Part shown: positions 1-64,000 of the stretch, one piece after another | Position numbering within the stretch: the stretch's first letter is position 1 | How the letters are laid out: each line of letters starts with the position of its first letter | Source of the DNA: an uncultured bacterium | Lineage (GTDB): Bacteria; Patescibacteriota; Minisyncoccia; Phycocordibacterales; GWA1-40-21 | Assembly (NCBI GenBank): GCA_963716205.1 | Contig: OY970290.1 | Coordinates: forward strand, 303,417 to 367,416 | Direction: 5' to 3' | DNA length: 64,000 bases | Notes under the pieces: model-generated | Database searches by the model: none | Seen by the model: the letters and a program-made list of their open reading frames with translations, nothing else | What the model was told of the DNA's origin: nothing | Position numbers and translations under genes: made by a program

Positions 1-3000
1 TATCGCGGCATCAGATATAAAGGCATCATCTGCGAAAAGTGCGGAGTGGAAATCACTCGTTCAATCGTCAGACGCGAGAGAATGGGGCATATCGAACTTT
101 CAAGTCCGGTTTCGCATATCTGGTTTTTGCGAGGTACGCCGTCAAGGCTCGGCTCGATCATGGGTATGTCCGTTTCCGATCTTGAAAAAGTCATTTATTT
201 TGCCGGCTATATCATCACCAAAGTTTTCATTTCCGAAAAGGAGCGGATTTTAAAAGAAATTGAAAATGAATTCAAAAATAAAGTAAAGAATGTTGCCGAT
301 GAAAAGACCAAGGAAGCGCTCAAAGAAATGGCGACAAATGCCAGAAAGGAAGTTGAGAGCATCGCCGAAGGAAAAGTTCTTGATGAAGTCATGTTTCATA
401 AATTCTCCATCAAATACGGAGCCGCTTTCGAAGCGGGCATCGGCGGGGAAGTTATTTATGAAATTTTGAAAAAAATCAATCTGAACGATCTCGAGAAAAA
501 AGTCATTGCAAGCTTGGAAAAAGCAAATGCAATCGACAGCGAAAAATTAAACAAAAGACTTTCGCTCATCAGATCCATGATTGCATCGGATTCAAGGCCG
601 GAATGGATGTTCTTCACAAAAATCCCGGTTATTCCTCCAGCACTTCGCCCAATGGTTCCTCTTGACGGCGGCAGATTTGCAACATCCGATGTCAATGACC
701 TGTACCGAAGAGTTATTAATAGAAATAATAGGCTTTTGAAATTGAAGGAAATCAACGCGCCGGATGTCATTTTGAGAAATGAAAAAAGAATTTTGCAGGA
801 AGCGGTGGATGCATTGATTGACAATTCCATCAGGCACGGCAACTCGCTCTTTTCCGCACTCGGAAATGCTTCGCAGAAACGACCGCTCAAATCACTCGCG
901 GACAATTTGCAGGGAAAGAGAGGATTGTTTCGATCCAATCTGCTTGGTAAGCGCGTGGATTATTCCGGACGTTCCGTTATCGTTGTCGGACCGGAACTCC
1001 ACCTTGATCAATGCGGTCTACCGAAACACATGGCACTTGAACTTTTCAGACCATTCGTCATTTCGCAGCTTTTGAAAAAAGAATTAGCTTACAATATTCG
1101 CGGTGCCGGAAGGCTCATCGATGACGGTGTTGCCGAAGTCTGGGCTATTCTTGAAGATGTCATTAAAGACAAGTATGTTCTTCTTAACCGCGCGCCAACG
1201 CTTCATCGCCTCGGTATTCAGGCGTTCAGACCGATTTTGATCGAAGGAAATGCTATTCAGGTTCATCCGCTTGTCTGTACCGCATTTAACGCGGACTTCG
1301 ACGGAGACCAGATGGCTGTCCACGTGCCGCTTGGTATTGATGCACAGCTTGAAGCAAAAGAGATCATGTCATCCGATAAAAATATTTTGAAACCGGGAGA
1401 CGGCGATCCAACCATTTCATCAAAACTTCTCGACATTGTTCTCGGGTGCTATTGGATGACAAAAACCATTTCCGGAGAAAAGGGCGAAGGAAAATTTTTC
1501 TCATCGCCGAATGCCGCGATTACCGCGCACGATTTTGATCTTGTCGGCTTCAGAACAAAAATAAAAGTCCGTCCATCAGCAAAAGCAAAATACGCTCAAT
1601 TCAAGGGAGAATTGTTTGAGACAACCGTCGGACGATTGCTCTTCAACAGCGTTTTGCCGGATGACTATCCTTTTGTAAATAAAGAAATAGACAGAGGTCA
1701 AATGGTCAAGATTATTGATGATTTGATTATTGCACACGGTCCGAACAAAATCGGTTCAATCATGGACAAGATCAAGAATTTTGGATTTAAGTATGCTACA
1801 TATTCTGGTATTACCTGGGGTCTTGATGACATCAAAGTTCCAAAAGAAAAAGACACAATTATCAAAAATTCAAAAGAAAAATCCGCAAAAGTTGTGGCGG
1901 AATATAATGAAGGCCTTCTTTCTGAAGAGGAACGATTGAGATTAAATATAGAAATTTGGCAAAATACCAAAGGTGAAATTGAAAAATTAATGTCGGGAAC
2001 ACTTGGAGTAAACAGCCCGGTATACGACATGTTGAAATCCGGTGCGCGAGGTAACCTTGCTTCGCTTACGCAGATGGCGGGCATGAAAGGCTTGATTCAA
2101 AACGTTTTGGGCGAAACAATCGAATTTCCAGTCATTAATTCTTATAAGGAAGGTTTGACCCCGATTGAATATTTCATTACCACAAACGGTTCTAGAAAGG
2201 GTTTGACAGATACTGCGCTCAACACTGCAAAAGCGGGATATTTGACGAGAAGAATGTTTGACGTTGCGCAGGATATTATCATCACAGAGGTTGATTGCGG
2301 CACAAAAGACGGTATCACAATTTCGAGAACGCAAAGTTTGGAAACCGGTTCTTCGGTGGCAAAAAAAATCCGGGGAAGAGTTTTGGCGGAAGATATAGAA
2401 AGCAAAAATGGAGATGTTTCATTCAAAAAAGGATCGTTGCTTACCAAAAATGATGCGCAGAAAATTGATGCGGCAGAAATAGAAACGATTATCATTCGAT
2501 CACCGCTTTCTTGCAAAACTCTTCACGGTATTTGCTCGAAGTGTTATGGAATGGATCTTGGAAAGGGCACTCTCATTGATATTGGAGAAGCAGTTGGAAC
2601 AATTGCCGCACAAGCTATCGGTGAGCCGGGAACGCAGCTGACCATGAGAACTTTTCATGCGGGAGGTGCAGCATCAGTTGGTGGAGATATTACGCAAGGT
2701 TTGCCGAGAGTTGAGGAAATTTTTGAAAAGAGAAGACCAAAAAGCCCGGCTGTTGTCTCAACAGTCAACGGCACGGTCACTTCAGTCAAAGATTTCGGAA
2801 AAGAAAAAATCATTACAGTCATTCCTGACATTGAAGACAAAGGCAAATCAAAGAAATCTGGCGAAATTGAATACGTGTTTAATCCAAAAAGAGTTTCCTT
2901 TGTAAAATCGGGAGACAAGATTATCAAAGGTCAGCTTTTGACCGACGGTTCAGCGGATATTGATGAGATATTTGAATATGCCGGCAAAGACAAGGCGATG

Positions 3001-3477
3001 GAATACATTATCGGCGAAGTGTCCAAACCATATGAATTGCAAGGTGCTGCGGTGGACAGAAAGCATATTGAAATCATCGTCAAGCAGATGTTTGCAAAGA
3101 AAAATGTCGTCAATCCTGGAACATCAAATTATTGCAAAGGAGATATTATTGATGAACTTGATTTTGTTCTTGAGAATAAAAAAATCAAGGAAAACAAAGG
3201 AGAAGGTCTTACCGCCGAACCGATGGTTATGGGCATTACCGAGTCATCACTCTCGCGAAGAAGCTTCCTTGCAGCCGCATCATTCCAGCACACGAAGCGT
3301 ATTTTGATCAACGCCGCCATCAAAGGCACCAAAGACACGCTTGAAGGTCTGAAAGAAAATGTTATTATCGGCAGAATTATCCCAGCAGGTACCGGTTTCC
3401 GCGGAAGCAAAAAATACGAAATGATCCAGGAGCTCAAAAAAGAATTCGATACCGAGAGCTCTGATATCGAACAATAA
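1..3477 (+). CDS. rpoC: DNA-directed RNA polymerase subunit beta' (5' end truncated by window; reading frame open from nt 1)
   Basis: Translation from nt 1 reads YRGIICEKCGVEITRS...RRERMGHIELSSPVSHIWF (beta' zinc-binding N-terminal region), then NADFDGDQM (catalytic Mg motif) and the trigger loop/bridge helix regions; 1143 aa ORF ending TAA at 3477. Confidence 0.95.
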   Translation, partial: YRGIRYKGIICEKCGVEITRSIVRRERMGHIELSSPVSHIWFLRGTPSRLGSIMGMSVSDLEKVIYFAGYIITKVFISEKERILKEIENEFKNKVKNVADEKTKEALKEMATNARKEVESIAEGKVLDEVMFHKFSIKYGAAFEAGIGGEVIYEILKKINLNDLEKKVIASLEKANAIDSEKLNKRLSLIRSMIASDSRPEWMFFTKIPVIPPALRPMVPLDGGRFATSDVNDLYRRVINRNNRLLKLKEINAPDVILRNEKRILQEAVDALIDNSIRHGNSLFSALGNASQKRPLKSLADNLQGKRGLFRSNLLGKRVDYSGRSVIVVGPELHLDQCGLPKHMALELFRPFVISQLLKKELAYNIRGAGRLIDDGVAEVWAILEDVIKDKYVLLNRAPTLHRLGIQAFRPILIEGNAIQVHPLVCTAFNADFDGDQMAVHVPLGIDAQLEAKEIMSSDKNILKPGDGDPTISSKLLDIVLGCYWMTKTISGEKGEGKFFSSPNAAITAHDFDLVGFRTKIKVRPSAKAKYAQFKGELFETTVGRLLFNSVLPDDYPFVNKEIDRGQMVKIIDDLIIAHGPNKIGSIMDKIKNFGFKYATYSGITWGLDDIKVPKEKDTIIKNSKEKSAKVVAEYNEGLLSEEERLRLNIEIWQNTKGEIEKLMSGTLGVNSPVYDMLKSGARGNLASLTQMAGMKGLIQNVLGETIEFPVINSYKEGLTPIEYFITTNGSRKGLTDTALNTAKAGYLTRRMFDVAQDIIITEVDCGTKDGITISRTQSLETGSSVAKKIRGRVLAEDIESKNGDVSFKKGSLLTKNDAQKIDAAEIETIIIRSPLSCKTLHGICSKCYGMDLGKGTLIDIGEAVGTIAAQAIGEPGTQLTMRTFHAGGAASVGGDITQGLPRVEEIFEKRRPKSPAVVSTVNGTVTSVKDFGKEKIITVIPDIEDKGKSKKSGEIEYVFNPKRVSFVKSGDKIIKGQLLTDGSADIDEIFEYAGKDKAMEYIIGEVSKPYELQGAAVDRKHIEIIVKQMFAKKNVVNPGTSNYCKGDIIDELDFVLENKKIKENKGEGLTAEPMVMGITESSLSRRSFLAAASFQHTKRILINAAIKGTKDTLEGLKENVIIGRIIPAGTGFRGSKKYEMIQELKKEFDTESSDIEQ

Positions 3478-3510
3478 AAAAGTGCGAAGGTTGGTGATTG
3501 ATCAAAAATT

Positions 3511-5241
3511 ATGTCATCTTCCGTAGAACAAATAAAAGAACGATTGAAGATTGAGGACGTTGTTGGCTCATACGTTAAGCTTGAGCGGGCCGGAGCGTCT
3601 CTCAAAGCAAGGTGCCCATTTCATAATGAAAAGACACCGTCTTTTTTTGTGTCTCCGGAGCGCGGCAGCTATTATTGTTTCGGCTGCGGAGAAAAGGGGG
3701 ATATTTTCACTTTTGTCGAGAAATTCGAAGGGATTGATTTTGTCGGCGCTCTGAAAATTCTTGCCGAGCGCGCGGGAGTCAAGCTTGAGCGATACACTGC
3801 GGAACATTCGGACAAAAAGGAACGACTCTATCAGCTTCTTGAAGCATCGACATTTTTCTTGGAAAGGAATCTTGCCGATGAAGCGATACCACTCGAATAT
3901 CTCACAAACAGGGGACTGACCGAAAAGACAATCAAAGAATGGCGGATCGGCTATGTGCGCAACGAATGGCGATCCATTTCGGATTATTTAAAATCAAAAG
4001 GTTTTACGGAGAGCGAAATGGAGCGTGCAGGCATTACGAAAACCGAAGGCAAAAATACCTACGACAGATTCCGTGGACGGATCATGTTTCCGATTTTTGA
4101 TGCTGCCGGACGGGTGATCGCGTATTCCGGCAGGATTCTGCATGATGACGGTAAGTCGGCGAAATATCTCAACAGCCCGCAGACCGAAATTTTTGATAAA
4201 TCAAAAGTTCTCTATGGCTATTACGCGGCAAAGCAGGCGATACACAAATTTGATTTTTCGATTCTCGTCGAAGGCCAGATGGATTTGCTCATGTGCCATC
4301 AGGCGGGATTTGAAAATGCCGTGGCATCAAGTGGCACGGCATTGACGATTGAACATTTGTATTTATTGCGGAGAATTTCAAATAAAATCATCATGACATT
4401 TGACGGCGACGATGCCGGTGCAAAAGCGGCAGAGCGGGGATGGGCTTTGGCACTTTCGGCAAAAATGGAAGTCAAAATTGCGGAAATGCCAGCGGGTATT
4501 GATCCGGCAGATTTAATTTTGAAAGATAAAGGGCAATTTAAAACCGTTTTGAAAAACTCCGTTCATCTGATCGATTTCTTGCTCAACAGGATTACGGCAA
4601 CAGAAACTGATAAAAAGAAACTATGGTCGGCAATCAAAACAAAAGTTCTTCCATATATTTATTTGCTTGAAAGCGATACAGACAAAGGGCGATATGTGAC
4701 GAAAATTTCAGAAATCATCGGCGCGAAAGAAGAATTCATTTGGGACGATTTGAAAAAAGTGAAGCTCAATGATGAATTCAAGCCGGAAAAAGGAGAGGAA
4801 AATAGTGCAATAAATATGGCTATAAATAACGATATTTTAAAAAAAGGTTCGGTCGAGCGCACCATCGCGGGCATTATTGCAAAAGATGAAAGTTCGCCGC
4901 ACAAAAATCAAGAACTTGCGAGATTGCGGGAAGAAGTGAAAGATATTATCGGGCAGGAACAATATGAAAAGTTTGATGAAGAAATGAAAATTTTGTCAGG
5001 CGAGCTGGCTTTTGAGACAGAAGCATATTACGGAAATTTTCCAGAAAAGAAAATGAGAAAAGAGACAGATATTCTCCTTCTCGGGCTCACCGAAGAAGCG
5101 ATCAACAAAGAACGGATTGCGCTTGCGGTTGAGATGACAAAAACGAAAGATGACGAGAAAAAGAAAAGTCTGATGGTACGCAATATGGATTTGAGCCGGC
5201 GGATGGAACAAATCAGAGAGGACAAAAAGAAACTTTTATAA
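3511..5241 (+). CDS. dnaG: DNA primase
   Basis: N-terminal CHC2 zinc finger ([11 protein letters not shown]...CFGCG), Toprim region ([15 protein letters not shown]); 576 aa; starts 33 bp after rpoC. Confidence 0.9.
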
Positions 5242-5263
5242 ATTTTTTATCAACACAAAACAT

Positions 5264-6439
5264 ATGACAAAGAAAAACAAAACAAAAAAAGCGAAAATTT
5301 CAAAAAAACCGGCGGTCAAAAAACCGGTAAAAAAAGTTTCAGCCAAAATGCCTAAAATGTCTGCCAAGAAAAAAGAATGGGAAGTCAAAGCAGAGAAGCT
5401 TATTGCTAAAGGCAAGGAGCGCGGTTTTATCACCTACGATGAAATTTTGAAGGAATTTCCGAAAGTTGAGGACGATGTCATTTTTCTCGATGATTTATAT
5501 AATAAATTTGTCGTTGCCGGACTTGATGTTTTGGAAGGCGGCGGCTTGCTTGAGACGAATGATGATCAGATTAAAAAATACGCCTATGGCGGACGCTCAT
5601 CGGACGCCGGTTATGATTCCATTCAGATATATTTGAAAGAAATCGGCCAGTATCCGCTCATCAGTGCCTCGATGGAAAAAGATTTGGCGAGAAAAATTCT
5701 TGCCGGAGATATGGAGGCAAAAAATCTTCTGGCAAAGGCAAACTTGCGCCTCGTTGTTTCCATTGCCAAAAAATACGTCGGTAGGAGCGCTGACTTGACC
5801 CTTTTGGACTTGATTCAGGAAGGCAATCTTGGTTTGTTTAAAGCTGTTGATAAATTTGACTGGACAAAAGGTTTTAAATTTTCAACCTACGCGACGTGGT
5901 GGATCCGCCAGGCCATTACTCGCGCCCTTGCCGACCAGTCTCGTACGATCCGCGTGCCGGTGCACATGGTGGAAACGATTGCAAAATACAAGCAAGTCTA
6001 CCGCAGACTTTCGCAGGATTTGGGTAGAGAGCCATTGCAGGATGAGATCGCGACTGAAATGGGGCTTGATGTGGAAAAAGTTTACATGATTGAAAAGATT
6101 GATCAGGACACATTATCTCTAGAAAATCCTGTCGGTGATGATGATGATGGCAAGTCCACACTTGGTGATTTTGTCGCCGATGACAAGATACTTTCTCCGG
6201 ATCAGGAATCTTCCCGCAGAATTCTTTCCGATCAGGTCAAGGAAATTCTCAATGACCTTTCGCTCAAAGAACGGAAAATTCTTGAGATGCGACATGGTTT
6301 AATTGATGGTGTCACTCACACACTTGAAGAAGTTGGCTTGGAATTCGGCGTTACCCGCGAGCGTATCCGCCAGATTGAAGCCAAAGCACATGAAAAAATC
6401 CGCCAGCATGAAAAAATAGGGAAGTTGCAGAGTTATTAA
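5264..6439 (+). CDS. rpoD: RNA polymerase primary sigma factor (sigma-70 family) with Lys-rich N-terminal extension
   Basis: Region 2-4 signatures: [54 protein letters not shown]; [20 protein letters not shown] (region 4 HTH); directly downstream of dnaG. Confidence 0.92.
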
Positions 6440-6454
6440 AAATAAAAATCATAA

Positions 6455-6488
6455 AAACGGGCGACCTTCGGTCGCCCGTTTTTATTTC
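6455..6488 (+). terminator. Rho-independent terminator after rpoD
   Basis: Perfect hairpin ACGGGCGACC-TTCG-GGTCGCCCGT followed by TTTTTATTT. Confidence 0.7.
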
Positions 6489-6829
6489 TAAAAGTTATCC
6501 ACAAAAAAATAGTTCCTGCACGTATTATTGCACTGCACGAAAACATTATGATTACATTACCGGATTTGGAAGTCCGCTGACGGATATATTTTAGCTTTGT
6601 GCTAAAATAGCTACATGACCTTCGAGGAACGCTATCAGAGTCTCAACCGGACGATAAAGGAAAATACAAAAAAGAAAAATTTGCCACTACGAATGAAGAT
6701 ACAAAAGAATTAATTTCCATCATTCAAAAATTTACAACAGAAATCGCAAGTTTTGAATTTTGGGATAAAAAATGTTCGGACAAAAAATGCGAATACTGCA
6801 AACTGCGGGAAGTGATGACGAAAAATTAA

Positions 6830-7645
6830 TTATTTCAGTACCATATCGATTATTGAAGTCACATTTTCCAGAGGTATTGCACCATCGAGCACAATATCTT
6901 TATTGTCTGAAGATAAAGTGATATTTTGCGTCAAATTGTTGCTAGCAATATATGTTTCTATTGCTGTTGCTTCATCGCTTGTGAGGGGTGTTTTCAAAAT
7001 CATGATGCTGTACGGCGTGCCTTGCGCACCGGCAGTGACTCCGTCATTATAATCATTTTCCACTGCTTGAGCGGTTGTGTTGTTGGAAAGGCAATCATTG
7101 AATTGTGCCGTGTTGATGCCGTTATCTTGCGCGACCTGCATCAATTGAGCCGTATCTGAAGCGGTGTCGCGATCCGTCGCTCCTTGAAGCGGGAAGACGC
7201 TATACCATTCTTTTTCATAATTCCAGAATGCAGTATTGCCGCCAAGGGTTGCAACGCATTCAAATGCTTGCGCTTCATGCTGCGCATTCGGATGGAGACT
7301 GGTAAGTGGAAAATCTCGGTAAACCCAAGTAACTTTTCCTGTTGCGCCATAATTTGCAATGATTGTTTCCATCGTACTTTGGAACATCTTGCAATACGGA
7401 CAGGATGGGTCGGAAAATTCCACGATGACAATCGGTGCATTCGGATCCCCGAGAATATGATCGCTTGCGCTGACCGGTTTCAATGAAATATTTGATGGCG
7501 ATACTTGAGTGGTATTTGCCGGAGCCGGAATGTTGCTTTTATTTGACAAAAGTATGGCGCCCGCGATTAAAATACCGACGACAATAATAGCTCCCGGTAT
7601 TGAAAGATTATTTTTCTGGACTTCCATTTTTTGTTCTTCATTCAT
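6830..7645 (-). CDS. DsbA-family thiol:disulfide oxidoreductase (thioredoxin fold), membrane-anchored
   Basis: N-terminal TM helix, CPYC active-site motif (DPSCPYCKMF), 271 aa. Confidence 0.7.
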   Translation of the reverse strand: MNEEQKMEVQKNNLSIPGAIIVVGILIAGAILLSNKSNIPAPANTTQVSPSNISLKPVSASDHILGDPNAPIVIVEFSDPSCPYCKMFQSTMETIIANYGATGKVTWVYRDFPLTSLHPNAQHEAQAFECVATLGGNTAFWNYEKEWYSVFPLQGATDRDTASDTAQLMQVAQDNGINTAQFNDCLSNNTTAQAVENDYNDGVTAGAQGTPYSIMILKTPLTSDEATAIETYIASNNLTQNITLSSDNKDIVLDGAIPLENVTSIIDMVLK

Positions 7646-7695
7646 AAATTTTTATTTTATTTGATATGCAATCATTCTAGCATGTTATAGAACAG

Positions 7696-7724
7696 TTGCA
7701 AAAAATTCAATTTTCGGGTAGTAT
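7696..7724 (+). promoter_or_regulatory. Candidate sigma-70 promoter for rplU (TTGCAA-N17-TAGTAT) ending ~8 nt before the ATG
   Basis: TTGCAA at 7696-7701, 17-nt spacer, TAGTAT at 7719-7724; ATG at 7733; implies very short or absent leader. Confidence 0.3.
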
Positions 7725-7732
7725 GGTGACCT

Positions 7733-8050
7733 ATGGAATTTGCAATTATCAAGACAGGAGGCAAGCAATATAAGGTTTCAAAGGGCGATTCTCTCAAAAT
7801 TGAAAAGCTTTCGGATACCGCAAAAATTGGCGATAAAATTGTTTTTGATCAGGTTTTGCTTGTGGATAACGGCAAAGATACTTCCATTGGAATGCCTTAC
7901 ATCAAAGGTGCGAAAGTGGAAGCGAGCGTTGAAAAAATCGGCAAGCTTCCGACAATTACCGTCATTCATTACAAACAAAAGAGCAGATATTTCAAAAAGA
8001 ATGGTCATCGACAGCCATATTTCCAGGTAAAAATTGAAGCGATTAAATAA
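7733..8050 (+). CDS. rplU: 50S ribosomal protein L21
   Basis: MEFAIIKTGGKQYKVSKGDSLKIEKL... typical L21 N-terminus; 105 aa. Confidence 0.9.
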   Translation: MEFAIIKTGGKQYKVSKGDSLKIEKLSDTAKIGDKIVFDQVLLVDNGKDTSIGMPYIKGAKVEASVEKIGKLPTITVIHYKQKSRYFKKNGHRQPYFQVKIEAIK

Positions 8051-8062
8051 ATACATATACAT

Positions 8063-8098
8063 AAAGAGCGGCGCCAAAGGCGCCGCTCTTTTGATTTA
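8063..8098. terminator. Hairpin terminator between convergent rplU and recR
   Basis: AGAGCGGCGCC-AAA-GGCGCCGCTCT hairpin followed by TTTTGATTT. Confidence 0.6.
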
Positions 8099-8109
8099 AT
8101 TTTATTTTT

Positions 8110-8745
8110 TTAACTCCTATTTTTCAGTGCATTTTTGATTGTTTCCGGATCGGAATATTCAAGCTCGGTGCCCGTCGAAAGTCCGCGGCCGAGTTCGGAA
8201 ATTTTGATGCTGTATTTTGACGCAATGGGGGAGAGTTCGTTTTTCAAAAGTTCCGCCGTATATTCACCTTCGGAATTTGCATCAAGCCCGAGAATAATTT
8301 CTTTCAGACTTTTCTCTGAAATTCTACTCACGAGTGAAAGCAATTCTTTTAGGCGAATTCTTTGTTCCGGGTTTTTGTCGAGTATTGGCACAAGCCCGCC
8401 AAGGACAAAATATTTTCCATTAAAGGGATGACTTTTCTCAATATTATCGAGATCAATATCCCGGCTGACAATCATCAGCAATTCTTTGTCGCGTCTTTCA
8501 TCCGCACAAATACCGCAGAGATTTGTGCCATTTACTTGTTTACCTTTCTGTAAAGAAATCGAGAAATATCGTTTGCAATCAGCACAGGATTCAATATCGG
8601 ATTTCAGCTCGCTGATTTCATTTTTAAATTCCTCGATATACCCCTGCGATCGAGTAATTAAAAAATATACAAAACGCCTCGCTTGTTTTGGCCCGATTCC
8701 GGGAAATTCGGAAAATATTTTGATAAGTTTTTCGATTGAGTTCAT
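8110..8745 (-). CDS. recR: Recombination protein RecR
   Basis: C4 zinc finger (CADCKRY...CGICADERRD), Toprim-like C-terminal region; 211 aa. Confidence 0.88.
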   Translation of the reverse strand: MNSIEKLIKIFSEFPGIGPKQARRFVYFLITRSQGYIEEFKNEISELKSDIESCADCKRYFSISLQKGKQVNGTNLCGICADERRDKELLMIVSRDIDLDNIEKSHPFNGKYFVLGGLVPILDKNPEQRIRLKELLSLVSRISEKSLKEIILGLDANSEGEYTAELLKNELSPIASKYSIKISELGRGLSTGTELEYSDPETIKNALKNRS

Positions 8746-8746
8746 A

Positions 8747-10126
8747 TTAAAATACTTCGCTTGTCTGGCTGAAATCCCCGAAATTATCCTTATCCATAGT
8801 CAGGAATGTTGCTTTATCACGATCAAAAAACAGGTCTACTTTTCCGGTTGGACCGTTTCGGTGCTTTTCGATCAGTATTTCGGCTGTCTGTTTTTTGCCT
8901 ACGCCGTCTTCATTTTGGTCAGCATGGATAAACATAACGACATCCGCGTCCTGCTCGATAGAACCCGAATCTCGCAGATCGGAAAGGCGAGGTCTGCCAC
9001 CGCGGGATTCAACGGCACGGGAAAGCTGGGAAAGAGCAAGGACAGGGATGTCGAATTCTTTTGCAAGCTGCTTGAGCGAATGTGATATCTCGGTGATCTG
9101 TTGGACCATATTGTCTCCGCCTTTCGTCTGTACCGGCGCCATGAGCTGAAGATAGTCTACAATCACAAGCCCGAGATTTTTCTCATGCTTCAACCGCCTC
9201 ACCACGGAGCGCATTTTCAAAATATTATTCGCCGCCTGGTCATCGATAAAAAGAGGAGCTTTAGAAATCGGGTCAAGCGAGCTGCGGATTTTGTCGAATT
9301 CACTGTCAAGCGAAAGTTTGCCTGTGCGAAGCTTCCATGCATCGACGCGAGCTTCAGCGGCGAGTATGCGGTCGACGAGCTGCTGCGTCGACATTTCAAG
9401 GGAAAATATCACAGTCGGAATCTGGGAACGTATCGTTACGTTGCGGGCGATATCAAGCGCGAGAGAAGTTTTTCCCATGCTTGGCCGCGCGGCAAGGATG
9501 ACCAGATCGGAATTCTGCAAACCGGAAAGTTTGAAATCAAGATCTTTGAATCCTGTCGGCACGCCGCGGATTTCATCTTTACTGTTATGAAGCCGGTCGA
9601 GCCGATCCATCGCAGTATTGATAACATCTTTCATCTGGACATATTTTCCAGAAAGATTTTTGCTTGTCACTTCGTATAATTTTTTCTCCGCTTTGTCCAA
9701 AATACCGAGAAGCTCAGCTTCTTCGTCGTAGCCGAGATTGCCGATATGCTCCGCTGCTTCGATGAGCCGTCGCATGATATATTTTTTCTGAATTATTTCC
9801 GCATAATGTTCGGCATTCGTTGAAGAGGGAACTGAATTCACCACTTCGGTCAGGAAACTTGCACCACCGACACGATCCAAGTCGCCAGATTCTTTGAGTT
9901 TGGATGAAAGCGTCAAAAGATCAATCGGTTCCTGCCGTTTGTAAAGCTCCGCCATCGCAGAAAAAATTGTTTTGTGTTTTTGCGTATAAAAAGCTTCTGG
10001 CACGAGCAGGTCCATGATTTCCGGCAAGACTTCCGGGCGAAGCATGATGGAGCCGAGCAGCGCCATTTCCGATTCGGTATTTTGTGGAGGAATCCTGATA
10101 TTTATTTTTCGCGTTTCAGTTGCCAT
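8747..10126 (-). CDS. dnaB: Replicative DNA helicase DnaB
   Basis: N-terminal DnaB domain (LLGSIMLRPEVLPEI), Walker A (ARPSMGKTSLALDIA), RecA-fold motifs; 459 aa. Confidence 0.9.
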   Translation of the reverse strand: MATETRKINIRIPPQNTESEMALLGSIMLRPEVLPEIMDLLVPEAFYTQKHKTIFSAMAELYKRQEPIDLLTLSSKLKESGDLDRVGGASFLTEVVNSVPSSTNAEHYAEIIQKKYIMRRLIEAAEHIGNLGYDEEAELLGILDKAEKKLYEVTSKNLSGKYVQMKDVINTAMDRLDRLHNSKDEIRGVPTGFKDLDFKLSGLQNSDLVILAARPSMGKTSLALDIARNVTIRSQIPTVIFSLEMSTQQLVDRILAAEARVDAWKLRTGKLSLDSEFDKIRSSLDPISKAPLFIDDQAANNILKMRSVVRRLKHEKNLGLVIVDYLQLMAPVQTKGGDNMVQQITEISHSLKQLAKEFDIPVLALSQLSRAVESRGGRPRLSDLRDSGSIEQDADVVMFIHADQNEDGVGKKQTAEILIEKHRNGPTGKVDLFFDRDKATFLTMDKDNFGDFSQTSEVF

Positions 10127-10213
10127 GAAATTGTTAGTTTCATTTTAACAAGCGTAAAAATTCACCGCAATGGCGACTATTGGCACAATGTGTGGTTAAA
10201 TTGTGGAGAAAAT

Positions 10214-11614
10214 TTAACCGAGTTTCTTTATTTCTTGTCCTTCTGTCGTATCCTTTACTTCATATCCAAGCTTTGCGATTTCATCACGCAATTCATCCGA
10301 CTTTTTCCAATCTTTATTTTGCCGGGCAAGTTTTCTTTCTTCCACAAGTTTTTGCACTTCCTCTGGAATTTTTTCCATTGAATTTTTTGTAGTCACTGAT
10401 TTCAAATCAAGCCCAAGCACGGTATCAAAATCAAACGCTGTCGTAAGCTTTTCGGCAGGGGAGATGTCAGACTTCAGCATTTCATTCAATATCGCCATCG
10501 CCTGCGGCATATTCAGATCATCATTCACGGCATTTAAAAACTTTTCTTTCCATCCATTATTTATTTTTCCAATTTTATCACCGAGATTTCCAATCTTTGC
10601 ATACAAATTCTCTAAGCCATTTTTTGCTGCTTGCAATATTTCATCATTCCATTCCATCTGCTTTCGATAATGAACGGTTAGGTTGGCAAAACGATAGACG
10701 ATAGGATTAATATTTTTTTTTATAAAAACATTTTCAACAGTAATCACATCTCCTGCACTTTTTGACATTTTCCGGTCTAAAAGATTCAGAAATTCTCCAT
10801 GTATCCAATAATTCACCCATGGTTTTTTGCCTGTAGCAGCTTCTGTTTGGGCTATTTCATTGGTATGGTGCAAGTTAATGAAATCCACTCCACCGCAGTG
10901 AATATCAAAATGATCTCCCAAATATTTCAAACTCATTGCCGAACATTCAATATGCCAACCGGGGAAACCGATACCCCACGGACTTGGCCATTCCATCTGT
11001 CTTTTTTCATTTTTCGGGGAGAATTTCCAAAGTGCAAAGTCGGTATGATTCTTTTTTTCTGTATTTACTTCGACGCGGACGCCTTCTTTCAAATCCTCAA
11101 GTTTCTGTCCAGACAATTTCCCGTAATCGGGAAATTTTGACGTATCAAAATAAATTCCATCACTCGTTTTATACGTAAATCCTTTTTTTTCAAGTCTTTG
11201 TATAAGTTTTATCTGCTCGGGAATATTGTCTGTTGCTTTGCAAAATGTGGTGGGGAAGAGAATGTTTAGATTTTTTAAATCTTTTTTGAAAGCTTCAGTA
11301 TAAAATTCTGCAATCTGCCATGCGGTTTTGCCTTCTTTTTTCGCTTCTTTCTCGACTTTGTCCTCACCCATATCGCGGTCGTTCGTCAGATGCCCAACAT
11401 CGGTGATATTCATCACATGATCCACTTTGTAGCCATTGTAAAACAAAACGCGTTTGAGCAAATCCTCAAAAATATAGGTGCGCATATTGCCGAGATGCGG
11501 ATAATTGTAGACAGTCGGTCCGCATGTATACATGCCAACCTTGCCCTTTTTTATCGGCACAAATAAATCTTTTTTCCTGGTGAGAGTATTATAAAGATAG
11601 AGGGACTGGCTCAT
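10214..11614 (-). CDS. cysS: Cysteinyl-tRNA synthetase
   Basis: [20 protein letters not shown] (HIGH-type), KMSKSAGD (KMSKS); 466 aa. Confidence 0.92.
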
Positions 11615-12082
11615 TTATTTTTTCTTAATTTCTTTTTGCTCAAGTTTTTGCAAAATTTTCATCATGATTTCATTCTGGTTTTCCAAATGAATTAAAATGG
11701 TGTCGATTTCTTTTTCCGCAACCTGATTGAGCTCAAAATCCGCCTGCGCGCGGACATCGGTGTGATATCCCTGTAAATTTTGCCCGACCATGACGATAGG
11801 CAAGAGAATCATCTGGATGAGGTTTGATATAAAAAGCCAGAGCACGAAAGCGGGAAACGGATCAAACCGGAGACTGACCGGCGCGATGATATTCCAGCCG
11901 AGCCAGAGAATTGTCCAGATGATCAATACGTAAAAAAATCCCATGGAACCGACTTTTTTGGTAATCCATGCCGCCAGCTTTTCCGTTTTTGTTAAATGTT
12001 CCATCTGAAGAAGATAAAAATTCCGTACTGATGGTCTTAATTTTCGCAATTCATTTCTCGTGAGTGGTTTTTCATTATTCAT
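11615..12082 (-). CDS. DUF1003-family membrane protein (start moved to internal Met MNNEKPL to avoid overlap with ctpA)
   Basis: Two TM helices plus conserved DUF1003-like stretch ...PFPAFVLWLFISNLIQMILLPIVMVGQNLQGYH...; original ORF 11615..12187. Confidence 0.55.
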   Translation of the reverse strand: MNNEKPLTRNELRKLRPSVRNFYLLQMEHLTKTEKLAAWITKKVGSMGFFYVLIIWTILWLGWNIIAPVSLRFDPFPAFVLWLFISNLIQMILLPIVMVGQNLQGYHTDVRAQADFELNQVAEKEIDTILIHLENQNEIMMKILQKLEQKEIKKK

Positions 12083-12187
12083 ATTTATAAATTTTATCAC
12101 ATCGCAATATGCAAATCCAGCCAATTTTATTGGACAACGGAAGATTATTTTGAGATAATGGCTTTTACAGTTATGACCAGCGAACAT

Positions 12188-13417
12188 ATGAAAAAATATA
12201 AAATAGTTATTCTTTCAACGATATTGACACTTATCGTATTTGGGCTTGGTATTTACGTAGGTAAGACAAGTGGGTATAATTCATCCGGAGAAGTTTTAAA
12301 TATCGTAGATGACGGTTCAGGAACGGTTTCTTCGTCAACAATCGATATGACGCCATTTTGGACTGTGTGGAACACGCTTGATGAAAAATTCGTCCAAACA
12401 CACAAAAATGTAAAAACTCCGACAAACGCCGATAAAATTTACGCTGCGATCCAGGGACTGACATCGGCATACGGAGATCCTTACACAGTATTTATGCCAC
12501 CGTCCGAGAGCACAGATTTCAATACGAATATCAGCGGAGATTTTGAAGGAGTCGGGATGGAACTTGCGCTTGATGATGCCGGCAACATTGTCGTTGTGGC
12601 GCCGCTCAAAGGCACACCGGCTTACGATGCCGGTATCAAGACTGGGGATATTCTTCTTTCTATTGACGGCACTTCGACTGCAAGCATTGATGTTGATACC
12701 GCCGTTGATATGATACGAGGCAAAGCTGGCACGACAGTTGATCTGACTTTTTCCCGAGCCGGACAGGCAAAACCGCTTGATTTCAAATTGGTACGAGCGG
12801 TGATTAATATTCCGACCGTTGATACGGCAACAAAGGGCGATGTTTTTGTTATCAGTCTTTATAATTTTTATGAACCGTCCGCGAGTCAATTTCAAGTGGC
12901 TCTTCGGGAATTTGTCCAATCAGGAAAGAGCAAATTAATTTTGGATCTGCGAGGCAATCCAGGTGGATATTTGGATTCTGCCGTTGATATAGCAAGCTGG
13001 TTTTTGCCACTTGGCGATGTCGTGGTCCGAGAAGATTTTGGTTCGAGCACTCCGGAACAAGTATATCGAAGCAAAGGATATAACGCGTTTAACAGCAATT
13101 TGAAAATGATAATTTTGGTAAATCAAGGTTCAGCATCAGCAGCAGAAATTCTTTCGGGAGCTCTTCAGGAACATGGCATTGCCAAGCTTGTGGGCACAAG
13201 AACATTCGGCAAAGGTTCTGTCCAGGAATTAATGCAGATCACTCCGGACACGTCACTCAAAATAACCATAGCCAGATGGCTGACACCGGACGGTATATCG
13301 ATTTCAGACAACGGACTTACGCCGGATTACAACGTGTCGATGACGGATGCTGATGTCGCCGCTGGAAAAGATCCTCAGATGGACAAAGCGATTTCTCTTC
13401 TTGACGGCACAAATTAA
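12188..13417 (+). CDS. ctpA: Carboxy-terminal processing protease (S41 family) with PDZ domain
   Basis: PDZ (GVGMELALDDAGNIVVVAPLKGTPAYDAGIKTGDILLSIDG), S41 catalytic region (ILVNQGSASAAEILSGALQEHGIAKLVGTRTFGKGSVQE); start taken at MKKYK (12188). Confidence 0.85.
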   Translation: MKKYKIVILSTILTLIVFGLGIYVGKTSGYNSSGEVLNIVDDGSGTVSSSTIDMTPFWTVWNTLDEKFVQTHKNVKTPTNADKIYAAIQGLTSAYGDPYTVFMPPSESTDFNTNISGDFEGVGMELALDDAGNIVVVAPLKGTPAYDAGIKTGDILLSIDGTSTASIDVDTAVDMIRGKAGTTVDLTFSRAGQAKPLDFKLVRAVINIPTVDTATKGDVFVISLYNFYEPSASQFQVALREFVQSGKSKLILDLRGNPGGYLDSAVDIASWFLPLGDVVVREDFGSSTPEQVYRSKGYNAFNSNLKMIILVNQGSASAAEILSGALQEHGIAKLVGTRTFGKGSVQELMQITPDTSLKITIARWLTPDGISISDNGLTPDYNVSMTDADVAAGKDPQMDKAISLLDGTN

Positions 13418-13435
13418 ATCGACTAGTATAAAAAT

Positions 13436-13882
13436 ATGAAAATAATATTATTGAAAGATGCGAAAAAGATCGGCAAGAAATACGAGATGAAAGAGGTCGC
13501 GGACGGTTACGCTATCAATTCGCTTATTCCGAGCGGGATGGCAGTGCCGGCAACTTCAAGCTACATAAAGTTTGTTGAAGCAAAGAAAAAACAGGATGGC
13601 GTCATGAAAGAGGAGTTTAAGAAAGCATTTGAGTATGCTCTGACAAAACTGCCAAATGGAAAGCTTCATATCAGTGGAAAAGTGAACGACAAAGGACATT
13701 TGTTTGCCGGCATTCAGAAAGATCAAATTATTGAGGAATTCAAAAAGGAAACTGGTATAATGCTTTCAGACGAACATTTTGAACTCGAGAAGCCATTGAA
13801 AGAAATAGGTGAGCATATCATAGAAATAAAGATAGAGGACCAAACATACAAACTCGTTGTTTTTGTAAAAGCAGAAGAATAA
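13436..13882 (+). CDS. rplI: 50S ribosomal protein L9
   Basis: MKIILLKDAKKIGKKYEMKEVADGYAINSLIP... L9 N-terminal domain; 148 aa. Confidence 0.85.
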   Translation: MKIILLKDAKKIGKKYEMKEVADGYAINSLIPSGMAVPATSSYIKFVEAKKKQDGVMKEEFKKAFEYALTKLPNGKLHISGKVNDKGHLFAGIQKDQIIEEFKKETGIMLSDEHFELEKPLKEIGEHIIEIKIEDQTYKLVVFVKAEE

Positions 13883-13893
13883 AAATAAATTAA

Positions 13894-13932
13894 AAAGCTG
13901 CGCCCTTTGGGCGCAGCTTTTTAATTTATTTT
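13894..13932. terminator. Bidirectional hairpin terminator between rplI and rpmA
   Basis: AAAGCTGCGCCC-TTTG-GGCGCAGCTTT flanked by A-run upstream and T-run downstream. Confidence 0.6.
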
Positions 13933-14205
13933 TTAGATTACATTTACAATATTTCTCCTCGTCACTGTGGAATCAAAATTATTTTTTCTCTTTGTTTTGA
14001 ATTCGACGGTGCCATTTGCAAGCGCGAAAAGCGTGTGATCTTTGCCGACACCAACATTCTTGCCAGCAAGAGTATCTCTACCTTTTTGTCTTATGATGAT
14101 TTGTCCGGTTTTTATAGCTTCGCCACTATTGATTTTCACGCCAAGATACCGTGGATTGGAATCTCTCCCGTTTTTTGATGCGCCAGCTGCTTTCTTGTGT
14201 GCCAT
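13933..14205 (-). CDS. rpmA: 50S ribosomal protein L27
   Basis: [24 protein letters not shown]... canonical L27; 90 aa. Confidence 0.9.
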
Positions 14206-14744
14206 TGTATTTTTATTGAATTAAAATCATCCCTTTTTCCCGAGATGTCTGATATAATCTTTACGAAATGAGTATAAAAGATTTTACCAGAAAAATCAAG
14301 CCTTTTTTGAGCGCGACAAAAATGAGGTTCATTGATATTAAAAATAAGGGAACTATATACTTAATTACCCTAGTTAAATGACTTTGAATAAATAAAGCGA
14401 AACTAGAATCAAAATTATCACAACAAGCTAAGAAAAAATAATATGGAAAAAGAAAAGAATGAATTGTCAGAGTTATTTGACAAAGCAACACCAAAATAGA
14501 AGAAAGCAATGATTGGTCATTTAGTAGCTCGCGCACAAGAAAAAATGGACAATCCATATGCTGAATTAGTGAAACACAATCGCAAGATATTATACACATG
14601 GATTGCGACGATTGCTGCTGCAAAGTCTGCTGGTCTGACGCCAGCGGCAAATTGTTCCTGATTAAATTAAAATCTTGAAAAGTTAACAGTCAAAAAACAT
14701 GAGCAAATTTATAAAATAACGGCTAATTAGAGCCATATTTTGTA

Positions 14745-14760
14745 TTTGACTATAGTCAAA
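14745..14760. promoter_or_regulatory. Perfect 16-bp palindrome TTTGACTATAGTCAAA (candidate operator) just upstream of a promoter-like element
   Basis: Self-complementary TTTGACTA/TAGTCAAA; 17 bp upstream of TTGACA(14777)-N17-TAACAT(14800). Confidence 0.35.
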
Positions 14761-14776
14761 AATAGTGGTCTAACTA

Positions 14777-14805
14777 TTGACAGTTTAATTCAGATATGCT
14801 AACAT
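14777..14805 (+). promoter_or_regulatory. Candidate sigma-70 promoter (TTGACA-N17-TAACAT) for the 14838 gene
   Basis: Consensus -35 with 17-nt spacer; followed by hairpin TCAGCC-AAGTAA-GGCTGA plus TTTTATT immediately before ATG. Confidence 0.35.
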
Positions 14806-14837
14806 ATTGAAGTCAGCCAAGTAAGGCTGATTTTATT

Positions 14838-15323
14838 ATGATGGAACTTATAACAACGTCGTTTTTCGTCTTCTCATCAATCTACGGAGGACCGACAGGA
14901 GCTGTAGCTGATAATTCAGCTGCAAGCACTGACGTAACCCCGACAGTAGCAATAGAAGCCACTACGACCATACCGACAAACGAAGGAATAAAAGCGCAAG
15001 CTGAAGCGTACTTCAAAGATACGCCAATTCTCGCCGATATAGCCTTTTGCGAATCAAGCTTTAGGCAATATGACGCGAATGGCAACGTTTTGAAAGGCGT
15101 AGTCAACAAAGGCGACGTGGGTGTCATGCAAATCAACAAATATTATCAAGGAAGTAAAGCTAAAGCCCTTGGTGATGATCTCAACACGTCTGAAGGCAAT
15201 ATGGCTTATGCAAAATACCTTTATGAAAAGGAAGGCACAAAACCATGGGATTCATCATCAGATTGTTGGAAAGGAGATGAAGCGTCAATTGCAACTTCAA
15301 CTAATTTAGTCGCAATGAGATAA
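14838..15323 (+). CDS. Small secreted lytic-transglycosylase-like (SLT/lysozyme-fold) protein
   Basis: N-terminal hydrophobic signal; SLT-type motifs AFCESSF (Glu-Ser catalytic) and GVMQIN...Y; 161 aa. Confidence 0.6.
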   Translation: MMELITTSFFVFSSIYGGPTGAVADNSAASTDVTPTVAIEATTTIPTNEGIKAQAEAYFKDTPILADIAFCESSFRQYDANGNVLKGVVNKGDVGVMQINKYYQGSKAKALGDDLNTSEGNMAYAKYLYEKEGTKPWDSSSDCWKGDEASIATSTNLVAMR

Positions 15324-15343
15324 AAAACAAGATTATAAATTAA

Positions 15344-15375
15344 TAAAAACTCCCGAAAGGGAGTTTTTATTTTAC
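15344..15375 (+). terminator. Rho-independent terminator
   Basis: AAAACTCCC-GAAA-GGGAGTTTT then TATTTT. Confidence 0.55.
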
Positions 15376-15478
15376 AAAGGGGAATATAGGTATAGAAATT
15401 ATAAGCATGTCGCACAATATATCTTTGCGGTACTATATCTAGAGTATGAGAAAACTAACCATTTATTTAATACCATGT

Positions 15479-15700
15479 TTATTTTCCCAATCCGGCTTTT
15501 ATTCCATTCCAGAGAACGCCAATGATAAGTGTATTCCAGAACCACATGACGGGGCCAGAAATCCATCCCCAAATAGTTTGTAGTATGCTCCAAAACCAAG
15601 CAAAATTTGCCTGCACAGGCTGAGAATGAATCACGTTGTTAATATTAACGCCAAAATAGCCCAAAACGATGAGTATGACGACAATAATGATTATGTCCAT
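15479..15700 (-). CDS. Small Trp-rich membrane protein (start at MDIIII, preceded by AAAGGAGG SD)
   Basis: Perfect Shine-Dalgarno AAAGGAGG 7 nt upstream of ATG at 15700; two predicted TM helices. Confidence 0.45.
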   Translation of the reverse strand: MDIIIIVVILIVLGYFGVNINNVIHSQPVQANFAWFWSILQTIWGWISGPVMWFWNTLIIGVLWNGIKAGLGK

Positions 15701-15778
15701 GATCAATCCTCCTTTGTTATATTTCATAAGAATTTATTTAAATGGATAAAATAACCTTTCTAGCATTATATCACAAAT

Positions 15779-17128
15779 TTATTGTAAAGCATCTATCGCA
15801 GATTTAATTCTTTTTAGCGATTCTTCTTTACCAAGGACAGTAAGCAAGGTAAAGGGATCGGAGGATTTTTCTTTTCCTGAAAGGGAAACGCGAAGCGGCC
15901 AGAGAACATTCCCTCTTCCGTTTTCTTCGGCAAATGGCATAAGTATTTTTTTAAGTGCATCAGCAGAAGAAAAAGCAGAAAAATCAGATGCTTTTTCAAG
16001 TAAAACAAGGACGGATCGCAGATTTTCCTCCGCTTCTTTTTCCGTTCCGCCTTTTTTCCAAACAACCATCCCTTTTTGGATTTTTGGTGCTTCAAAGAAA
16101 TATTGGACTTCCCCATCGGTTACCATTGTATCAATATTAGAAAAAACATTTATTCTGTCGACAATGATGGGCGCAATTTTTTCAATGATTTTTTCATCCT
16201 GATATTCTTTCGGGAATCTTTTAATAATTTCCTCAATAATTTTTTCTATTGGAAGCTTTTTAATATATTCTTTATTTATCCACAAAAGTTTTTCTTTGTT
16301 GAAAATTGCACCGGCTTTCTGGACTTTCATAATGTCAAATTTTTCTATGATCTCATCCATAGACAGTAATTCCTCGGTTCCGCCCGGATTCCATCCGCAA
16401 AAAGCCAGAAAGTTCACCATTGCTTCTGGCAAATATCCTTGCTTGCGATAATATTTGAGAGATACCAATTCCCCCTCTTTTCTTTTTGAAAGTTTTGATC
16501 TGTCAGAGTTTAAAATAAAAGGCATGTGAGCATAAACAGGTCGAGGCGCGTTAATTGCTTCCTGTATCAAAATTTGCCTCGGAGTGTTATATATTCCATC
16601 TTCACCACGGATGACATGATTGACTCCCATCTCAAAATCATCGACAACGACGGCAAAATGATAGATCGGTTCACTGACGGACTTTGCAATGACAAAATCT
16701 CCGAGCTCAGTTGTGTCCACGGTAACATCTCCACGGATCATATCAGTAAAGGTAATTTTTTTGCCTGGATTTTTCAGGCGAATAACTTCTGCCCGCTGTC
16801 CCTCCTTTTTAACTTCTTCTTTTGAAATATACGCTTTATCTTCGGCAATGATTTTTTCCAGATATTTTTTATATGTTTCTGAATGTTCAGACTGCTTGTA
16901 AATGTGATTAAAATCTATATCAATACCAAGCCATTTCAGACCCTCAATAATATCATCGGCATATTCTTTCTTTGACCGTTCGCGATCAGTGTCTTCAAGA
17001 CGGAAAAGTAAAGTGCCGTTATTTTTTTTTACAAAAAAGTAATTGAAAAGGGCTGTTCTGGCATTACCAATATGAAACCATCCGGTTGGGCTTGGTGGAA
17101 ACCGAGCAATGATTTTTTGTTTTTCCAT
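15779..17128 (-). CDS. gltX: Glutamyl-tRNA synthetase
   Basis: FPPSPTGWFHIGNARTALFNYFF (HIGH), KLSKR (KMSKS variant); 449 aa. Confidence 0.9.
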   Translation of the reverse strand: MEKQKIIARFPPSPTGWFHIGNARTALFNYFFVKKNNGTLLFRLEDTDRERSKKEYADDIIEGLKWLGIDIDFNHIYKQSEHSETYKKYLEKIIAEDKAYISKEEVKKEGQRAEVIRLKNPGKKITFTDMIRGDVTVDTTELGDFVIAKSVSEPIYHFAVVVDDFEMGVNHVIRGEDGIYNTPRQILIQEAINAPRPVYAHMPFILNSDRSKLSKRKEGELVSLKYYRKQGYLPEAMVNFLAFCGWNPGGTEELLSMDEIIEKFDIMKVQKAGAIFNKEKLLWINKEYIKKLPIEKIIEEIIKRFPKEYQDEKIIEKIAPIIVDRINVFSNIDTMVTDGEVQYFFEAPKIQKGMVVWKKGGTEKEAEENLRSVLVLLEKASDFSAFSSADALKKILMPFAEENGRGNVLWPLRVSLSGKEKSSDPFTLLTVLGKEESLKRIKSAIDALQ

Positions 17129-17179
17129 TGTGAAATTATAGCATATTTCACCAGATTTTTAATGTTTTTTTATTACCTT

Positions 17180-18292
17180 TTATTCAAAGGTAAAAACAAC
17201 AATTTCCGAATTGCTGCCGACTCGCATGGGCGGTCCCCATGTGCCGACACCGCTTGAAGTATAAACCTGCATTTTTTTGAATACATGAAAACCATATACA
17301 AATTTACCATAAATAATTTTGGCAATTAGGCTCAAGGGCCAGATTTGCGCTTTGTGAGTATGTCCGGAAATCTGAAATGAAATGCCGGCATGCGCCGCCA
17401 CCTCGATATCTTTTGGATCATGTTTGAGAAGAATGGATGGTTTATGCGGATCAAATGATATTGTGGCAAGAATCTTTTTAAATTCATTTTTATGAGAAAC
17501 GGTGCGATAATCAACGCCGATAATTTGCACACCGTCGATTTCAACCATTTCGTCTAGCAGTGTGTGAATATTTGCTAATTTGATAGCTTCGATAAATTTG
17601 CTATTGTCTCCGAATTCCTCATGATTGCCGGTAATGAAATATGTTCCAAGCGGAGCGTTCAAATTTTGAAGCGGTAGTACGGCTTTAATCAAATCCGGCG
17701 CTTGAGTGCCGTCATAGAGATCACCGCCGATAAAAACAATATCGTGCTGAATGTTATTTATCATTTCAACAATTTTTTGTGTAAAGAGATTATCATATAA
17801 TTGTCCGACATGCAGGTCACTGATCCATATCGCTCTTTTCCCATGCCATTGTTTTGGTAAGTTTGGCAGCTGTACAGTAATATTTTTTATGATGATTTTT
17901 CCTGCATGGAAAATTCCGTAGATGCTGAAAAACAAAGCAGTGCAGAGAAGGATTTTTCCTATTATCACATACAATTGCCCAGTCAGCATAAAAAGAAATC
18001 CATAAAGCGCGGAAACAAGAAACACATAGGTAAAAAATCCCATCCATAGTGATGAGATAAGATAATATAAACGCGTAAACGGATTGTATGCCCGCATGCC
18101 GAGGACACTGGAAATAATAAAACTTGCCGAAAGAATGCCAAGAATAAAAATAAGAATACTAGTATGAACAATTCCAAAAATAGTTATGAGTGCCAAATAG
18201 ACGACATAATTTGCAATATATAAGAACAGGGAAATAATAAGAAAAAATAACAATGCCGATTTGGAACTATTTGATAAAAATTTATTTTTCAT
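17180..18292 (-). CDS. Membrane-anchored metallophosphoesterase (calcineurin-like)
   Basis: ~5 N-terminal TM helices then GDLYDG...GNHE...GHTH phosphoesterase motifs; 370 aa. Confidence 0.75.
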   Translation of the reverse strand: MKNKFLSNSSKSALLFFLIISLFLYIANYVVYLALITIFGIVHTSILIFILGILSASFIISSVLGMRAYNPFTRLYYLISSLWMGFFTYVFLVSALYGFLFMLTGQLYVIIGKILLCTALFFSIYGIFHAGKIIIKNITVQLPNLPKQWHGKRAIWISDLHVGQLYDNLFTQKIVEMINNIQHDIVFIGGDLYDGTQAPDLIKAVLPLQNLNAPLGTYFITGNHEEFGDNSKFIEAIKLANIHTLLDEMVEIDGVQIIGVDYRTVSHKNEFKKILATISFDPHKPSILLKHDPKDIEVAAHAGISFQISGHTHKAQIWPLSLIAKIIYGKFVYGFHVFKKMQVYTSSGVGTWGPPMRVGSNSEIVVFTFE

Positions 18293-19412
18293 GTTTCAAT
18301 CCAAGATTCAATATTTCTTTTGCAATAAGCTCAGCAGCGTCGGTTTTGACAAAACTTTTTGCGCCATCTGACATCTTTTTCATGATTGCTACGTCATCCA
18401 TAATTCTTTTTATTTCTGCAAGCAGAATATGCGGAGACAGATTCCCCTCTTCAATAACCGTCGCTCCGCCGGATCTGGCGTAATAATAGGCGTTTTTTCT
18501 CTGATGATCACCATTTGAATCGGTAATCGGTATGACGATGCTCGGAATTCCCCAGTTGGCGATTTCAAAAATAGTCGAGCCGGCTCTCGTTATGGTGAGA
18601 TTTGCGACTCCGGCAGCCATGCTCATGTTGAGATTATCCAAATAATCAAATGGTCGGTAATGATCTTTATGCAGATTGTCGCCGAGCACAGTGTTTGCGA
18701 GTGCAATCGTTTCTTCCATGTTATTTTTGCCAATTTGATGAATGACATAATATTCTGCGACAAGATCCGGAAGAATGGTCACAATATTTTCGTTGATGAT
18801 TTTGGCGCCGAGCGAACCGCCGAGCACAAGGATAACAGGAATATTATCTTTGAGATTCAAAAATTGGTGAGCAGCTGAAGGCGTCTGTGCCAGTAAAATA
18901 TTTTTCCTTACCGGATTGCCAGTGACAGCGACTTTTTTCGTATCAAAAAATTGTGCAGCATCAGGATACGATACAGCAATTCTTTTTGCAAACTTCCCCG
19001 CCCAAAGATTTGTCCTTCCGGGAACCGAATCTGATTCATGGATGATGACCGGTATGCCAAAAAATCTTGCTGCGACAAGCACAGGGAAACTGGTATATGC
19101 TCCTTTACTGAAGATAACATCAGGAAAAATAGTAAAAACTTTTATCATTGCCGAGACAATGCCGCCGAATGTTTTGAATATGTCAAAAAAATTTAATAAT
19201 GAAAAATATCTTCGAGCTTTACCGGCAGAGATTTTTATAAATTGAATATTGTTTTCAACAAGCATATCGGCGTCATGCGGCGCGTCCGAGATATAAAAAA
19301 GCTCCACTGGAAGCAGTTTTTCATCTTTGACTATTTTGTTTATTTCTTCCGCAACTGCGATTAGAGGGTAGAAATGCCCTCCTGATCCGCCGCCTGTTAA
19401 AAGTATTTTCAT
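18282..19412 (-). CDS. murG: UDP-GlcNAc:lipid I N-acetylglucosaminyltransferase
   Basis: MKILLTGGGSGGHFYPLIAVAEEI (GT28 N-terminus), 376 aa, in mraY-ftsW-murG order. Confidence 0.9.
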   Translation of the reverse strand: MKILLTGGGSGGHFYPLIAVAEEINKIVKDEKLLPVELFYISDAPHDADMLVENNIQFIKISAGKARRYFSLLNFFDIFKTFGGIVSAMIKVFTIFPDVIFSKGAYTSFPVLVAARFFGIPVIIHESDSVPGRTNLWAGKFAKRIAVSYPDAAQFFDTKKVAVTGNPVRKNILLAQTPSAAHQFLNLKDNIPVILVLGGSLGAKIINENIVTILPDLVAEYYVIHQIGKNNMEETIALANTVLGDNLHKDHYRPFDYLDNLNMSMAAGVANLTITRAGSTIFEIANWGIPSIVIPITDSNGDHQRKNAYYYARSGGATVIEEGNLSPHILLAEIKRIMDDVAIMKKMSDGAKSFVKTDAAELIAKEILNLGLKHEK

Positions 19413-19416
19413 TGTT

Positions 19417-20517
19417 TTAAAGTTTCTCGAATGTTGAAATATTCAGAACAATTCCCAATTCGGCAAGCATAACAAGCATTGATGTTCCGCCTTGGCTGAA
19501 AAAAGCAAGAGGAATTCCGGAAAAAGGAACGATGCCGATTGTCGAACCGATATTCACGAATGACTGGATTGCTATGATTATAACAATTCCAACGACCAAA
19601 AGTCCACTGAAAGAATCCGGCGCTTTGACAGCTATGCGAAATCCCCGGAATATGAAAAAAAGCAACAGAGCGATAACGGTGACACAACCGACGAAACCGA
19701 GCTCTTCGCCGAGTACGGCAAAAATCGAATCGCTGACTGATTCGGGAAGAAAATTATATTTTTGAATGCTTTGCCCAAGACCTCTGCCAAAAAATTCGCC
19801 TGAACCGATTGCAATCAGAGATTGCTGGACCTGATAACCGGAGGTCAGGACGTTTTCCGATGGATGAACATATGTTTCGATTCGGGACATGACATACGGC
19901 CGGACGAGTGCGATCGCACTAATGCCAATTAATCCGATAATACCGAGAACAACAATATGCCTGAATTTGCCCCCAGCGGCGAGAAGCATAATGATTCCCG
20001 CAAGGCAAATAATCAAAAAGGAATCTGTGTCCGGCTGAAGCAAAAGCGGCACGCCGATGATGCCCAAAATAACGAGAAGCGGCAACAAGCCGAATTTGAT
20101 GCTTGAGACTTTATCTTTGGCAGACGAAAGCCACGCCGCCCAGTATGTCACAAAGCCGATATTCAAAAGTGCGACGGGCTGAAACGAAAGTCCGGCGAGA
20201 ATGATCCATCTTCGTGCACCGTTGATCCGTGCTCCGATATGCGGAATAAAAACAGCACAGGTGACTGCAAGCGAAATGAGAAAAATGACAAAGGCGTATT
20301 TTTTAAAAAATTTATACGGTATTTTTGAAAAGAGAAAACACGCCAGAAGTCCGAGGATGATACCGAAGAATGCTTGTTTAAATGCGGTCGCACCGAATTC
20401 GGCACTACTTGTCGCCAAAAGCCCCATGGATGCGGACATAAAAATAATAAAGCCGAATACTACAAGTCCGAAGATTGAAAAAAGAAATATTTTGTCTACG
20501 CTAGAATTTCTCGACAT
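19417..20517 (-). CDS. ftsW: SEDS-family peptidoglycan polymerase FtsW/RodA
   Basis: ~10 TM helices, 366 aa, between mraY and murG. Confidence 0.85.
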   Translation of the reverse strand: MSRNSSVDKIFLFSIFGLVVFGFIIFMSASMGLLATSSAEFGATAFKQAFFGIILGLLACFLFSKIPYKFFKKYAFVIFLISLAVTCAVFIPHIGARINGARRWIILAGLSFQPVALLNIGFVTYWAAWLSSAKDKVSSIKFGLLPLLVILGIIGVPLLLQPDTDSFLIICLAGIIMLLAAGGKFRHIVVLGIIGLIGISAIALVRPYVMSRIETYVHPSENVLTSGYQVQQSLIAIGSGEFFGRGLGQSIQKYNFLPESVSDSIFAVLGEELGFVGCVTVIALLLFFIFRGFRIAVKAPDSFSGLLVVGIVIIIAIQSFVNIGSTIGIVPFSGIPLAFFSQGGTSMLVMLAELGIVLNISTFEKL

Positions 20518-20518
20518 A

Positions 20519-21592
20519 TTAAATTTTTATCAGCGCCAAAATAATGCCGAACACGGCGCAGATGATACTGACAATCCAATACCGCATCGTCACTTTATAT
20601 CCTGGCCAGCCAACAGCTTCAAAATGGTGATGGAGCGGCGCGATGAGAAAAACTTTTTTCCCACTCCTAAATTTTTTTGAAAAAACCTGAATGATGACGG
20701 ACAGTGTTGTAATAATAAGCGGTAAAGCTATGACAGGCAGAACCGTGATTCCTCTGCCGTTACCGAGCGAGTCGGTCATAAACGCTACGACGGCGATGGT
20801 AATCGTCAGCGCCATACTTCCCGTTTCTGACATGTAAAATCGAGCTGGTGGAATGTTAAACCATAAGAATGCAAGAATTGATCCGATAATGACCGCACAA
20901 AAAGCCGCCAAATTTATTTGATTCTGGAAAAAAGCAATGACCGCATATGCCGCAAAAATCGAACCGAACACTCCCGCAGAAAGTCCGTCAATGCCGTCGA
21001 TCACTCCGCCGGAATAAATAAGAAGTGTGACAAGAATAAATATTGGTATAAAAAATATCCCAGTATTAAGGACTCCCATAAACGGAATGCTAACGGAATG
21101 AACATCAAGCTTGAAATAAAACCAGAGAGAAATAAAAAAAGAAATGATAGTGACCAGGAAAAGACGTTTTTTCAGCGAAAGCCCGCCGGCATAATTTCCT
21201 CCCGTTCCTCTGATTTCAAGAATGTCATCAACGAATCCGACCAGAGCCCCGAACAGAAGAACAAATAAAGGAATCCACGTTTGCCCTCTGCTCAAAAAAT
21301 CTAGTTTTGAAAATGTGCCATCAAAAATTTTCCCCAGTATCCAAAAAAGCACAATGGTGATGACCGCGGAAAGCCAAATGACAATGCCACCCATTCTTGG
21401 CGTACTGACTTCTTTTTCCGCATGCAAGCTGTTGAAAATAGGCGTGCCTCCGCCGGAAAGAGAAACCGTTTTCACTTTTTTCTTCCACATTTTGTGTTTG
21501 TAAAGAAAACGGGTCAAAACCGGAGTGCAAGCCATTCCGATAAGAAAAGCGATGACGGATGGCAGTATGACTTTAATGAGATTAATCTGCAT
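20519..21592 (-). CDS. mraY: Phospho-N-acetylmuramoyl-pentapeptide transferase
   Basis: Polytopic membrane protein with conserved DD...NxxNxxDGxDGL-type motifs (VGFVDDILEI, IDGIDGLSAG); 357 aa. Confidence 0.9.
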   Translation of the reverse strand: MQINLIKVILPSVIAFLIGMACTPVLTRFLYKHKMWKKKVKTVSLSGGGTPIFNSLHAEKEVSTPRMGGIVIWLSAVITIVLFWILGKIFDGTFSKLDFLSRGQTWIPLFVLLFGALVGFVDDILEIRGTGGNYAGGLSLKKRLFLVTIISFFISLWFYFKLDVHSVSIPFMGVLNTGIFFIPIFILVTLLIYSGGVIDGIDGLSAGVFGSIFAAYAVIAFFQNQINLAAFCAVIIGSILAFLWFNIPPARFYMSETGSMALTITIAVVAFMTDSLGNGRGITVLPVIALPLIITTLSVIIQVFSKKFRSGKKVFLIAPLHHHFEAVGWPGYKVTMRYWIVSIICAVFGIILALIKI

Positions 21593-21640
21593 TGTGCTGT
21601 CGATTATAGAACTTTTTGGCGGAAAAAACCAGTATGAATA

Positions 21641-22576
21641 TTATTTAGAAAGTTTTTCAAATGTTACGTGCACCAGCTGTTCCATATCGCTAAATCTGCC
21701 GTCTTCCGTCGAACCAAGCACAACGATGATAACTGGATGTTCAATTCCGGCGTCAAAGGCAATGGCAAGATTTCCTCCGGCAAGATCCGTGTAGCCAGTT
21801 TTTGATGCAATCAATCCCGGGATTTTATCTACAAGTGTGTCGGTATTGATTGCGAGATGCCGAATATTGCTTTCGGAAATAAAGTCTTCTGCGCTTTCCG
21901 TCGTTTTTGATATGAGCTGCGGATAAGCAGTCAAAATTTTATCAAGAAGCAGACTGACATCGTATGCCGAACTATACGCACCGCTTGTCGTGGCATTGAG
22001 ATCAAGTCCGGATTCATTGAAAAAAATCGTATCAGTGAGTCCGAGTTCGCGCGCTTTTTGGTTCATCAAATCGATTGTCGTCGAACCGTTTCCGCCCAGA
22101 TAGGAATTCAGCGCATCAGAAAGCGCATAGATTCCGGTATTGGAAGACATGATAAGGCTGAAATTCAGAAGATTTTCAGCTTCCCATTTTTCACCGGCAA
22201 AAAGACCGTTCGTATCCTCGCCTCGGATTAAATCATTTTCTGTAACAGTTACCGTACTTGTCGCCGGCAGAGTGGTGGAAATAATCAATCCGGACATGAG
22301 CTTTGTAATCGAAGCGAGCGGAAGTTCCTCATGTTCGTTTTTAGCAAATAAAACTTTTTTCTCGCTCATATCATAGACATAAAAAGATTTTGCCAGGACA
22401 GCGGCGAGCTCCGGCGAGTAATCATGGGCTTCCTGCGCAGGTTGCTGCGGTTTTTGCCGAATGCTTCCAAAAATTCTCACACCCAGAATAACAAGAATGA
22501 TGGCAAGCAAAAAAAAGACGATAAACAAAATTCTTTTATTCCTCTTTGAAAGTTTTTTTTTATAGGTATACATCAC
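21641..22576 (-). CDS. dacA: D-alanyl-D-alanine carboxypeptidase (S11 serine peptidase, PBP5-like)
   Basis: N-terminal TM anchor, SxxK motif (ASITK), SxN-like and KTG (SKTGYT) motifs; 311 aa. Confidence 0.75.
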   Translation of the reverse strand: MMYTYKKKLSKRNKRILFIVFFLLAIILVILGVRIFGSIRQKPQQPAQEAHDYSPELAAVLAKSFYVYDMSEKKVLFAKNEHEELPLASITKLMSGLIISTTLPATSTVTVTENDLIRGEDTNGLFAGEKWEAENLLNFSLIMSSNTGIYALSDALNSYLGGNGSTTIDLMNQKARELGLTDTIFFNESGLDLNATTSGAYSSAYDVSLLLDKILTAYPQLISKTTESAEDFISESNIRHLAINTDTLVDKIPGLIASKTGYTDLAGGNLAIAFDAGIEHPVIIVVLGSTEDGRFSDMEQLVHVTFEKLSK

Positions 22577-22586
22577 TTTTATATAG

Positions 22587-23168
22587 CTATATAGCCGCTT
22601 CTTCCGCCGCCGTTTCTTTTATTTCTTCGGTTTTTGCAACATTCTTATAATTTTCAATTTCTATTTTTGCTTCCGCAAATTCCGGCATTTCTTCTATTTT
22701 AGTAACACCCAAGAAACTAAGAAGCTCAAAGGTCGGTTTATATAAGAAACTTCTCTGATCTTTTGGATTTGAAATTTTTTCCACGAGGCCGCGGATCATC
22801 AGATTTCGTAAAATGAAGTTTGACTGCACGCCGCGGATATAATCTATTTCTGCGCGGGAAAGCGGACCTTGATAAATGATAATTGAGAGTGTTTCAAGTC
22901 CTGCACGCCCGAGATCTTTGACCAATTCTTCTTTGGTTAATTTTTCAATTATTTCAGAAACATCTTTTGAAGTGGAAAGCGAGACTTCATTTTCCTTGAA
23001 AATTAAACCGACTCCCCTGTCAGCGAGATTTGTCTCAAGAGTTTTGAGCGCGGCGGAAATTTCTTCTTCGCTTTTATCAAAAATTACTGCCAATTTTTTT
23101 ATTGAAATTGGTTCTCCTTTCCAAAACAGCACTGCTTCTATTTGTTTTTCTAAAGTATTTTCTTGCAT
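22587..23168 (-). CDS. scpB: Segregation and condensation protein B
   Basis: Two winged-helix halves (IEAVLFWKGEPISIKKLA...SRAEIDYIRGV), 193 aa, downstream of scpA. Confidence 0.8.
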   Translation of the reverse strand: MQENTLEKQIEAVLFWKGEPISIKKLAVIFDKSEEEISAALKTLETNLADRGVGLIFKENEVSLSTSKDVSEIIEKLTKEELVKDLGRAGLETLSIIIYQGPLSRAEIDYIRGVQSNFILRNLMIRGLVEKISNPKDQRSFLYKPTFELLSFLGVTKIEEMPEFAEAKIEIENYKNVAKTEEIKETAAEEAAI

Positions 23169-23172
23169 ATAA

Positions 23173-23901
23173 TCAATAACTCGGCACGCCGACGGATTTT
23201 GTTTCCATGTGAATGTCCTCGAATTTCTCGCGCTGATTGACGTCTATTATACCTTGCTTTACGAGTTCAAGCATAGCGAGAAATGAAACAATAACATTTA
23301 CTTTGTCAGCTTTGCCCATGCCGGAAAAATCTTTAAAGCTCATTTTTATTGATGACTGAACACGCTTGGTTAGGTTTTCAATCATCTCCTCGAGTGAAAT
23401 TACTTTTATCACCATGACTTTTGGCTTGCATTCGAACTTCGGAAGATTTTTAATGACCTCAAATATTGCTTTTGAGATATTTTCTTTCGTCATCGAAACA
23501 TCGGGAGAAAATACCGGCTGTATTTTTCTATCATTCGGGAAAAATAAAATATGTTTACCGAAATTATTTTTAATATGAATGCTCAATTCTTTGATTTTTT
23601 TATAAATTTTCAGCTTCAATTCCAGATCATGGATATCGGTTTTTTCTTCATCCGCTAGATCGAGATTCGGCAAAAGCGATTTGGATTTTATCAAAAGAAG
23701 CGTGGAAGCGACAACTAAAAATTCAGAAGTATCTTTGATTGAATAGATTTCCCTATTTTGCAGGTAGGAAATAAAATCATCCGTGACTTTTGCAAGCGAA
23801 ACATCATTGATCAGCAGTTTTCTTTTTTCAATCAGATTAAGGAGAAGATCCATCGGACCTTCGAATACTTCTGTTTTGATTTTGAATTGATTATCGGTCA
23901 T
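23173..23901 (-). CDS. scpA: Segregation and condensation protein A (kleisin)
   Basis: FEGPMDLLLNLIEKRKLLINDVSLAKVTDDF N-terminal kleisin motif; 242 aa. Confidence 0.8.
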   Translation of the reverse strand: MTDNQFKIKTEVFEGPMDLLLNLIEKRKLLINDVSLAKVTDDFISYLQNREIYSIKDTSEFLVVASTLLLIKSKSLLPNLDLADEEKTDIHDLELKLKIYKKIKELSIHIKNNFGKHILFFPNDRKIQPVFSPDVSMTKENISKAIFEVIKNLPKFECKPKVMVIKVISLEEMIENLTKRVQSSIKMSFKDFSGMGKADKVNVIVSFLAMLELVKQGIIDVNQREKFEDIHMETKSVGVPSY

Positions 23902-24280
23902 TTATTGTTTTTGCAATTTTTTCCAATTCTTCTTTTGCGGCAGGTTTGGCGTTTGTGGGATTCATATCGTGGGCATTATTTATCGGTATCAAATGTATAT
24001 GAACATGAGAAACTGCAAATCCCTCCACAACAATACCGATTCTTTTTGATTTCAGCTTTGATTTTAATTTTTGAGCAATATCCTTAGCTTCCCGCCATAA
24101 TTCCTGATAATCATCATCCGGCAGATCAAAAATGTAATCCGTATGTTTTTTTGGCATGAGAAGCGTATGACCCGGGTTCATTGGATTGATATCCAAGAAG
24201 GCAAAATATTTTTCATTCTCAAAAATTTTATAGCTTGGTACTTCCCCTTTTCCAATTTTGCAAAATACGCAATTCTCCAT
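23891..24280 (-). CDS. HIT-family (histidine triad) nucleotide hydrolase
   Basis: CVFCKI...NPMNPGHTLLMPKKH...HVHIHLIP (HxHxHxx histidine triad); 129 aa. Confidence 0.8.
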   Translation of the reverse strand: MENCVFCKIGKGEVPSYKIFENEKYFAFLDINPMNPGHTLLMPKKHTDYIFDLPDDDYQELWREAKDIAQKLKSKLKSKRIGIVVEGFAVSHVHIHLIPINNAHDMNPTNAKPAAKEELEKIAKTINDR

Positions 24281-24281
24281 A

Positions 24282-25679
24282 TTATTTTTTCTTTTTGATT
24301 TCTATTCCCAAATCCCGCAGTTGTTCCGCGGAAACTTCGCCCGGTGCGCCGATCATCAGATCTTTTCCCTCACCGTTTTTAGCAAAAGCGATCACTTCCC
24401 GGATATTCGGTTCATTTTCAAGAATCATCACAAGCCGGTCAAGCCCCCATGCAATGCCGCCATGCGGAGGAACACCGGTTTCAAATGCTTTGAGCATGTG
24501 GCCGTATTCTTTCTCAATTTTTTCATCGCTGAAATCCATGATTTCAAGAACCTTTCGCAAAGCTCCCGGCTTGTGGTTTCGGATGCTTCCGCCACCGGCT
24601 TCATTGCCGTTGAGCACGAGGTCGTATTGCGCTGCCATGATTTTTTCAATATTTTTCTTCGCCATCAAATCATCCATTGATTCCGATTTTGTCGTTGAAA
24701 ATGGATTGTGTGTGAATGTCCATTTGCCATCATCACCTTTTTCAAACATGGGGAAATCTACCGTCCATGCGAATGCGAGTAAATCTTTGTTATTTTTGTC
24801 AGCTCTCAAATCCGGTTTATCAGTGCCGTATTTTTCCATCGCTTCCTTGTAAGTGATTTTAGGAAACGGGATTTCCTGAATCTTTTTGTGTGGATAGAGT
24901 TTATGGACCACTTCAATGATCATTTTTTCATTCACGTTCATTACATCTTCTTCAGTAGCAAAACTTATTTCCAAATCCATCTGAGTGAATTCCGGCTGAC
25001 GGTCACCTCGTGAATCTTCATCACGGAAACATCGGGCAAACTGAAAATATTTTTCAAAACCTGCAGCCATCAAAAGTTGTTTGTACTGCTGCGGAGATTG
25101 TGGAAGTGCATAAAAATTCCCCGGCTCAATTCTGGAAGGTACGATAAAATCCCGAGAACCTTCGGCTGTGGCATTGGTCAAATTTGGAGTTTCAATCTCA
25201 CAAAATCCTTCTTTCTCAAGCAAAGTTCGCACGAGTGTCATCACTTTACTGCGGTTTCTGATATTTTTCTGAAGTCGTGGTCTGCGCAAATCGAGATATC
25301 GGTGTTCAAGACGGACATCTTCACCGATTTCCATGCCATCGCTGCGAACATCGATAGCCGGAGTAATTGCTTCATTCAAAATCACCACCAAAAGCATTTC
25401 GATTTCTATGGTGCCGTTTATTTCATTTTTGTTTACCATTCTTTCCGGCCGGGCATTCACTTTGCCGGTTACTTCCACAACCCATTCCGACCTCACAGTA
25501 TTTGCAAGCGCGTGTGCTTCGGCATGATTTGGCAATGCAACCATCTGCACTTTGCCCGACATGTCGCGCAGATCAATAAAAATAAGCTTGCCATGATCCC
25601 GCCGGATATCCACCCAGCCGCAGACTTTCACCTCTTCTCCAATTTTTTTCGTCAAATCCCCAATATATGTTCTTTGCAT
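24282..25679 (-). CDS. aspS: Aspartyl-tRNA synthetase (class IIb, OB-fold anticodon-binding N-terminus)
   Basis: N-terminal OB fold (VKVCGWVDIRRDHGKLIFIDLRD), class II motifs (FRDEDSRGDRQPEFTQMD; GGSIR); 465 aa. Confidence 0.9.
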   Translation of the reverse strand: MQRTYIGDLTKKIGEEVKVCGWVDIRRDHGKLIFIDLRDMSGKVQMVALPNHAEAHALANTVRSEWVVEVTGKVNARPERMVNKNEINGTIEIEMLLVVILNEAITPAIDVRSDGMEIGEDVRLEHRYLDLRRPRLQKNIRNRSKVMTLVRTLLEKEGFCEIETPNLTNATAEGSRDFIVPSRIEPGNFYALPQSPQQYKQLLMAAGFEKYFQFARCFRDEDSRGDRQPEFTQMDLEISFATEEDVMNVNEKMIIEVVHKLYPHKKIQEIPFPKITYKEAMEKYGTDKPDLRADKNNKDLLAFAWTVDFPMFEKGDDGKWTFTHNPFSTTKSESMDDLMAKKNIEKIMAAQYDLVLNGNEAGGGSIRNHKPGALRKVLEIMDFSDEKIEKEYGHMLKAFETGVPPHGGIAWGLDRLVMILENEPNIREVIAFAKNGEGKDLMIGAPGEVSAEQLRDLGIEIKKKK

Positions 25680-25687
25680 GATTGTAT

Positions 25688-26680
25688 TTAGTAAATTTCT
25701 AATCCAACTTTTTCGCGCACTTCTTTCATTTTTTTCTCGGCTCGAGATGATGCGCGCTTGCCACCTTCTTTCAAAATATCAAAAACAGTTTCCATATCCT
25801 TGGCGAGCATTTCCCGTTTCTCGCGGAGCGGTGTGATAAAAGCCATCAAATCTTTTATAAGCAATTCTTTTGCCTCTTTATAACCCATGCCGCCTTTTTC
25901 ATATTTTTTCTTCAATGCTTCCAATTTCTCTTCTTCCAAAAATAATTTATGAATCGAAAAGATAATTGATTCGTCCGGATTTTTCGGCTCATCTACACCT
26001 TTTGAATCCGTAGGAATTTTCATTACTGCTTTCTTTATTTCTGTATCAGTGGCAAAAAGTGGAATGATATTGTCATAGCTCTTGCTCATTTTCTTGCCGT
26101 CAGTGCCCAGAACAGTTTCAACATTTGAAAGAATAAATGGCTCGGGAATTTTGAATGTGTCGCCATACACTCTATTAAATTTTTGCGCAGTATCGCGTGC
26201 GTATTCTACATGCTGTTTTTGGTCTTGCCCCACTGGCACGATATCCGCATCTTGGATCAAAATATCTGCTGCCATGAGCATCGGATAATCAAAAAGACCT
26301 GCGCTTGGTTCTCTGTTATTTGCTATAGCATCTTTGTAAGCATGTGCGCGTTCGAGATACGGAACTGTGGTGATGCAATTAAACATCCAAGTAAGCTCGG
26401 TGACTTGCGGCACATCGGATTGTTTGAATAGCGTAACTTTTTTTGGATCAAGCCCGATAGCTAAATAATCAAGAGCCACATCAATAATCCCCTGCATGAG
26501 CTCCGTTCGGTTTTGCACGGTTGTCATTGCATGGTAATCCGCTATGAAAATATAATTTTCATATTTATCTTGCAAATCGACGAATTGCTTCATCGCGCCG
26601 AAATAATTGCCAATATGAAGCTTTCCTGTCGGCTTGATGCCGGAAAGGAGTATTTTTTTAGATTCTTTTACCATCACCAC
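25688..26680 (-). CDS. trpS: Tryptophanyl-tRNA synthetase
   Basis: KPTGKLHIGNYFGA (HIGH), KMSKS present; 330 aa. Confidence 0.9.
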   Translation of the reverse strand: MVMVKESKKILLSGIKPTGKLHIGNYFGAMKQFVDLQDKYENYIFIADYHAMTTVQNRTELMQGIIDVALDYLAIGLDPKKVTLFKQSDVPQVTELTWMFNCITTVPYLERAHAYKDAIANNREPSAGLFDYPMLMAADILIQDADIVPVGQDQKQHVEYARDTAQKFNRVYGDTFKIPEPFILSNVETVLGTDGKKMSKSYDNIIPLFATDTEIKKAVMKIPTDSKGVDEPKNPDESIIFSIHKLFLEEEKLEALKKKYEKGGMGYKEAKELLIKDLMAFITPLREKREMLAKDMETVFDILKEGGKRASSRAEKKMKEVREKVGLEIY

Positions 26681-26717
26681 ATCTTATCAAAAGAAATTGT
26701 TTTTTGAAAGATAGAAT

Positions 26718-27947
26718 TTATTCATACCGCAGAGCGTCAATCGGATTCAAATCGGAAGCCCGGGCTGCCGGATAATATCCGAATGCGATGCCGATGGCGG
26801 CTGAAACACCGAATGAAAGCAAAATCGGACCGATGGTAATGACAGCCTTGACCAAGCCCGTCAGTGACAAGACAAGCGAAATGGCAATTCCCAAAATGAC
26901 GCCGATCACCCCGCCGATCGTCGTCATAACGATTGACTCGACGAGAAATTGAAGCCTGATGTCATGTTTTTTTGCACCAATGGCTTTTCGCAGACCGATT
27001 TCCTTTGTTCGCTCGGTGACGGTCGTAAGCATCATGTTCATAATGCCGATGCCGCCGACGATGAGTGAGATGCCAGCAATTGCCGCGAGCAGATACGTCA
27101 AAGTGGAAGTGACCGATGAAGCCGTGGATAAAATATCAGCTTCATTGAGCGTGCTGAAATCTGCATTTGCGGGATTTGAAATATTATGCCGGGCGAGCAG
27201 TATTGATGTCGCCTGATTTTGGACATCGGTCACAAGGTTTGCATTTTGTGCTTCAATGCTTATTTCGCTGACATATTTATTTCCCGTCAGATATTGCTGG
27301 GCGACAGTAATGGGAATATAGACCGCATCATCCGGATTAGAAAATCCGGTACTTCCGCCCTTTGCTTTTGTTACACCGATGACGGTATAAATATTTCCGG
27401 CGATCAGAATTGTTTGTCCGACCGGCTCAGTTCCCGTGGCGAACAAATCACTTACCGTTGTTGGGCCGAGCACGGCAACGCGATTTAGATTTGTCACATC
27501 ATCATCGGTAAAAAATGTGCCGTCGGCGATGCTAAAATTTCTCACCTGAAGATACGTCGGTATCGTGCCGATAATGGTTGTGTTCGTATTCAATCCTCCG
27601 GCAACGACTTGTTTACCCCGTATTGTAACATCCGGTGCAACAGCCTCCGCACTGGTGATTTCTTGAGAAAGTGCAGTAGAATCGTCCATGGTCAAAGTGT
27701 TTGCGGTTCCCCGTCCGGCACTGACCGTGCTTCCTGGAGTTCTTTGTGCACCAGGAGATATGACAACAAGGTTCGAGCCGATGGATTGGATACTTTGCTG
27801 GATTGAAGCTGAAGAGCCGTTACCGATTGCAAGCATGGAAATAACGGAAGCAATACCGATGACAATACCGAGCATGGTAAGAGATGTTCGGACTTTGTTT
27901 CCAAGAAGCGCTGATTGTGTTTCGTGCATTAAATCTGGTATTGTCAT
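26718..27947 (-). CDS. ABC transporter permease, FtsX/MacB-type
   Basis: N-terminal TM, large periplasmic domain, C-terminal 3-TM FtsX-like region; 409 aa; downstream of cognate ATPase. Confidence 0.8.
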   Translation of the reverse strand: MTIPDLMHETQSALLGNKVRTSLTMLGIVIGIASVISMLAIGNGSSASIQQSIQSIGSNLVVISPGAQRTPGSTVSAGRGTANTLTMDDSTALSQEITSAEAVAPDVTIRGKQVVAGGLNTNTTIIGTIPTYLQVRNFSIADGTFFTDDDVTNLNRVAVLGPTTVSDLFATGTEPVGQTILIAGNIYTVIGVTKAKGGSTGFSNPDDAVYIPITVAQQYLTGNKYVSEISIEAQNANLVTDVQNQATSILLARHNISNPANADFSTLNEADILSTASSVTSTLTYLLAAIAGISLIVGGIGIMNMMLTTVTERTKEIGLRKAIGAKKHDIRLQFLVESIVMTTIGGVIGVILGIAISLVLSLTGLVKAVITIGPILLSFGVSAAIGIAFGYYPAARASDLNPIDALRYE

Positions 27948-27961
27948 GATGAATGTATTAT

Positions 27962-28687
27962 TTATTCTTCTATTTTTATGCTTTCTATATTTGCAATTCT
28001 CTTTTTATGATTTCTGTCATCGCTGACAATAAGTCCGTCCCGAATATGGATAATCCTGTCAGCGTGTTCAGCAACGTCCGGTTCATGGGTGATAAGAATA
28101 ATGGTATGTCCTTCTTTTTTATTAAGCTCTTGAAATGTTCCGAGAACGATTTCCCCGGTTCGCGTATCAAGATTTCCCGTCGGCTCGTCTGCCATGATAA
28201 GCGAAGGATCGTTCACGAGCGCTCGTGCGATTGCAACTCGCTGGATCTGTCCGCCGGAAAGCTGGTTGGAAAGATGATCCCATCGGTCTTCTTCAAGTCC
28301 CGCGGAAAGCAAAGCTTGTTTCGCCCGTTTTTCTCTTTCCTCCGGAAGAATATTTTGGTAGACGAGCGGCAAGACAACATTTCGGAGGACGGTTGTTCTT
28401 CGCAACAGATTGAATGATTGAAATACGAAGCCGATTTTTTTTCCGCGAATATCTGCAAGTTCATCATCAGTCAATTTTGAAACATCTTGTCCGTCAAGAT
28501 GATACGTGCCAGATGTCGGCGTATCAAGCGCACCGAGAATATGCATGAGTGTTGATTTTCCCGAGCCGGACGGTCCCATAATTGCGACAAATTCCCCATC
28601 CTCTATGGTAAATGAAACTCCTCTCAATGCTTTTGTTTCCGAATCTCCGTTGACGTATGTTTTTTTAATATCTTTAATTTCAATCAT
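27962..28687 (-). CDS. ABC transporter ATP-binding protein (MacB/LolD-like)
   Basis: Walker [10 protein letters not shown], signature LSGGQIQR, Walker [13 protein letters not shown]; 241 aa. Confidence 0.9.
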
Positions 28688-28695
28688 CGTAAAAT

Positions 28696-30699
28696 TTATA
28701 GTCGCGTTGCAGCTCCACTGAATGTTGCGCCACCGACAGCTCCGCCGCCGAATCCTGCCGCGCGGATCGCTCCGCCAGCACCTGCGCCGACAGTTCGTGT
28801 TGTGGCCGCCGCCGCGGCTGATTTTGCTGTTGAAGCGGCAGCGCCAACAACAGTTCTTGTAACGATTATTTGTCCTGCACTCAATCCAGAAAGAATTTCA
28901 GTTTCAGTGGCATTTGCTATGCCGACCGTTACCGGAACCTTTACGATTGTCGGCACTACGCCTGCCGGAAATTGCACTGTTTGTCCGGCGGAAGCAGTTC
29001 TTTGTCTTGTCGTTGAAGCGGTTGTCGAGCTGTATGCCAATGTTGATGAAGAAAAGTTTGATGAACTGCTGCTGAAACCGGAACCGTATCCGCCTGAAAA
29101 TGTTGATGAGGCAAAATTTCTTCTTGTTGAAGATCCAAAACTTCCAGCAAAATTCGCCATTGTCGAAGATGATACTTCCGCAACAAGAACGTATTTTTGG
29201 TTACCTGAAGTCATGATTGCAGAGTTTGGAACCATCAGAGCATTCGGATGGTCAACAGTATCAATATTTGCCGTTGCAGTCATACCGGTCTGGACGGCAG
29301 TATTTTGTTCGTCAAGCACAACTTGAACGCTGTAATTGACGACCCCTTGCGTCACCGTGCCAAGCGGATCAACATAGTTTACATGCCCGTTGATGGTAAC
29401 ATTCGGCAATGCATCAAATGTAACTTGAACTGAATCATTTGCAGCAACTTTTGCGGCATCAACTTCGTTCAGTGCGATATTTACAACTCTTTGCGACGTA
29501 ATAAGCGTACCAAGAGAATCGCTCGAAGAAATCTGCTGACCGATTTGGGCTGTCAAGCCACCGATTTGTCCGTCAAACGGTGCGGTAATAATTCTGCTTG
29601 CATAATTTTGTTCTGCGTTTGCAAGACTTGCATTGGCATTATCAAGCGCAGCTTTTGCCACGGTAACATCATCCGGATTTGGCGGCGCAGTTTGCAGAGC
29701 GAGCGATTGTTCGTCGTTTGCGAGATTTGTTACAGCACTATTATATGACTGCAAAGTCGAAGTAAGCGATGAAATAGATGAATTAGCGCTTGAAAGAGCA
29801 CCTGATGCAGTTGATTTGTCGGAGTTAAGAGTTGATTGATTGGTGGAACCTTCGGCAATACTGTATGAGCTGAACAAACTGGTCATATTGTCAAAATATG
29901 TTCGTATCTGATTCAAATATGAAATGGAATCATTGAGAAGCGTGACGACATCGGTTGAGCTTGCTGTCGAACTCGCCGCATTGTTTATTTCATTATTCCA
30001 TGAATTAAGCGACGAACCGACAATTACCCGGCCGCTTTGAATGCTGTTTTGAAGCTGCTGGTTGGTGAATGAAACCCCGTTGACAACCAAGCTCGGATTG
30101 ACACTCGTAACATTTTGAAAAAATGGATCGGTATTGATATAAACAGAATTTGCTATTGATGAATATGCATTTTGAACATCAATCAAAGTATTTTGCTGAT
30201 CATTGGCAATATTTGTTTTATCCGACTGTATTCCGTTGTTGATTGATTGCAAATCAAGAGCTGTCGGACCATCCACCAATTTATCATAGCTTGCCTGTGC
30301 GCTTTCCACGGATGCTTGCGCCTGATTGAGCGTTTGTAATGCATTTTGTCCATCAAGCGTAGCAATGACTTCCCCAGCTTTTACAAAATCTCCATTTTTA
30401 ACATTGACGGAAACGATTTGACCAAGCGTTTGCGTTTGTCCGACTGTTTGCGGCTGGATGCTTACTTCCCCGAGATCTGCCACTTGTCCCGAACCGGAAA
30501 CTGATACTGCCAAATCACCCTGCTGAACCCGTCCGAATACATATGATGTGGCAGTTGCGGTTCCACCTCTTCCAAATAAAGCATACAGAATGGATAAGAA
30601 AATAATAATTGAAACAATTGTCAGCGGTTTGTGAGTGGAAGTGAAGGGTTTAATTTTTGTTGTCCAAGCTGTTTTAATTTTTGAAAGTAAGTTTTTCAT
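28696..30699 (-). CDS. HlyD/MacA-family periplasmic adaptor subunit with unusually long coiled-coil and Ser/Thr/Gly/Ala-rich C-terminal low-complexity extension
   Basis: N-terminal TM anchor, biotinyl-lipoyl-like (VKNGDFVKAGEVIATLD), long Q/N/S-rich coiled-coil, beta-barrel region, then ~150 aa of S/T/G/A repeats; 667 aa. Confidence 0.65.
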   Translation of the reverse strand: MKNLLSKIKTAWTTKIKPFTSTHKPLTIVSIIIFLSILYALFGRGGTATATSYVFGRVQQGDLAVSVSGSGQVADLGEVSIQPQTVGQTQTLGQIVSVNVKNGDFVKAGEVIATLDGQNALQTLNQAQASVESAQASYDKLVDGPTALDLQSINNGIQSDKTNIANDQQNTLIDVQNAYSSIANSVYINTDPFFQNVTSVNPSLVVNGVSFTNQQLQNSIQSGRVIVGSSLNSWNNEINNAASSTASSTDVVTLLNDSISYLNQIRTYFDNMTSLFSSYSIAEGSTNQSTLNSDKSTASGALSSANSSISSLTSTLQSYNSAVTNLANDEQSLALQTAPPNPDDVTVAKAALDNANASLANAEQNYASRIITAPFDGQIGGLTAQIGQQISSSDSLGTLITSQRVVNIALNEVDAAKVAANDSVQVTFDALPNVTINGHVNYVDPLGTVTQGVVNYSVQVVLDEQNTAVQTGMTATANIDTVDHPNALMVPNSAIMTSGNQKYVLVAEVSSSTMANFAGSFGSSTRRNFASSTFSGGYGSGFSSSSSNFSSSTLAYSSTTASTTRQRTASAGQTVQFPAGVVPTIVKVPVTVGIANATETEILSGLSAGQIIVTRTVVGAAASTAKSAAAAATTRTVGAGAGGAIRAAGFGGGAVGGATFSGAATRL

Positions 30700-30741
30700 T
30701 CTGATTTTTTAATTTATTTTTTTTAATATACTCTTTTAATT

Positions 30742-31215
30742 TTAATTCTCATTTGTTGGCGGCGGCAGAACTCGTATCAATTTGGCGAGTAATATTGGTT
30801 CGCTTGACGATGCCGGCGAACCGAATGCGACCACGTAATCGTCAATTTTAAGATTATCGACATTTTCATCACCATCCGCATCTTTGATTGCCGTTGTGCT
30901 TGAAATTTCTATTGTTTTTTCTATATTTGACTGGTCTTCGATCACTGCAAGCGGCAGTTTTAACCCGATGATTTTCCCGACTGCTCCATGCGTACTTTCA
31001 AAATCACCATTTTGAATTCCCATCATTCCATCTTGCTCTTTATTATTTATTTCATGTAAATAATTTTCACCAATTTTATTATAAAAAGAAGCTTTTTCGT
31101 AGCCAACATACATTCCTGCTTCAAAAACAAAAAAAACAACCAAAAGAGCTACTATGCAATACACGGTAACTTTGAATGCGCGCGAGTGAACGATATATTT
31201 TATTTCTTCGGTCAT
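30742..31215 (-). CDS. Hypothetical membrane-anchored protein
   Basis: Single N-terminal TM helix, 157 aa, in ECF-sigma operon. Confidence 0.4.
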   Translation of the reverse strand: MTEEIKYIVHSRAFKVTVYCIVALLVVFFVFEAGMYVGYEKASFYNKIGENYLHEINNKEQDGMMGIQNGDFESTHGAVGKIIGLKLPLAVIEDQSNIEKTIEISSTTAIKDADGDENVDNLKIDDYVVAFGSPASSSEPILLAKLIRVLPPPTNEN

Positions 31216-31224
31216 AAATGTATT

Positions 31225-31623
31225 TTAAAATGCGTATGATAATTCTTTTTTGCCGTTCGTCGCATACCACATTGAAAGAAGTATCACCAATATCGAAATA
31301 AGTGTAACGGTTATTGCAAAAAAAGGCAACGAGTCCACGAGGGAAAGGGCGAATTGTCCAAAATTCTCGAGAACGAGTTTACTGTCAGAAAAAATGAGTG
31401 ATGCATATGCGGAAAAACCGGATTTCTGGAATGCGTGCACGGTGTAGATAATCAATTCAATGAAAGAAATAATCGATACTGAAAAAATAGAAAAACCGAT
31501 AATTTTCCTGTTTCTGTTCTTTCGTTCAATAACCGTTTCAATTCTTTGAAAGATTTTTGCTTTCAAATTTTGAGGCGGATCGATTTCTTTCAGAATGAAA
31601 TGTATATTAGTGTTATTTGTCAT
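31225..31623 (-). CDS. Putative anti-sigma factor (membrane protein immediately downstream of ECF sigma)
   Basis: Position directly after ECF sigma gene; two TM helices; 132 aa; assignment by context only. Confidence 0.3.
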   Translation of the reverse strand: MTNNTNIHFILKEIDPPQNLKAKIFQRIETVIERKNRNRKIIGFSIFSVSIISFIELIIYTVHAFQKSGFSAYASLIFSDSKLVLENFGQFALSLVDSLPFFAITVTLISILVILLSMWYATNGKKELSYAF

Positions 31624-31651
31624 GGTATCGTTTTATTATACGGTTTAGGGC

Positions 31652-32233
31652 TTATTTTGGTGCATGTGCCAGTTTTTTCCTCAATAAAATAAGGGCTCGC
31701 CGATGCTGGCTTTTGACGGTATTGACAGATTTTTTCAGCATTTTTCCGATTTCTTCAAAATCCAATTGCTCATGATAACGAAGCAGGAGAACTTCACGGT
31801 ACTGGACGGTCAGCTCTCCGAGTATTTTTTCCACCAGGATTTTATGTTCAGACAGTTCAAAGAGTTCATGGGCGGTTTTTTCGGTATCAATAATGGTATC
31901 TTCGAGAAAATTATCTCCATCATTATTTTCAAATTCTGAAAATAAAATGCTTTTTTTCTTCCGCATCCAATCAATGGTCGTGTTTCGCACTATCGTATAG
32001 AGCCATGTCTTAAATTTTTCTCCCCGCCGAAATTTGCTGATATTTTTCCATAATTTTACAAAACTTTCCTGGGTTATTTCTTCAGCATCTTTCGGATTAC
32101 CGCACAGGCGCAAGGAGAAATTATATACTGGCTTGAGATAGCGATTCACCAGCTCGGTAAACGCCGATTGATCTTCATTTTCAGTATAATGAAAAACCAG
32201 TTCTTCATCTTTGAGTTTCTTCACATCCTCCAT
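31652..32233 (-). CDS. ECF-subfamily RNA polymerase sigma factor
   Basis: Sigma-70 region 2 (ITQESFVKLWKNISKFRRGEKFKTWLYTIVRNTTIDWMRKK) and region 4 (LPVQYREVLLLRYHEQLDFEEIGKMLKKSVNTVKSQ); 193 aa. Confidence 0.8.
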   Translation of the reverse strand: MEDVKKLKDEELVFHYTENEDQSAFTELVNRYLKPVYNFSLRLCGNPKDAEEITQESFVKLWKNISKFRRGEKFKTWLYTIVRNTTIDWMRKKKSILFSEFENNDGDNFLEDTIIDTEKTAHELFELSEHKILVEKILGELTVQYREVLLLRYHEQLDFEEIGKMLKKSVNTVKSQHRRALILLRKKLAHAPK

Positions 32234-32315
32234 AGAAAAGAATTATAGCAAGACTGCTGTATTCGTCATAATATTCATTATGTATACATTTACGAGTATC
32301 GAGTATCAGTCGGTG

Positions 32316-32350
32316 CAAAATAAAAAGATTTGGAATTTTCCAAATCTTTT
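32316..32350. terminator. Bidirectional hairpin terminator
   Basis: AAAGATTTGG-AATTTT-CCAAATCTTT flanked by A/T runs. Confidence 0.5.
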
Positions 32351-32369
32351 TATTTTAAACAGCTAAATT

Positions 32370-33233
32370 TTATTGAGCAGTTGTGGAAGCGGTTGTTGTT
32401 GCCGTAACACCGCCTTTTGGTGTCATGGTTCTGATACCGGAAACAACCGTATTCATATCTTTTCGTGCGGTTTGCAAATCTGAATCCCCCGTTTTGATAT
32501 TTGCCCGTGCAGCTTTGAGCGCAGCGGTATTTGAAGCCGCGATCGTCGTATTGCCCTGATCCGGCATAAGTGATGCGGTGCTCGATACTGCGGTTGCCGC
32601 TTGACTTGTTGCATCCGCAATTTTTGATGCGATATCTGACATGGCTGCAGTCAATGAGCTGGTATCAACTCCTGATGACTGCAATTGCGTGATTCTCGTT
32701 TGAAGTTTATTTTCCACGATTGTCATCAGAGAAACAATTTGATTGATTCTATCCGCAGCTGCCAGTATCGTTATCTGCGGTTCGACAAGCATATAGATTC
32801 GATAATCAGTGGTAATTGATTTTAAATCATCGCGCATCGTTGTTGTGCTTGTATCAGAATCTATTTGTGATTTTAACGCAGTCAATGTGGCAATTTCATT
32901 TTGCGTTGTCGATGCGATAGTTGCTTTATCCGCATCTGAAACATTTTTGATAGATTCAATTTTTGAAATCAAAGCATTCAAGGAATTTATTCTCGCAGTA
33001 ATTTCCTTATCGGCATCGGCTATCACTTTTTGCATCATTGATGCGATATTTGCCGCTCTCGTCGAACTTGCTTGCTCCCTCATTTGCATTCGAGTCGTGG
33101 TTGAGACATTTCTGAATCTCATTGTCGTGCTTGCGTTTATTGCGCCATAATTTTGGGCGGAAGCCACAAAAGTCATGGATGTGAATAACAGAGCCGATGT
33201 TGCATACAATGCTATTTGTTTTGATATTTTCAT
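32370..33233 (-). CDS. Secreted Ala/Ser/Thr-rich coiled-coil protein
   Basis: Signal peptide (…FVASAQNYG), heptad-like A/T/S-rich sequence; 287 aa. Confidence 0.5.
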   Translation of the reverse strand: MKISKQIALYATSALLFTSMTFVASAQNYGAINASTTMRFRNVSTTTRMQMREQASSTRAANIASMMQKVIADADKEITARINSLNALISKIESIKNVSDADKATIASTTQNEIATLTALKSQIDSDTSTTTMRDDLKSITTDYRIYMLVEPQITILAAADRINQIVSLMTIVENKLQTRITQLQSSGVDTSSLTAAMSDIASKIADATSQAATAVSSTASLMPDQGNTTIAASNTAALKAARANIKTGDSDLQTARKDMNTVVSGIRTMTPKGGVTATTTASTTAQ

Positions 33234-33267
33234 AGTATTTATTTATTGTTTAATAAAATATAATTTA

Positions 33268-33516
33268 TTAATTGGTTGAAGTCGATTCAAGATTTGCTTC
33301 ATCCGAATTCAAATCATTGAGCTGCGCATCAAGATTCGACATATCTTGATTGATCGCAGTATCTGAAGTATCAGTCGTTGAAGCGACATAAGTGCTTTCC
33401 TGTTCCTGCGATTGATTCGTCTCTACCGTATTTGATTTTGGTATGTACGCCCAAATGATTGCAATGACCGCAATTAAAATAATGATGATCAATATTGTTT
33501 TTGCCGTTTTTGACAT
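33268..33516 (-). CDS. Small membrane protein with acidic C-terminal tail
   Basis: One TM helix (ILIIIILIAVIAIIWAYI), 82 aa. Confidence 0.4.
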   Translation of the reverse strand: MSKTAKTILIIIILIAVIAIIWAYIPKSNTVETNQSQEQESTYVASTTDTSDTAINQDMSNLDAQLNDLNSDEANLESTSTN

Positions 33517-33568
33517 AAAGTTAAAATTAAATCTATTAAAATTACAACTCTAATTATACACCTTTCAA

Positions 33569-35968
33569 TTATTTATTCAACAATGCTCTTGTCAAGGGTC
33601 CTACGCTTCCGACTTGTTGCAAGCCATTTTCTGCCTGAAATTGTATAACTGCGGCATACGTCAAACTTCCAAAATATCCTGTAATCGGACCGTTATAAAC
33701 TCCAAGCTGTGTCAGTCGCGTTTGAAGTTCGGTGACATCATAACTTCTTTCCCCATATCGTATCGGTGATGAGAAGATATACTGGCCACTTGAAACTATC
33801 GGAGTAGAAACCGGAGTTTGAACGGGAACGGATGTCACTGTTACAAAGAGCGGCTGGCAATTGCCGGTATTTGAACATATGGTAACTGATGCCGATCCGG
33901 AATTCACGCCATTCAAGACGAGAAGATCTCCATTAATATTTGCGTTAAAATACGAATTGATGCTTGAAGAGATGGAATAACTAGATGCACCGGACATTGT
34001 TACATATGCTGATTGTCCAACTTCAACTGTCGGATTAACTGGGCTGAATGTAATAACAGATGCAACACTTTCGGCATTTACTGTAATAAAAAGCGGAGAG
34101 CAGCTGTTTGACGAGGCACATACAACAGCGATTGCAGATCCGCTACTTACGCCGGTAACCGTCAGAATATTTCCCGAGATGGTAACTTGCGCCGCGTTTG
34201 GATTACTGTTTGATGCGAGAGAATAATAATTGCTTGCACCGCCAGAAACACTGACAGTAGTATTTTGTCCTGTTGATAATGTTACCGTATTCGGACTAAA
34301 AATTGGATTTGCCGTTGAGCTGATACTACCATTTGAACTGATGACATTCATCGAAAGTATATTACACTGACCTCCACTTTGACAGACGGTGATATTGGTA
34401 CTGCCCAAACTGTTTGCAGTGATAATAATTCCGGATCCGGTGAGTGTATATGAAGCAACGGATGGATTGGTATTTGTGGTGACATAGTATTCTCCAGTAC
34501 CGGTAAATGAAACGGAAGCATTTTGTCCGGCGGTCATTGAAAAATTATTCTGGCTGAAAGCCGGTTGCAGATTTCCAGAACCAACTCCCGCAGAATTAAC
34601 CGTAACGCTAAGTCCTACGCATCCCCCGCCGGCAGAACAAACAGAAAGAATGGATGATCCGGCGGAAAGACCTGTTATATTGATAATATTATTTGAAAGT
34701 GATGATTGAAAAATTCCACTGACCGTCGGCGTCGCTAAACTGTATGGCGCTTCACCGCCAGAAACAGTAACCGAAAGCGTTTGTCCCAAAAGGAGGGTAA
34801 TTGAAGATTGGCTCAAGGACATTGCTCCGCCGGTTGCAGTATAGCTTACCGTCGGCGTGATAGTGCTGCAGCTTCCGCTTGTTGAACAAACAGTGATTGT
34901 CGCGGTTCCCGTTGTATCTCCATACAGATTCAAAGTATTTCCGGAAATTGTCGGACTGACGACAGACGGATTGGAATTTGAAGATATTGTGTATGTGCCG
35001 CTTCCGCCTGAAATTGAAATCGGCAATGTTTGTCCTGTTGCAAGAGTCGGATATGTTTGGCTGAATGTAACACCGGTCGTCGACACAGCTCCGATGGTCG
35101 CATTAATAATTCCACAGGAACTCATATCGCTTGAACAAACAGTAATTGAAGCACTTCCACCTGTTCCCGTCCCATAAAGATTGATTGTATTTCCATTTAT
35201 CAAGCTTGCAGTGATTACTGAAGAATTTGAATTCGTTAATATAGTGTATGATCCTGTTCCGCCAGAAATGGTAATTGGCACCGTTTGTCCGTTTGCAACC
35301 GTAATATTATTTTGATTGAACGTAATCGGCTGTATCGAACTATTATTTTGCGATGGCACCGTAACATACAAACTTCCGCAATTTGTCGTTTGATTGAGCG
35401 GACAAACAGTAAGAACGCTTGAGCCGACGCTTAAAGCGGTGAATGTAATTTGATCGCCTGAGATACCGACATTGGTAGTGACGGCAGGATTTGAATTATT
35501 TGATATATATAATGTGCCGGTGTTGTCGTTCGGATTTATCGTAACGGTTGTTGTTTGACCGACAGTCATGACCAAGCTTGTTTGAGAAAAAGAAACTGCG
35601 GTATTTGCGACAGAGGCTGAAATATTCGGCCATGCGACAGCTTGCGATTGCTGTCCGTCAACGACCACGTATGTGGAACCGCCGGAAGCGATATTGTATT
35701 GCGTTGAATTCAAAACGATCGAAGCAGTGCCGTTTGCAGCTGTTGTGCCGATCGGCTCGATCGATAATCCCTGGCTTGTGCTCTGATAATAAAATACAAC
35801 GCTTGAATTCGGATCACCGACGACATCGACCTCAACGTTACTTCCGTTGATATTTGAAAATGAAAGCGATGGCGTCATTGCGTATGCATTTCCCGTAAAA
35901 ATGAAAAAAGCCGCAAAAGTAAAAACACTTGCAAGTAATGAAAAAACAGATTTTTTAGAAAAGATCAT
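33569..35968 (-). CDS. Large secreted surface protein: ~8 tandem Ig-like (Big-2-like) repeats with C-terminal peptidoglycan-binding (PG_binding_1-like) domain
   Basis: Signal peptide; ~75-80 aa repeats each with conserved TVC...C pair (e.g. ...SVLTVCPLNQTTNCGSLYVTV, ...ASITVCSSDMSSCGIINATI); C-terminal YDVTELQTRLTQLGVY-GPITGYFGSLTYAAVIQFQAENGL; 799 aa. Confidence 0.65.
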   Translation of the reverse strand: MIFSKKSVFSLLASVFTFAAFFIFTGNAYAMTPSLSFSNINGSNVEVDVVGDPNSSVVFYYQSTSQGLSIEPIGTTAANGTASIVLNSTQYNIASGGSTYVVVDGQQSQAVAWPNISASVANTAVSFSQTSLVMTVGQTTTVTINPNDNTGTLYISNNSNPAVTTNVGISGDQITFTALSVGSSVLTVCPLNQTTNCGSLYVTVPSQNNSSIQPITFNQNNITVANGQTVPITISGGTGSYTILTNSNSSVITASLINGNTINLYGTGTGGSASITVCSSDMSSCGIINATIGAVSTTGVTFSQTYPTLATGQTLPISISGGSGTYTISSNSNPSVVSPTISGNTLNLYGDTTGTATITVCSTSGSCSTITPTVSYTATGGAMSLSQSSITLLLGQTLSVTVSGGEAPYSLATPTVSGIFQSSLSNNIINITGLSAGSSILSVCSAGGGCVGLSVTVNSAGVGSGNLQPAFSQNNFSMTAGQNASVSFTGTGEYYVTTNTNPSVASYTLTGSGIIITANSLGSTNITVCQSGGQCNILSMNVISSNGSISSTANPIFSPNTVTLSTGQNTTVSVSGGASNYYSLASNSNPNAAQVTISGNILTVTGVSSGSAIAVVCASSNSCSPLFITVNAESVASVITFSPVNPTVEVGQSAYVTMSGASSYSISSSINSYFNANINGDLLVLNGVNSGSASVTICSNTGNCQPLFVTVTSVPVQTPVSTPIVSSGQYIFSSPIRYGERSYDVTELQTRLTQLGVYNGPITGYFGSLTYAAVIQFQAENGLQQVGSVGPLTRALLNK

Positions 35969-36105
35969 AATACATTTGTTATTTTTAATAATCGATTACA
36001 ATTATATATCATTGGCATAAAAATAAACAGTGCTGTTCAATTCAATTATACGTTTTTTGCTTCAAAAGGGTGCGAAGGATAATATTCTTTGATATACTTG
36101 TCCGC

Positions 36106-37473
36106 ATGAAGCTTTATCGATGCATCATAAGCGGTGTTATATTGTTTATTTTTCTTTTTCCATTCAATGTATTTAATGCCCTAGCCCAAACACTCACCGA
36201 AGCTGAAAAAGAACAACTGCAAACAGAGCTTAATCAAGTTTTACAAGAAGAACAGCAGGCACAAGCCAGTCTTGCCACGGCGCAATCGCAATCTTCTTCT
36301 TTGCAAAACACCATCAATACATTGAATGCAAAAATCAAAGTCGAGCAATTGGATATTCAGGCGAAAAATCTGACTATTCAGACGCTCGGTGAAAATATTA
36401 CCGATACGCAAAATCAAATCGACAGCCTCGGCGACCAGATTCAAAATAACACGCAAGATATTGAAGGCATGTTTAGGCAGCTTCAGCAGGCGGACTCAAC
36501 TTCCCTTCTTGAAATTATTCTTTCAAACCAAACGATATCCGGTGCGGTTGAAGATACAAACAATCTGGAGCTTCTTCAGCAGGATCTGGACACGCTTTCC
36601 GCGGAACTTTCAGATGAAGAGGCATCAAGCACGGTTGCAAAAGGCGTTCTCGTGACAAAACAAAATGCCGCAACTGATGCATTGTATGCAATCCAGCAAG
36701 AGCAAGATACGTTGAAGACAAATCAAGATCAGCAGAAACAATTATTATCAATCAGCAAGAGCAATGAAAAAGCATACTCGGCTGCCGTTGCTGCGGCGCA
36801 GAAAGAAGCTGATGCAATCAACGCAAAGCTCTTTGCACTTGCCGGCGGATCCAACCCGATCAATTTCGGCGAGGCGTATCAATATGCTCTGACTGCGCAA
36901 AAAGCGACCGGCGTTGATCCGGCATTTCTTCTGGCTATTCTCACCCAGGAATCAAATCTCGGGACAGATCAGGGAAATTGTTATCTTGCAAATGATGAGA
37001 CAGGAGCAGGAGTAAGCGTTAAAACCGGTGCAGCAAAACCACGCACCATGAGTCCGACACGTGATGTTCCGCCGTTTCTCACCATCACAAGTGATTTGGG
37101 TGTTGATCCCCATAACACGGTTGTCTCATGCTGGCAGCCTGCTTACACTGCAAGTGGAAATCCATCTGGCTGGGGTGGGGCGATGGGACCGGCACAATTT
37201 ATTGCATCCACATGGATGGGTTTGGTAAATGATCTTGATTCAGAGCTTGGCATTACCGGCATGCCAAATCCATGGAATCCAGAAGATGCATTTACCGCTT
37301 CAGCTACGTATCTTTCCGATCTTGGCGCTTCCGAAGGAGGTTATACGGCAGAAATGAAAGCGGCATGCAGGTATTATGGCAGCGGCGGTTCATCATGTTC
37401 CTACGGCTCAAGCGTCATGGCGCTCGCGTCGACAATTCAGCAGACGGAGATCAATAAACTGCAGGGCTTATAA
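36106..37473 (+). CDS. Secreted coiled-coil protein with C-terminal lytic-transglycosylase (SLT)-like domain (PcsB-like architecture)
   Basis: Signal peptide, ~200 aa Q/L-rich coiled coil, then LAILTQESNLG...GAMGPAQFIASTW (Glu-Ser and G-x-M/A-Q motif of SLT fold); start taken at MKLYRC. Confidence 0.6.
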   Translation: MKLYRCIISGVILFIFLFPFNVFNALAQTLTEAEKEQLQTELNQVLQEEQQAQASLATAQSQSSSLQNTINTLNAKIKVEQLDIQAKNLTIQTLGENITDTQNQIDSLGDQIQNNTQDIEGMFRQLQQADSTSLLEIILSNQTISGAVEDTNNLELLQQDLDTLSAELSDEEASSTVAKGVLVTKQNAATDALYAIQQEQDTLKTNQDQQKQLLSISKSNEKAYSAAVAAAQKEADAINAKLFALAGGSNPINFGEAYQYALTAQKATGVDPAFLLAILTQESNLGTDQGNCYLANDETGAGVSVKTGAAKPRTMSPTRDVPPFLTITSDLGVDPHNTVVSCWQPAYTASGNPSGWGGAMGPAQFIASTWMGLVNDLDSELGITGMPNPWNPEDAFTASATYLSDLGASEGGYTAEMKAACRYYGSGGSSCSYGSSVMALASTIQQTEINKLQGL

Positions 37474-37484
37474 TTTAAATTAGC

Positions 37485-38339
37485 ATGATTTCATTTTTTC
37501 AGGCAATCATCATCGGGCTTGTTCAGGGAGTGACAGAGCTTTTTCCCGTTTCAAGTCTCGGACATTCTGTTTTGTTGCCGGCGATTTTCGGCTGGGGTAT
37601 AAATCAAAACAGCAATATTTTTCTTACGTTTCTCGTAGCTACACATTTTGCCACGGCGCTGGTGCTTTTCTTTTTCTTTTTCAAGGATTGGATTTTGATC
37701 ATCAAAGCAATTTTCCGATCATTGAAAAATCGTATTATCAATATAAATGACATCTATGAAAAGCTCGGCTGGATGATCGTCATTGCCACGATTCCCGTCG
37801 GTATTTTTGGCGTTCTTTTTCAGGACAAAGTGCAGGCGCTTCTTGCGGGCGCAAAATATGTTTCCATTTTTTTGATTCTCAACGGTTGTTTGCTTTTTGG
37901 CTCAGAATATTTGAGAAAGAAAAAAGAAATTTCAGCGGATAGTAATGTTGATGCAAAAATTATAAAAATTTCTTGGTTTGATTCCGTGAAAGTCGGTCTG
38001 GCAGAGTGTATTGCTTTGATACCCGGATTTTCACGCACCGGCTCGACGCTTGGTGCAGGACTTTTTGTCGGTCTTGATCACGAAGCTGCAGCCAGATTTT
38101 CTTTCTTGCTTGCCACGCCGGTTATTTTTGCCGCGGCACTTTTGAAACTTCCGGATTTATTTCACCTTGATTCCAAGACTTCATTGCCGATTTTTGTTGG
38201 TGCACTTTTCGCCGCACTCGGTGCGTATTTTTCTGTGAAATTTTTGAGCAAGTATTTTAAAACAAAAACACTTACTCCATTTGCAGTCTATTGTGTTCTT
38301 GCAGGAGCAATTTCTTTTTGTATTTTAATTATTCGCTGA
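37485..38339 (+). CDS. uppP: Undecaprenyl-diphosphatase
   Basis: MISFFQAIIIGLVQGVTELFPVSSLGHSVL (BacA signature), 8 TM; 284 aa. Confidence 0.9.
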   Translation: MISFFQAIIIGLVQGVTELFPVSSLGHSVLLPAIFGWGINQNSNIFLTFLVATHFATALVLFFFFFKDWILIIKAIFRSLKNRIININDIYEKLGWMIVIATIPVGIFGVLFQDKVQALLAGAKYVSIFLILNGCLLFGSEYLRKKKEISADSNVDAKIIKISWFDSVKVGLAECIALIPGFSRTGSTLGAGLFVGLDHEAAARFSFLLATPVIFAAALLKLPDLFHLDSKTSLPIFVGALFAALGAYFSVKFLSKYFKTKTLTPFAVYCVLAGAISFCILIIR

Positions 38340-38552
38340 TTTCTTTCCGCTTTGAAACCATGCGTAGGCAAAAAGTGCCAGCGCAAGCAGAAGCGAGAGA
38401 AGCCCGTGTTTGAAATGAATTGTCGTTGAGTCAATTTGAAAACCAGGAAAATATGTCGGAAGAGATCCAGCAGCAGTTGTCCAATATAAGATTGTTAAAA
38501 TAACAAATCCGATTCCCAATAAAACCGATACTATAATTAATATTTTTTTCAT
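38325..38552 (-). CDS. Small membrane protein
   Basis: Two TM helices, 75 aa. Confidence 0.4.
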   Translation of the reverse strand: MKKILIIVSVLLGIGFVILTILYWTTAAGSLPTYFPGFQIDSTTIHFKHGLLSLLLALALFAYAWFQSGKKSANN

Positions 38553-38557
38553 ATTTT

Positions 38558-39175
38558 TTAAAACCCCAATTTTTCTTTCACAATGATGACATGGAAAACT
38601 CTTCCCGACATCGGATTTTCTCCGTAAATGATAAGCGTTTTATTATTTGTGGTATGAGCTTTATATACACTCATCATGCGAGCATCTTCAAGCGGCACGA
38701 CATAACCTTCAAGCCGTTTCATCCCCTCTTCGATATTTGGAACGATTTTCTGCGCGCCGACGACGAGTATCAGATTTTTGGAAGTAAAGACTAGATGTGG
38801 CAGCTGGCTTCCGGAATTTGAGGCAACAATCATCCTCCCATTTTCCACGAGTGCGTGAACGCTACCCAAATAAAAATCCGAAAGGACCGACTGTTGTCTC
38901 AATTCCGCCCGCTTTGCCGCGTCATTTTCAGCAAAAATATTGGCATGCAGATCATTCCAGCCATGTTTGCCATCCTTCAGATATTGCATAAAACCGATTT
39001 CTTCGAGAGTGGTCGACGAACCATTCATGACGGAAACCCCGGCGGGAATAAGCTCTTTTATTTTTGCCAAAGCTTCCTCTTTATTTGAAACGACAATTGG
39101 ATTAAAATTTTTGCCTTTCAATGCTTCGGCAGTTTTTTGTATTATTTCATCCGATGCGATTTGATCATAATTCAT
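38558..39175 (-). CDS. LUD-domain (LutC/YkgG-like) protein
   Basis: Family-level similarity across 205 aa (…ALAKIKELIPAGVSVMNGSSTTLEEIGF…GAQKIVPNIEEGMKRLEGYVVPLEDARM…). Confidence 0.6.
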   Translation of the reverse strand: MNYDQIASDEIIQKTAEALKGKNFNPIVVSNKEEALAKIKELIPAGVSVMNGSSTTLEEIGFMQYLKDGKHGWNDLHANIFAENDAAKRAELRQQSVLSDFYLGSVHALVENGRMIVASNSGSQLPHLVFTSKNLILVVGAQKIVPNIEEGMKRLEGYVVPLEDARMMSVYKAHTTNNKTLIIYGENPMSGRVFHVIIVKEKLGF

Positions 39176-39217
39176 ATATTTTTTGAAAATTAAAAACTCA
39201 ATAACAATAGTATTATA

Positions 39218-39979
39218 CTATTCTTCGATTTTTCTCAAAGCTCTGACAGACCAGTAAAACATGGCACTCATCAAAAGAAAGGTGACGATAAATCCGACAA
39301 CAACATCTCCATTTAGAATTGCACCGGCAAATAAATCCCTTGATGCGTTCACCGTGTAATAAAACGGATTTATTTTTGCCAAATCCAAAAGCCAAAAAGG
39401 TGCGAGCGCAAGCGGAAGCATGATGCCGGAAAGAAGTGATACTGGTAAAGTTATCGTATTGAGCGTCGGCGCCATATTGTCCTCGGTTTTATAAATCAGG
39501 GCAAACGCATACGACATAGACGCCATGGAAATCGCAATCATGATATACAGCGGAATGGAAACCAGAAATCCCCAAAAGCTTATTGAAAGCCCGAACGGTA
39601 TTGCTACGATGGTGATGAGAAAGACTTGAAGCAAAAGGATGAATGCATCGTGCAGTACTCTTCCCGCAAGTATTGCCGAGCGTTTAACGGGAGTGACGAG
39701 AAATCTCTCGACTACTCCGCTGCGAATATCATCAATCAAATTGTAGCCGACAAATGCTGAGCCAAAAAGCGACATCATCACGAGAAGTCCCGGAATAAAA
39801 ATCTGTACGGTCTTCCCCGCCGGCAATCCCGGCTCGCCGCCAAGCCCGCCGAGAAGCGGCATGAACAAGACCATATACAAAATCGGCTGGAACATATCCA
39901 AAAGCAGATACAGCGGGCTTTTAAACGTATGCTGTATATTTCTCTCAAACATTAAATAAGTATCTCGCAATAATTTCAT
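39218..39979 (-). CDS. ABC-2 type transporter permease
   Basis: 6 TM helices, 253 aa, immediately downstream of ABC ATPase. Confidence 0.75.
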   Translation of the reverse strand: MKLLRDTYLMFERNIQHTFKSPLYLLLDMFQPILYMVLFMPLLGGLGGEPGLPAGKTVQIFIPGLLVMMSLFGSAFVGYNLIDDIRSGVVERFLVTPVKRSAILAGRVLHDAFILLLQVFLITIVAIPFGLSISFWGFLVSIPLYIMIAISMASMSYAFALIYKTEDNMAPTLNTITLPVSLLSGIMLPLALAPFWLLDLAKINPFYYTVNASRDLFAGAILNGDVVVGFIVTFLLMSAMFYWSVRALRKIEE

Positions 39980-39983
39980 AATT

Positions 39984-40967
39984 TTATTCGTTATCTTCCC
40001 GCAATGATCTGCCGGTATATTTCAAAAACACATCATCAAGACTCGGTTCGGTCATGCTGATACTTTCCGCTTTCAGACCGCTCGTATCAAGCAAGCGCAA
40101 AATATCCGGTATCGCATGATCGCCATCCATGACATGCAAGCGAAGCGTATTTTCATGTTTTTCGGATTTCATTGAAGGAAATTTTCCCAATAAAATCTTT
40201 TCCGATCTGCCGACGATTTCAGAATTTGCAAAACTGAGCGTGATCGTGTCGGTGCCGATGCTGTTTTTCAATTCAGTCGGCGTGCCAGTCGTGATGATTT
40301 CCCCATTATCGATGATGGCAATATTGTCGCAGAGATTGTCCGCTTCTTCCATATAATGTGTGGTCAGAAATATTGTCATACCGGTCTCATTTAATTTCTG
40401 GATTTCTTCCCACATGAACGCTCTGCTTTGCGGATCAAGCCCTGTTGTCGGCTCATCGAGCAAAAGGAGCTGGGGCTGATGCGTCATGCCGAGCGCGATA
40501 TCAAGCCTCCGCAATTGCCCGCCGGAATAGCTTTCAGCGACGCGGTCTGCAAAATTCTGCATTTGAAAATGTTCAATAAGCTCTTTTGCTTTCTTTTGTG
40601 CGGAAATTTTATCAATACCATAGAGCCGTGCTTGTAGGATGAGGTTTTCATATCCGGTCGAAGCGAGGTCTGCTCCGCCTGCCTGGCTAACATAGCCGAT
40701 ATTTTTGCGGATCTCCGCCTGATCTTTTGAAATGTCAAAGCCAACGATATTGATCGTGCCGTTTGTCGGCGTCAGAAGCGTGGAAAGAATTCTCTGCGTG
40801 GTGGATTTGCCTGCGCCATTCGGGCCGAGGAAGCCGAAAATTTCCCCGCGACGAACCGTGAGATTGACTCCTTTGACCGCTTCCACTTCATTTTTCTTTC
40901 CTTTGACTTTGGAAATAAAAGTTTTTTTCAGTCCGATAGTTTCGATGATGAGATCATTTTGAGGCAT
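39984..40967 (-). CDS. ABC transporter ATP-binding protein (DrrA-like)
   Basis: Walker A GPNGAGKST, signature YSGGQLRRL, Walker B LLLLDEPTTGLD; 327 aa. Confidence 0.88.
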   Translation of the reverse strand: MPQNDLIIETIGLKKTFISKVKGKKNEVEAVKGVNLTVRRGEIFGFLGPNGAGKSTTQRILSTLLTPTNGTINIVGFDISKDQAEIRKNIGYVSQAGGADLASTGYENLILQARLYGIDKISAQKKAKELIEHFQMQNFADRVAESYSGGQLRRLDIALGMTHQPQLLLLDEPTTGLDPQSRAFMWEEIQKLNETGMTIFLTTHYMEEADNLCDNIAIIDNGEIITTGTPTELKNSIGTDTITLSFANSEIVGRSEKILLGKFPSMKSEKHENTLRLHVMDGDHAIPDILRLLDTSGLKAESISMTEPSLDDVFLKYTGRSLREDNE

Positions 40968-41002
40968 AAAAATTATTTATTGAAAATCATTATACCAAAA
41001 AA

Positions 41003-42211
41003 TTAATTTTTCCCATTATAAATTGCATTCAGCAAACTAAATGTTTTTGAACCAAAAATAGTTTCACCGGTAATATTGTATTTTTGCTGGAACGCTTTCA
41101 CCGCAAGTTCCGTGCATGTGCCGATGGATCCGCTGTGTGGACATTCGTTTCGTGTCATTCCTGCCGGAGGATAATCTCCGTCCATAATCAAAGCTGTCTG
41201 CATCGCATAAATATCTTCAGCGTTTGAATTTTTGCTTGTCACCGGTGTGTTCCATGCATAAATATTTTCACTTGGATCATAAGAAGAAGTCGCAGTGACA
41301 TTTGTATTTCCAGTATAGTAATCCTGCAAACCGAGGTATGTCTGATAGGCGAGATCTTTCAGTGCAATGGGGCGTGTGATCGGATTGACGAATTGCGGTT
41401 CATAAATGTAATCATATTCGATGAGAATGGCTGCTGGCTTTGCCGTGTTATAGGCACCGATGCCGATCAATTGAGGATCTTGAATAAGGCCAGGTTCTTG
41501 AATTGGAAGATCACTTGTCGGATTATAAAGCGACAGTCTGTTGAAAACCGCTTCAGCAACCGGCTTTGTGGTGGAACTGTTGTCATAAATATTCGGCGGA
41601 TAATATTCGACAAAGCCGGTGTATTTGCCGACCGCGTTATAGGCATTGCCGCGATAATTATTGACGCAGATATTAATCATGAAATTTATATCATTCTCAT
41701 CTGCCCACTTCGTGGCACCATAGATGCGGATTGCATCATCTGTTGGCGCAGTATTGTGAACTTCGCCATCATTAAAAATAGCCGCGATTGCCGGATTAGC
41801 CATAGCTGTCTCTTTTGCAGCCTGTTCCCAACTTACGATAGCATTCCAGTTGGTATTAAAATAATTTTGGAATGTTGGATTCCATGCTTGCGTCGTGCGG
41901 GTGACATATGTCTGATAGTTTCCATTGCCATCCAGAAACTCTTGCAAATCATCGCCGATGGTCACTGCCAAATCACGCTCATAGATTTCACCGGATGGTG
42001 TTGCCATCTGTGTTCCGCCCTCGTCCGGCTCATGGGCGGGCACGATCATGACACGGATTTTTTTACCGTTTGAAAATGTAGCAGAAGCCGTTGCAGCCAT
42101 TTTCGGTGCCGCTTTAACGGTGAATTGAAAAGAATAATGATCCGCGGCATACCAAACCCCACCGATGATTACTGCCGCCAAAAATAATTTGAAAATGAAT
42201 TTATTTTTCAC
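41003..42211 (-). CDS. Secreted cell-wall amidase (Amidase_3-like N-acetylmuramoyl-L-alanine amidase) with C-terminal peptidoglycan-binding-like domain
   Basis: Signal peptide; RVMIVPAHEPDEGG...YERDLAVTIGDDLQEFL...YVTRT (Amidase_3 pattern); C-terminal ...TELAVKAFQQKYNITGETIFGSKTFSLLNAIY; 402 aa. Confidence 0.55.
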   Translation of the reverse strand: MKNKFIFKLFLAAVIIGGVWYAADHYSFQFTVKAAPKMAATASATFSNGKKIRVMIVPAHEPDEGGTQMATPSGEIYERDLAVTIGDDLQEFLDGNGNYQTYVTRTTQAWNPTFQNYFNTNWNAIVSWEQAAKETAMANPAIAAIFNDGEVHNTAPTDDAIRIYGATKWADENDINFMINICVNNYRGNAYNAVGKYTGFVEYYPPNIYDNSSTTKPVAEAVFNRLSLYNPTSDLPIQEPGLIQDPQLIGIGAYNTAKPAAILIEYDYIYEPQFVNPITRPIALKDLAYQTYLGLQDYYTGNTNVTATSSYDPSENIYAWNTPVTSKNSNAEDIYAMQTALIMDGDYPPAGMTRNECPHSGSIGTCTELAVKAFQQKYNITGETIFGSKTFSLLNAIYNGKN

Positions 42212-42295
42212 AGGCCAATTGTATCAGACTGAAAATAAAAAGTCATTCAAATTTTAGAAAATAAAAAAGCCCATCTTTTGACGGGCTTTTGTGCT

Positions 42296-42440
42296 TACTT
42301 TTTCTTTCCTCGCTTCTGATTTTTCCTTGCTGTGCTCCGAAGACGACGGGTTACTCCCCAAACTGGCTGGCCGACTCGTGCTGGAACCGTAGTCGGTCAA
42401 GCACTACAATGTCGGTTTGATGAGTTTTATTGTATCAAAA
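42296..42440 (-). ncRNA. Candidate structured non-coding RNA / cis-regulatory leader (unidentified) between two minus-strand terminator hairpins
   Basis: Locally GC-rich (~55% vs ~35-40% flanks) with nested complementary segments (CCGAC...GTCGG, GACCGACT...AGTCGGCC); bracketed by hairpin+T-run at 42481-42515 (after SNF2 gene) and 42262-42295 (50 nt before amidase start). Confidence 0.25.
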
Positions 42441-42515
42441 CGACGCGACTTGAGCTACTTAAAAAGTGACAAAAGTGACAGTTTAACGAGAAAAAGTTAC
42501 ATGGACGTGTAACTT

Positions 42516-45500
42516 TTATCGCACCAGCACAAATCCTTTTTCGGCATCAAGTTTTTTGAAAAGAACATATTTTGAACCAAGTTTCAGTCTTGAAAAATTG
42601 TTCTGTATGATCACCTCACTTGGTATTTTTTCCAGTCCGCCATATTGTTTTTTCAACTTTTCTCCTATTCCAAGTATTTCTTTTTCATTTGCGAGAATTT
42701 TCTTATCTTCGCTATTCAGATCAATTTCATACTTTTTACCACCAATTTCAAACTCACTTATTACTTTTCTAGAATCGCTCAATGTAGCTTTTTTCTTTGA
42801 AATCTTGAGTGCGTCCCTATTCCACGATTTTTCTCCTGCGACCATTTCCGATGTGCTAGCATCCAAATCTTTTTCCTTTTGTAGTGTCACGAACATGGAG
42901 CGATAATTGCTTCCGTGCAGAGCCTCTCCGGTATACTCGTCCACAATTTTAAAACCCAAATCTTTTGTCAACGACTTAAAACTATCGAAATCCTTAAAAT
43001 CAAGCGAGTAAATCATGTTCATGACGAATGATCCGCCCAATTTCAATACTCTGTTCATTTCAGAAAGTACCTTTAGACGTTCGTTATTTCCTTTGATTGG
43101 TTCAGCGGTGTAATGGAATGATAAGCATAAGTTCGTGAAATCGAATGACTTATTTGCGAATGGTATATTCAAGAAACTGCCGGCAACATTTTTTGCACCT
43201 TCGCTTTTCTCACTAGTAAAATGGCGCTCGTTCATATCCATACTGACAATATTATTCTGTAAGTTGTCAGCAATATGTCGTTTGAGCATCTCCGGACCTG
43301 AGGCCACATCAAGAATTTTCACGTCTTTCATTTCTTTATCTTTTATTAGATGCTCAATAATGGATCCTGAGACCCTGTTTGCGTTCGCTTGGTAATTTCT
43401 ACTACCCATATCGAGATAGGCTTCGGCATATTCATCCCCATGCTTTGCGATAAATTCGGAAAAGTCTGATTCACTTACTGATTTTACCGAACGGAAAATA
43501 CGAAATAATTTATCAAAACTCGAAAGATAAAAACGAGCAAGTTCGGCGTTCACGCTGAGATCTGCTGTGCCTTTTTCACTTTCTTTCAAGATTTCTTTTT
43601 CAATCTCTGTGACAGGTATTCCCTTGAGTAATTTTTCAACCGCCTTTTCTTTGATATCAATATATCGATGTATTCCCTCTTCAATAGAATCAGGGACGAT
43701 AGAGGTGACAACATCGAGATCATTTTTCATACCGACACGATATACACGGGATCGTTCCTGTCGTTCCTCGCTTTTCGTCCACGGTTCGTTATAGAACAAA
43801 ACGCTTTCGCCAGCTGAATAATCAACGCCGACTCCGGCAGTCTGCCCGCTAACCACGAGCAATATTTTTCCATCTCCATTTTTAAATTGTTCTTGAATCC
43901 TATCTCTTTCTTCCTTTTCTGTTTCTCCATGGACGATAAGAATTTTAACATCCTCTGGTAAATGAAAATTGTTTAATATCGATTTATCTCCCCGAATAAC
44001 ATCTTCCACGTAGTCGTTTACAAACATAAGAACTTTATTTTTCTGCTTGAATGTTTCGTTTAGATCCTGACCAACGGTTTCCGCTTTGATATTTTTGACC
44101 CCTGGGGTTGCTTCAAGTAATTCTGGGTTCAAAAGGAATTTTCGCATTACCTGAATTTTTTCCGTCGGCGAGAGAGAATCTTCCTCAAGAAGAAGTTCAT
44201 AGATACTTCTTTCATTTTCCGAAAGTCTGCTAAGCAGTACTCTCTCAATCATCTGGGGCATTTCGATATGCTCAGCCAGACTTTTCATTTGCATCTTGTT
44301 GACAAGCAACTTTCTTAATTCGGTGATATCACCGTTGATGATCGAACTAACAAGGTTTTTGTTTTCCATCTTTTCATACTTTTCCGGGTAGAGAAGTTTG
44401 AGTAGCATCGCAACATCCTGAATTTTGTTCGGAACCGGAGTACCGGAAAGAAGCGCCAGATATTGATCCTCTGTTTTTATCATGTCAGCAAGTATAATGG
44501 CGTTCTCCGCACGCACTCCTTCCTTCACATTCTTTATTTCATGCACTTCGTCAATGATCAACATGTCATAACCGATATCGTGCAATTTTTTCGTATTCTC
44601 GGCATTCAGTCTTTCCTGGGAAATCAACACGTAATCGAGATTCTCCCTATCCAAATTGTCCAGATCAAAAATGTTTTCTATGGTCAGGATTTTTGGCGCT
44701 TGTCCTGGTTTGAAATATCCAACTTGTTTCCCGTCCCCCGATACTTCGTCCGAAAGATATTTTTGCCATGTGCTTAACACATTACTTGGAGCTACAATTA
44801 AGCCAAGTTTTACGCCTAAACATTCTTTGGCAAGTATGGCAGAAGCGCTTTTGCCAACTCCCATTTCATCGGCAATAAGCAGACGCTTTTTGTCGGCAAT
44901 TTCCTTAATATTGATAGATTGGTAAATGTCAGGAAAATTCCTGTTTTCCTGAACATTATCAATCAATCGGTCTGGTTTTTCAAAACCGTGATCAACTGAT
45001 CTATAATAGTCCATCGTCGATTGAATAACCTCATCAAGTTCTGAACTGTTGAGTTTTTTGTTTTCATCCGAAATCTTGTTAAAAAATTCTCCAAAAATAA
45101 CTTTATCTGAATCAATTCTTTTATTTCTTTTTTCACCAAGATAATATTGAAGCGCAGAATCCTTCAATACCTCAAAAAGACCCGCTTTCAAATCTTTCTC
45201 TTTTATCAAATTAGATGAGACAGCGTACTCAAGATTTTCGGTATTAAATGGTATTCTGAGAAGTAAATAGTTACCAAGATATTCCGATATGATCTTATTT
45301 GCTTTTTCGACAGGTAAACCCTTGAAGTCTGGGTGCTGGGCGTACAATACGTCCAAAAAGCGTGAGGAACCGAATAAGCCGACTAATTTTCCAAATTTTT
45401 TCGCTTCTTCCGATTCACCCTTTCCTATATCCTCACATTTTACCTTTAATTCTTTTTCCAAATTTTCCTGAGAGTTTTTTTCATTCAATGATTCTTCGCG

Positions 45501-45653
45501 AAGTAGTTTCATTACTTCTTCTTGTGCTTCCGGAGAAAGAAACAAAGTTTTTTTACCGTTTTTTCCACGAAAATAGTCGTATTTTTTCCCAGAGTTCTCC
45601 GGATTTGATTGGGTTGATTCAATCGTATTATTAAAGGGTATTTTTTCGCTCAT
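42516..45653 (-). CDS. SNF2-family helicase fused to C-terminal class-I SAM-dependent methyltransferase domain
   Basis: SNF2_N motifs (LLIADEMGVGKS; MLIIDEVHEIKN), helicase-C region, then ILDVASGPEM...LKLGGSFVM (MTase motifs I/post-I); 1045 aa; last gene of 4-gene operon. Confidence 0.8.
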   Translation of the reverse strand: MSEKIPFNNTIESTQSNPENSGKKYDYFRGKNGKKTLFLSPEAQEEVMKLLREESLNEKNSQENLEKELKVKCEDIGKGESEEAKKFGKLVGLFGSSRFLDVLYAQHPDFKGLPVEKANKIISEYLGNYLLLRIPFNTENLEYAVSSNLIKEKDLKAGLFEVLKDSALQYYLGEKRNKRIDSDKVIFGEFFNKISDENKKLNSSELDEVIQSTMDYYRSVDHGFEKPDRLIDNVQENRNFPDIYQSINIKEIADKKRLLIADEMGVGKSASAILAKECLGVKLGLIVAPSNVLSTWQKYLSDEVSGDGKQVGYFKPGQAPKILTIENIFDLDNLDRENLDYVLISQERLNAENTKKLHDIGYDMLIIDEVHEIKNVKEGVRAENAIILADMIKTEDQYLALLSGTPVPNKIQDVAMLLKLLYPEKYEKMENKNLVSSIINGDITELRKLLVNKMQMKSLAEHIEMPQMIERVLLSRLSENERSIYELLLEEDSLSPTEKIQVMRKFLLNPELLEATPGVKNIKAETVGQDLNETFKQKNKVLMFVNDYVEDVIRGDKSILNNFHLPEDVKILIVHGETEKEERDRIQEQFKNGDGKILLVVSGQTAGVGVDYSAGESVLFYNEPWTKSEERQERSRVYRVGMKNDLDVVTSIVPDSIEEGIHRYIDIKEKAVEKLLKGIPVTEIEKEILKESEKGTADLSVNAELARFYLSSFDKLFRIFRSVKSVSESDFSEFIAKHGDEYAEAYLDMGSRNYQANANRVSGSIIEHLIKDKEMKDVKILDVASGPEMLKRHIADNLQNNIVSMDMNERHFTSEKSEGAKNVAGSFLNIPFANKSFDFTNLCLSFHYTAEPIKGNNERLKVLSEMNRVLKLGGSFVMNMIYSLDFKDFDSFKSLTKDLGFKIVDEYTGEALHGSNYRSMFVTLQKEKDLDASTSEMVAGEKSWNRDALKISKKKATLSDSRKVISEFEIGGKKYEIDLNSEDKKILANEKEILGIGEKLKKQYGGLEKIPSEVIIQNNFSRLKLGSKYVLFKKLDAEKGFVLVR

Positions 45654-45702
45654 ATAGCTATTATTAACGGTGTTTGATAAAAACGCAAGTTCAAATTATC
45701 GA

Positions 45703-47136
45703 CTAGTCACCTTTTAGTCTTTTTAAAATTTTTTTCTTATCGAGACCAGTTTCTTCTGCAATATTATCTAAAGATACCCAACCTTGTGGAGGTTCTGGCG
45801 TTAATTTTTCATCAATAAGTTCAACTAATTTTGGTGAATAATAATATGCCATAGCACCGCCCTTAGGATTTCTGAACATTCCCCTTTCTTTTTCAAGATC
45901 AGAGTTTTTTTCAATCAATCTATCGACAGTTTTTGTAATAGTCAAACTGTTAGCTTTTCTTTTTTCTTTGAGATTTAGTAATGACATCCAATTTTCTGGA
46001 GCCTCTAATATTAAATCTTTCTCAAAAAGTCTGATTAGTTCGGGAGAATAAAAATATGTTACAGGCCCACCTTTTGGATTTTTAAATATCCCCCTTTCTT
46101 TCTCAAGATTGGGATTTTTCTCGATCAATCTCTCAATTACCCCATCGATTCCTGTTCTGCTTATTTTTATTATTTTTAATTTTTCGTGAAGATCCAATGC
46201 TGGTATCCAATTTTCAGGGGCTTCAGGCATCAAGTTCTCATCAATAAGTTCGATTAGTTTGGGTGAATAGTAGAGCGATTTCAACCCATTTGGATTTCTA
46301 AACATTCCGGTTTCCTTCTCAAGCTCAGGGTTATTTCCAATTAATTCATTAATCACCCTTTCGATTGCAACTCTGCTAAACTTTATTTTCTCTTTAAGAA
46401 AACTAGGCATAGATATCCAATTTTCAGGTGCCTCAGGCACCAAGTTCTCATCAATAAGTTCGATTAGTTTAGGTGAAAAATATATAGTGGGCATTCTATT
46501 TTCGTTCGTAAATACTCCCTTTTCTTTCTCAAGTTCAGGAGTTTTTTCAATTAATCTATCAACTATTCCTTCGATCGCCTTTCTACCTAATTTTGGTTTT
46601 TCCTTGAGAAGGCTTGGGAATGATACCCAATCCTTTGGAGATTCTTGATTTAATTTTTTTATTTTATCTTCAATCAATTTCACTAATTCTGGTGAGTAAT
46701 GAATAACTGATTTTCCGGCACTTGGTGAACGAAACATTTTAATATTTTCTTCCGCTTTCAATTTTCCGTCTGATTCATCAATGATTTGTTCAGCATATTT
46801 TCTAACAGTCGATTGATCAATATCATATCTGTCTATAATTGCAGTTTGTGTTGTCCAATCTTTTGGTGCGTCTTCAGTCAAATTTTTCTCAACTAATTCT
46901 ACAATTGCTGGTGAAAAATAAAATGACTTCCCCGTTTCTGAATTTCTAAATATCCCCCTCTCACTTTCAAGTTCTGGAAATTTTTCAATTAATCTATTGA
47001 CTAATCCATTGAACGCAGTTTTTTTGAGATTAAATCTTTTCTTAAGATCAGGTGTAGATACCCAATTTTCCGGAGCCTCCGTTGCTTCGGGTTTTTGTTC
47101 TGACTCAAAATTGTTTGTAAGGAATTTTTCTGACAT
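45703..47136 (-). CDS. Tandem-repeat protein (~6 copies of a ~70-aa HTH-like module)
   Basis: Repeat consensus PE(A)PE-W-s-L-sL-EK-g-sk--I---a-KIIEES-G-L-K--E-G-F-S-K-g-P--YySPkLVELIE--L; 477 aa. Confidence 0.7.
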   Translation of the reverse strand: MSEKFLTNNFESEQKPEATEAPENWVSTPDLKKRFNLKKTAFNGLVNRLIEKFPELESERGIFRNSETGKSFYFSPAIVELVEKNLTEDAPKDWTTQTAIIDRYDIDQSTVRKYAEQIIDESDGKLKAEENIKMFRSPSAGKSVIHYSPELVKLIEDKIKKLNQESPKDWVSFPSLLKEKPKLGRKAIEGIVDRLIEKTPELEKEKGVFTNENRMPTIYFSPKLIELIDENLVPEAPENWISMPSFLKEKIKFSRVAIERVINELIGNNPELEKETGMFRNPNGLKSLYYSPKLIELIDENLMPEAPENWIPALDLHEKLKIIKISRTGIDGVIERLIEKNPNLEKERGIFKNPKGGPVTYFYSPELIRLFEKDLILEAPENWMSLLNLKEKRKANSLTITKTVDRLIEKNSDLEKERGMFRNPKGGAMAYYYSPKLVELIDEKLTPEPPQGWVSLDNIAEETGLDKKKILKRLKGD

Positions 47137-47141
47137 AGATT

Positions 47142-49016
47142 TTAAATATTGTTTCCTTTAATTATCCTTTTTATTTTTTCTTTACTTATTCCGATTTTTT
47201 CCGACAAAGAATCTATACTCTCCCATCCTTTTGGGGCTTTTTCTGGTAAATTTTTCTCAATTAGTTCAATTAGTTTTGGAGAAAAGTATGTTGCGGGTAA
47301 ACCACTTTTTTTAGAGGCAAACATTTTTTCTTCTTTTCCCAATCCATTGTTCGATTCCTCAATTATTTTCTTGGCTATACCCTTAATTATGGAGACACTG
47401 ACATTATTTTTTTCTGCAATCGAAACCAAACTTATCCATCCTTCAGGACTCTGCTGAGGAAGACTTTGTTCAACTAAATCAACTAATTTTGGCGAAAGAA
47501 ATAATGTAGATTTGTTATTCTCAGAAAAGAATATACCCGCTTCTTTTCCGAGTTTCCCCTTCGATTCTTCAATTATTTTTTCAGATCTACTTTTAATTGT
47601 ATTTGGATCAACTTGATTTTTTTTTGCTATAGAAGCTATACTTAACCACCTATCAGGTGCTTCGTGCGGTATTTTTTTTTCAATCAATTCCACTAATTTG
47701 GGAGAGTAATATATTGCTGGCGGACCCATTTTTTTAGCAGAAAATTTTTTCATTTCCTCATTAAGTTTTCCATCTGATTCATTGATTATTTTTTGAGCAA
47801 TATTTTCAATAAACCCCTTACTGATTGAATATTTATTTACAAAGAAATTCGAGTCAGCCCATCCATAAGGAGCTTTCTCGGATAAATCTTCTTCAAGTAA
47901 TCTGACTAGTTTGGGCGAATAATATGATGTTGGAGGACCCTTCTTTTTAGAAAAAAATATTCCTGATTCTTCATCCTCTTTAAGATTCCCGTTTGATTCC
48001 TCGATTATTCTATTAACCTTATATGCAATTCCTGTTTTTGTAACTCCATATTTTTCCGCTAGAGAAATCAGATCTATCCACCCAATAGGTGGTTCTTGGG
48101 GTAGAATCCTTTCTATTGATTCTACTACTTTTGCCGAATAATATTTTGTTGGTTTATGGTTTTTGGCCCAAAATATCCCTGTATCCTTTTCTTCCGAAAG
48201 CTCACCTTTTGACTCCTCAATTATTTTTTTTGCTCTATTTTCATATGCTATTCTACTAATTCCATATTTTTTAGTTAGAGAAATTATATCAGACCATCCC
48301 TCAGGCGCTTTTTCAGGTAAGTCTCTTTCAATTAATTCTACCAGTCTAGGTGAATAATACATTGTTAGATTGCCGGACTTCTTAGACGAGAACATTCCAA
48401 CATTTTCGATTTTTTTGAGATTTTCATTTGAATCCCCAATTATTTTTTGAGCTAAATTTTCAATCGTTTTTTTATTTATTCTGTGTTTTTCAGCAAAAGA
48501 AATCCGATCGACCCATCCATCAGGTGCTTCGTGCGGTATTTTTTTTTCAATCAATTCCACTAATTTGGGAGAGAAAAAAGTTGATGGTTCATTATTTATT
48601 TTTGATGGAAACATTGACCTTTCTTTTTCTAGATTTCCATTTGACTCCTCAATTATTTTTTCAACAATTTTTATAATAGTGGGCATACTAATCCCGTATT
48701 TTTGTACTACAGATGTCATACTCACCCATTCCCCAGGTGCTCTTTTGGGTAGTTTTTTTTCAATTAATTCCACGAGTCTAGGTGAATAATATACTGCAGT
48801 AGGAATTTTTTGTGATGAAAATATCCCAATATCGTCTTTTTTAGTAAGACTTCCGTTCGATTCCCCAATTATTTTTTGAGCCAAATTTTCAATTAGTCCT
48901 CTACCAAATCCATACTTTTCTGTAAGAGAAACCAACATTTGCCATCCATCCGGAGATTCTACTGCTTCCGGTTTTTGTTCTGGCTCAAAATTGCTTATAG
49001 GAAATTTTTCTATCAT
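47142..49016 (-). CDS. Tandem-repeat protein (~9 copies of the same ~70-aa module)
   Basis: Same repeat; N-terminus MIEKFPISNFEPEQKPEAVESPDGW paralogous to neighbours; 624 aa. Confidence 0.7.
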   Translation of the reverse strand: MIEKFPISNFEPEQKPEAVESPDGWQMLVSLTEKYGFGRGLIENLAQKIIGESNGSLTKKDDIGIFSSQKIPTAVYYSPRLVELIEKKLPKRAPGEWVSMTSVVQKYGISMPTIIKIVEKIIEESNGNLEKERSMFPSKINNEPSTFFSPKLVELIEKKIPHEAPDGWVDRISFAEKHRINKKTIENLAQKIIGDSNENLKKIENVGMFSSKKSGNLTMYYSPRLVELIERDLPEKAPEGWSDIISLTKKYGISRIAYENRAKKIIEESKGELSEEKDTGIFWAKNHKPTKYYSAKVVESIERILPQEPPIGWIDLISLAEKYGVTKTGIAYKVNRIIEESNGNLKEDEESGIFFSKKKGPPTSYYSPKLVRLLEEDLSEKAPYGWADSNFFVNKYSISKGFIENIAQKIINESDGKLNEEMKKFSAKKMGPPAIYYSPKLVELIEKKIPHEAPDRWLSIASIAKKNQVDPNTIKSRSEKIIEESKGKLGKEAGIFFSENNKSTLFLSPKLVDLVEQSLPQQSPEGWISLVSIAEKNNVSVSIIKGIAKKIIEESNNGLGKEEKMFASKKSGLPATYFSPKLIELIEKNLPEKAPKGWESIDSLSEKIGISKEKIKRIIKGNNI

Positions 49017-49023
49017 ATAATTA

Positions 49024-51558
49024 TTAGGATATATTTTTATTAATAATCCTTCTAATTTTCTCCGCGTCTATTTTAGTATTTTTTGCAAGTGTCTCTACAC
49101 TAGTCCAACCTTCAGGGGGTTGATCAAGGGTTTCTCGGGAAAATTTTTCATTAATTAGCTCAACTAATCTTGGCGAATAATATATGGCAAGCCCACCAGA
49201 AGATCGAAACATTCCCATATCCATACTTTCCTTCAATTTTCCGTTCGATTCCAGGATTATCTTTTCAGCTGTATTTTTAACCGTGCTTGGATTAAATCCA
49301 TATTTTTTTGCGAGTGACACCCTGTCCATCCAATTTTCTGGTGCCTTCTTGGGCAGTCCTTGTTCGATCAATTCAACCAGTTTTGGTGAAAAATATGTTG
49401 TTAACCTATTATTACTTTTTTTTGACGGAAAAACACCGATTTCTTCATCCTCCTTCAATTTTCCGTTCGATTCATTAATTATTTTTTTAACTCGTTTTTG
49501 GATCGTCAATCTATTAACTTCATATTTTTCCATAAGGGAAACCATATCAGACCATCCCATTGGTGCTTCTTTGGGCAATCCTTGTTCGATTAATTCAATT
49601 AACTTTGGTGAGAAACATGTGGTAGGCATACCACTCTTTTTTGATCGAAATATTCCCATTTCATCCTCTTCCTTGAGTTCACCCTTTGACTCTTCAATTA
49701 TTTTTTTTGCTTTACGTTGAATATACTGATTATCAGTATTATATTTTTCCGCTAGAGATGCCAAATCCGCCCAATCTTTTGGGGCTTCTTTTAGTAAATC
49801 CTTCTCGATTAATTTAACTAATCGTGGTGAAATATATATTGAAGGTCTCTTACTTTTTTTTGACAGGAAAACACCCATTTCGTCTTCTTTCTTGAGCTCT
49901 CCATTTGATTCCTCAATTATCTTTTTAACCCTACCCTCAATTTTTGTTCTACTAGAATCATCTTTTTCTGAGAAAGAAAGCATACTTATCCATCCTTCTG
50001 GAACTTCTTTAGGTAAATTTTTTTCAACTAGTTCAACTAATTTTGGTGAGAGGTATACGGACGGAGGACCACCTTTGGGGGAAGGATAAATTCCCATCTC
50101 CTCATCTTTTTTGATCTTTCCGTTCGATTCTTCAATTATTTTTTTTATTCTATTTTTAATAGTGCTTTTATCTGCTCTACTTTTTTTTGTAACGGAACCT
50201 AAATCCAGCCATCCTTCGGGTACTTCCTTGGGTAGTCTCTGCTCAATCAATTCAATTAGTTTGGGTGAGAAATACATAGTTAACCTATTACGTTTTTTTG
50301 ATGGGAACATACCCATCTCATTGTCTTTTTTGAGTTCCCCCCCTGATTCCTCAATTATTTTTTTGGCCCTGTTTTCAATTATTGTTTTATCTATCCCATA
50401 TTTCTCTGTAAGTGGAATTATACTTATCCATCCATCAGGAGTTTTTTCAGGCAACTGTTGTTTAATCAATTCAACCAATCTTGGTGATAAATGCATGGAA
50501 GGACTACCGTTTTTATTCGAGGGGAAGATTCCCATCTCCTCATCTTTTTTGATCTTTCCGTTCGATTCTTCAATTATTTTTTGGGCTCTGCTTACAATCA
50601 TTGTTGCACCAAATCCGTATCTTTCCATAAGAGAAGATAAATCGGTCCAACCTTCAGGTGCATCTTTCGGCAATTCTTTTTTAATGAGTTCTGCAAACTC
50701 AGGAGAGAAATATGTTGTGGGATAACCACTTTTTTTAGCAGGAAAGGTCCCCATTTTTTTCGCAAGTTTTCCGTTCGATTCCTCGATTATTTTTTGGGCT
50801 CTATTCTCGACTATTGATCTGCTAGTTTTGTATTTTTTTAAAAAAGAAATTAGGTCTATCCATCCTTCGGGGGCTTCTTTCGGTAAATTTTTCTCGACCA
50901 ATTTAACTAACTTTGGTGAGTAATATATCGCTAATCCCCCAGGAGATCGAAACAACCCCGTTTCTTCACCTTCTTTCAGTTCTCCGTTTGATTCCTCAAT
51001 TGTTTTTTGTATTCTTCTTTTAAGAACATTCTCACCAACAGCATATTTTTCCATAAGCGTAGGCGTGTCTACCCAACTCATAGGGGCCTCGTTCGGCAAT
51101 TCTTTTTTAATGAGTTCTGCAAACTCAGGAGAGAAATATGTTCCGGGCACCCTACCCCTTTTAGACATAAATTCCCCAACCTCTTCAGTGAGATTTCCGT
51201 TTGATTCTTGAAGTAATTTTTTAACCCTCTTTTCAATAGTTCCTCTGCTGAGTTTATGCTCCTCAGCAAAAGAAACTAAATCTATCCATCCTTTTGGTGC
51301 TTCCTTAGGTAGATTTTTTTCTATTATCTCTGTCAACTTAGGTGATAAGTATTTTGCCGGTTTACCACCGTTTTTAGATTTAAACATCCCTATTTCCTCT
51401 GCTATTTCTCCGCTCGATTCCTCAACTATTTTCTGGACCCTTCTTTCGATTACACCCTTATCAAATCCAAATTTTTCTGCGAGAGAGGTTATATCTGTCC
51501 ATTCTTCAGGAGCTTCCTGAATTGACTCATTTGAATTAAATGGAAATTGTTCAGTCAT
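49024..51558 (-). CDS. Tandem-repeat protein (~12 copies of the same module); start moved to MTEQFPFNSNES by homology with paralogues
   Basis: 12 repeats, e.g. PEGWTDLSSLMERYGFGATMIVSRAQKIIEESNGKIKKDEEMGIFPSNKNGSPSMHLSPRLVELIKQQLPEKT; ORF extends to 51753 but upstream 65 aa are non-repeat and unlike paralogue N-termini. Confidence 0.7.
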   Translation of the reverse strand: MTEQFPFNSNESIQEAPEEWTDITSLAEKFGFDKGVIERRVQKIVEESSGEIAEEIGMFKSKNGGKPAKYLSPKLTEIIEKNLPKEAPKGWIDLVSFAEEHKLSRGTIEKRVKKLLQESNGNLTEEVGEFMSKRGRVPGTYFSPEFAELIKKELPNEAPMSWVDTPTLMEKYAVGENVLKRRIQKTIEESNGELKEGEETGLFRSPGGLAIYYSPKLVKLVEKNLPKEAPEGWIDLISFLKKYKTSRSIVENRAQKIIEESNGKLAKKMGTFPAKKSGYPTTYFSPEFAELIKKELPKDAPEGWTDLSSLMERYGFGATMIVSRAQKIIEESNGKIKKDEEMGIFPSNKNGSPSMHLSPRLVELIKQQLPEKTPDGWISIIPLTEKYGIDKTIIENRAKKIIEESGGELKKDNEMGMFPSKKRNRLTMYFSPKLIELIEQRLPKEVPEGWLDLGSVTKKSRADKSTIKNRIKKIIEESNGKIKKDEEMGIYPSPKGGPPSVYLSPKLVELVEKNLPKEVPEGWISMLSFSEKDDSSRTKIEGRVKKIIEESNGELKKEDEMGVFLSKKSKRPSIYISPRLVKLIEKDLLKEAPKDWADLASLAEKYNTDNQYIQRKAKKIIEESKGELKEEDEMGIFRSKKSGMPTTCFSPKLIELIEQGLPKEAPMGWSDMVSLMEKYEVNRLTIQKRVKKIINESNGKLKEDEEIGVFPSKKSNNRLTTYFSPKLVELIEQGLPKKAPENWMDRVSLAKKYGFNPSTVKNTAEKIILESNGKLKESMDMGMFRSSGGLAIYYSPRLVELINEKFSRETLDQPPEGWTSVETLAKNTKIDAEKIRRIINKNIS

Positions 51559-51655
51559 ATGACTACGGTATAACAAATTTGCCGAAAATGCAAATAAAAA
51601 CTTGCATAAAATATTAATGTATGTTATGGTAAAGCCCGAAAGAGAGGTGTACCTT

Positions 51656-51973
51656 ATGGATCTCATATCAGTTTCTTCGACGAAGTTTCGCAACAAGGAG
51701 GATGGAACTGAGTTCACGGTTGTCAAAGCCAAACGCTTTGAGAAGCATAACATCAGGAAATACAGACAGTACCTGATGTCACTCTCAGACGGAAAGCTCG
51801 TGGGCGTTTACTTCTACGGCCAACTGGTGCCCCTCATCACCGTAACTACCGGTGTCGAGAAGCTCACCCAGGTGACCGTCGGGAAAAAACTGCTACGTAC
51901 GGCAGCCGAGATAAGCAAGGCCCTGGGAATCAAGAAACCCAAAAAGCCCGTTCCGCTTGTTCTCGTTTCGTAG
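51656..51973 (+). CDS. Hypothetical protein (GC-rich, RBS AGAGAGG, strong terminator)
   Basis: MDLISVSSTKFRNKEDGTEFTVVKAKRF...; 106 aa; visibly higher GC than surroundings. Confidence 0.5.
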   Translation: MDLISVSSTKFRNKEDGTEFTVVKAKRFEKHNIRKYRQYLMSLSDGKLVGVYFYGQLVPLITVTTGVEKLTQVTVGKKLLRTAAEISKALGIKKPKKPVPLVLVS

Positions 51974-51993
51974 TCCGGAAGTACAACAAGACT

Positions 51994-52033
51994 CGCACTC
52001 ATGACTTATGGTCGTGAGTGCGTTTTATTTTTT
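51994..52033 (+). terminator. Rho-independent terminator
   Basis: CGCACTCATGAC-TTATG-GTCGTGAGTGCG then TTTTATTTTTT. Confidence 0.65.
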
Positions 52034-52035
52034 AG

Positions 52036-52070
52036 TTAAAAAGCCTGACCGTAATAGTCAGGCTTTAGTG
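52036..52070 (-). terminator. Rho-independent terminator for minus-strand dinB/small-gene transcript
   Basis: AGCCTGAC-CGTAATAGT-CAGGCT; on minus strand followed by TTTTTAACTAAAAAAT. Confidence 0.5.
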
Positions 52071-52084
52071 AGAAACAAGAGTGA

Positions 52085-52318
52085 TTATAAAGTACCGGTA
52101 ACGGGTTGGGTGATTGTGCCGGTTTTAGCAACGATCTCGTCGCCGTTTTTGAGGACAAGCTGCGAGCCGAGCCGAGCACCATCCATTGTCTTTGCCGTCC
52201 AAACCTTTCCTACCGGAGTTTTATTTATTCCGGAAGTCAGGTCTTCGGTCTTCACCAACTGGAAATTTCCTCCAGTCATCCTCAGCTCAAAGACAGAATC
52301 TCTCGTCACTATTTTCAT
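52085..52318 (-). CDS. Small hypothetical protein co-transcribed downstream of Y-family polymerase
   Basis: Perfect SD AAGGAGG 5 nt upstream of ATG; 77 aa beta-rich; GC-rich. Confidence 0.5.
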   Translation of the reverse strand: MKIVTRDSVFELRMTGGNFQLVKTEDLTSGINKTPVGKVWTAKTMDGARLGSQLVLKNGDEIVAKTGTITQPVTGTL

Positions 52319-52389
52319 AGTTTCCTCCTTTGTTTTGACTGCCCATGGTAAATCTATACATAATGCAATACCTTGTCAATTCATTTAAA

Positions 52390-53634
52390 TTATAAAAACA
52401 ACAAATCTCGATCAAGATCATCCGAATCCGTTCCCTTCTCCTTGTGCCCCATAGCTTTGTGAGTAGAAGCCAGATAGACGACGTTTTTTCCAAATTTCTC
52501 CTCAAGAGAATCGATACGCTCGTGAATCAGTTTGAATTTATCCGATTGATTGCTGTTGCCGAACAGGTCTTTCTGCGAGACGGAATCGGGAATGAGATCC
52601 TCGAGGATCACTCCCGTCGTGCGATATGGAACACCTTTTGTATGTACTGTCTTGAAGCGTTCTCGAATCAAAGGAATGAGTATTTCAGGAGAATTTGTCG
52701 GTGAAGGAAGCATGACAGAGCAAGTTGAATACTTGAAACCGCTTGTTTTGAGGAAGAATGAAAATTTCTTGGCGGCAAGTTTATAATGTCTTGCCTTTCT
52801 ACAGGCTTCCTCCGCATGCTTGGAGAGTTGAGAAAGAAGAAACTCCATGTCGTTTGTTGCTGGGTGGAATGTTCTTGTTTTTTGAATGGATGAATAGCTA
52901 GTCTTCGGATTCGAATCTATTTCCATGACGGAAACCCCGTTGAGTTCCTGCCACATGGTTTCATACGGTTTGGAAAGATTCTCCCTGATCCAATCAATAT
53001 TCTTTTGCGCCAGATTGAGTGCGGTATAAATCTTCTTGTTTTTTAGATACTCCGCTGTCTTTGGTCCTATGCCCCATATCTTTTCAATGGGAGTTTTTGT
53101 GAGGAAGTCGGATATCGTTTCTTTTTCAATCACGGTCAATCCATTCGGTTTGACCCACTTTGAGGCAACCTTGGCAAGAACTTTGGTTGGTGCAAGCCCG
53201 ACTGAAATGGAAAGTCCCAATTCGTCGGCAATTTCTTTCTTGATGCGCTGCGCTATTTCCTTGTATGTCATTTTGAGCGGCTTATCAAGACCCGTCAGAT
53301 CGGCAAAGCACTCATCGATGCTGTATTCTTCAATGTCGTCTGCATATCTGCGAACGATATCAAACATCATGCCGGAATAGCGGACGTATGATTTATAATC
53401 CCCTGGCAGGATAATGACATTGGGGTAATCCCTCTTGATCCGAAAGATCGGCATGCCACGCCTGATACCAAGAGCTTTGGCTTCATACGAGAATGCGGAT
53501 GCGATTCCCCGCTCCTCGCCCGTGACAACGGGAAGGCCTTTGAGTTTCGGATTCTTCGCCATTTCCACGCCGACAAAGAATGCGTCTCCGTCCATGTGAA
53601 GAATGACTTTATTTTTTGGAATTTTGTTGGACAT
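52390..53634 (-). CDS. dinB: Y-family DNA polymerase (DinB/UmuC-like, error-prone translesion polymerase)
   Basis: ILHMDGDAFFVGVE (catalytic Asp palm motif), SIDECFADLTG, little-finger region; 414 aa. Confidence 0.88.
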   Translation of the reverse strand: MSNKIPKNKVILHMDGDAFFVGVEMAKNPKLKGLPVVTGEERGIASAFSYEAKALGIRRGMPIFRIKRDYPNVIILPGDYKSYVRYSGMMFDIVRRYADDIEEYSIDECFADLTGLDKPLKMTYKEIAQRIKKEIADELGLSISVGLAPTKVLAKVASKWVKPNGLTVIEKETISDFLTKTPIEKIWGIGPKTAEYLKNKKIYTALNLAQKNIDWIRENLSKPYETMWQELNGVSVMEIDSNPKTSYSSIQKTRTFHPATNDMEFLLSQLSKHAEEACRKARHYKLAAKKFSFFLKTSGFKYSTCSVMLPSPTNSPEILIPLIRERFKTVHTKGVPYRTTGVILEDLIPDSVSQKDLFGNSNQSDKFKLIHERIDSLEEKFGKNVVYLASTHKAMGHKEKGTDSDDLDRDLLFL

Positions 53635-53691
53635 AGATAAGATAGCTTTTCAGCTTCTTAACTATATCCCTCGAAATGTTTTTGTCATCTA

Positions 53692-54066
53692 TTAACGCTT
53701 ACGAAATCCCGTCTTGTTCAGAGTAATTCTAACCAAAATAAAACAAGTCACGTAGAGCATGAATGTGAACAAGTCAAAACAGTTGTTCGCAAATATGTCC
53801 GGACCGAAAATCAATCCGACAAGAAGAAGGGTTCCGAAATACAAAAAATTGTACAGAAGGCTTCCGAACATTCCCCATCGTCCAATCAGGGCGAGAAGTA
53901 TGGATATCGCAAACAGAATAACGAGCGTGATGACGATGGCGATCCAATGCGCTTTCAGCATCGAAATTAAAATTGACCAAAATAAACGCACATCGTGCAA
54001 CTCAGCGTTATTAAACGCTTGAACGGTTGATGATGAACTCAAAAAAGTAACGGAGACAAACGTCAA
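53692..54066 (-). CDS. Hypothetical polytopic membrane protein
   Basis: 3-4 TM helices; 124 aa. Confidence 0.35.
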   Translation of the reverse strand: MTFVSVTFLSSSSTVQAFNNAELHDVRLFWSILISMLKAHWIAIVITLVILFAISILLALIGRWGMFGSLLYNFLYFGTLLLVGLIFGPDIFANNCFDLFTFMLYVTCFILVRITLNKTGFRKR

Positions 54067-54085
54067 AACCGGAAATATTTATCAA

Positions 54086-54868
54086 TTGGGAAAACATCAT
54101 TTAATCTGTGGAAGCGCTCTCGATCCAAAAATCGTGGAAAAGCTCATGGATGGCGCAAAGGCGGATTTAATTGATGATGATGTCCCATTCAATATTCGGC
54201 TTCCGTACGATAAATATGGCGGAACATATGAAGATGACAAGACAGACGAAGAATATGAGACGTTTGTGAAGACAATCATGCAGAACGCCCTATCGGTGGC
54301 CAAGAATGATGCACATATCGTTTTTTGGTGCGATGAGCGATACGTTTGGTTACTGGAAGTGCTTTATAAAAAATTCAGGATTGATTCAAAGAGGCTCCTT
54401 GTTTGGTGTAAAAACAATTCGTCGCCGACTCCGAGTTGCGCCTTCAACAAAGTGACGGAGTTTGCAGTGTACGGAACTATAGGAACTCCATTTCTTGCCC
54501 AAAATATCACTAATCTGAATCAAATTCAGAATCACGAGATGACGACCGGCAACAGCTTGCACGATGAGATCATGGATTTCTTCAATATCATGCTCACCAA
54601 AAGGTTACCGAGCAACAAATACGAACATTCGGCACAAAAAGATCCGTCCATCCACTACAAAGTTCTGAAAAGATGCACACGGGTCGGAGACGTTGTTTTG
54701 GATCTCACGGCGGGCACGGGAAGTCTCTTGATAGCATGCGAACAATTAAAGAGAATCGCCTACGTATGCGAACTTGATCCAAAGTTCTGCCAGCTCATCA
54801 TCAATCATTACGAAGCGCTTACGGGCGATAAGGCTAAACTGATCCACTCCGATGAAACAACGAATTAA
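54086..54868 (+). CDS. Beta-class DNA methyltransferase (N6-adenine or N4-cytosine)
   Basis: N-terminal HHLICGSALDP...ADLIDDDVPFN (motif IV, DPPY-like) followed by C-terminal VLDLTAGTGSLLIA (motif I, FxGxG) = circularly permuted beta-class order; 260 aa. Confidence 0.8.
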   Translation: MGKHHLICGSALDPKIVEKLMDGAKADLIDDDVPFNIRLPYDKYGGTYEDDKTDEEYETFVKTIMQNALSVAKNDAHIVFWCDERYVWLLEVLYKKFRIDSKRLLVWCKNNSSPTPSCAFNKVTEFAVYGTIGTPFLAQNITNLNQIQNHEMTTGNSLHDEIMDFFNIMLTKRLPSNKYEHSAQKDPSIHYKVLKRCTRVGDVVLDLTAGTGSLLIACEQLKRIAYVCELDPKFCQLIINHYEALTGDKAKLIHSDETTN

Positions 54869-55463
54869 AGCCCCGTTTCTCGAGGAATTGAGAAAAATTC
54901 CTATCATCAAGATGACTACTGATAAATTGGGTATATCGAGGAACACAATCTATCGCTGGATGAAGCTAAACAAGAAATTCAAAGATGATGTTCATGAGGC
55001 GCTCATGGAAGGAGAAAAAAATCTCAATGAAATGGTTGAGTCAATGCTCGTGAAAAAGGCGCTCAACGAGGAGGACCTGCGTGCAATAATGTTTTATCTC
55101 ACTCGCAGGCATCCAAAATACAAGCAAAGCATTGAAAATTCCAAACAAATTTCCGAAACAGAAAGCTCACTCGACATTGCGGAGAGAAATATCCGATCAC
55201 TGCTCAAACGGGGAGACAAAGACATCACCAAGTTTGTCTTGGAAAGATCAAAACCTGATGTGTACAGAAAAATACCTGCAGATGAATTGCGAGAGAATCA
55301 AGCGGAAGCAGAGCGATTGAGAGAACTTGAAAGAATCAGTAAAACGACCGAACCATGGGACAGTCTGAAACAGCATTCAAAAAAGTACATACTGATGATG
55401 AGAGAAGCTGAAAAGAAAATCCGAGAAGAAAAATCGGACACCGAAGAAATAGATAAAAAATAA
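54852..55463 (+). CDS. HTH-domain protein (terminase-small-subunit-like / possible R-M controller)
   Basis: N-terminal HTH (TTDKLGISRNTIYRWMKLNKKF), charged coiled-coil C-terminus; overlaps MTase stop by 17 nt; 203 aa. Confidence 0.45.
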   Translation: MKQRIKAPFLEELRKIPIIKMTTDKLGISRNTIYRWMKLNKKFKDDVHEALMEGEKNLNEMVESMLVKKALNEEDLRAIMFYLTRRHPKYKQSIENSKQISETESSLDIAERNIRSLLKRGDKDITKFVLERSKPDVYRKIPADELRENQAEAERLRELERISKTTEPWDSLKQHSKKYILMMREAEKKIREEKSDTEEIDKK

Positions 55464-56240
55464 TTATTCGAGAATGGCATTTAATATATCCATTCTTGCT
55501 TGTACGTTTGGCATGTCAGCATCTACAGTTTTTACTCCCCCATTCATCAGTTCTCTGAGATAAAGTGAAACCGAAAATATACCGAGTGTTTTAAACGGTG
55601 TTTGTATGTTTTCATTGTGCAAATCTGAAACGGAAATATGGGAAAAAGGTTTAAGGTTATTGTCTTTTGATATCGGCATCCAATAGATGATGACGGGTTC
55701 TGCAATGACATTTTCATATGATTTGGGTTTTTTCATTTCAACCAATACTTTAGTCACATTGTTGGGAAATGTTTTATCGGAGAAAGATTTCAATTGCTGT
55801 TGCCAATAATATTCCGCAACTTTAATCGTCTCGTCTCTATCAATTGTTAATTTTTGACCAAAAGAATTGTAAGCTCCTATTTTTGGGCAAGGCTTACCAG
55901 ACCAAGAATACCTATTTTCTCTTTCGATATTAGGTGCACCAAAAATACTCAAAAATTCATCTCGAGTTAGTATTTTATCTTTTCCTTTCCATATGCCGTA
56001 TTTAGGCGACCAATCACCAAAAGTTGTCTTACCTGTAGTATGGTTTTTCATTTCAAAACCATCTATATCAGGTGTATTACTTGCATTATGAGCAACACCC
56101 ATTTGTGTTTCAAGCCAATGACCACCCCTACCATCATGTCCTTGATTGGAAGTTGATGTATTAGGAACTCTACCTTTTACATTCTTCAGAAAAAGATTAA
56201 TGATCTTTTCTTTTATTTTTTTAGTTTCTGTTGCAGTCAT
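55464..56240 (-). CDS. Hypothetical protein; candidate type II restriction endonuclease by context (convergent on MTase/HTH pair)
   Basis: No recognised family; assignment by position only; 258 aa. Confidence 0.3.
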   Translation of the reverse strand: MTATETKKIKEKIINLFLKNVKGRVPNTSTSNQGHDGRGGHWLETQMGVAHNASNTPDIDGFEMKNHTTGKTTFGDWSPKYGIWKGKDKILTRDEFLSIFGAPNIERENRYSWSGKPCPKIGAYNSFGQKLTIDRDETIKVAEYYWQQQLKSFSDKTFPNNVTKVLVEMKKPKSYENVIAEPVIIYWMPISKDNNLKPFSHISVSDLHNENIQTPFKTLGIFSVSLYLRELMNGGVKTVDADMPNVQARMDILNAILE

Positions 56241-56308
56241 TCCGCTATATTAGCAAAAAAGAACATTAAAGGCGATATTTAATGCGACTTGATTACTGCT
56301 CAACTCGG

Positions 56309-56379
56309 CTGGGGGACTAGGAATCGGACCTAGATTAAAAGCTTCAAAGGCTTCTGTCCTACCGTTAGACGATCCCCCA
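56309..56379 (-). tRNA. tRNA-Gln (anticodon UUG)
   Basis: Manually folded on the minus strand. Acceptor UGGGGGA/UCCCCCA is a perfect 7 bp. U8, D-stem GUCU/GGAC and D-loop with GG are present. Anticodon stem GAAGC/GCUUU with loop CUUUGAA gives U33 and anticodon UUG. T-stem is CUAGG/CCUAG. The T-loop UCCGAUU carries the non-canonical C55. Discriminator is G. Confidence 0.6.
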
Positions 56380-56466
56380 ATATCAAACAAACCAAGAATA
56401 CGTGAAAAAGCTTTATTTTTCAAGTTTAGATAAATGATTTTGCTTTTTTAGTGTTCCCGTATTAGA

Positions 56467-56883
56467 ATGAAAGCAATTATGGACTTACCCGAACATACAA
56501 AAAATTTTGTTGATACAGGAACAAAGATTGATCAAAAAATTGAAGAAGTAAAAGAGAAATTGGACGAATGCGATTCTGTCATTAAAAAAGAATTTATAAT
56601 GCTTAGGGCAACTTCCGTAGAAAATAAAAAATGGTTGGCAAAAATTACAGACAATGTGTTCGGAAAAATAATATATCGTCTCAAGGAAAAATTAGAATTA
56701 TATACGTTGTCCGAGATTGAACAATATGAAAAAGCGGCTTTCACAAGAGATTGTATTGCTATTTTGGAAAATTTATTTGTTAAAGTGCATGAAGCGGATG
56801 AGGTGCCAAAAGGATCACTCGAAAAATTCCATAGTGCCATATCAAAATATTATGAGAAGCTCGGCGAAACTAATTTTTTGTAA
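56467..56883 (+). CDS. Hypothetical protein
   Basis: 138 aa ORF, no recognisable motif. Confidence 0.4.
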   Translation: MKAIMDLPEHTKNFVDTGTKIDQKIEEVKEKLDECDSVIKKEFIMLRATSVENKKWLAKITDNVFGKIIYRLKEKLELYTLSEIEQYEKAAFTRDCIAILENLFVKVHEADEVPKGSLEKFHSAISKYYEKLGETNFL

Positions 56884-57903
56884 GTTTTATCAATACTAGC
56901 TCAAGCGGCAATTCACTGATATAAGCTTGCGCAACCATGTCGTAATAAGACAAAAGCGTCAGAAGCGTTTCAGAATTTATTTTTGAAGGTTTTTTCTCGG
57001 CAATTTCTTTCAGGAATTTGAAATCTGTATCAGTCATTTCCTCAGCAAGCTTTTCAGCTGAGCTTTTCAGATTTCTCAAAAGCAATATTGCGCGCATTTT
57101 GTGCAGAATCAATTTGAAATATAAAAGCATATCGATATTTGTGTCACTCGCCTTCCCTATTGCGGAAAGCCCGAGCTCCAAATTTCCTTCATCAATTGAT
57201 CGGATAAAATCATTTACAATCTGCGACTTTGGCGCGCCAGTCACCAACTCGACTTCTTCTAAAGTGATTTTATTATCCTTTGACGCACTAATGACTTTTT
57301 GCAGTATGCTTTGTGCATCGCGGAATGATCCGTCGCCAAGAAGTGCGATGAGCTCGCATGAGACGCTGTCTATCGTGAACTTTTCTTTTTTTGCGATGGC
57401 GGAAATAACTTCCTTCAAAACTTTCTGTGTCGCTTTTTTGAAAGCAAATGTCTGGCATCTGGAAACGATTGTTTCCGGAATTTTATTGAATTCTGTCGTG
57501 GCAAAAATAAAAATGACGTGTTTTGGCGGTTCTTCGATTGTTTTGAGAAGCGCGTTCCATGCCTGCTTGGAAAGCATATGGGCTTCATCGAGAATATACA
57601 CTTTATATTTTGATTCAAACGGAAGCGTGCTGACGGATTCATTAAGTGCACGGATATCATCCACGCCGGTGTTTGATGCGGCATCTATCTCGACGATATC
57701 GTTTGGGCTTGTGCCAATCTCTTTTGCAAAAATTCTGGCTATAGTCGTCTTGCCTGTTCCGCGAGAACCGGAAAAAATATATGCGTGGGCAATATTGCCG
57801 AGCTTGATCGATGACTCAAGAACTTTAACAATATTTTCCTGACCAAATACTTCGTTAAAATTTTTTGGGCGATATTTCCTATATAAAGCGGTTTCTGACA
57901 TAA
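56870..57903 (-). CDS. dnaX: DNA polymerase III subunit gamma (short dnaX: AAA+ clamp-loader core only, no tau C-terminal domains); start at MSETALYRKYRP
   Basis: YRPKNFNEVFGQE, Walker A GSRGTGKTT, Walker B ILDEAHML, SRC motif (VSRCQ); ORF extends to 58009 but upstream part overlaps a terminator hairpin. Confidence 0.88.
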
Positions 57904-57932
57904 GTTGATTATAACACGCGCAAAAATTGAGA

Positions 57933-57970
57933 CAATAAAAAAGCCGACCAGTCACATGAAAGGTCGGCTT
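57933..57970 (-). terminator. Hairpin + U-run on minus strand immediately upstream of dnaX start (3' end of an upstream RNA or attenuator)
   Basis: Minus-strand AAGCCGACC-TTTCATGTGACT-GGTCGGCTT followed by TTTTTTATT. Confidence 0.5.
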
Positions 57971-58009
57971 TGCGGGGTCGCGTTTTGTTAGGACGCTCAC
58001 CCACCGCAC

Positions 58010-58594
58010 TCAATTATTATTTACTTCACTTAAAGTACTGCTTTACCGGTCTTGCGACTGGTGGTGTTGGGTGGGTACGTTTTACGGTACTTGGTTCCAA
58101 CACGCTTTTATAATTTTCCAACAATTTTTTACTTTGTCGTCTAGGCCTAAAAGATTTCTTAGGAATAAATTCCTAAACGTTCAGGCTGCCAAGATTTACA
58201 AGGTCCTTTCTTAAGGTTTTTTTGGAGCCTTAAAAAGTTGCGTAGAGCCGGAAACATTCGGACAATGGGAGAATGGCTCTTAAGGCAACGGGTTTGATCT
58301 CTTCATCTGTGTCGGCGGAAAACTTCTTGCATTCAAAGAACTAAATTACTTAGTAGGACCTCGGATGTAGCGATGATTTTTCATCATGCTTTTCTCCTTC
58401 TTAATTTTTTAATGTATTCACCATCTGGGCGCCGCTGGATTAGCTCGAGATTCGACGCAAAAAGATGGATCGCATTTCGATAAGCACCTCTCCTACTTTA
58501 TTCCGGAAACTTTCCGGTTTTGATATGGTAACACATCAAAATTTATTGTCAACTATCTTTCTTGTTTTATTTTTTTAACTCTCAAAATAAGGCT
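58010..58594 (-). ncRNA. Candidate structured ncRNA locus (unidentified; RNase P RNA-like P4 fragments noted) in 585-bp non-coding gap between dus and dnaX
   Basis: Unusually long non-coding gap with GC-rich complementary blocks (CACCCACCGCAC / GGTGGTGTTGGGTGGG), minus-strand TTGACA-N16-TACCAT promoter-like element (~58525-58552), GGAAAGUUUCCGG and UUUCCGGCUCUACG on minus strand, terminator at 57933-57970. Confidence 0.25.
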
Positions 58595-59602
58595 CTATTT
58601 AATAGTTTTTAGGAAATGAGTAATTATTTTGATTACTTCCTTTGCATTATTGGTCTGCATGAGCTCATTTCTCAATTCTTTTGCACCGTCAAAGCCGCTG
58701 ACATACGCTTTAAAATGCTTTTTCATGATGGCAAAGTTGCGGTAGTCAACAAGCTTCTCAAAAAGTTTCGTATGCTCGACAAGCACTTTCAATTTTTCCT
58801 GTATTGTCGGAACTTTTTTTCTTTTTTCATCAAAAAGCCATGGGTTGCCAAAGATTCCGCGACCGATCATCACTCCGTCAAATCCGCTTTCTAGTGCCTT
58901 CTTTTTTCCATCGGCAAGTGTTTCAATATCGCCATTTGCAATCAGCACGACATTTTTATCAACTGCTCTGATGGTCTTTACAATATCGCGTGCAAATTCC
59001 CAGTGCGCTGGCACGAATGACATTTCTTTTTTGGTTCGCAGGTGAATTGTCAGCGCATCAATTCCATCTTTTAAAATTTCTGGCAACCAGCTTTTATATT
59101 CAAGTGAATTATAACCGAGGCGTGTTTTGACCGATATCGGCAATTTTGGCGCACCTTCTTTTGCCGCACGAATGATTTTCCGTGCAAGTGTTGGTGTACG
59201 AATAAGCGCAACTCCGCCACCTTGCTTTACCACATCTCTATCCGGACAACCCATATTGATATCAATACCATCAAAGCCGAGCTTAGAAATAATTTGACAT
59301 GCGATTTTTACTTTCTCTGGATTTGCCGAAAATATCTGTGCAATAATCGGTTTTTCTTTTTTATTGAATTTCAAAAGCCGCAAGACTTTTTCTCTTCCCG
59401 CCTCTGATGCAATGCCATCTGCCGAGACAAATTCCGTCCAAAAAACCGCTGGACCACCGCCAATTTTTCCGTGCCGGGAATATTTTGCAATAATCTGCCG
59501 GAATGCCGTGTCAGTAACATTGATCATTGGCGCGAGACAGAAAAAAACACCATTTTTTGCAATTTTTTGCCAGAAATTTTTCATCACTTGCGATAATAGC
59601 AT
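58595..59602 (-). CDS. dus: tRNA-dihydrouridine synthase (start at MLLSQVMKNF)
   Basis: FMN-binding TIM-barrel Dus motifs (LAPMINVTDTAFR; catalytic Cys in ...INMGCPDRDV...); 336 aa from internal Met. Confidence 0.85.
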   Translation of the reverse strand: MLLSQVMKNFWQKIAKNGVFFCLAPMINVTDTAFRQIIAKYSRHGKIGGGPAVFWTEFVSADGIASEAGREKVLRLLKFNKKEKPIIAQIFSANPEKVKIACQIISKLGFDGIDINMGCPDRDVVKQGGGVALIRTPTLARKIIRAAKEGAPKLPISVKTRLGYNSLEYKSWLPEILKDGIDALTIHLRTKKEMSFVPAHWEFARDIVKTIRAVDKNVVLIANGDIETLADGKKKALESGFDGVMIGRGIFGNPWLFDEKRKKVPTIQEKLKVLVEHTKLFEKLVDYRNFAIMKKHFKAYVSGFDGAKELRNELMQTNNAKEVIKIITHFLKTIK

Positions 59603-59646
59603 TTTTTTATTTATAATGTTAGTCTGATAAAACATACGATATATAT

Positions 59647-60210
59647 ATGCCAAAGGAAAAAGTGAAAAAAACAAAAATTGTCCAGAAAAATGATCCCGTT
59701 TTACGGTCAATATCACTAGCGGTGCCGCAGGTAAAAATCAAAAGTCCGGAAATAAAATCCATTATTGCCGATATGAAAAAAACAATGGAGCCGCAGATAG
59801 ATGCAGTGGCTATCGCTGCCGTGCAGATCGGCAAGCCGATGCGAATTTTTGTCATTTCAAAACGGGCATTTGGGATTGTTGGCGGAGATATTGAAACAGT
59901 AAAAACAAAAGACGATATGGTTTTTATCAATCCGAAAATCATGAAAACTTCCAAGGCAAAGGAATATCTGGAAGAAGGATGTCTTTCCGTCCGTTATGTC
60001 TATGGCAAAGTTTTTCGGGCTGAAAAAGCGACCATTCAAGCGTGGGATGAGCATGGCAAAAAATTTACCAGAGGATTTTCCGGATTGCTCGCACAGATTG
60101 TCCAGCATGAGTGCGATCATCTTGACGGCACGCTTTTCATTGACAAAGCAAAAAATCTTCATGAGCTCTCGCATGAAGACTATGAAAAAAGCTTGAAATC
60201 ATTCGCGTAA
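59647..60210 (+). CDS. def: Peptide deformylase
   Basis: GIAAVQIGKPMRIFV (motif 1), EGCLSV (motif 2), QHECDHLDG (HEXXH motif 3); 187 aa. Confidence 0.9.
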   Translation: MPKEKVKKTKIVQKNDPVLRSISLAVPQVKIKSPEIKSIIADMKKTMEPQIDAVAIAAVQIGKPMRIFVISKRAFGIVGGDIETVKTKDDMVFINPKIMKTSKAKEYLEEGCLSVRYVYGKVFRAEKATIQAWDEHGKKFTRGFSGLLAQIVQHECDHLDGTLFIDKAKNLHELSHEDYEKSLKSFA

Positions 60211-60260
60211 TCTGATATAAAAGCTCAAGAATACGATCATTCAAACAAAGGGGGTTTTCC

Positions 60261-60569
60261 GTGCCAGATCCTTTTCTGATACAGATACAAGCTATCAATC
60301 AAAAAGATATAGAAAACATCAAGAAACTTTTGAGACTGTTTATAAATCTTTTTACTATCATAACAGTAAATGATTACATTCGTTTTCAAGAATCAATAGG
60401 ATCAGCGGCATATATAAAAATATATTCCGGGGGAAAAATAATATATCGGGAGGAAATCAAGTTTTATTTAAGCGAACTAGCAGAAATGATGGGATTACCT
60501 TTTACCGCAGACAGATTGTATGTAGAATGTATTAATCTTCCAAAAGCTCCAAATATAGACAGCGCCTGA
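60261..60569 (+). CDS. Hypothetical protein inserted between def and fmt
   Basis: 102 aa ORF, GTG start, no recognisable motif. Confidence 0.35.
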   Translation: MPDPFLIQIQAINQKDIENIKKLLRLFINLFTIITVNDYIRFQESIGSAAYIKIYSGGKIIYREEIKFYLSELAEMMGLPFTADRLYVECINLPKAPNIDSA

Positions 60570-60600
60570 CCTTATTTTTTAAAGACAGGCGCTTTTCTTT

Positions 60601-61482
60601 TTGGAAATAATCCCGTATATTTACTGTATGTTTAAAGATATCAAAATAGCTTTTTTTGGAAATTCGGAATTTTCTCTGATTGTCCTTGAAAATTTAAAAA
60701 AAATCGGCATAATACCAGATCTTATAGTAACAACTCCGGACAAGCCGGTTGGCAGAAAAATGACACTCACTCCGACCGAGACGAAAATTTGGGCTGAAAA
60801 CAATTCAATTGAATATATTGAAGCTGTGAAACTGAAAGATGAAAGTTTTTTGGAAAAAATGAAAAACTACAATCTTTTTCTTGTTGCTTCTTACGGAAAA
60901 ATAATCCCTAAAGTTCTCATTGATATTCCGAAATACAAAGTTTTAAATATTCATCCTTCCCTTTTGCCGAAATATCGCGGACCATCGCCCCTGCAAGAAC
61001 AGATTTTGCATGATGAAAAGCAAGTTGGGGTTTCAATCATGCTTATTGATGAAGGAGTGGATCATGGAGATATCGTGGCTCAAAAAAAAGTTGTCATTTC
61101 TGATTGGCCGGTCGGCTTTCACGTACTCGCAGAAATCCTCGGAAAAGCGGGTTCGGAACTTTTGACAGAAATTTTGCCAGATTGGATAAAAGGAAAAATA
61201 AAACCGGAGGAACAAAAACACACCGAAGCAACATTTACAAAAAAAATCGAGAAATCGGACGGATTGATAAATTTGTCAGTAGGTGGCTATACAAATTATT
61301 TGAAGATTCTTGCCTATGAAGATTGGCCGGGAACATATTTTGAAATTGAAAAAGCCGGCAAAAAAAAACGAGTCATTATCAAAAAAGTTTCTTTCAAAAA
61401 TGGTGTTTTGGAAATCCTTCGAATTCTGCCGGAAGGCAAAAAAGAAATGGATTATGAGGATTTTCTGCGAGGATTAAGATAA
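60601..61482 (+). CDS. fmt: Methionyl-tRNA formyltransferase
   Basis: NIHPSLLPKYRGPSPLQEQIL (formyl-transferase SLLP/HPSLLP motif), N- and C-terminal Fmt domains; 293 aa. Confidence 0.9.
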   Translation: MEIIPYIYCMFKDIKIAFFGNSEFSLIVLENLKKIGIIPDLIVTTPDKPVGRKMTLTPTETKIWAENNSIEYIEAVKLKDESFLEKMKNYNLFLVASYGKIIPKVLIDIPKYKVLNIHPSLLPKYRGPSPLQEQILHDEKQVGVSIMLIDEGVDHGDIVAQKKVVISDWPVGFHVLAEILGKAGSELLTEILPDWIKGKIKPEEQKHTEATFTKKIEKSDGLINLSVGGYTNYLKILAYEDWPGTYFEIEKAGKKKRVIIKKVSFKNGVLEILRILPEGKKEMDYEDFLRGLR

Positions 61483-61496
61483 AACTTTACTCAAAA

Positions 61497-61874
61497 TTAT
61501 TCTTTATAGAAACCTTTTACAAATGCTTTGATTTTTGCTCCACTCCTTTTCAATAAGCTCGTTTGTTTCTTGGCAAATCGTTTCAGTTCAGTAGCCATTT
61601 CATCGACAACAATATCGATTGCCGCATACAAATCGCTTTCCTCGACTTCCGCACGCAAAGATTTTCCCCCGATATGGATTGTTAATTCCGCAACGAAAAA
61701 ATCGCCATTTTTGTGATGCTGCGTGCTTTTTCCCACCTCCACATAGCACATAACTTCATCCATATGTTCCGGGCTGATGAATTTATCAAGATGTGCAAGC
61801 TTTTTTTCCAGATAGTCCTTGATCGCCGGTGTGAGAGAAATTTCCTTTGTTTTTATATTATGTTTCATGATCAA
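61497..61874 (-). CDS. hpf: Ribosome hibernation promoting factor (RaiA/HPF, short form)
   Basis: MKHNIKTKEISLTPAIKDYLEKKLAHLDKF... YfiA/HPF fold; 125 aa. Confidence 0.8.
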   Translation of the reverse strand: MIMKHNIKTKEISLTPAIKDYLEKKLAHLDKFISPEHMDEVMCYVEVGKSTQHHKNGDFFVAELTIHIGGKSLRAEVEESDLYAAIDIVVDEMATELKRFAKKQTSLLKRSGAKIKAFVKGFYKE

Positions 61875-61877
61875 TGA

Positions 61878-62096
61878 TTATTTTTCTAAGCTGATAATTT
61901 TACTTTGCGAATGATGCCCATTTACTATCCTCACCTTATTATACACGTTAAAATATTTTCGCACCAGTTCAAGAACTTTTTTATTTGCCATGTTTCTTTC
62001 CGCCGGCTCTTTGACGGATATGACAAACGAATCGGCTGATTTTTTGACAATTTTTTCTTTCGTGCTTTCCGTGATGACTTTTACTTTGATGAGCAT
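61878..62096 (-). CDS. DUF167 (YggU-like) family protein
   Basis: IKVKV...KEKIVKKSADSFVISVKEPAERNMANKKVLELVRKYF...VRIVNGHHSQSKII matches DUF167 pattern; 72 aa. Confidence 0.55.
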   Translation of the reverse strand: MLIKVKVITESTKEKIVKKSADSFVISVKEPAERNMANKKVLELVRKYFNVYNKVRIVNGHHSQSKIISLEK

Positions 62097-62170
62097 GAAG
62101 ATATGGTATCATAAAATGAATAGTAAAGACTTCACTTTTTATATCCGATCTGCTATTATGGCGACGTATT

Positions 62171-62242
62171 CCGGGATAGCTCAGCGGTAGAGCGATCGCC
62201 TGTTAAGCGATTGGTCGTAGGTTCGATCCCTACTCCCGGAGC
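62171..62242 (+). tRNA. tRNA-Asn (anticodon GUU)
   Basis: Manually folded. Acceptor UCCGGGA/UCCCGGA is 7 bp. D-arm is GCUC-AGCGGUA-GAGC. Anticodon stem AUCGC/GCGAU with loop CUGUUAA gives anticodon GUU. T-arm is GUAGG-UUCGAUC-CCUAC. Discriminator is G. Confidence 0.85.
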
Positions 62243-63936
62243 AAGGTTGAACAGACACTAGCAAAGACCTCGTTTCGTCCTGATGTATCAATGATGTTTT
62301 CAGGTTCGAACTGAGGGTTTTTTGCTTTTGCTTCAAGTAGCCCATTTATAATCACTGAATACAAATCTACATTGGAAACACCAAGCTTTTTCTCCTTTAA
62401 AGTTAGGTTCGAACCAATCTCTGAAAGAGTCCCTCTTTTCGCTTCAATAGTCCCGTTTTCAAACACTTTCGATATACCAACAGCTAAATTAAATGCTCTT
62501 TGGGCCTTTTTTATTCTATACGGATCAGTGTGTCCTAGCCTTTGCAATTCTTCACGTAGATCATCAATTTCTTTCATTGTAGTTTTTTTTAACTCAAGAA
62601 ACTCATCATCTTCAAGAAGATGGCGAGCTTTCATACGAGCTAATTCTTTTTGCTCACTTTCTTTTTGAGCAAGGGTCTTTTCAAGCGACAATTTTTTCTT
62701 AGAATTATCTTGATGATCTGATGTGCCGAGTCGGTCTAAATTTTCAATACACCATTTACTGAGCGATTCTGAAATTTCAAGATTCTTTTTATAGTAAGAT
62801 GACAGGTAGCCGTCAATATAGACCTCTTGCACGCTACCTTCTCGGCAATTCTGATCTTTTTTTCTAGTGCAGTGATAGTAAATATAATGGAGATAGAGAG
62901 GATTATCCATTTTTTCTATCACCATCTTACATTTTGGACACGCCGATCTATTCAAATATGAGAATTTAAATTTACATTCAGAGCATATAAGCTGATATTT
63001 ATGTTCTGCGGTTACTGAACCACTACAACCACCACACCTCGTTGGCCCAGTGTAGGCAAATCCAAGAATGTTCTTAGATGCTCTCGGTCTACCACGGTTT
63101 CCAAGGATTTTTTGAATTTCCCAGTATTGATCCTCGCTAATCATTCGGGGAACATCTGCATTTAATTCATGTCGAATACCATCCTTAGTGAAAAAGAATC
63201 CTGCATAGACCGGATTTTTCAAAATGGTATCAAAGATGTATGAAGCAACTAATTTTTTACCTCCCTGTTTTTTATGTAATTTGGTTCGTAATCCTAATTT
63301 ATCATTAGCGAATGCCATAAGTTTTCGGACTGAATAAGTGCCGGTCAAAAATACTTCAAGAAGTTGACACATTAGATTGAATCGGTCTTCATCAATTAAC
63401 CATCCACGTGCACCAGGTTCTGCGGATAGATCATTCTTAAAACCGATCGGAGCCACACCATTTGGATATCCCCGGTCAACTCTTTCTCGAATACCACGCT
63501 TCGTATCGGTGCTGAGATCTTTTATATATTGATTTGCCATACCGAGTTCAACAGCCATAACAATGACATTATCATCAGGATAAAAGCTGTTGCCGTATGT
63601 TTGAATATGTTTGATAATTCTCTGTTGAAGCATCCAACTGATAGTGCCTCCATCAATTGGGTTGCGAGCAAGTCGGTTCAGTTTCCAAACCAACAAACCG
63701 TCCGCTTCGCCCCGATTGATTCTTTCAATCATATTCGTAAACACTGGTCTGCCCGGAGCTTTTGCAGATTGAGATTCTTCAAGAATCTGAACAATTTCAA
63801 GTCCATGCTCTTTTGCAAATTCAAGCAGCTCTCTTTTTTGAGCATCAATTGATTGCACCTGACGATCTTCAGTATCACTTGATCGGCGACAATACATAAA
63901 ATATCTTATTTTTCTGTGTTCTATCTGTTTTTTCAT
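62230..63936 (-). CDS. Large serine recombinase (resolvase/invertase N-domain + recombinase/zinc-ribbon domains), 3' end overlapping tRNA-Asn
   Basis: N-terminal ...YCRRSSDTEDRQVQSIDAQKRELLEFAKEHG (catalytic Ser region), central recombinase domain, Cys-rich zinc ribbon (CGGCSG...CSECKFKF...CPKCK), C-terminal coiled coil; 568 aa; last 13 nt overlap tRNA 3' end. Confidence 0.85.
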   Translation of the reverse strand: MKKQIEHRKIRYFMYCRRSSDTEDRQVQSIDAQKRELLEFAKEHGLEIVQILEESQSAKAPGRPVFTNMIERINRGEADGLLVWKLNRLARNPIDGGTISWMLQQRIIKHIQTYGNSFYPDDNVIVMAVELGMANQYIKDLSTDTKRGIRERVDRGYPNGVAPIGFKNDLSAEPGARGWLIDEDRFNLMCQLLEVFLTGTYSVRKLMAFANDKLGLRTKLHKKQGGKKLVASYIFDTILKNPVYAGFFFTKDGIRHELNADVPRMISEDQYWEIQKILGNRGRPRASKNILGFAYTGPTRCGGCSGSVTAEHKYQLICSECKFKFSYLNRSACPKCKMVIEKMDNPLYLHYIYYHCTRKKDQNCREGSVQEVYIDGYLSSYYKKNLEISESLSKWCIENLDRLGTSDHQDNSKKKLSLEKTLAQKESEQKELARMKARHLLEDDEFLELKKTTMKEIDDLREELQRLGHTDPYRIKKAQRAFNLAVGISKVFENGTIEAKRGTLSEIGSNLTLKEKKLGVSNVDLYSVIINGLLEAKAKNPQFEPENIIDTSGRNEVFASVCSTLLRE

Positions 63937-64000
63937 TTTCCTATTTTATATATATTCTTAGCCATATATTTGACATACCCATTATACCATTCTTGACATA

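What the first reader, a model, noticed from the sequence alone, without database searches (positions are those of the whole stretch)
42516..45653. SNF2 translocase fused to a small-molecule-type (Methyltransf_11-like) SAM methyltransferase rather than a canonical DNA MTase
The C-terminal domain has motif I (ILDVASGPE) and post-I/II (LKLGGSFVM) typical of class-I Rossmann MTases, but lacks an obvious DPPY/NPPY or PCQ DNA-MTase catalytic motif. Known helicase-MTase fusions on plasmids and phages usually carry bona fide N6A/N4C/C5 DNA MTases. The target (DNA base, RNA, protein or small molecule) is therefore unclear. The N-terminal ~250 aa before the SNF2 core have no recognisable motif.
Basis: partly seen in the sequence, partly recalled or inferred. 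Interest (0 to 1): 0.6.

Follow-up and report, generated by a model that had tools for sequence, protein, structure and literature searches.

The report
Array-guided SNF2 motor with Rrp8-like methyltransferase
This gene encodes a DNA-motor protein fused to a methyl-transfer enzyme of a type normally used on ribosomal RNA, not DNA; it belongs to a rare, unstudied family found only in the tiny "CPR" bacteria, and here its DNA-binding repeat arrays are encoded by three separate upstream genes that appear built to plug into it.

Summary
ORF 42516-45653 (-) encodes 1045 aa: an intact Snf2 ATPase (aa ~233-690) followed by a class-I SAM methyltransferase (aa ~777-932). The MTase matches Methyltransf_11 and, by both profile and fold, is closest to Rrp8/nucleomethylin (PDB 2zfu). 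It has no DPPY/NPPY or PCQ/ENV motif and hits no DNA-MTase family.

New findings:
1. It belongs to a rare family seen only in Patescibacteria/CPR (~150 clusters at 50% identity). The MTase plus basic C-terminal subdomain occurs almost only at the C-terminus of this fusion.
2. The N-terminal ~220 aa form a confidently predicted all-alpha domain with no PDB or viral fold match.
3. About 80% of homologues carry N-terminal arrays of ~72-aa winged-HTH-like repeats. Here those arrays sit in three upstream co-directional genes (11, 8 and 6 repeats).
4. Each array protein ends with the first half of a repeat, and the SNF2-MTase starts with the second half. The same break recurs in other genomes, suggesting docking by fragment complementation.
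5. A conserved ~105-aa protein is encoded divergently.

Likely function: an array-targeted, ATP-driven methyltransferase acting on DNA-associated substrate. The substrate is unknown. Verdict: new variant of the helicase-methyltransferase theme; interest 0.6.

The parts
42516..45653 (-). SNF2-MTase gene 'Q' (1045 aa), last gene of the unit
   Evidence: ORF; Pfam SNF2-rel_dom, Helicase_C and Methyltransf_11; more than 120 full-length CPR homologues.
45495..45590 (-). aa 22-53: second half of a repeat unit (beta-hairpin 'wing' plus helix, ...YDYFRGKNGKKTLFLSPEAQEEVMKLL)
   Evidence: AF2 gives strands at 25-29 and 35-39, then a helix. In 15/15 fused homologues the aligned segment is the second half of a complete terminal repeat. 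In-silico rejoining with the A/B/C tails gives full-length repeat-HMM matches of 27.7-40.8 bits, and 0/300 shuffled joins reach them. On its own the match is weak: 5.2 bits, with 16/1000 shuffles scoring as high.
44988..45410 (-). aa 82-222: family-specific all-alpha N-domain
   Evidence: AF2 pLDDT mostly 94-98 over this span. No Foldseek match in the PDB (best E 0.24, TM<=0.25) or in BFVD. Conserved residues include D101, G127 and Y217.
43584..44957 (-). aa 233-690: Snf2-family ATPase core with motifs I (DEMGVGKS), II (DEVH), III (LSGTP), V (GQTAGVGVD) and VI (NEPWT..Q..R.YR.G)
   Evidence: Pfam. End-to-end phmmer alignment to SSO1653 (1z63, E 7.9e-15) and CHD1L. The motifs are conserved across the family.
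43335..43547 (-). aa 703-773: three long helices preceding the MTase, carrying invariant Y742, Y746, R752, N757 and R760
   Evidence: AF2 model; invariant columns.
42858..43325 (-). aa 777-932: class-I SAM methyltransferase core, Methyltransf_11 / Rrp8-like. Motif I LDVASGPE, motif II acidic D806, post-beta4 (L/F)HY(T/S)
   Evidence: Pfam; profile versus PDB, top hit 2zfu at E 2.8e-7; Foldseek versus PDB, top hit 2zfu at E 4e-10; motif analysis.
42519..42857 (-). aa 933-1045: conserved basic alpha/beta C-terminal subdomain (net charge +7), packed on the MTase
   Evidence: AF2 pLDDT 85-97, pTM 0.88; charge; all homologues end at the same C-terminus; the module is found almost only in this fusion.
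45703..47136 (-). Array protein C (477 aa): leader, 6 full ~72-aa repeats and a terminal first-half repeat
   Evidence: Repeat HMM domains; homologous to the N-terminal extensions of fused homologues.
47142..49016 (-). Array protein B (624 aa): leader, 8 full repeats and a terminal first-half repeat
49024..51558 (-). Array protein A (844 aa; true start is the ATG at 51558, not 51753): leader, 11 full repeats and a terminal first-half repeat
   Evidence: The 844-aa product is in the public collection as P0241.
51656..51973 (+). Conserved small protein (~105 aa, no known family), divergently transcribed from the unit
   Evidence: tblastn E 4e-13 to small proteins that flank the family in 10 other loci. 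No Pfam, PDB or PHROG hit.
51994..52022 (+). Terminator-like hairpin (13-bp stem plus T-run) after the small gene
42265..42290 (-). Terminator-like hairpin (11-bp stem plus T-run) downstream of the SNF2-MTase; probable end of the transcription unit

Best explanation
The locus encodes a multi-part, ATP-driven, array-targeted methyltransferase machine restricted to CPR bacteria.

Shown:
- The 1045-aa protein has, in order: a half repeat, a novel helical domain, an intact Snf2 dsDNA-translocase-type ATPase, an intact Rrp8-like class-I SAM MTase, and a basic C-terminal subdomain.
- In most relatives, arrays of winged-HTH-like ~72-aa repeats are fused to its N-terminus.
- In this genome the arrays are three separate proteins: A with 11 repeats, B with 8 and C with 6.
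- Each array protein ends in the first (HTH) half of a repeat. The enzyme begins with the missing second half (wing plus helix).

Inferred:
- A, B or C docks on the enzyme by reconstituting that split repeat. This would give up to three alternative holoenzymes with different DNA-binding arrays.
- The arrays bind DNA and position the enzyme.
- The Snf2 motor tracks along or distorts duplex DNA.
- The MTase then methylates a substrate exposed there. By analogy with its nearest relatives (Rrp8 m1A, Bud23 m7G, METTL6 m3C), the most likely substrate is a nucleobase ring nitrogen in DNA or in DNA-associated RNA, not the exocyclic amino group or C5 targeted by canonical DNA MTases.

The logic resembles Dnmt5 and the DarB-type methylase-helicase dyad, where a Snf2 ATPase is required for methyl transfer. 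The catalytic module differs.
For: - Domain architecture and intact motifs.
- MTase nearest to Rrp8/NML by profile and by fold. Methyltransf_8 hits in 11/14 members, best E 5.7e-11.
- No DNA-MTase motif or family.
- The MTase plus C-subdomain module occurs almost only at the C-terminus of 1000-2600-aa Snf2 proteins, so the two activities are obligately coupled.
- The only basic segment of the enzyme is the C-subdomain next to the MTase.
- Repeats look like winged HTH. Profile hit to the HTH of 3r0a at E 0.002. HTH_29 (39.4 bits, above cutoff), HTH_23 and HTH_28 hits in fused homologue P0003. Variable positions cluster at the start of the putative recognition helix.
- Arrays are fused in 49 of 61 complete loci and split in about 6.
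- Split-repeat evidence.
- Tight co-directional spacing of 5-49 nt and flanking terminator-like hairpins.
- Dnmt5 precedent for a Snf2 ATPase step essential for methylation (bioRxiv 10.1101/2020.01.05.895227). DarB-type dyad (PMC5512222).
Against: - No direct evidence for any substrate.
- Methyltransf_11-like folds also methylate proteins, lipids and small molecules; several such enzymes are close behind Rrp8 in the fold ranking.
- The window protein's Methyltransf_8 score (22-25 bits) is below Pfam's 27-bit cutoff.
- Ring-nitrogen methylation of DNA (m1A, m3C) is normally a lesion.
- DNA binding by the repeats is inferred from weak HTH similarity only.
- The Q half-repeat match is weak on its own (5.2 bits).
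- Other split loci with HNH_repeat-type arrays end in an acidic tail, not a half repeat. Docking by complementation is therefore not universal in the family.
- Co-transcription and physical interaction were not tested.
Confidence: 0.4

Rival explanations
1. Protein methyltransferase on DNA. The Snf2 motor and arrays bring the MTase to a DNA-bound protein (nucleoid protein, RNA polymerase, or the K/E-rich array proteins themselves), and it methylates Lys, Arg, Glu or an N-terminus.
For: Generic Methyltransf_11/25 hits. The fold hits include many non-nucleic-acid MTases. The array proteins are extremely K/E-rich and always co-encoded or fused. Nucleomethylin is chromatin-associated (own knowledge).
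Against: The best profile and fold neighbour is an RNA-base MTase. The C-terminal subdomain is basic, which suits nucleic acid better. No similarity was found to known protein-MTase families such as PrmA, Methyltransf_16 or SET.
Confidence: 0.2
2. Component of an unrecognised conflict or defence (or counter-defence) system. This would be an accessory, horizontally moving Snf2-MTase that marks or damages foreign DNA, with fast-evolving arrays as specificity modules.
For: - Sporadic distribution: 57 of 185,579 species genomes, with a scan pattern that covers ~79% of the family, and 36 loci in 241 M metagenome contigs.
- Star-like tree, with Saccharibacteria-labelled sequences in several places.
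- Large serine recombinase within 0.2-4.4 kb in 8/57 loci.
- Paralogue expansion and variable array types.
- Array genes have low GC3 (0.23-0.30 against 0.41+/-0.07).
- Snf2-MTase pairing is typical of conflict systems (PMC5512222).
Against: - No PADLOC system match beyond generic Snf2 similarity.
- No nuclease or other effector partner is conserved in the neighbourhood.
- The module is absent from viral contigs, plasmids and phages.
- Neighbours are housekeeping genes.
- GC3 of the enzyme gene itself is normal.
- This rival concerns biological role and is compatible with the proposed mechanism.
Confidence: 0.2
3. RNA-modification or ribosome-biogenesis factor. An Rrp8-like rRNA (or other RNA) methyltransferase whose SF2 ATPase remodels RNA or RNP rather than DNA.
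For: Rrp8 is the closest characterised MTase. Some homologues carry OST-HTH (PF12872) N-terminal domains.
Against: The ATPase is a true Snf2-family member aligning end-to-end with dsDNA translocases. The arrays are HTH-like. The rare, sporadic distribution does not fit a core ribosome function.
Confidence: 0.1
4. The MTase-like domain is non-catalytic (a SAM sensor or structural module), or it methylates a small molecule unrelated to the motor.
For: Motif I is atypical (D-x-A-S-G-P rather than D-x-G-x-G). Small-molecule MTases are among the fold hits.
Against: Motif I, the motif II acidic residue and about 15 further residues around the predicted active site are invariant across about 50 diverged sequences. 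The obligate fusion to a DNA motor makes an unrelated small-molecule role unlikely.
Confidence: 0.07

Closest known systems
Rrp8 / nucleomethylin (Pfam Methyltransf_8; PDB 2zfu), the eukaryotic rRNA m1A methyltransferase (PMC6085284)
   Same: It is the best profile hit (E 2.8e-7) and best fold hit (E 4e-10, TMt 0.65-0.67) for the MTase domain. The shared segment after beta5 is ...NRVLKpGG...S.RF.D...F......LGFK.V. PF05148 hits 11/14 family members.
   Different: Rrp8 is a stand-alone nucleolar enzyme without an ATPase. The window protein scores below the PF05148 cutoff. The CPR domain has its own N-terminal helices, the motif LDxASGPE and a basic C-terminal subdomain. Its substrate is untested.
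DarB-type 'DNA methylase-helicase dyad' of phage and conjugative-element polyvalent proteins (PMC5512222)
   Same: A SWI2/SNF2 ATPase is covalently coupled to a SAM methyltransferase. The proposed logic is that the motor enables methylation of DNA.
   Different: There the MTase is a bona fide DNA adenine methylase placed N-terminal to the ATPase, and the proteins are encoded on mobile elements. Here the MTase is C-terminal and Rrp8/Methyltransf_11-like without DPPY. The gene is chromosomal in CPR and absent from phage, plasmid and viral collections.
Dnmt5 (fungal and protist C5 DNA methyltransferase fused to a SNF2 ATPase; bioRxiv 10.1101/2020.01.05.895227 and 10.1101/2021.10.01.462825)
   Same: A single polypeptide combines an MTase with a Snf2 ATPase, and ATP hydrolysis is coupled to methyl transfer. 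It is the best functional analogue.
   Different: Dnmt5 is eukaryotic. Its MTase is a C5 DNMT with PCQ/ENV motifs, and it has chromodomain and RING modules. There is no homology outside the Snf2 core.
Sulfolobus SSO1653 (SsoRad54, PDB 1z63) and CHD1L-type Snf2 cores
   Same: End-to-end alignment of the ATPase core with all helicase motifs.
   Different: These are minimal or chromatin-remodeller ATPases without an MTase, arrays or the N-terminal helical domain.
RapA/HepA and the defence Snf2 proteins (ZorD, DpdE, DrmD, BrxH)
   Same: All are bacterial Snf2-family ATPases. Partial HMM hits fall on the ATPase core only.
   Different: Scores are far below the family cutoffs (for example RapA 23.7 bits against 576, DrmD 29 against 610). 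The accessory domains and partner genes that define those proteins are absent.

Membership tests
Snf2-family (SWI2/SNF2) SF2 ATPase | Pfam SNF2-rel_dom plus Helicase_C above gathering score; helicase motifs I, II (DExH), III, V and VI intact | tested here: met
   63.8 bits against a cutoff of 24.9, and 53.2 bits against 23.5. Motifs are conserved family-wide. Full-core alignment to 1z63.
Class-I SAM methyltransferase, Methyltransf_11 type | PF08241 above gathering score; motif I SAM loop and motif II acidic residue; Rossmann fold | tested here: met
   38.9 bits against a cutoff of 21.2. LDVASGPE and D806 are invariant. AF2 model with pLDDT 89 matches class-I MTases.
Rrp8 / Methyltransf_8 (rRNA m1A MTase) | PF05148 above its gathering score (27 bits) | tested here: inconclusive
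   The window protein scores 22.2-24.6 bits, below the cutoff. Some homologues pass: P0002 at 27.8 and P0011 at 30.7. 11/14 members hit at E<=0.01. 2zfu is the top PDB hit by profile and by fold.
Rrp8 / Methyltransf_8 (rRNA m1A MTase) | N1-adenine methylation of large-subunit rRNA | not testable with these tools
   Needs biochemistry or RNA mass spectrometry.
DNA amino-methyltransferases (N6A/N4C; alpha, beta and gamma classes, MT-A70) | Catalytic motif IV (D/N/S)PP(Y/F/W/H) after beta4 | tested here: not met
   The motif is absent from the whole protein. The post-beta4 sequence is NLCLSFHYT, and the family consensus is (L/F)HY(T/S). Only 1/175 members has an incidental NPPF elsewhere.
DNA amino-methyltransferases (N6A/N4C; alpha, beta and gamma classes, MT-A70) | Profile match to N6_Mtase, N6_N4_Mtase, MethyltransfD12, Eco57I or MT-A70 | tested here: not met
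   None listed at E<=0.1 for the protein or at E<=0.01 for 14 family members. No DNA MTase in the top 50 fold hits.
C5 DNA methyltransferases (including Dnmt5) | PCQ (motif IV) and ENV (motif VI); PF00145 | tested here: not met
   No PCQ or ENV. No PF00145 hit.
DarB-like methylase-helicase dyad / polyvalent proteins of mobile elements | Adenine MTase N-terminal to SWI2/SNF2; encoded on a phage, plasmid or conjugative element | tested here: not met
   The domain order is reversed and the MTase type differs. The module has no match in viral contigs, plasmids or phages. Phage similarity is limited to the Snf2 core.
RapA/HepA | NCBIfam PRK04914 above cutoff; RapA N-terminal and C-terminal domains | tested here: not met
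   23.7 bits against a cutoff of 576. RapA is not among the 60 PDB matches listed, of 68 found.
Known Snf2-containing defence systems (Zorya ZorD, Dpd DpdE, DISARM DrmD, BREX BrxH) | Full-length model match and the system's partner genes nearby | tested here: not met
   Only partial hits on the ATPase core, at 29-74 bits. No partner genes in the window and no conserved partner across 57 loci.
Winged helix-turn-helix DNA-binding domains (for the 72-aa repeats) | Profile match to an HTH/wHTH family; helix-turn-helix followed by a beta-hairpin wing | tested here: inconclusive
   The window repeat profile hits the HTH of 3r0a at E 0.002 over 31 residues. Window proteins give only sub-threshold HTH hits. 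Fused homologue P0003 passes HTH_29, HTH_23 and HTH_28. The wing and helix are seen in the AF2 model of Q aa 25-78. No structure of a whole repeat was predicted.

The most novel reading that the evidence does not exclude
CPR bacteria possess a remodeler-coupled 'writer' with no characterised counterpart in prokaryotes. A Snf2 motor delivers an Rrp8-like methyltransferase to DNA and installs a non-canonical mark: a ring-nitrogen base methylation on DNA or an R-loop, or methylation of a DNA-bound protein. Targeting comes from exchangeable winged-HTH repeat arrays that dock on the enzyme by completing a split repeat domain. That would make it a modular, programmable targeting system, and a prokaryotic analogue of eukaryotic Snf2-dependent methylation.
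Probability: 0.2. Interest if true: 0.85.

Novelty: new variant of a known kind. Interest (0 to 1): 0.6.

Why it matters
Snf2-methyltransferase couplings are known in two settings: DarB-type dyads on mobile elements and Dnmt5 in eukaryotes. In both, the partner is a canonical DNA methyltransferase.

This family instead obligately couples a Snf2 motor to an rRNA-type (Rrp8-like) methyltransferase and to long arrays of HTH-like repeats. It is found only in the poorly understood CPR/Patescibacteria.

If the substrate is DNA or chromatin-like protein, it would reveal a new chemistry of genome marking in bacteria.

If the split-repeat docking is real, it would be a natural example of exchangeable targeting subunits assembled by fragment complementation.

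Both ideas can be tested directly with recombinant proteins.

Tried and rejected
- A search with the 73-position repeat profile against the 5.8-billion-protein set found nothing. The search with array protein B found only the in-genome paralogues. The word-based prefilter is weak on K/E-rich repeats. Homology of the repeats to the fused N-terminal extensions therefore rests on local BLAST and HMM.
- phrog_62 appeared to extend from the Snf2 core into the MTase. tblastn against phages showed similarity ending at about aa 680, so this was rejected as evidence for a shared MTase.
- The shared N-terminal 'leader' (M-S-E-K-F-P...) was considered as a family-wide signal. Across 169 homologues only a weak M-[SP]-E-K bias exists, so it is best read as a trace of paralogy within operons.
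- The RapA-like, DISARM/Zorya/Dpd/BREX and Type ISP readings were rejected on membership tests.
- Mobile-element cargo was considered. There are no hits in viral, plasmid or phage sets. The window's serine recombinase (62230-63936) abuts tRNA-Asn 10 kb away, with housekeeping genes (dnaX, dus, fmt) in between.
- The literature searches found no description of this family.
- The small neighbour protein has no Pfam, PDB or PHROG match.
- The organism name could not be recovered.


Full report
**1. Observation**

The ORF lies exactly where stated: 42516..45653 on the minus strand, 1045 aa. Pfam gives SNF2-rel_dom (aa 254-494, E 1.8e-17), Helicase_C (aa 535-641, E 4e-14) and Methyltransf_11 (aa 781-878, E 1.4e-9). 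Weaker hits are Methyltransf_25, Methyltransf_8 and UbiE. NCBIfam adds only sub-threshold Snf2 and UbiE/BioC-type hits. The quoted motifs are present.

- There is no [DNS]PP[YFWH], PCQ or ENV motif in the protein.
- Only 1 of 175 family members has an incidental NPPF.
- The residues after beta4 are a conserved (L/F)HY(T/S).
- No DNA-MTase family is hit by the protein or by 14 diverse relatives.

**2. Anatomy of the protein**

*ATPase.* The ATPase is a genuine Snf2-family core. It aligns end-to-end with Sulfolobus SSO1653 (1z63, E 7.9e-15) and CHD1L. Motifs I, II, III, V and VI are conserved across the family. RapA is not among the listed matches.

*C-terminal third.* An AlphaFold2 model of aa 680-1045, built on 50 sequences, is confident (pLDDT 89, pTM 0.88). 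It shows three long helices, a Rossmann MTase core, and an extra alpha/beta subdomain (aa ~933-1045).
- Foldseek against the PDB ranks the nucleomethylin/RRP8 MTase domain (2zfu) first (E 4e-10, TMt 0.65-0.67). Uncharacterised Methyltransf_11 proteins follow, then lipid and small-molecule MTases and RNA-base MTases (METTL6, Bud23). No DNA MTase is in the top 50.
- An HMM built from the C-terminal region of 14 members also ranks 2zfu first (E 2.8e-7). The alignment includes the Rrp8-type segment after beta5.
- PF05148 (Rrp8 family) is hit by 11/14 members, best E 5.7e-11. The window protein itself stays just under the 27-bit cutoff.
- Invariant residues include the SAM loop D782-A-S-G-P787 and the motif II acidic D806. 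A cluster in the pre-MTase helices is also invariant: Y742, Y746, R752, N757 and R760. This argues for an active enzyme.
- The C-terminal subdomain is the only basic part of the protein (+7).

*N-terminal region.* A model of aa 1-260 is equally confident (pLDDT 88.7). It shows a beta-hairpin (aa 25-39), a long helix (aa 41-78) and an all-alpha domain (aa 82-222). This domain has no significant Foldseek neighbour in the PDB (best E 0.24) or among viral models.

**3. The family**

More than 120 full-length homologues (E<1e-260, 42-49% identity) align from about aa 30 to the very C-terminus. Where the source gives a meaningful name, they come from Patescibacteria/CPR.

An exhaustive profile search with the MTase plus C-subdomain module found 154 clusters at E<=1e-30. 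Nearly all are the C-termini of 1000-2635-aa proteins, and the rest look like fragments. The module is therefore essentially exclusive to this fusion.

In species-representative genomes the module was found in 57 loci. They span Levy-, Roizman-, Taylor-, Kaiser-, Vogel-, Uhr-, Magasanik- and Doudnabacteria, Saccharimonadia, Peribacteria and Gracilibacteria. The scan pattern covers ~79% of the family, so the gene is rare and sporadic rather than universal. Only 36 loci turned up in 241 M metagenome contigs.

It is absent from viral contigs, plasmids and phage genomes. Phage similarity stops at the Snf2 core.

A quick NJ tree is star-like with partial taxonomic clustering. The window groups with Taylor- and Kaiserbacteria, while Saccharibacteria-labelled sequences fall in several places. 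Vertical descent with loss versus transfer remains open.

No paper in the held library describes the family.

**4. Surroundings: the decisive context**

All extra length in the longer homologues (up to +780 aa) is N-terminal.

The three genes immediately upstream lie on the same strand, separated by 5-49 nt.
- A, 49024-51558: 844 aa, 11 full repeats plus a terminal first-half repeat.
- B, 47142-49016: 624 aa, 8 full repeats plus a first half.
- C, 45703-47136: 477 aa, 6 full repeats plus a first half.

The repeat unit is ~72 aa. The arrays are homologous to the N-terminal extensions of the fused homologues.

The first half of the unit resembles a helix-turn-helix.
- The repeat profile hits the HTH of the winged-helix regulator 3r0a (E 0.002).
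- The fused homologue P0003 passes HTH_29, HTH_23 and HTH_28.
- The most variable repeat positions sit at the start of the putative recognition helix.

Other family members carry different N-terminal arrays, such as HNH_repeat (PF18780) and OST-HTH.

Of 61 complete loci, 49 are fused. About six are split, with 1-6 upstream paralogues. A few have no arrays.

**5. The split repeat**

A, B and C each stop after HMM positions ~25-29 of a unit, which is the HTH half. Q's aa 22-53 match positions 38-71, the wing plus helix.

That match is weak on its own: 5.2 bits, with 16/1000 shuffles scoring as high. Three independent observations support it.
- In 15/15 fused homologues, the segment aligned to Q aa ~22-53 is the second half of a complete terminal repeat, and its HTH half lies directly N-terminal.
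- In-silico rejoining of the A, B or C tail to Q from residue 15-16 gives full-length repeat alignments of 40.8, 31.7 and 27.7 bits. None of 300 shuffled joins reaches these scores.
- The same break recurs in other genomes. In L049 three upstream proteins end just after the HTH half, and the enzyme starts '...IREYISPELAKIIE'. The L051 upstream protein ends '...NPEYF'.

I infer that the array proteins dock on the enzyme by completing this repeat. This is not shown. Split loci with HNH_repeat-type arrays use a shared acidic C-terminal tail instead, so the docking mode is not universal.

**6. Further parts of the locus**

A ~105-aa protein of no known family is encoded divergently at 51656-51973 (+). 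Homologues abut the family's operon in 10 other loci. It has no Pfam, PDB or PHROG match.

Terminator-like hairpins follow the small gene (51994-52022) and the enzyme gene (42290-42265).

**7. Mechanism**

The shown facts point to one functional unit: an obligate Snf2-MTase fusion with intact catalytic motifs in both enzymes, HTH-like arrays that are fused or co-encoded, and a basic subdomain beside the MTase.

In the proposed model, the arrays bind DNA and the Snf2 motor tracks or distorts the duplex. The Rrp8-like MTase then modifies something exposed there.

The nearest characterised relatives methylate ring nitrogens of RNA bases, and the DPPY/PCQ chemistry is absent. I therefore commit to a nucleobase in DNA, or in DNA-associated RNA, as the most likely substrate (confidence ~0.4 for the overall model).

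The main rivals are:
- a DNA-bound protein as substrate (0.2);
- a conflict or defence role, which concerns biology rather than mechanism and is compatible with the model (0.2);
- a pure RNA or ribosome role (0.1);
- a non-catalytic or small-molecule role (0.07).

**8. Comparison with known systems**

It works like the DarB-type methylase-helicase dyad (PMC5512222) and like Dnmt5 (bioRxiv 10.1101/2020.01.05.895227), but it fails their membership tests on MTase class, domain order and genomic setting. It is a member of the Snf2 family and of the Methyltransf_11 class. Membership in the Rrp8 family proper is inconclusive.

**9. Verdict**

The gene belongs to an uncharacterised family seen only in CPR bacteria. 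The family is a new variant of the helicase-methyltransferase theme, with an unexpected modular, split-repeat organisation in this genome. Interest 0.6.

Noticed in passing
window 54086-56240: A separate compact Type II-like restriction-modification unit: an N6_N4_Mtase DNA methylase (54086-54868, +), an HTH protein (54852-55463, +) and a LlaMI/MvaI-BcnI-family restriction endonuclease (55464-56240, -, GC3 0.26). It lies next to tRNA-Gln (56307-56379). So the genome does carry a canonical DNA MTase elsewhere.
   Followed up: partly
window 62170-63936; also L006, L010, L015, L020, L033, L045, L048, L054: A large serine recombinase (Resolvase domain, 568 aa, 62230-63936, -) overlaps the 3' end of tRNA-Asn (62170-62242). 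Large serine recombinases (Resolvase plus Recombinase plus Zn ribbon) also lie within 0.2-4.4 kb of the SNF2-MTase gene in 8 of 57 other loci. No background rate for CPR genomes was available, so the enrichment is unproven.
   Followed up: partly
window 51656-51973 (+): The small conserved neighbour gene has GC 0.50 and GC3 0.65, against a window gene mean GC3 of 0.41+/-0.07. The three array genes have unusually low GC3 (0.23-0.30). This is strong compositional heterogeneity within one locus.
   Followed up: no
window 51559-51753 (-): The mechanical ORF for array gene A extends 65 codons upstream of the real start (ATG at 51558, MTEQFPFNS...). That extension overlaps the divergent small gene and is spurious. 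The 844-aa product is the one in public collections.
   Followed up: yes
L021/L003 (CAZHDZ010000004.1) 215-11104; L005/L001; L020: Other split loci carry 1-6 upstream paralogues with a different array type, HNH_repeat-like ('...GYPGG...ALKEKL'). Within each operon all genes share an N-terminal leader and a C-terminal acidic tail (ISPDQADELMRGLEEEI or ISPQEAKEEFDKLFE). This may be an alternative docking peptide.
   Followed up: partly
L006, L016, L017, L020-L022, L026, L027, L039, L052, L053 (record titles): Several TPA metagenome bins that carry this family, otherwise seen only in CPR-named records, are titled 'uncultured Gammaproteobacteria' or 'Bdellovibrionales'. Contig sizes are up to ~0.9 Mb. 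These are probably mislabelled bins rather than true occurrences outside CPR.
   Followed up: no
L038, L039: The gene immediately upstream (L039), or next-but-one upstream (L038), of the SNF2-MTase begins MRLKSLELSGFKSF... or MFLQRVEMQGFKSF..., which looks like the N-terminus of an SMC protein (own knowledge; no profile search was run). This was seen in only two loci.
   Followed up: no
window 33569-35968 and 41003-42211: Two cell-wall-related proteins lie downstream of the unit: an Amidase_3 plus PG_binding_1 protein (402 aa), and a 799-aa protein with PG_binding_1 and a pilus-formation N-terminal region. An ABC-2 transporter pair lies between them.
   Followed up: no
window 42516-45653, aa 954-1012: There is a weak profile similarity (E ~0.02) between the C-terminal subdomain and the SaPI capsid-morphogenesis protein CpmB (6b23, 2l8t). 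It is probably a chance helical match.
   Followed up: no

What the first reader, a model, noticed from the sequence alone, without database searches (positions are those of the whole stretch)
45703..51558. ~27 diverged tandem coding repeats (~210 bp) spread across three adjacent paralogous genes
The array looks like the product of repeated unequal crossover or duplication, and paralogue lengths differ by whole repeat units (6, 9 and 12 copies). Such arrays are recombination-prone. Repeat-number variation between strains or cells (a phase/size-variation mechanism) is plausible and would alter the valency of the encoded multi-HTH proteins. Antisense frames show periodic shadow ORFs that are artefacts of the repeat.
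Basis: seen in the sequence. Interest (0 to 1): 0.7.

Follow-up and report, generated by a model that had tools for sequence, protein, structure and literature searches.

The report
Winged-helix repeat genes serving a helicase-methyltransferase
Three neighbouring genes in a tiny-genome (CPR/Patescibacteria) bacterium each encode a string of 6 to 11 diverged copies of a small DNA-binding-type domain, and they look like detachable targeting subunits of the helicase-methyltransferase gene next door, not a fast size-switching device.

Summary
Window 45703-51558 holds three co-oriented minus-strand genes: A (477 aa), B (624 aa) and C (844 aa). They are built from 25 full units plus 3 truncated terminal units of about 70 aa (207-228 bp). 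DNA periodicity is far above chance, although units are only 43-70% identical.

Each unit is predicted with high confidence (pLDDT 90) to be a MerR/excisionase-type winged helix-turn-helix. No Pfam or NCBIfam model reaches its cut-off.

The arrays belong to a larger system. Genes C, B and A and a downstream SNF2 ATPase fused to an Rrp8/nucleomethylin-like methyltransferase (42516-45653) appear to form one operon. In many Patescibacteria homologues the same repeat array is fused to the N-terminus of that enzyme. In others it is split into several upstream genes, as here. A small protein (51629-51973) is a recurrent neighbour.

Every array protein ends with the first half of a unit, and the SNF2-methyltransferase begins with the second half.

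Rapid phase or size variation is not supported. Repeats are old and diverged, and only three or four short gene-conversion-like patches exist. A related locus is identical in three samples. Copy number does vary widely over evolutionary time. The function is unknown; DNA-targeting subunits of the motor is my best inference.

The parts
49024..51558 (-). Gene C, 844 aa. It has a 13-aa leader (MTEQFPFNSNESI), 11 full winged-helix units (C1-C11, 49126-51519), a truncated terminal unit C12 (49027-49125) and a stop codon.
   Evidence: ORF. Unit boundaries. The start was chosen by leader homology. The protein is a singleton cluster, P0002.
47142..49016 (-). Gene B, 624 aa. It has an 18-aa leader, 8 full units (B1-B8, 47244-48962) and a truncated terminal unit B9 (47145-47243). 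Its start lies 7 nt after the stop of C.
   Evidence: The protein is P0001.
45703..47136 (-). Gene A, 477 aa. It has an 18-aa leader, 6 full units (A1-A6, 45799-47082) and a truncated terminal unit A7 (45706-45798). Its start lies 5 nt after the stop of B. Units A1 and A3-A6 form their own subtype, while A2 is of the B/C type.
   Evidence: The protein is P0003.
42516..45653 (-). SNF2-family ATPase fused to an Rrp8/nucleomethylin-like class I methyltransferase and a C-terminal domain, 1045 aa. It is the last gene of the operon. Its N-terminus carries the same leader as A, B and C (MSEKIPFNNTIESTQ), followed by the second half of a unit (residues 16-43).
51629..51973 (+). Small protein of about 114 aa (start uncertain: 51602, 51617 or 51629), transcribed divergently from gene C. 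It is a recurrent neighbour of the system in other genomes and has no detectable family.
   Evidence: Homologues lie directly beside the array/SNF2-MTase gene in L005, L008, L009, L010, L011, L012, L014 and L083-85. There is no Pfam, PHROG or PDB sequence hit. A terminator-like hairpin lies at 51994-52022.
42265..42290 (-). Intrinsic-terminator-like hairpin (11-bp stem plus a T run) after the SNF2-MTase stop. No comparable hairpin (11-pair stem directly followed by a T run) was found between C, B, A and the SNF2-MTase; three weak 5-6-pair minus-strand matches lie inside coding sequence. Together with the 5-49 nt gaps this suggests a four-gene operon.
50090..50582 (-). Gene-conversion-like patch: a 55-bp exact match between units C7 (50090-50144) and C5 (50528-50582).
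   Evidence: The null maximum is 31 bp in 200 codon shuffles.
50668..51142 (-). Gene-conversion-like patch: a 49-bp exact match between units C4 (50668-50716) and C2 (51094-51142).
47667..48573 (-). Gene-conversion-like patch: a 40-bp exact match between units B6 (47667-47706) and B2 (48534-48573).
46204..46477 (-). A 64-bp stretch at 94% identity (including a 30-bp exact run) between units A4 and A3.

Best explanation
Genes C, B and A encode three paralogous proteins. Each is a short leader, then a chain of 11, 8 or 6 MerR/excisionase-type winged helix-turn-helix domains, then a truncated terminal unit. They are probably transcribed together with the downstream gene, which encodes an SNF2 ATPase fused to an Rrp8-like methyltransferase, and their close spacing suggests translational coupling.

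I propose that the array proteins are detachable, multivalent nucleic-acid-binding subunits, most likely DNA-binding. They would anchor or target the SNF2 motor and its methyltransferase to long stretches of substrate. This would resemble a covalently pre-assembled version of the head-to-tail filaments that single Xis, BldC and RdfS domains form on DNA.

The arrays grew by tandem duplication of units and of whole 5' gene modules (leader plus array). The copies then diverged for a long time, with occasional gene conversion. Unit number is an evolutionary variable, not a switch.

Status of each step:
- Shown: the repeats, the predicted fold, the gene order, the fusion of the array to the enzyme in homologues, and the recurrence of the split form.
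- Inferred: physical association with the enzyme, DNA as the ligand, and the targeting role.
For: - Family is real and wider. A profile of the 25 units finds 335 proteins (170 at E <= 1e-10) among 1.84 billion representatives, with 3-14 units each.
- Link to the enzyme. 45 of the 120 listed SNF2-MTase homologues carry the same unit as an N-terminal array. Fused arrays of 5-8 units occur in L002, L004, L005, L010, L013 and L014.
- Split form recurs. L009 has 3 array genes and L083-85 have 4 array genes. In both, a small protein lies upstream and a short-form SNF2-MTase downstream, and every array protein has its own leader and a truncated terminal unit. Other short-form homologues have 2, 4 and 6 Pfam-less paralogues upstream.
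- Motor association. The unit array is also fused to a different SF2 helicase.
- Operon. Gaps are 7, 5 and 49 nt, a strong terminator-like hairpin follows the SNF2-MTase gene and none comparable lies between the four genes, and the leader is shared by all four genes.
- Contact surfaces. Basic residues are conserved in H2 and at the wing tip. The most variable columns lie at the N-terminus of H2 and in the wing.
Against: - No binding data exist.
- The proteins are not strongly basic (pI 5.8, 9.0 and 9.0).
- Foldseek against the PDB gives nothing significant.
- The methyltransferase most resembles an rRNA m1A enzyme, which could point to RNA rather than DNA.
- Association of the separate array proteins with the enzyme rests on gene order and on fusions in homologues, not on a tested interaction.
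- The biological role of the whole system is unknown.
Confidence: 0.55

Rival explanations
1. One reading: the array is a contingency locus. Frequent unequal crossover between repeats changes unit number between cells or strains, giving phase or size variation of multi-HTH proteins.
For: - Copy number differs between paralogues and between species.
- Three exact patches of 40-55 bp exceed chance, and all lie between units of the same gene. They show past recombination and are long enough to support rare further events.
- A short-read Logan contig of the same organism stops inside unit A1.
Against: - Units are 43-70% identical in DNA and TRF finds no array. To my knowledge, known size-variable repeat proteins have near-identical repeats.
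- Adjacent units are not the most similar.
- A related four-gene array locus is 100% identical over 10.4 kb in three samples, and one of its array proteins is unchanged on 8 contigs.
Confidence: 0.07
2. The winged-helix units do not bind DNA. The arrays are RNA-binding or protein-scaffolding subunits. For example, they might present ribosomal RNA or a protein substrate to the Rrp8-like methyltransferase, with the SF2 motor acting on RNA or ribonucleoprotein.
For: - The methyltransferase domain's best structural match, by a clear margin, is nucleomethylin/Rrp8. To my knowledge this is an rRNA m1A methyltransferase (Pfam Methyltransf_8 hits).
- Net charge per unit is near zero.
- Several loci sit among translation and transcription genes: nusA-infB-rpsO-pnp in L087 and rpoB-rpoC-rpsL in L088.
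Against: - The closest structural matches of the unit are all DNA-binding domains (Par, RacA, DdrC, MerR, Xis).
- To my knowledge, characterised SNF2 ATPases are double-stranded DNA translocases.
- In CPR genomes almost everything lies near housekeeping genes, so context is weak evidence.
Confidence: 0.15
3. The operon is an anti-phage or anti-plasmid defence (or counter-defence) system of the BREX/DISARM/Zorya style. An SNF2 helicase and a methyltransferase act on foreign DNA, and the arrays are the sensors. This rival concerns the biological role and is compatible with the DNA-binding mechanism above.
For: - The SNF2 part hits PADLOC models for ZorD, DpdE, BrxH and DrmD and phage helicase family phrog_62.
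- The window locus lies beside a Y-family polymerase and a restriction-modification pair next to tRNA-Gln.
- A serine recombinase flanks the locus in L083 and an N6_N4 methylase flanks it in L084.
- Neighbourhoods are not conserved between genomes.
Against: - The PADLOC hits cover only the generic helicase core. No other component of those systems is present.
- The methyltransferase lacks the DNA amino-methyltransferase type and resembles Rrp8.
- No relative was found in 2.9 million viral contigs.
- Other loci are embedded in core gene clusters.
Confidence: 0.2
4. The three genes are dead fragments of a once-fused N-terminal array, broken by nonsense or frameshift mutations or by assembly errors.
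For: - Fused forms are the most common (58 of 120 homologues are 1400 aa or longer).
- One related locus, L011, really is a fused gene interrupted by an in-frame stop and a frameshift inside units.
Against: - Each window gene has its own ATG and a conserved leader that the SNF2-MTase also carries.
- Each gene ends at the same position within a unit.
- The same layout recurs in L009 and L083-85 with their own leaders and terminal units.
- An independent assembly of the same organism agrees apart from 1 mismatch in 14.5 kb.
- All units keep the invariant core residues.
Confidence: 0.04

Closest known systems
MerR/excisionase-type winged-helix DNA-binding domains that oligomerise head-to-tail on DNA (BldC, lambda-type Xis, TorI, RdfS; also pSK1 Par and RacA)
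   Same: - They share the small fold of about 55-70 aa: strand, helix-turn-helix, beta-hairpin wing and a final helix.
- BldC binds direct repeats as cooperative head-to-tail multimers (PMC5859096).
- RdfS forms superhelical winged-helix polymers (PMC11963761, PMC9527761).
- A covalent chain of such domains would act like a pre-assembled filament.
   Different: - Here 6-11 domains are joined in one polypeptide by short Pro-rich linkers.
- There are three paralogous chains.
- They accompany an ATPase-methyltransferase.
- Sequence similarity to Pfam HTH_17, MerR and Xis models is below threshold.
- DNA binding is untested.
Proteins with two tandem winged helices (pIP501 TraN, ScpB, SarS)
   Same: They have tandem winged-helix domains in one chain. 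They are among the best Foldseek matches to the two-unit model, although those matches are not significant.
   Different: They have only two domains, no long arrays and no unit-number variation.
SNF2-family ATPases with accessory DNA-binding modules (RapA; remodellers with SANT/SLIDE domains or AT-hooks; Dnmt5-type SNF2-methyltransferase fusions)
   Same: - They combine an SNF2 motor with nucleic-acid-binding accessory domains, and in Dnmt5 with a methyltransferase in the same protein.
- The helicase motifs are intact here.
   Different: - The methyltransferase here is Rrp8/nucleomethylin-like, not a DNA cytosine or adenine methylase.
- The accessory module is a variable array of 1-14 winged helices.
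- That module can be split off into 2-6 separate genes.
- NCBIfam RapA, DrmD, ZorD and DpdE models match only weakly.
TAL effector and other modular DNA-reading repeat arrays
   Same: - They are long tandem arrays of one small domain.
- Structural positions are conserved, and variability is concentrated at the putative contact surface: the start of the recognition helix and the wing.
- Unit number varies between paralogues.
   Different: - The fold is unrelated.
- Units here are much more diverged.
- No repeat-to-base code is known.
- This is an analogy only.
Polyvalent proteins of phages and conjugative elements (helicase plus methylase fusions, PMC5512222)
   Same: They are large multi-domain proteins that combine an SF2/SNF2 helicase and a methyltransferase. 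The window enzyme has a weak hit to phage helicase family phrog_62.
   Different: - The window locus is chromosomal, among rpoC, dnaG, rpoD, dnaB and aaRS genes.
- No viral relatives were found.
- The methyltransferase is of a different type.

Membership tests
MerR/excisionase-type winged helix-turn-helix (fold level) | Topology: strand, helix, turn, recognition helix and beta-hairpin wing | tested here: met
MerR/excisionase-type winged helix-turn-helix (sequence families Pfam HTH_17, MerR, DUF1233 and similar) | Score above the curated Pfam cut-off | tested here: not met
   Only sub-threshold HTH hits were found: HTH_36 at 18-21 bits (cut-off 25), DUF1233 at 13.9 (cut-off 22), HTH_41 at 22 (cut-off 25). 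NCBIfam gave nothing relevant.
MerR/excisionase-type winged helix-turn-helix | Binds double-stranded DNA through the recognition helix and wing | not testable with these tools
   Only conserved K/R residues in H2 and at the wing tip are seen.
Phase- or size-variable tandem-repeat (contingency) locus | Near-identical DNA repeats that allow frequent slippage or unequal crossover | tested here: not met
   Maximum unit-to-unit DNA identity is 70%. TRF finds no array. Only four exact patches of 30-55 bp exist.
Phase- or size-variable tandem-repeat (contingency) locus | Copy-number polymorphism among close relatives or within a population | tested here: inconclusive
   No close relative of the window genome was found. 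The related locus L083-85 is identical in three samples. Copy number differs between species.
SNF2-family ATPase (neighbouring gene 42516-45653) | SNF2 N-terminal and helicase C domains with motifs I, II, III and VI | tested here: met
   Pfam SNF2-rel_dom 63.8 bits and Helicase_C 53.2 bits. Motifs DEMGVGKS, DEVH, LSGTP and QERSRVYRVG are present.
Rrp8/nucleomethylin-like class I methyltransferase (C-terminal part of 42516-45653) | Rossmann-fold SAM methyltransferase closest to Rrp8/NML in sequence and structure | tested here: met
Known defence systems with SNF2 helicases (Zorya, DISARM, BREX, Dpd) | Presence of the other signature components (ZorABC, DrmABC/DrmMI, PglX/PglZ/BrxC, DpdA-K) | tested here: not met
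   PADLOC hits are to the helicase core only. No other component was found among the six operon and neighbouring proteins scanned or by Pfam in the flanks.
Polyvalent proteins of phages and conjugative elements | Encoded on a phage, plasmid or conjugative element | tested here: not met
   The window is chromosomal, with rpoC, dnaG, rpoD, dnaB, cysS, gltX and aspS. The viral contig scan found no relatives.

The most novel reading that the evidence does not exclude
The system would be a modular, re-targetable motor.

- Split-domain docking. Each array protein ends with the first half of a winged-helix unit (strand, H1, H2). The SNF2-methyltransferase begins with the missing second half (wing strand plus last helix). 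The two halves would complement each other, so any one of the 3 array proteins here (2-6 elsewhere) could dock on the single enzyme.
- Guide role. The paralogues would then be interchangeable guide subunits. Their strings of diverged recognition helices would read different long DNA targets, in a TALE-like manner. They would direct ATP-driven remodelling and Rrp8-type methylation to different loci.
- Leader role. The leader shared by all operon proteins could be a common assembly or export signal. In the most extreme version, the proteins would be effectors that these episymbiotic bacteria deliver into their host cell.
Probability: 0.2. Interest if true: 0.85.

Novelty: new variant of a known kind. 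Interest (0 to 1): 0.62.

Why it matters
Patescibacteria (CPR) have tiny genomes, yet many of them spend 5-10 kb on this system. Its enzyme combines a chromatin-remodeller-type motor with a methyltransferase whose nearest structural relative is the eukaryotic nucleolar protein nucleomethylin/Rrp8. Neither the repeat domain nor the system has a Pfam or NCBIfam model that reaches its cut-off, and I found no description in the searchable literature.

If the arrays are DNA-reading subunits, this would be an example of long covalent winged-helix arrays, and of a motor enzyme with exchangeable targeting subunits. It would be relevant to nucleoid organisation, gene control or genome defence in a major uncultivated lineage.

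For the narrower question asked, the result is a caution. A long coding tandem array is not in itself a contingency locus. These repeats are old and stabilised by divergence.

Tried and rejected
- Tandem Repeats Finder found no array because the repeats are too diverged.
- The word-indexed protein search with gene B returned only the three paralogues themselves. The exhaustive profile search was needed to find the family.
- Exact look-ups of A and B found no contigs. Only the SNF2-MTase look-up gave a second assembly, L081.
- The genome-contig scan did not return the source genome itself. I placed the organism through CysRS similarity to Paceibacterota/Minisyncoccia.
- The metagenome scan with the flanking amidase found no close relative. 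I therefore could not test presence or absence of the locus, or copy number, in sister genomes.
- The viral contig scan was negative.
- Sequence search of the PDB with the methyltransferase region gave only generic hits.
- The small neighbour protein gave nothing in Pfam, PADLOC, PHROGs or the PDB. Its structure could not be predicted with an alignment because sequences derived from fetched loci are not accepted.
- The afdb50 fold library was unavailable.
- Foldseek against the PDB with the two-unit model was not significant.
- I considered and rejected horizontal transfer as the cause of the low G+C of the array (0.33 against about 0.40-0.44 in the adjacent window sequence). The K/E/I/N-rich composition explains it.
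- I considered and rejected a single broken gene; see the pseudogene rival.


Full report
**1. What is in the sequence**

Window 45703-51558 holds three adjacent minus-strand ORFs: A (45703-47136, 477 aa), B (47142-49016, 624 aa) and C. The longest reading of C starts at 51753. The ATG at 51558 gives a leader, MTEQFPFNSNESI, that is homologous to the leaders of A and B. It also removes an overlap with a divergent gene.

Anchoring on the invariant P..W and SP residues splits the proteins into units of 69-76 aa. A has 6 full units, B has 8 and C has 11. Each protein ends with one truncated unit of 31-33 aa. That makes 25 full units plus 3 half units.

**2. Is it more than chance?**

- DNA autocorrelation over the region peaks at lags 219 (0.386) and 213 (0.359), and at their multiples. 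The background at lags that are multiples of 3 is 0.295. The maximum over 200 codon shuffles is 0.313.
- blastn self-comparison gives 78 off-diagonal alignments. The best is 66% identity over 1877 bp (E 5e-119). A control region of equal size gives none.
- Tandem Repeats Finder reports nothing, because pairwise unit identity is only 43-70% in DNA and 19-60% in protein.

These are old, diverged repeats.

**3. What a unit is**

No Pfam or NCBIfam model reaches its cut-off; only weak HTH hits appear. A profile of the 25 units weakly hits the HTH of the winged-helix regulator 3r0a.

I predicted a two-unit fragment (C9-C10) using the 22 overlapping unit pairs of the window as the alignment. The model has pLDDT 90 and pTM 0.65. 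Each unit is strand, helix, turn, long helix, short helix, beta-hairpin and final helix.

- the RacA DNA-binding domain;
- DdrC, MerR-family regulators, mycobacteriophage Xis, TorI and TnrA/GlnR.

Foldseek gives nothing significant, and its weak hits are again winged helices: ScpB, MarR, TraN and BldC. The unit is therefore a MerR/excisionase-type winged HTH at fold level. It is not a member of any curated sequence family.

Conserved K/R residues sit in the second (recognition) helix and at the wing tip. The most variable columns lie at the start of that helix and in the wing. The proteins are not strongly basic: pI is 5.8, 9.0 and 9.0.

**4. The surroundings change the picture**

Immediately downstream on the same strand lies a 1045-aa protein (42516-45653). 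It has SNF2 and helicase-C domains and a class I methyltransferase domain, and the helicase motifs are intact.

The gaps between genes are 7 nt (C-B), 5 nt (B-A) and 49 nt (A-SNF2). An 11-pair terminator-like hairpin followed directly by a T run lies after the SNF2 gene, at 42290-42265; no comparable hairpin separates the four genes, only three weak 5-6-pair matches inside coding sequence. All four proteins start with the same leader, M[STI]E[KQ][FI]P..N..ES.Q. None of the four starts has a Shine-Dalgarno motif, although a nearby gene has a perfect one. This suggests a four-gene operon with translational coupling.

**5. Organism**

The window carries rpoC, dnaG, rpoD, dnaB, cysS, gltX and aspS. 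Its CysRS is 70-73% identical to proteins labelled Candidatus Paceibacterota or Minisyncoccia. All four operon proteins are singleton clusters from one 681,747-bp contig. The source is therefore a Patescibacteria (CPR) chromosome.

**6. Related sequences**

The word-indexed search with B found only the three paralogues. An exhaustive profile search with the 25 units found 335 proteins (170 at E <= 1e-10) among 1.84 billion representatives, with 3-14 units each.

The SNF2-MTase has more than 300 homologues: 304 proteins pass E <= 0.001, and the 120 listed are 42-49% identical with bit scores of 887 or more. Those that carry a name come from Levybacteria, Saccharimonadia, Vogelbacteria and other Patescibacteria. 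Their lengths range from 1013 to 1822 aa.

- **Fused forms.** The long forms carry N-terminal repeat arrays. In 45 of the 120 the array is made of the window's unit. Others carry different repeats, for example HNH_repeat in P0014. Among species-representative genomes, L002, L004, L005, L010, L013 and L014 have fused arrays of 5-8 units.
- **Split forms.** L009 (a Saccharibacteria MAG) has three separate array genes (7, 7 and 4 units) directly upstream of a short-form enzyme. L083-85 have a small 103-aa gene, four array genes (634, 780, 412 and 426 aa) and the enzyme. Three more short-form enzymes (L086, L087, L088) have 2, 4 and 6 tightly packed Pfam-less paralogues upstream. In L086 and L088 these share their N-terminal leader with their own enzyme, and in all three loci they share a conserved C-terminal tail, ISP[DQ]EA.EE[LF].KL[LF]E.
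- **A broken fused gene.** L011 is a fused gene interrupted by a stop codon and a frameshift.
- **Another motor.** The unit array is also found at the C-terminus of a different SF2 helicase.
- **A recurrent neighbour.** A small protein, at window 51629-51973 and divergent from C, lies beside the system in at least eight other loci.
- **Variable context.** The rest of the neighbourhood is not conserved. It ranges from a serine recombinase (L083) to the dcw, nusA-infB and rpoBC clusters.

**7. A conserved split point**

In the window, L009 and L083, every array protein ends with a unit that covers only profile positions of about 2-31 to 2-43: strand, H1 and H2. The enzyme's N-terminus, after the leader, matches only the second half of the profile:
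- window residues 16-43 match positions 35-64;
- L083 residues 21-42 match positions 51-72;
- L009 residues 16-30 match positions 56-70.

In fused homologues this last unit is complete. This could be a relic of gene fission. It could also be a docking device in which the two halves of one domain complement each other. I could not test this, because complex prediction and chimeric inputs are unavailable.

**8.

A neighbour-joining tree puts A1 and A3-A6 in one clade. A2 falls among the B/C units, and the B and C units are interleaved. Identity at a distance of two units is at least as high as between neighbours. The strongest DNA self-alignments in B and C are at two-unit offsets.

Against a background of about 62-65% identity there are in-register exact runs of 55 bp (C5/C7), 49 bp (C2/C4), 40 bp (B2/B6) and 30 bp (A3/A4). 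The longest run in 200 codon-shuffled nulls was 31 bp. The three longest runs therefore exceed chance, and the 30-bp run does not. Recombination or gene conversion between units of the same gene has occurred.

That is a long way from a contingency locus. There are no near-identical repeats. In the only related locus with several samples, 10,445 bp spanning the small gene, four array genes and the enzyme are 100% identical in three metagenomes. One of its array proteins is unchanged on 8 contigs. A second assembly of the window organism agrees with the window apart from 1 mismatch in 14.5 kb, but it stops inside unit A1. No sister strain could be found. Polymorphism at this locus itself therefore remains untested.

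**9. Most likely mechanism**

Fusion of the same array to the same enzyme in dozens of homologues is strong evidence that A, B and C work with the SNF2-MTase. So are the conserved gene order and the shared leaders in the split forms. The fold points to DNA binding.

Single-domain relatives are informative here. BldC (PMC5859096) acts by cooperative head-to-tail oligomerisation on DNA, and RdfS (PMC11963761, PMC9527761) forms superhelical winged-helix oligomers; to my knowledge Xis behaves similarly. A covalent chain of 6-11 such domains would be a pre-assembled multivalent DNA-binding rod or wrap.

I therefore read A, B and C as detachable DNA-anchoring or DNA-targeting subunits of an ATP-driven translocase that carries an Rrp8-like methyltransferase (confidence about 0.55). 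What is methylated, and what the system is for, remain open. The candidates are nucleoid or transcription control, defence, or something else.

**10. Literature and novelty**

Full-text searches found no description of this enzyme or of long winged-helix arrays in CPR. The searches covered SNF2, methyltransferase and Patescibacteria/CPR; Rrp8 with SNF2 in bacteria; and tandem HTH or winged-helix repeats. The fold, the motor and the methyltransferase class are each known. The repeat family, the long arrays, the fused-or-split architecture with shared leaders and a split terminal unit, and the small partner gene appear to be undescribed. I rate it a new variant of a known kind, with interest 0.62.

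Noticed in passing
window 51629-51973 (+): A small protein of about 114 aa with no family hit, transcribed divergently from gene C. Homologues sit directly beside the array/SNF2-MTase genes in at least eight other loci, so it is probably a third component of the system.
   Followed up: partly
window 54086-56379: A restriction-modification pair next to tRNA-Gln (56307-56379): an N6_N4 DNA methylase (54086-54868) and a LlaMI/MvaI-BcnI-like endonuclease (55464-56240). Between them lies an HTH protein that resembles a terminase small subunit (54852-55463).
   Followed up: partly
window 52390-53634 (-) and 52085-52318 (-): A Y-family (DinB/ImpB-type) DNA polymerase gene. Next to it is a 77-aa ORF with a perfect Shine-Dalgarno motif, followed by a hairpin that the scan scores as terminator-like on the + strand (51994-52022). 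Both lie between the array operon and the restriction-modification genes.
   Followed up: partly
window 62230-63936 (-), tRNA-Asn 62170-62242 (+): A 568-aa protein with an N-terminal resolvase (serine recombinase) domain. The stop-codon end of the ORF (62230) overlaps the end of a tRNA-Asn gene by 13 bp, which may mark the edge of an integrated element.
   Followed up: no
L081 (Logan ERR11563597 contig) = window 32516-47024: An independent short-read assembly of the same organism agrees with the window apart from 1 mismatch in 14.5 kb. Its contig ends inside unit A1 of gene A, so the array may hinder short-read assembly.
   Followed up: partly
P0013, P0020, P0014 (SNF2-MTase homologues): Some homologues carry quite different N-terminal repeat arrays in place of the winged-helix units: a repeat of about 65 aa (TGxYxD..G..W...GR...LY), or Pfam HNH_repeat. 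The enzyme core seems to accept interchangeable repeat modules.
   Followed up: partly
L086 6774-9998; L087 4559-9994; L088 1230-9996: Short-form SNF2-MTase genes in other Patescibacteria are preceded by 2, 4 and 6 overlapping paralogous genes without Pfam hits. In L086 and L088 these share their N-terminal leader with their own enzyme. In all three loci they share a conserved C-terminal tail, ISP[DQ]EA.EE[LF].KL[LF]E. That tail resembles the motif LSPEAQEEVMKLL at the N-terminus of the window enzyme.
   Followed up: partly
P0131, P0138, P0165, P0230: The same winged-helix unit array also occurs at the C-terminus of a different SF2 helicase (ResIII/DEAD/Helicase_C, about 500 aa). It also follows an unannotated N-terminal domain of about 245 aa in many other proteins.
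   Followed up: partly
L011 3123-8452: In this Paceibacterota MAG the fused array-enzyme gene is interrupted by one in-frame stop and one frameshift, both inside units. This is either a pseudogene or an assembly error, and it contrasts with the clean split forms.
   Followed up: partly
window 45654-45702, 47137-47141, 49017-49023, 51559-51600: None of the four operon genes has a Shine-Dalgarno motif, and all have a similar A/T-rich context just before the ATG. B and A start 7 and 5 nt after the preceding stop codon. This suggests reinitiation or non-SD initiation, and possibly selection on the shared 5' coding leader.
   Followed up: no
L005, L007, L012, L014: Four loci with clear Patescibacteria-type SNF2-MTase orthologues come from MAGs labelled 'uncultured Gammaproteobacteria'. 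This may be a labelling or binning problem.
   Followed up: no

What the first reader, a model, noticed from the sequence alone, without database searches (positions are those of the whole stretch)
62171..64000. Serine integrase reading into tRNA-Asn: an integrated element starts here and continues past the window end
The large serine recombinase (catalytic Ser domain, recombinase domain, zinc ribbon and coiled-coil, the LSR architecture of phage integrases) ends 13 nt inside the 3' end of tRNA-Asn. The cargo of this element lies downstream of position 64000 and is not visible. Upstream housekeeping genes (hpf, fmt, def) end abruptly at the tRNA.
Basis: partly seen in the sequence, partly recalled or inferred. 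Interest (0 to 1): 0.6.

Follow-up and report, generated by a model that had tools for sequence, protein, structure and literature searches.

The report
Serine-integrase defence island in tRNA-Asn
A mobile island carrying a candidate anti-phage defence gene is inserted at the 3' end of tRNA-Asn in a candidate-phyla-radiation bacterium by a large serine recombinase, an enzyme class that the genomic-island literature says does not target tRNA genes, and this belongs to a whole enzyme family with the same habit and an unusual repeated DNA signal.

Summary
tRNA-Asn(GTT) lies at 62170-62241/2 (+). An intact 568-aa large serine recombinase (LSR) gene lies at 62230-63936 (-), and its last 12-13 nt are the antisense of the tRNA 3' end. 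An identical contig extends 9.2 kb past the window and carries accessory genes: a tyrosine integrase, a second serine recombinase with ParB, and a 1576-aa PDC-S37-type helicase-nuclease. The island is therefore at least 14.6 kb long. No virion genes were seen, so it looks like a defence island and not a prophage. A close relative (L155) has the same dnaX-dus-def-fmt-hpf-DUF167-tRNA-Asn order and an identical tRNA but no island; the sequences diverge 2 nt past the tRNA. The far end (attR) was not reached. All 14 members of the LSR's clade read into tRNA-Asn, and other clades read into His, Trp, Tyr or Ser tRNAs. An (A)GGTTCGA-type T-arm-like motif occurs three times at fixed spacing (103 nt, then 83 nt). 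It is held constant at synonymous sites; across the wider family the three copies occupy all three reading frames. The third copy is the tRNA T-arm. In relatives with no tRNA, the third copy sits 5 nt further out beside an acceptor-like core, which matches the published attP/attB geometry of LSRs. The role of the two inner copies is unexplained.

The parts
62170..62242 (+). tRNA-Asn(GTT). This is the integration target and forms the B side of attL. No CCA is encoded. The discriminator is G62241.
   Evidence: ARAGORN; Rfam RF00005, 71.5 bits, 62170-62241; 73/73 identical to the tRNA of the empty-site genome L155.
62230..63936 (-). Large serine recombinase (integrase) gene, 568 aa. It faces outward at the island's edge and reads into the tRNA.
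   Evidence: ORF; Pfam and PHROG hits; profile match to PDB sequences; AlphaFold model and Foldseek hits to SPbeta, PhiC31, Bxb1 and A118 integrases; catalytic residues invariant.
62230..62244 (.). Overlap and inferred att core: the end of the T-stem, the acceptor 3' strand, the discriminator and CAA (CTACTCCCGGAGCAA). Identity with the empty site ends after 62244. The crossover is inferred to lie here.
   Evidence: Window versus L155. In attP-type relatives only an acceptor-like core is colinear with the tRNA. L096's core ACTCCCGGAGC equals this sequence. L072 has a 13-nt attR candidate covering the same segment.
62219..62229 (.). Motif copy 3: AGGTTCGATCC, the tRNA's own T-stem/T-loop. It is the inferred outer (zinc-ribbon-domain) recognition motif of the B half-site.
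   Evidence: Fixed 83-nt spacing from copy 2 in all tRNA-associated relatives, against 88 nt in relatives without a tRNA. A 5-bp attB/attP shift is described for LI integrase (PMC3783163).
62243..62252 (.). AAGGTTGAAC, a degenerate T-arm-like motif immediately 3' of the tRNA. It is the start of the element-borne P' arm and encodes ..V C S T L..
   Evidence: Sequence; junction alignment of relatives.
62302..62311 (.). Motif copy 2: AGGTTCGAAC inside the recombinase gene. On the minus strand it reads TTC GAA CCT and encodes F543-E544-P545.
   Evidence: Invariant in all 13 genes including synonymous sites; log10 P = -15.6 given each gene's own codon usage.
62405..62415 (.). Motif copy 1: AGGTTCGAACC inside the recombinase gene. 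It encodes S509-N510-L511 in a different reading frame from copy 2 and lies 103 nt from it.
   Evidence: Only 6 of 93 invariant codon-degenerate residues use one codon in all 13 genes, and 5 of those lie in copies 1 and 2.
62131..62159 (+). Promoter-like site (TTCACT-17-TGnTATTAT) upstream of the tRNA. No terminator follows the tRNA, so tRNA transcription may run antisense into the recombinase gene.
   Evidence: Consensus scan: 7 promoter-like sites against 5.8 expected, so this is weak evidence; 0 terminators found between 61800 and 64000.
63937..64000 (-). Upstream region of the recombinase gene. The island continues beyond the window. In L001 it carries a 103-aa ORF, a tyrosine integrase, p140, p76, p297, a TM2 protein, a secreted protein, ParB_N, a second serine recombinase, two small ORFs and a PDC-S37 helicase-nuclease.
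   Evidence: L001; P0123.

Best explanation
This is the left junction (attL) of an integrative genomic island at least 14.6 kb long, inserted at the 3' end of tRNA-Asn in a Paceibacteria-type (candidate phyla radiation) genome. The insertion was made by the large serine recombinase encoded at the island's edge.

Shown: the island is present in this genome and absent from a close relative. The recombinase is intact. Its whole clade abuts tRNA-Asn in the same way, while the cargo varies and is rich in defence genes.

Inferred mechanism: attB is the 3' part of the tRNA. The T-loop/T-stem (AGGTTCGA..) serves as the outer recognition motif of one half-site. The acceptor 3' strand is the inner part, and the crossover lies at or near the acceptor/discriminator end. 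The tRNA therefore stays essentially host-encoded and functional. attP lies at the 3' end of the recombinase gene, so the gene's last codons cross the att core. In attP-type relatives the other arm carries the same motif 5 nt further out beside an acceptor-like core, which is the known attP/attB offset of LSRs. Target choice (Asn, Trp and so on) would be set by that core.

Two more copies of the motif inside the gene, 83 and 186 nt from the T-arm copy (62219), are under nucleotide-level selection. I suggest they are accessory binding sites for the integrase or a partner protein that regulate the reaction, but this was not tested.
For: Insertion: L001 is identical over 1834 nt and adds 9.2 kb of accessory genes. 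The helicase P0123, on the same 681,747-bp contig, matches the L001 fragment at 436 of 437 residues.

Empty site: L155 has identical synteny and an identical tRNA, and diverges 2 nt after the tRNA. L159 is also empty.

Family behaviour: all 14 members of the clade read 12-41 nt into tRNA-Asn, three of them (L073, L080 and, in the second tRNA-Asn clade, L133) into intron-containing tRNA-Asn genes. Other clades read into tRNA-His, Trp, Tyr or Ser.

Mobility: LSRs are 64-76% identical where the neighbouring core proteins are only 32-51% identical. Cargo differs between relatives: restriction-modification systems, OLD-like ATPases, Prim-Pol, PD-Lambda-4 and PDC-S37.

Enzyme.

Att geometry: spacing is 83 nt with a tRNA and 88 nt without one. 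Acceptor-like cores match real tRNA 3' ends: L087 matches the tRNA-Trp of L099, and L096 matches the window's tRNA-Asn. The published 5-bp shift of the zinc-ribbon-domain motif is in PMC3783163.

Nucleotide-level constraint.
Against: attR was not found in the 9.2 kb beyond the window, even allowing mismatches, and the source contig could not be retrieved. The island's far boundary and its excisability are therefore unknown.

Only two relatives give attR candidates, and they disagree on the crossover. L141 has a 16-nt repeat starting in the T-loop, scoring 18/24 against a control of 15. L072 has a 13-nt repeat, scoring 16/24, which is at the control level.

The attP-type loci are not circular, and several lie on contigs of 57-276 kb, so calling them attP is an inference.

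The island carries two further recombinases that could also move it or parts of it. No activity was measured.
Confidence: 0.82

Rival explanations
1. The tyrosine integrase about 400 bp further inside the island (L001 7759-8871) is the enzyme that targeted tRNA-Asn, as tRNA-targeting integrases normally are. On this reading the serine recombinase is cargo, or belongs to a nested element.
For: A Phage_integrase-family protein (Pfam E=4.5e-16; PHROG 1) lies close to the tRNA end of the island. The literature assigns tRNA targets to tyrosine integrases (PMC4383910).
Against: tblastn found no homolog of this tyrosine integrase in any of the 87 relatives' loci, although the LSR-tRNA overlap is conserved in all of them. 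In relatives the segment between p76 and the LSR is only about 400-700 nt, so the tyrosine integrase looks like a later insertion. The LSR gene itself carries the att-like signals.
Confidence: 0.04
2. The island is a fixed, no longer mobile remnant. On this reading the recombinase-tRNA pair is inherited vertically and kept for a host function, that is, a domesticated recombinase.
For: attR was not found. L072's attR candidate looks as if it has lost 8 nt, and that island carries an IS-type transposase fragment. The host-side synteny recurs in L068-L070.
Against: The closest host relative (L155) lacks the island, while more distant hosts carry LSRs that are more similar than their core genes are. 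Cargo differs in every relative. The ORF is intact with all catalytic residues. The att-like motifs are under strong purifying selection.
Confidence: 0.1
3. It is the edge of a prophage whose serine integrase uses tRNA-Asn, with the virion genes lying further out of view.
For: PHROG 95 'integrase' is the best family hit, and LSRs are classic phage integrases.
Against: No virion, terminase or lysis genes appear in the 9.2 kb read in L001 beyond the window, nor in up to 10 kb of eight relatives. Only 7 weak hits were found in 2.9 million viral contigs, the best at 39% identity. Two relatives give candidate element sizes of only about 10 kb.
Confidence: 0.04

Closest known systems
Phage and ICE large serine integrases with solved structures (SPbeta SprA, A118/LI, PhiC31, Bxb1)
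   Same: They share the domain order: catalytic Ser domain, alphaE helix, recombinase domain, zinc ribbon with an inserted coiled coil. Foldseek gives full-length hits down to E=1.5e-19, and there is a profile match. The att geometry inferred here, with an outer motif 5 nt closer to the centre in the host site than in the element site, is the one described for LI integrase (PMC3783163).
   Different: Sequence identity is only 12-18%. The target here is the 3' end of a tRNA gene, whereas the known enzymes use protein-coding genes or intergenic sites. The integrase ORF runs across the att core into the tRNA. Two extra copies of the recognition-like motif lie inside the gene. There is an extra Cys-rich insertion with eight invariant Cys, and a weak hit to the double zinc ribbon model.
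tRNA-targeting genomic islands with tyrosine integrases (Islander/P4-type islands, AICEs such as pSAM2)
   Same: The island lies at the 3' end of a tRNA with the tRNA kept intact. An outward-facing integrase gene sits next to the tRNA. Cargo is variable and often defence-related. The element-borne att mimics the tRNA 3' end.
   Different: The recombinase superfamily is unrelated. [quoted passage not shown] The att core appears short, about 10-13 nt of the acceptor strand, whereas tyrosine-integrase islands have a long displaced tRNA fragment.
Tycheposons and cryptic elements of Prochlorococcus
   Same: They are small tRNA-associated islands with cargo, some with replication genes. L070 here carries Prim-Pol plus AAA_25. 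27 of the 937 elements carry a large serine recombinase instead of a tyrosine recombinase.
   Different: The host phylum is different. That paper describes neither the att sites of the serine-recombinase elements nor any overlap with the tRNA. Relatedness of the enzymes was not tested.
SCCmec CcrAB, and serine integrases of streptococcal ICEs and IMEs
   Same: These are LSRs that move non-phage islands into a specific, conserved chromosomal site.
   Different: They insert in protein-coding genes such as rlmH/orfX, rumA, traG or maff2. The streptococcal elements mostly disrupt their target genes (PMC5357655), whereas here the target gene is preserved.

Membership tests
Large serine recombinase (serine integrase) | N-terminal resolvase-type catalytic domain with the nucleophilic serine | tested here: met
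   Pfam PF00239, residues 13-156, E=6.4e-19. Y15, R17 and S19 are invariant in 39 homologs. Foldseek and profile hits to LSR catalytic domains.
Large serine recombinase (serine integrase) | Recombinase domain following the alphaE helix | tested here: met
   The family profile aligns residues 201-304 to the A118 recombinase domain (4kis) and 11-306 to SPbeta SprA. The model has a helical domain at 186-278. Pfam PF07508 does not hit this protein but is among the precomputed Pfam domains of many relatives.
Large serine recombinase (serine integrase) | Zinc-ribbon domain with an embedded coiled coil | tested here: met
   Invariant C301, C304, C318, C321, C333, C336, C356 and C364. The model has beta-strands at 299-370 followed by a helical hairpin at 390-466. 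Full-length Foldseek alignments to SPbeta, PhiC31 and Bxb1 complexes. Pfam's zinc-ribbon model is not hit; there is only a weak DZR_2 hit.
Large serine recombinase (serine integrase) | Short (about 40-50 bp) attP and attB with a 2-bp crossover, and the attB outer motif shifted 5 bp inward relative to attP | tested here: inconclusive
   The comparative pattern fits: 83-nt against 88-nt spacing with shared acceptor-like cores. The crossover was not mapped, and the attP status of the loci without a tRNA is inferred.
Large serine recombinase (serine integrase) | A cognate recombination directionality factor for excision | not testable with these tools
   p76 (L001 7108-7338) is the only other protein conserved with the LSR, in 8 relatives. 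It has no family hit. It is a candidate only.
tRNA-integrated genomic island (Islander definition) | An intact tRNA gene at one end with an adjacent integrase gene | tested here: met
tRNA-integrated genomic island (Islander definition) | A displaced tRNA fragment (direct repeat) at the other end | tested here: inconclusive
   None is present in the 9.2 kb that could be read. The far end lies beyond the available DNA. There are candidates in relatives L141 (16 nt) and L072 (13 nt) about 10 kb away.
tRNA-integrated genomic island (Islander definition) | The integrase belongs to the tyrosine recombinase family | tested here: not met
   The tRNA-adjacent, family-conserved integrase is a serine recombinase. 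A tyrosine integrase is present in this island only.
Presence/absence polymorphism (mobile island in general) | The same chromosomal site is empty in a related genome | tested here: met
   L155 and L159.
Prophage | Virion, packaging or lysis genes | tested here: not met
   None among 13 island proteins or among the cargo of 8 relatives, using Pfam and PHROGs. Only the part of the island that could be read was tested.
Defence island | Cargo matching known or candidate anti-phage systems | tested here: met
   P0123 matches PDC-S37 at 1162 bits over its full length and also matches Hhe. L072's cargo matches PD-Lambda-4_A. Relatives carry restriction-modification systems, AAA_15/DUF4435, ResIII and CBASS-like genes. 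These are annotation matches; function was not tested.

The most novel reading that the evidence does not exclude
This recombinase family uses a composite attachment site. The tRNA T-loop is read as the outer recognition motif. The two additional, phased copies of the same 10-nt palindrome (GGTTCGAACC) inside the integrase gene act as accessory binding sites, analogous to sites II and III of a resolvase res site. Together they would set the polarity, directionality or expression of the reaction. That would be a hybrid between resolvase-type and integrase-type control, and the acceptor-like core would make the enzyme naturally retargetable from one tRNA to another.
Probability: 0.2. Interest if true: 0.85.

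Novelty: new variant of a known kind. Interest (0 to 1): 0.68.

Why it matters
tRNA genes are the classic landing sites of tyrosine integrases. The genomic-island literature states that serine integrases are not known to use them (PMC4383910), and surveys of streptococcal elements found them within protein-coding genes or in intergenic regions, not in tRNA genes (PMC5357655). Here a large, diverse clade of serine integrases from candidate-phyla-radiation bacteria sits on tRNA 3' ends without destroying the tRNA and moves small defence islands. Genetic exchange in these reduced genomes is poorly understood.

Serine integrases need no host factors and are prized genome-engineering tools. A family whose specificity seems to be set by a T-loop motif plus a short, swappable acceptor-like core suggests a simple natural route to retargeting. 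It also points to near-universal landing sites, because T-loops are conserved in all life.

The triple motif, held constant at synonymous sites and (across the family) falling in all three reading frames, is a clear and testable case of a DNA signal embedded in a coding sequence.

Tried and rejected
1. L073 and L080 at first looked like attP forms, because only the 3' 40 nt of a tRNA was visible. I rejected this: Rfam shows group I introns in the anticodon loop (72.5 and 92.4 bits), so they are intact tRNA-Asn genes.

2. I searched for attR in L001 using exact suffixes of at least 10 nt, fuzzy patterns and a 24-nt ungapped scan with an opposite-strand control. Nothing rose above the control.

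3. I tried to retrieve the source contig through P0001 and P0123, but neither was on record. The species-representative genome scan with the helicase fragment found only relatives, the best at 81% identity.

4. I tested whether the motif copies form an RNA structure. RNAalifold pairs copy 1 with copy 2 on either strand, but all those pairs are invariant and there is no covariation. Only the true T-stem covaries.

5. I tested whether copies 1 and 2 are degenerate tRNAs. Rfam finds only the real tRNA in 62100-62600 even at E<=10.

6. I tested whether the motif is a protein or codon-usage effect and rejected it. Only 6 of 93 invariant codon-degenerate residues use a single codon, and across the family the copies fall in three reading frames.

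7. I looked for circular contigs among the attP-type loci and found no terminal overlaps.

8. The viral-contig scan returned only 7 distant hits.

9. The break between Logan contigs L001 and L002 inside the tRNA is a k-1 (30-nt) graph branch in a conserved tRNA segment. It is not an att signal.
Full report
**Observation.** ARAGORN finds two tRNAs in the window. One is tRNA-Asn(GTT) at 62170-62242 on the plus strand. Rfam places it at 62170-62241 with 71.5 bits. The only long ORF to its right is 62230-63936 on the minus strand, 568 aa. Reading the sequence, the ORF ends ...ACC TTG CTC CGG GAG TAG. The last 12-13 nt are the complement of the end of the T-stem, the acceptor 3' strand and the discriminator.

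**The protein.** Pfam gives Resolvase at residues 13-156 (E=6.4e-19) and a weak double-zinc-ribbon hit. PHROGs gives family 95 'integrase' (E=8e-50). A profile of 39 homologs matches the SPbeta SprA integrase over residues 11-306 and the A118 recombinase domain over 201-304. An AlphaFold model built from that alignment (pLDDT 79.5) shows the large-serine-recombinase layout. The last ~28 residues have low confidence. Foldseek's best hits are full-length integrase-DNA complexes of SPbeta (E=1.5e-19), PhiC31, Bxb1 and A118. Y15, R17, S19 and eight cysteines are invariant. The enzyme looks intact.

**What lies beyond the window.** A contig from a public sequencing run (L001, 11,054 bp) encodes exactly this protein. 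It matches window 62167-64000 without a mismatch and continues 9220 nt further. That stretch carries the following genes:
- a 103-aa ORF
- a tyrosine integrase
- small ORFs p140 and p76
- a 297-aa ORF
- a TM2 protein
- a secreted protein
- a ParB_N protein
- a second serine recombinase
- two small ORFs
- the C-terminal 437 aa of a helicase-nuclease with AAA_12, REase_MTES_1575 and DUF3320 domains.

The full-length helicase (P0123, 1576 aa) lies on the same 681,747-bp contig as the recombinase and fmt, and it matches the L001 fragment at 436 of 437 residues. The island therefore spans at least about 14.6 kb. P0123 matches the PADLOC candidate defence family PDC-S37 over its whole length (1162 bits). 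No virion genes were found. No copy of the tRNA 3' end occurs in L001, whether exact or with mismatches. The source contig could not be fetched. The far end therefore remains unseen.

**Is it an insertion?** I searched with the neighbouring core gene fmt and fetched related genomes. L155 has the same order dnaX-dus-def-fmt-hpf-DUF167-tRNA-Asn, with proteins 76-85% identical. Its tRNA-Asn is identical to the window's at all 73 positions. DNA colinearity runs to window 62242 and then stops. After the shared ...GGAGCAA, the window continues GGTTGAAC... (the recombinase gene) and L155 continues AAAATTATTGAC... into unrelated genes. None of the island's proteins occurs in L155. L159 is likewise empty. 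L157 has an intron-containing tRNA-Asn with no recombinase after it. This is presence/absence polymorphism at a precisely defined site.

**Which recombinase did it?** Eighty metagenomic loci encode relatives. Every relative with at least 41% identity ends 12-41 nt inside an antisense tRNA-Asn. Two apparent exceptions (L073, L080) carry only the 3' 40 nt of the tRNA next to the gene. I first read them as attP forms, but Rfam shows a group I intron in the anticodon loop (72.5 and 92.4 bits), so they are intact tRNA-Asn genes. In a neighbour-joining tree the window's clade is uniformly tRNA-Asn (14 of 14). Other clades sit on tRNA-Tyr, a second tRNA-Asn group, His, Trp or Ser.

On the host side, L068-L070 share hpf, fmt and def with the window. 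On the element side, only the recombinase and the small protein p76 recur. The tyrosine integrase, the second serine recombinase, ParB and the helicase do not. The recombinases of L068-L070 are 64-76% identical to the window's, while the adjacent core proteins are only 32-51% identical. The much closer host L155 is empty. This pattern indicates horizontal movement. Cargo in relatives is mostly defence or maintenance genes: restriction-modification systems, an OLD-like ATPase, a ResIII helicase, Prim-Pol/AAA_25, an ImmA-type regulator and PD-Lambda-4. Only 7 distant hits were found among 2.9 million viral contigs.

**An embedded DNA signal.** The C-terminus of the family is conserved, and longer tails translate the antisense T-arm (..DSN..). 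At the DNA level, (G)TCGAACCT occurs three times at fixed positions in the window and in all 12 close relatives. The spacing is 103 nt and then 83 nt. The third copy is the tRNA's T-arm. In window coordinates the copies are at 62405-62415, 62302-62311 and 62219-62229.

Of 93 residues that are invariant in the 13 genes and have degenerate codons, only six use one codon in all 13: S509 and N510 (copy 1), F543, E544 and P545 (copy 2), and L566 (the tRNA overlap). Given each gene's own codon usage, the chance that all 13 use TTC GAA CCT is about 10^-15.6. That figure ignores the relatedness of the sequences. In the more distant subfamily the third copy is read in the third frame (GTT CGA ACC). The constraint is therefore on nucleotides. 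RNAalifold can pair copy 1 with copy 2, but every pair is invariant, so covariation is uninformative. Rfam sees no tRNA-like element at copies 1 and 2.

**Att-site geometry.** Forty more distant relatives have no tRNA, and Rfam finds none in seven of them. They still carry three copies of the motif, spaced 103 and 88 nt, and conservation stops just past the third copy.

L099 (tRNA-Trp) and L087 (no tRNA) are close relatives. Their sequences agree through the antisense of the tRNA-Trp acceptor strand and then diverge. L099 continues into the true T-stem and T-loop. L087 continues into a conserved arm in which the motif lies 5 nt further out.

Across the set, all loci with a tRNA have 83-nt spacing. 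All loci without one have 88-nt spacing plus a 7-8-nt acceptor-like core that differs from element to element. L096's core (ACTCCCGGAGC) equals the 3' end of the window's tRNA-Asn. Rutherford et al. 2013 showed for LI integrase that the zinc-ribbon-domain motif in attB is shifted 5 bp toward the centre relative to attP, while the inner region is similar in both (PMC3783163).

From this I infer three things. The T-loop/T-stem is the outer recognition motif of the host half-site. The acceptor strand is the inner part that contains the crossover. The loci without a tRNA show the un-recombined attP. Beyond their junction lie further defence-type genes and not core genes, which fits. However, none of these contigs is circular and some are long, so this step remains an inference.

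The two attR candidates in relatives do not settle the crossover. L141 has a 16-nt repeat starting in the T-loop and is above control. L072 has a 13-nt repeat covering the acceptor strand, followed by a terminator hairpin, and is at control level.

[quoted passage not shown] A survey of streptococcal elements found that serine integrases insert mostly within protein-coding genes, none in a tRNA (PMC5357655). A 2026 provirus survey reports that tyrosine integrases preferentially target RNA loci (PMC13626063). The tycheposon preprint mentions 27 of 937 elements with a large serine recombinase, without describing their sites. I found no description of a tRNA-dedicated serine integrase family, of the gene-tRNA overlap, or of the triple motif. 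My searches cover only the held library.

**Verdict.** The element is a defence-type island and not a visible prophage, and its far end is not delimited. The wider result is a serine-integrase family specialised on tRNA 3' ends, with an att architecture that is partly explained and two conserved in-gene motif copies that are not. It is a new variant of a known kind.

Noticed in passing
L073 11744-12035; L080 11756-11969; L157 11692-12274; L133 about 11590-11700: Group I introns split tRNA-Asn(GTT) in the anticodon loop in several candidate-phyla-radiation genomes. Rfam RF00028 scores are 72.5, 92.4 and 47.7 bits. The L157 intron carries a 104-aa HNH-like ORF. ARAGORN misses all of these tRNAs.
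   Followed up: partly
L155 about 11790-11825; L159 about 11725-11760: In the empty-site genomes, an inverted copy of the first ~17 nt of tRNA-Asn (e.g. CCGCTGAGCTATCCCGG) lies 10-15 nt upstream of the tRNA. It is absent from the window. Its origin is unknown.
   Followed up: no
L001 7759-8871, 2304-3674 and 3677-4552 (beyond window end): The island carries three recombinases: the LSR, a tyrosine integrase, and a second 456-aa serine recombinase next to a ParB_N protein. This suggests a composite or nested element.
   Followed up: partly
L001 7108-7338; homologs in L070-L074 and L078-L080 upstream of the LSR: A ~76-aa protein with no family match is the only gene besides the LSR shared by eight relatives. 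It is always upstream of the LSR and in the same orientation. It is a candidate directionality factor or regulator.
   Followed up: partly
L072 266-280; L141 1298-1309: Inverted fragments of the tRNA-Asn T-arm (15 and 12 nt) lie near the attR candidates: about 50 nt outside in L072 and about 105 nt inside in L141. They may be scars of earlier events or additional binding sites.
   Followed up: no
window 44000-50000: This stretch has distinctly lower G+C (0.33-0.37, against about 0.40-0.44 elsewhere) and strongly negative GC and AT skew. It could be another acquired region. I did not examine it.
   Followed up: no
L005 5200-6522 and 6578-11320: In a Taylorbacteria MAG, the closest helicase-nuclease relative (81% identity) lies directly downstream of another serine recombinase. 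This defence-type gene may often travel with serine recombinases.
   Followed up: no
window 62167-62196 (ends of L001 and L002): The two Logan contigs covering the junction overlap by exactly 30 nt in the tRNA 5' half. This is a k-1 assembly-graph branch at a conserved tRNA segment and carries no biological signal.
   Followed up: yes
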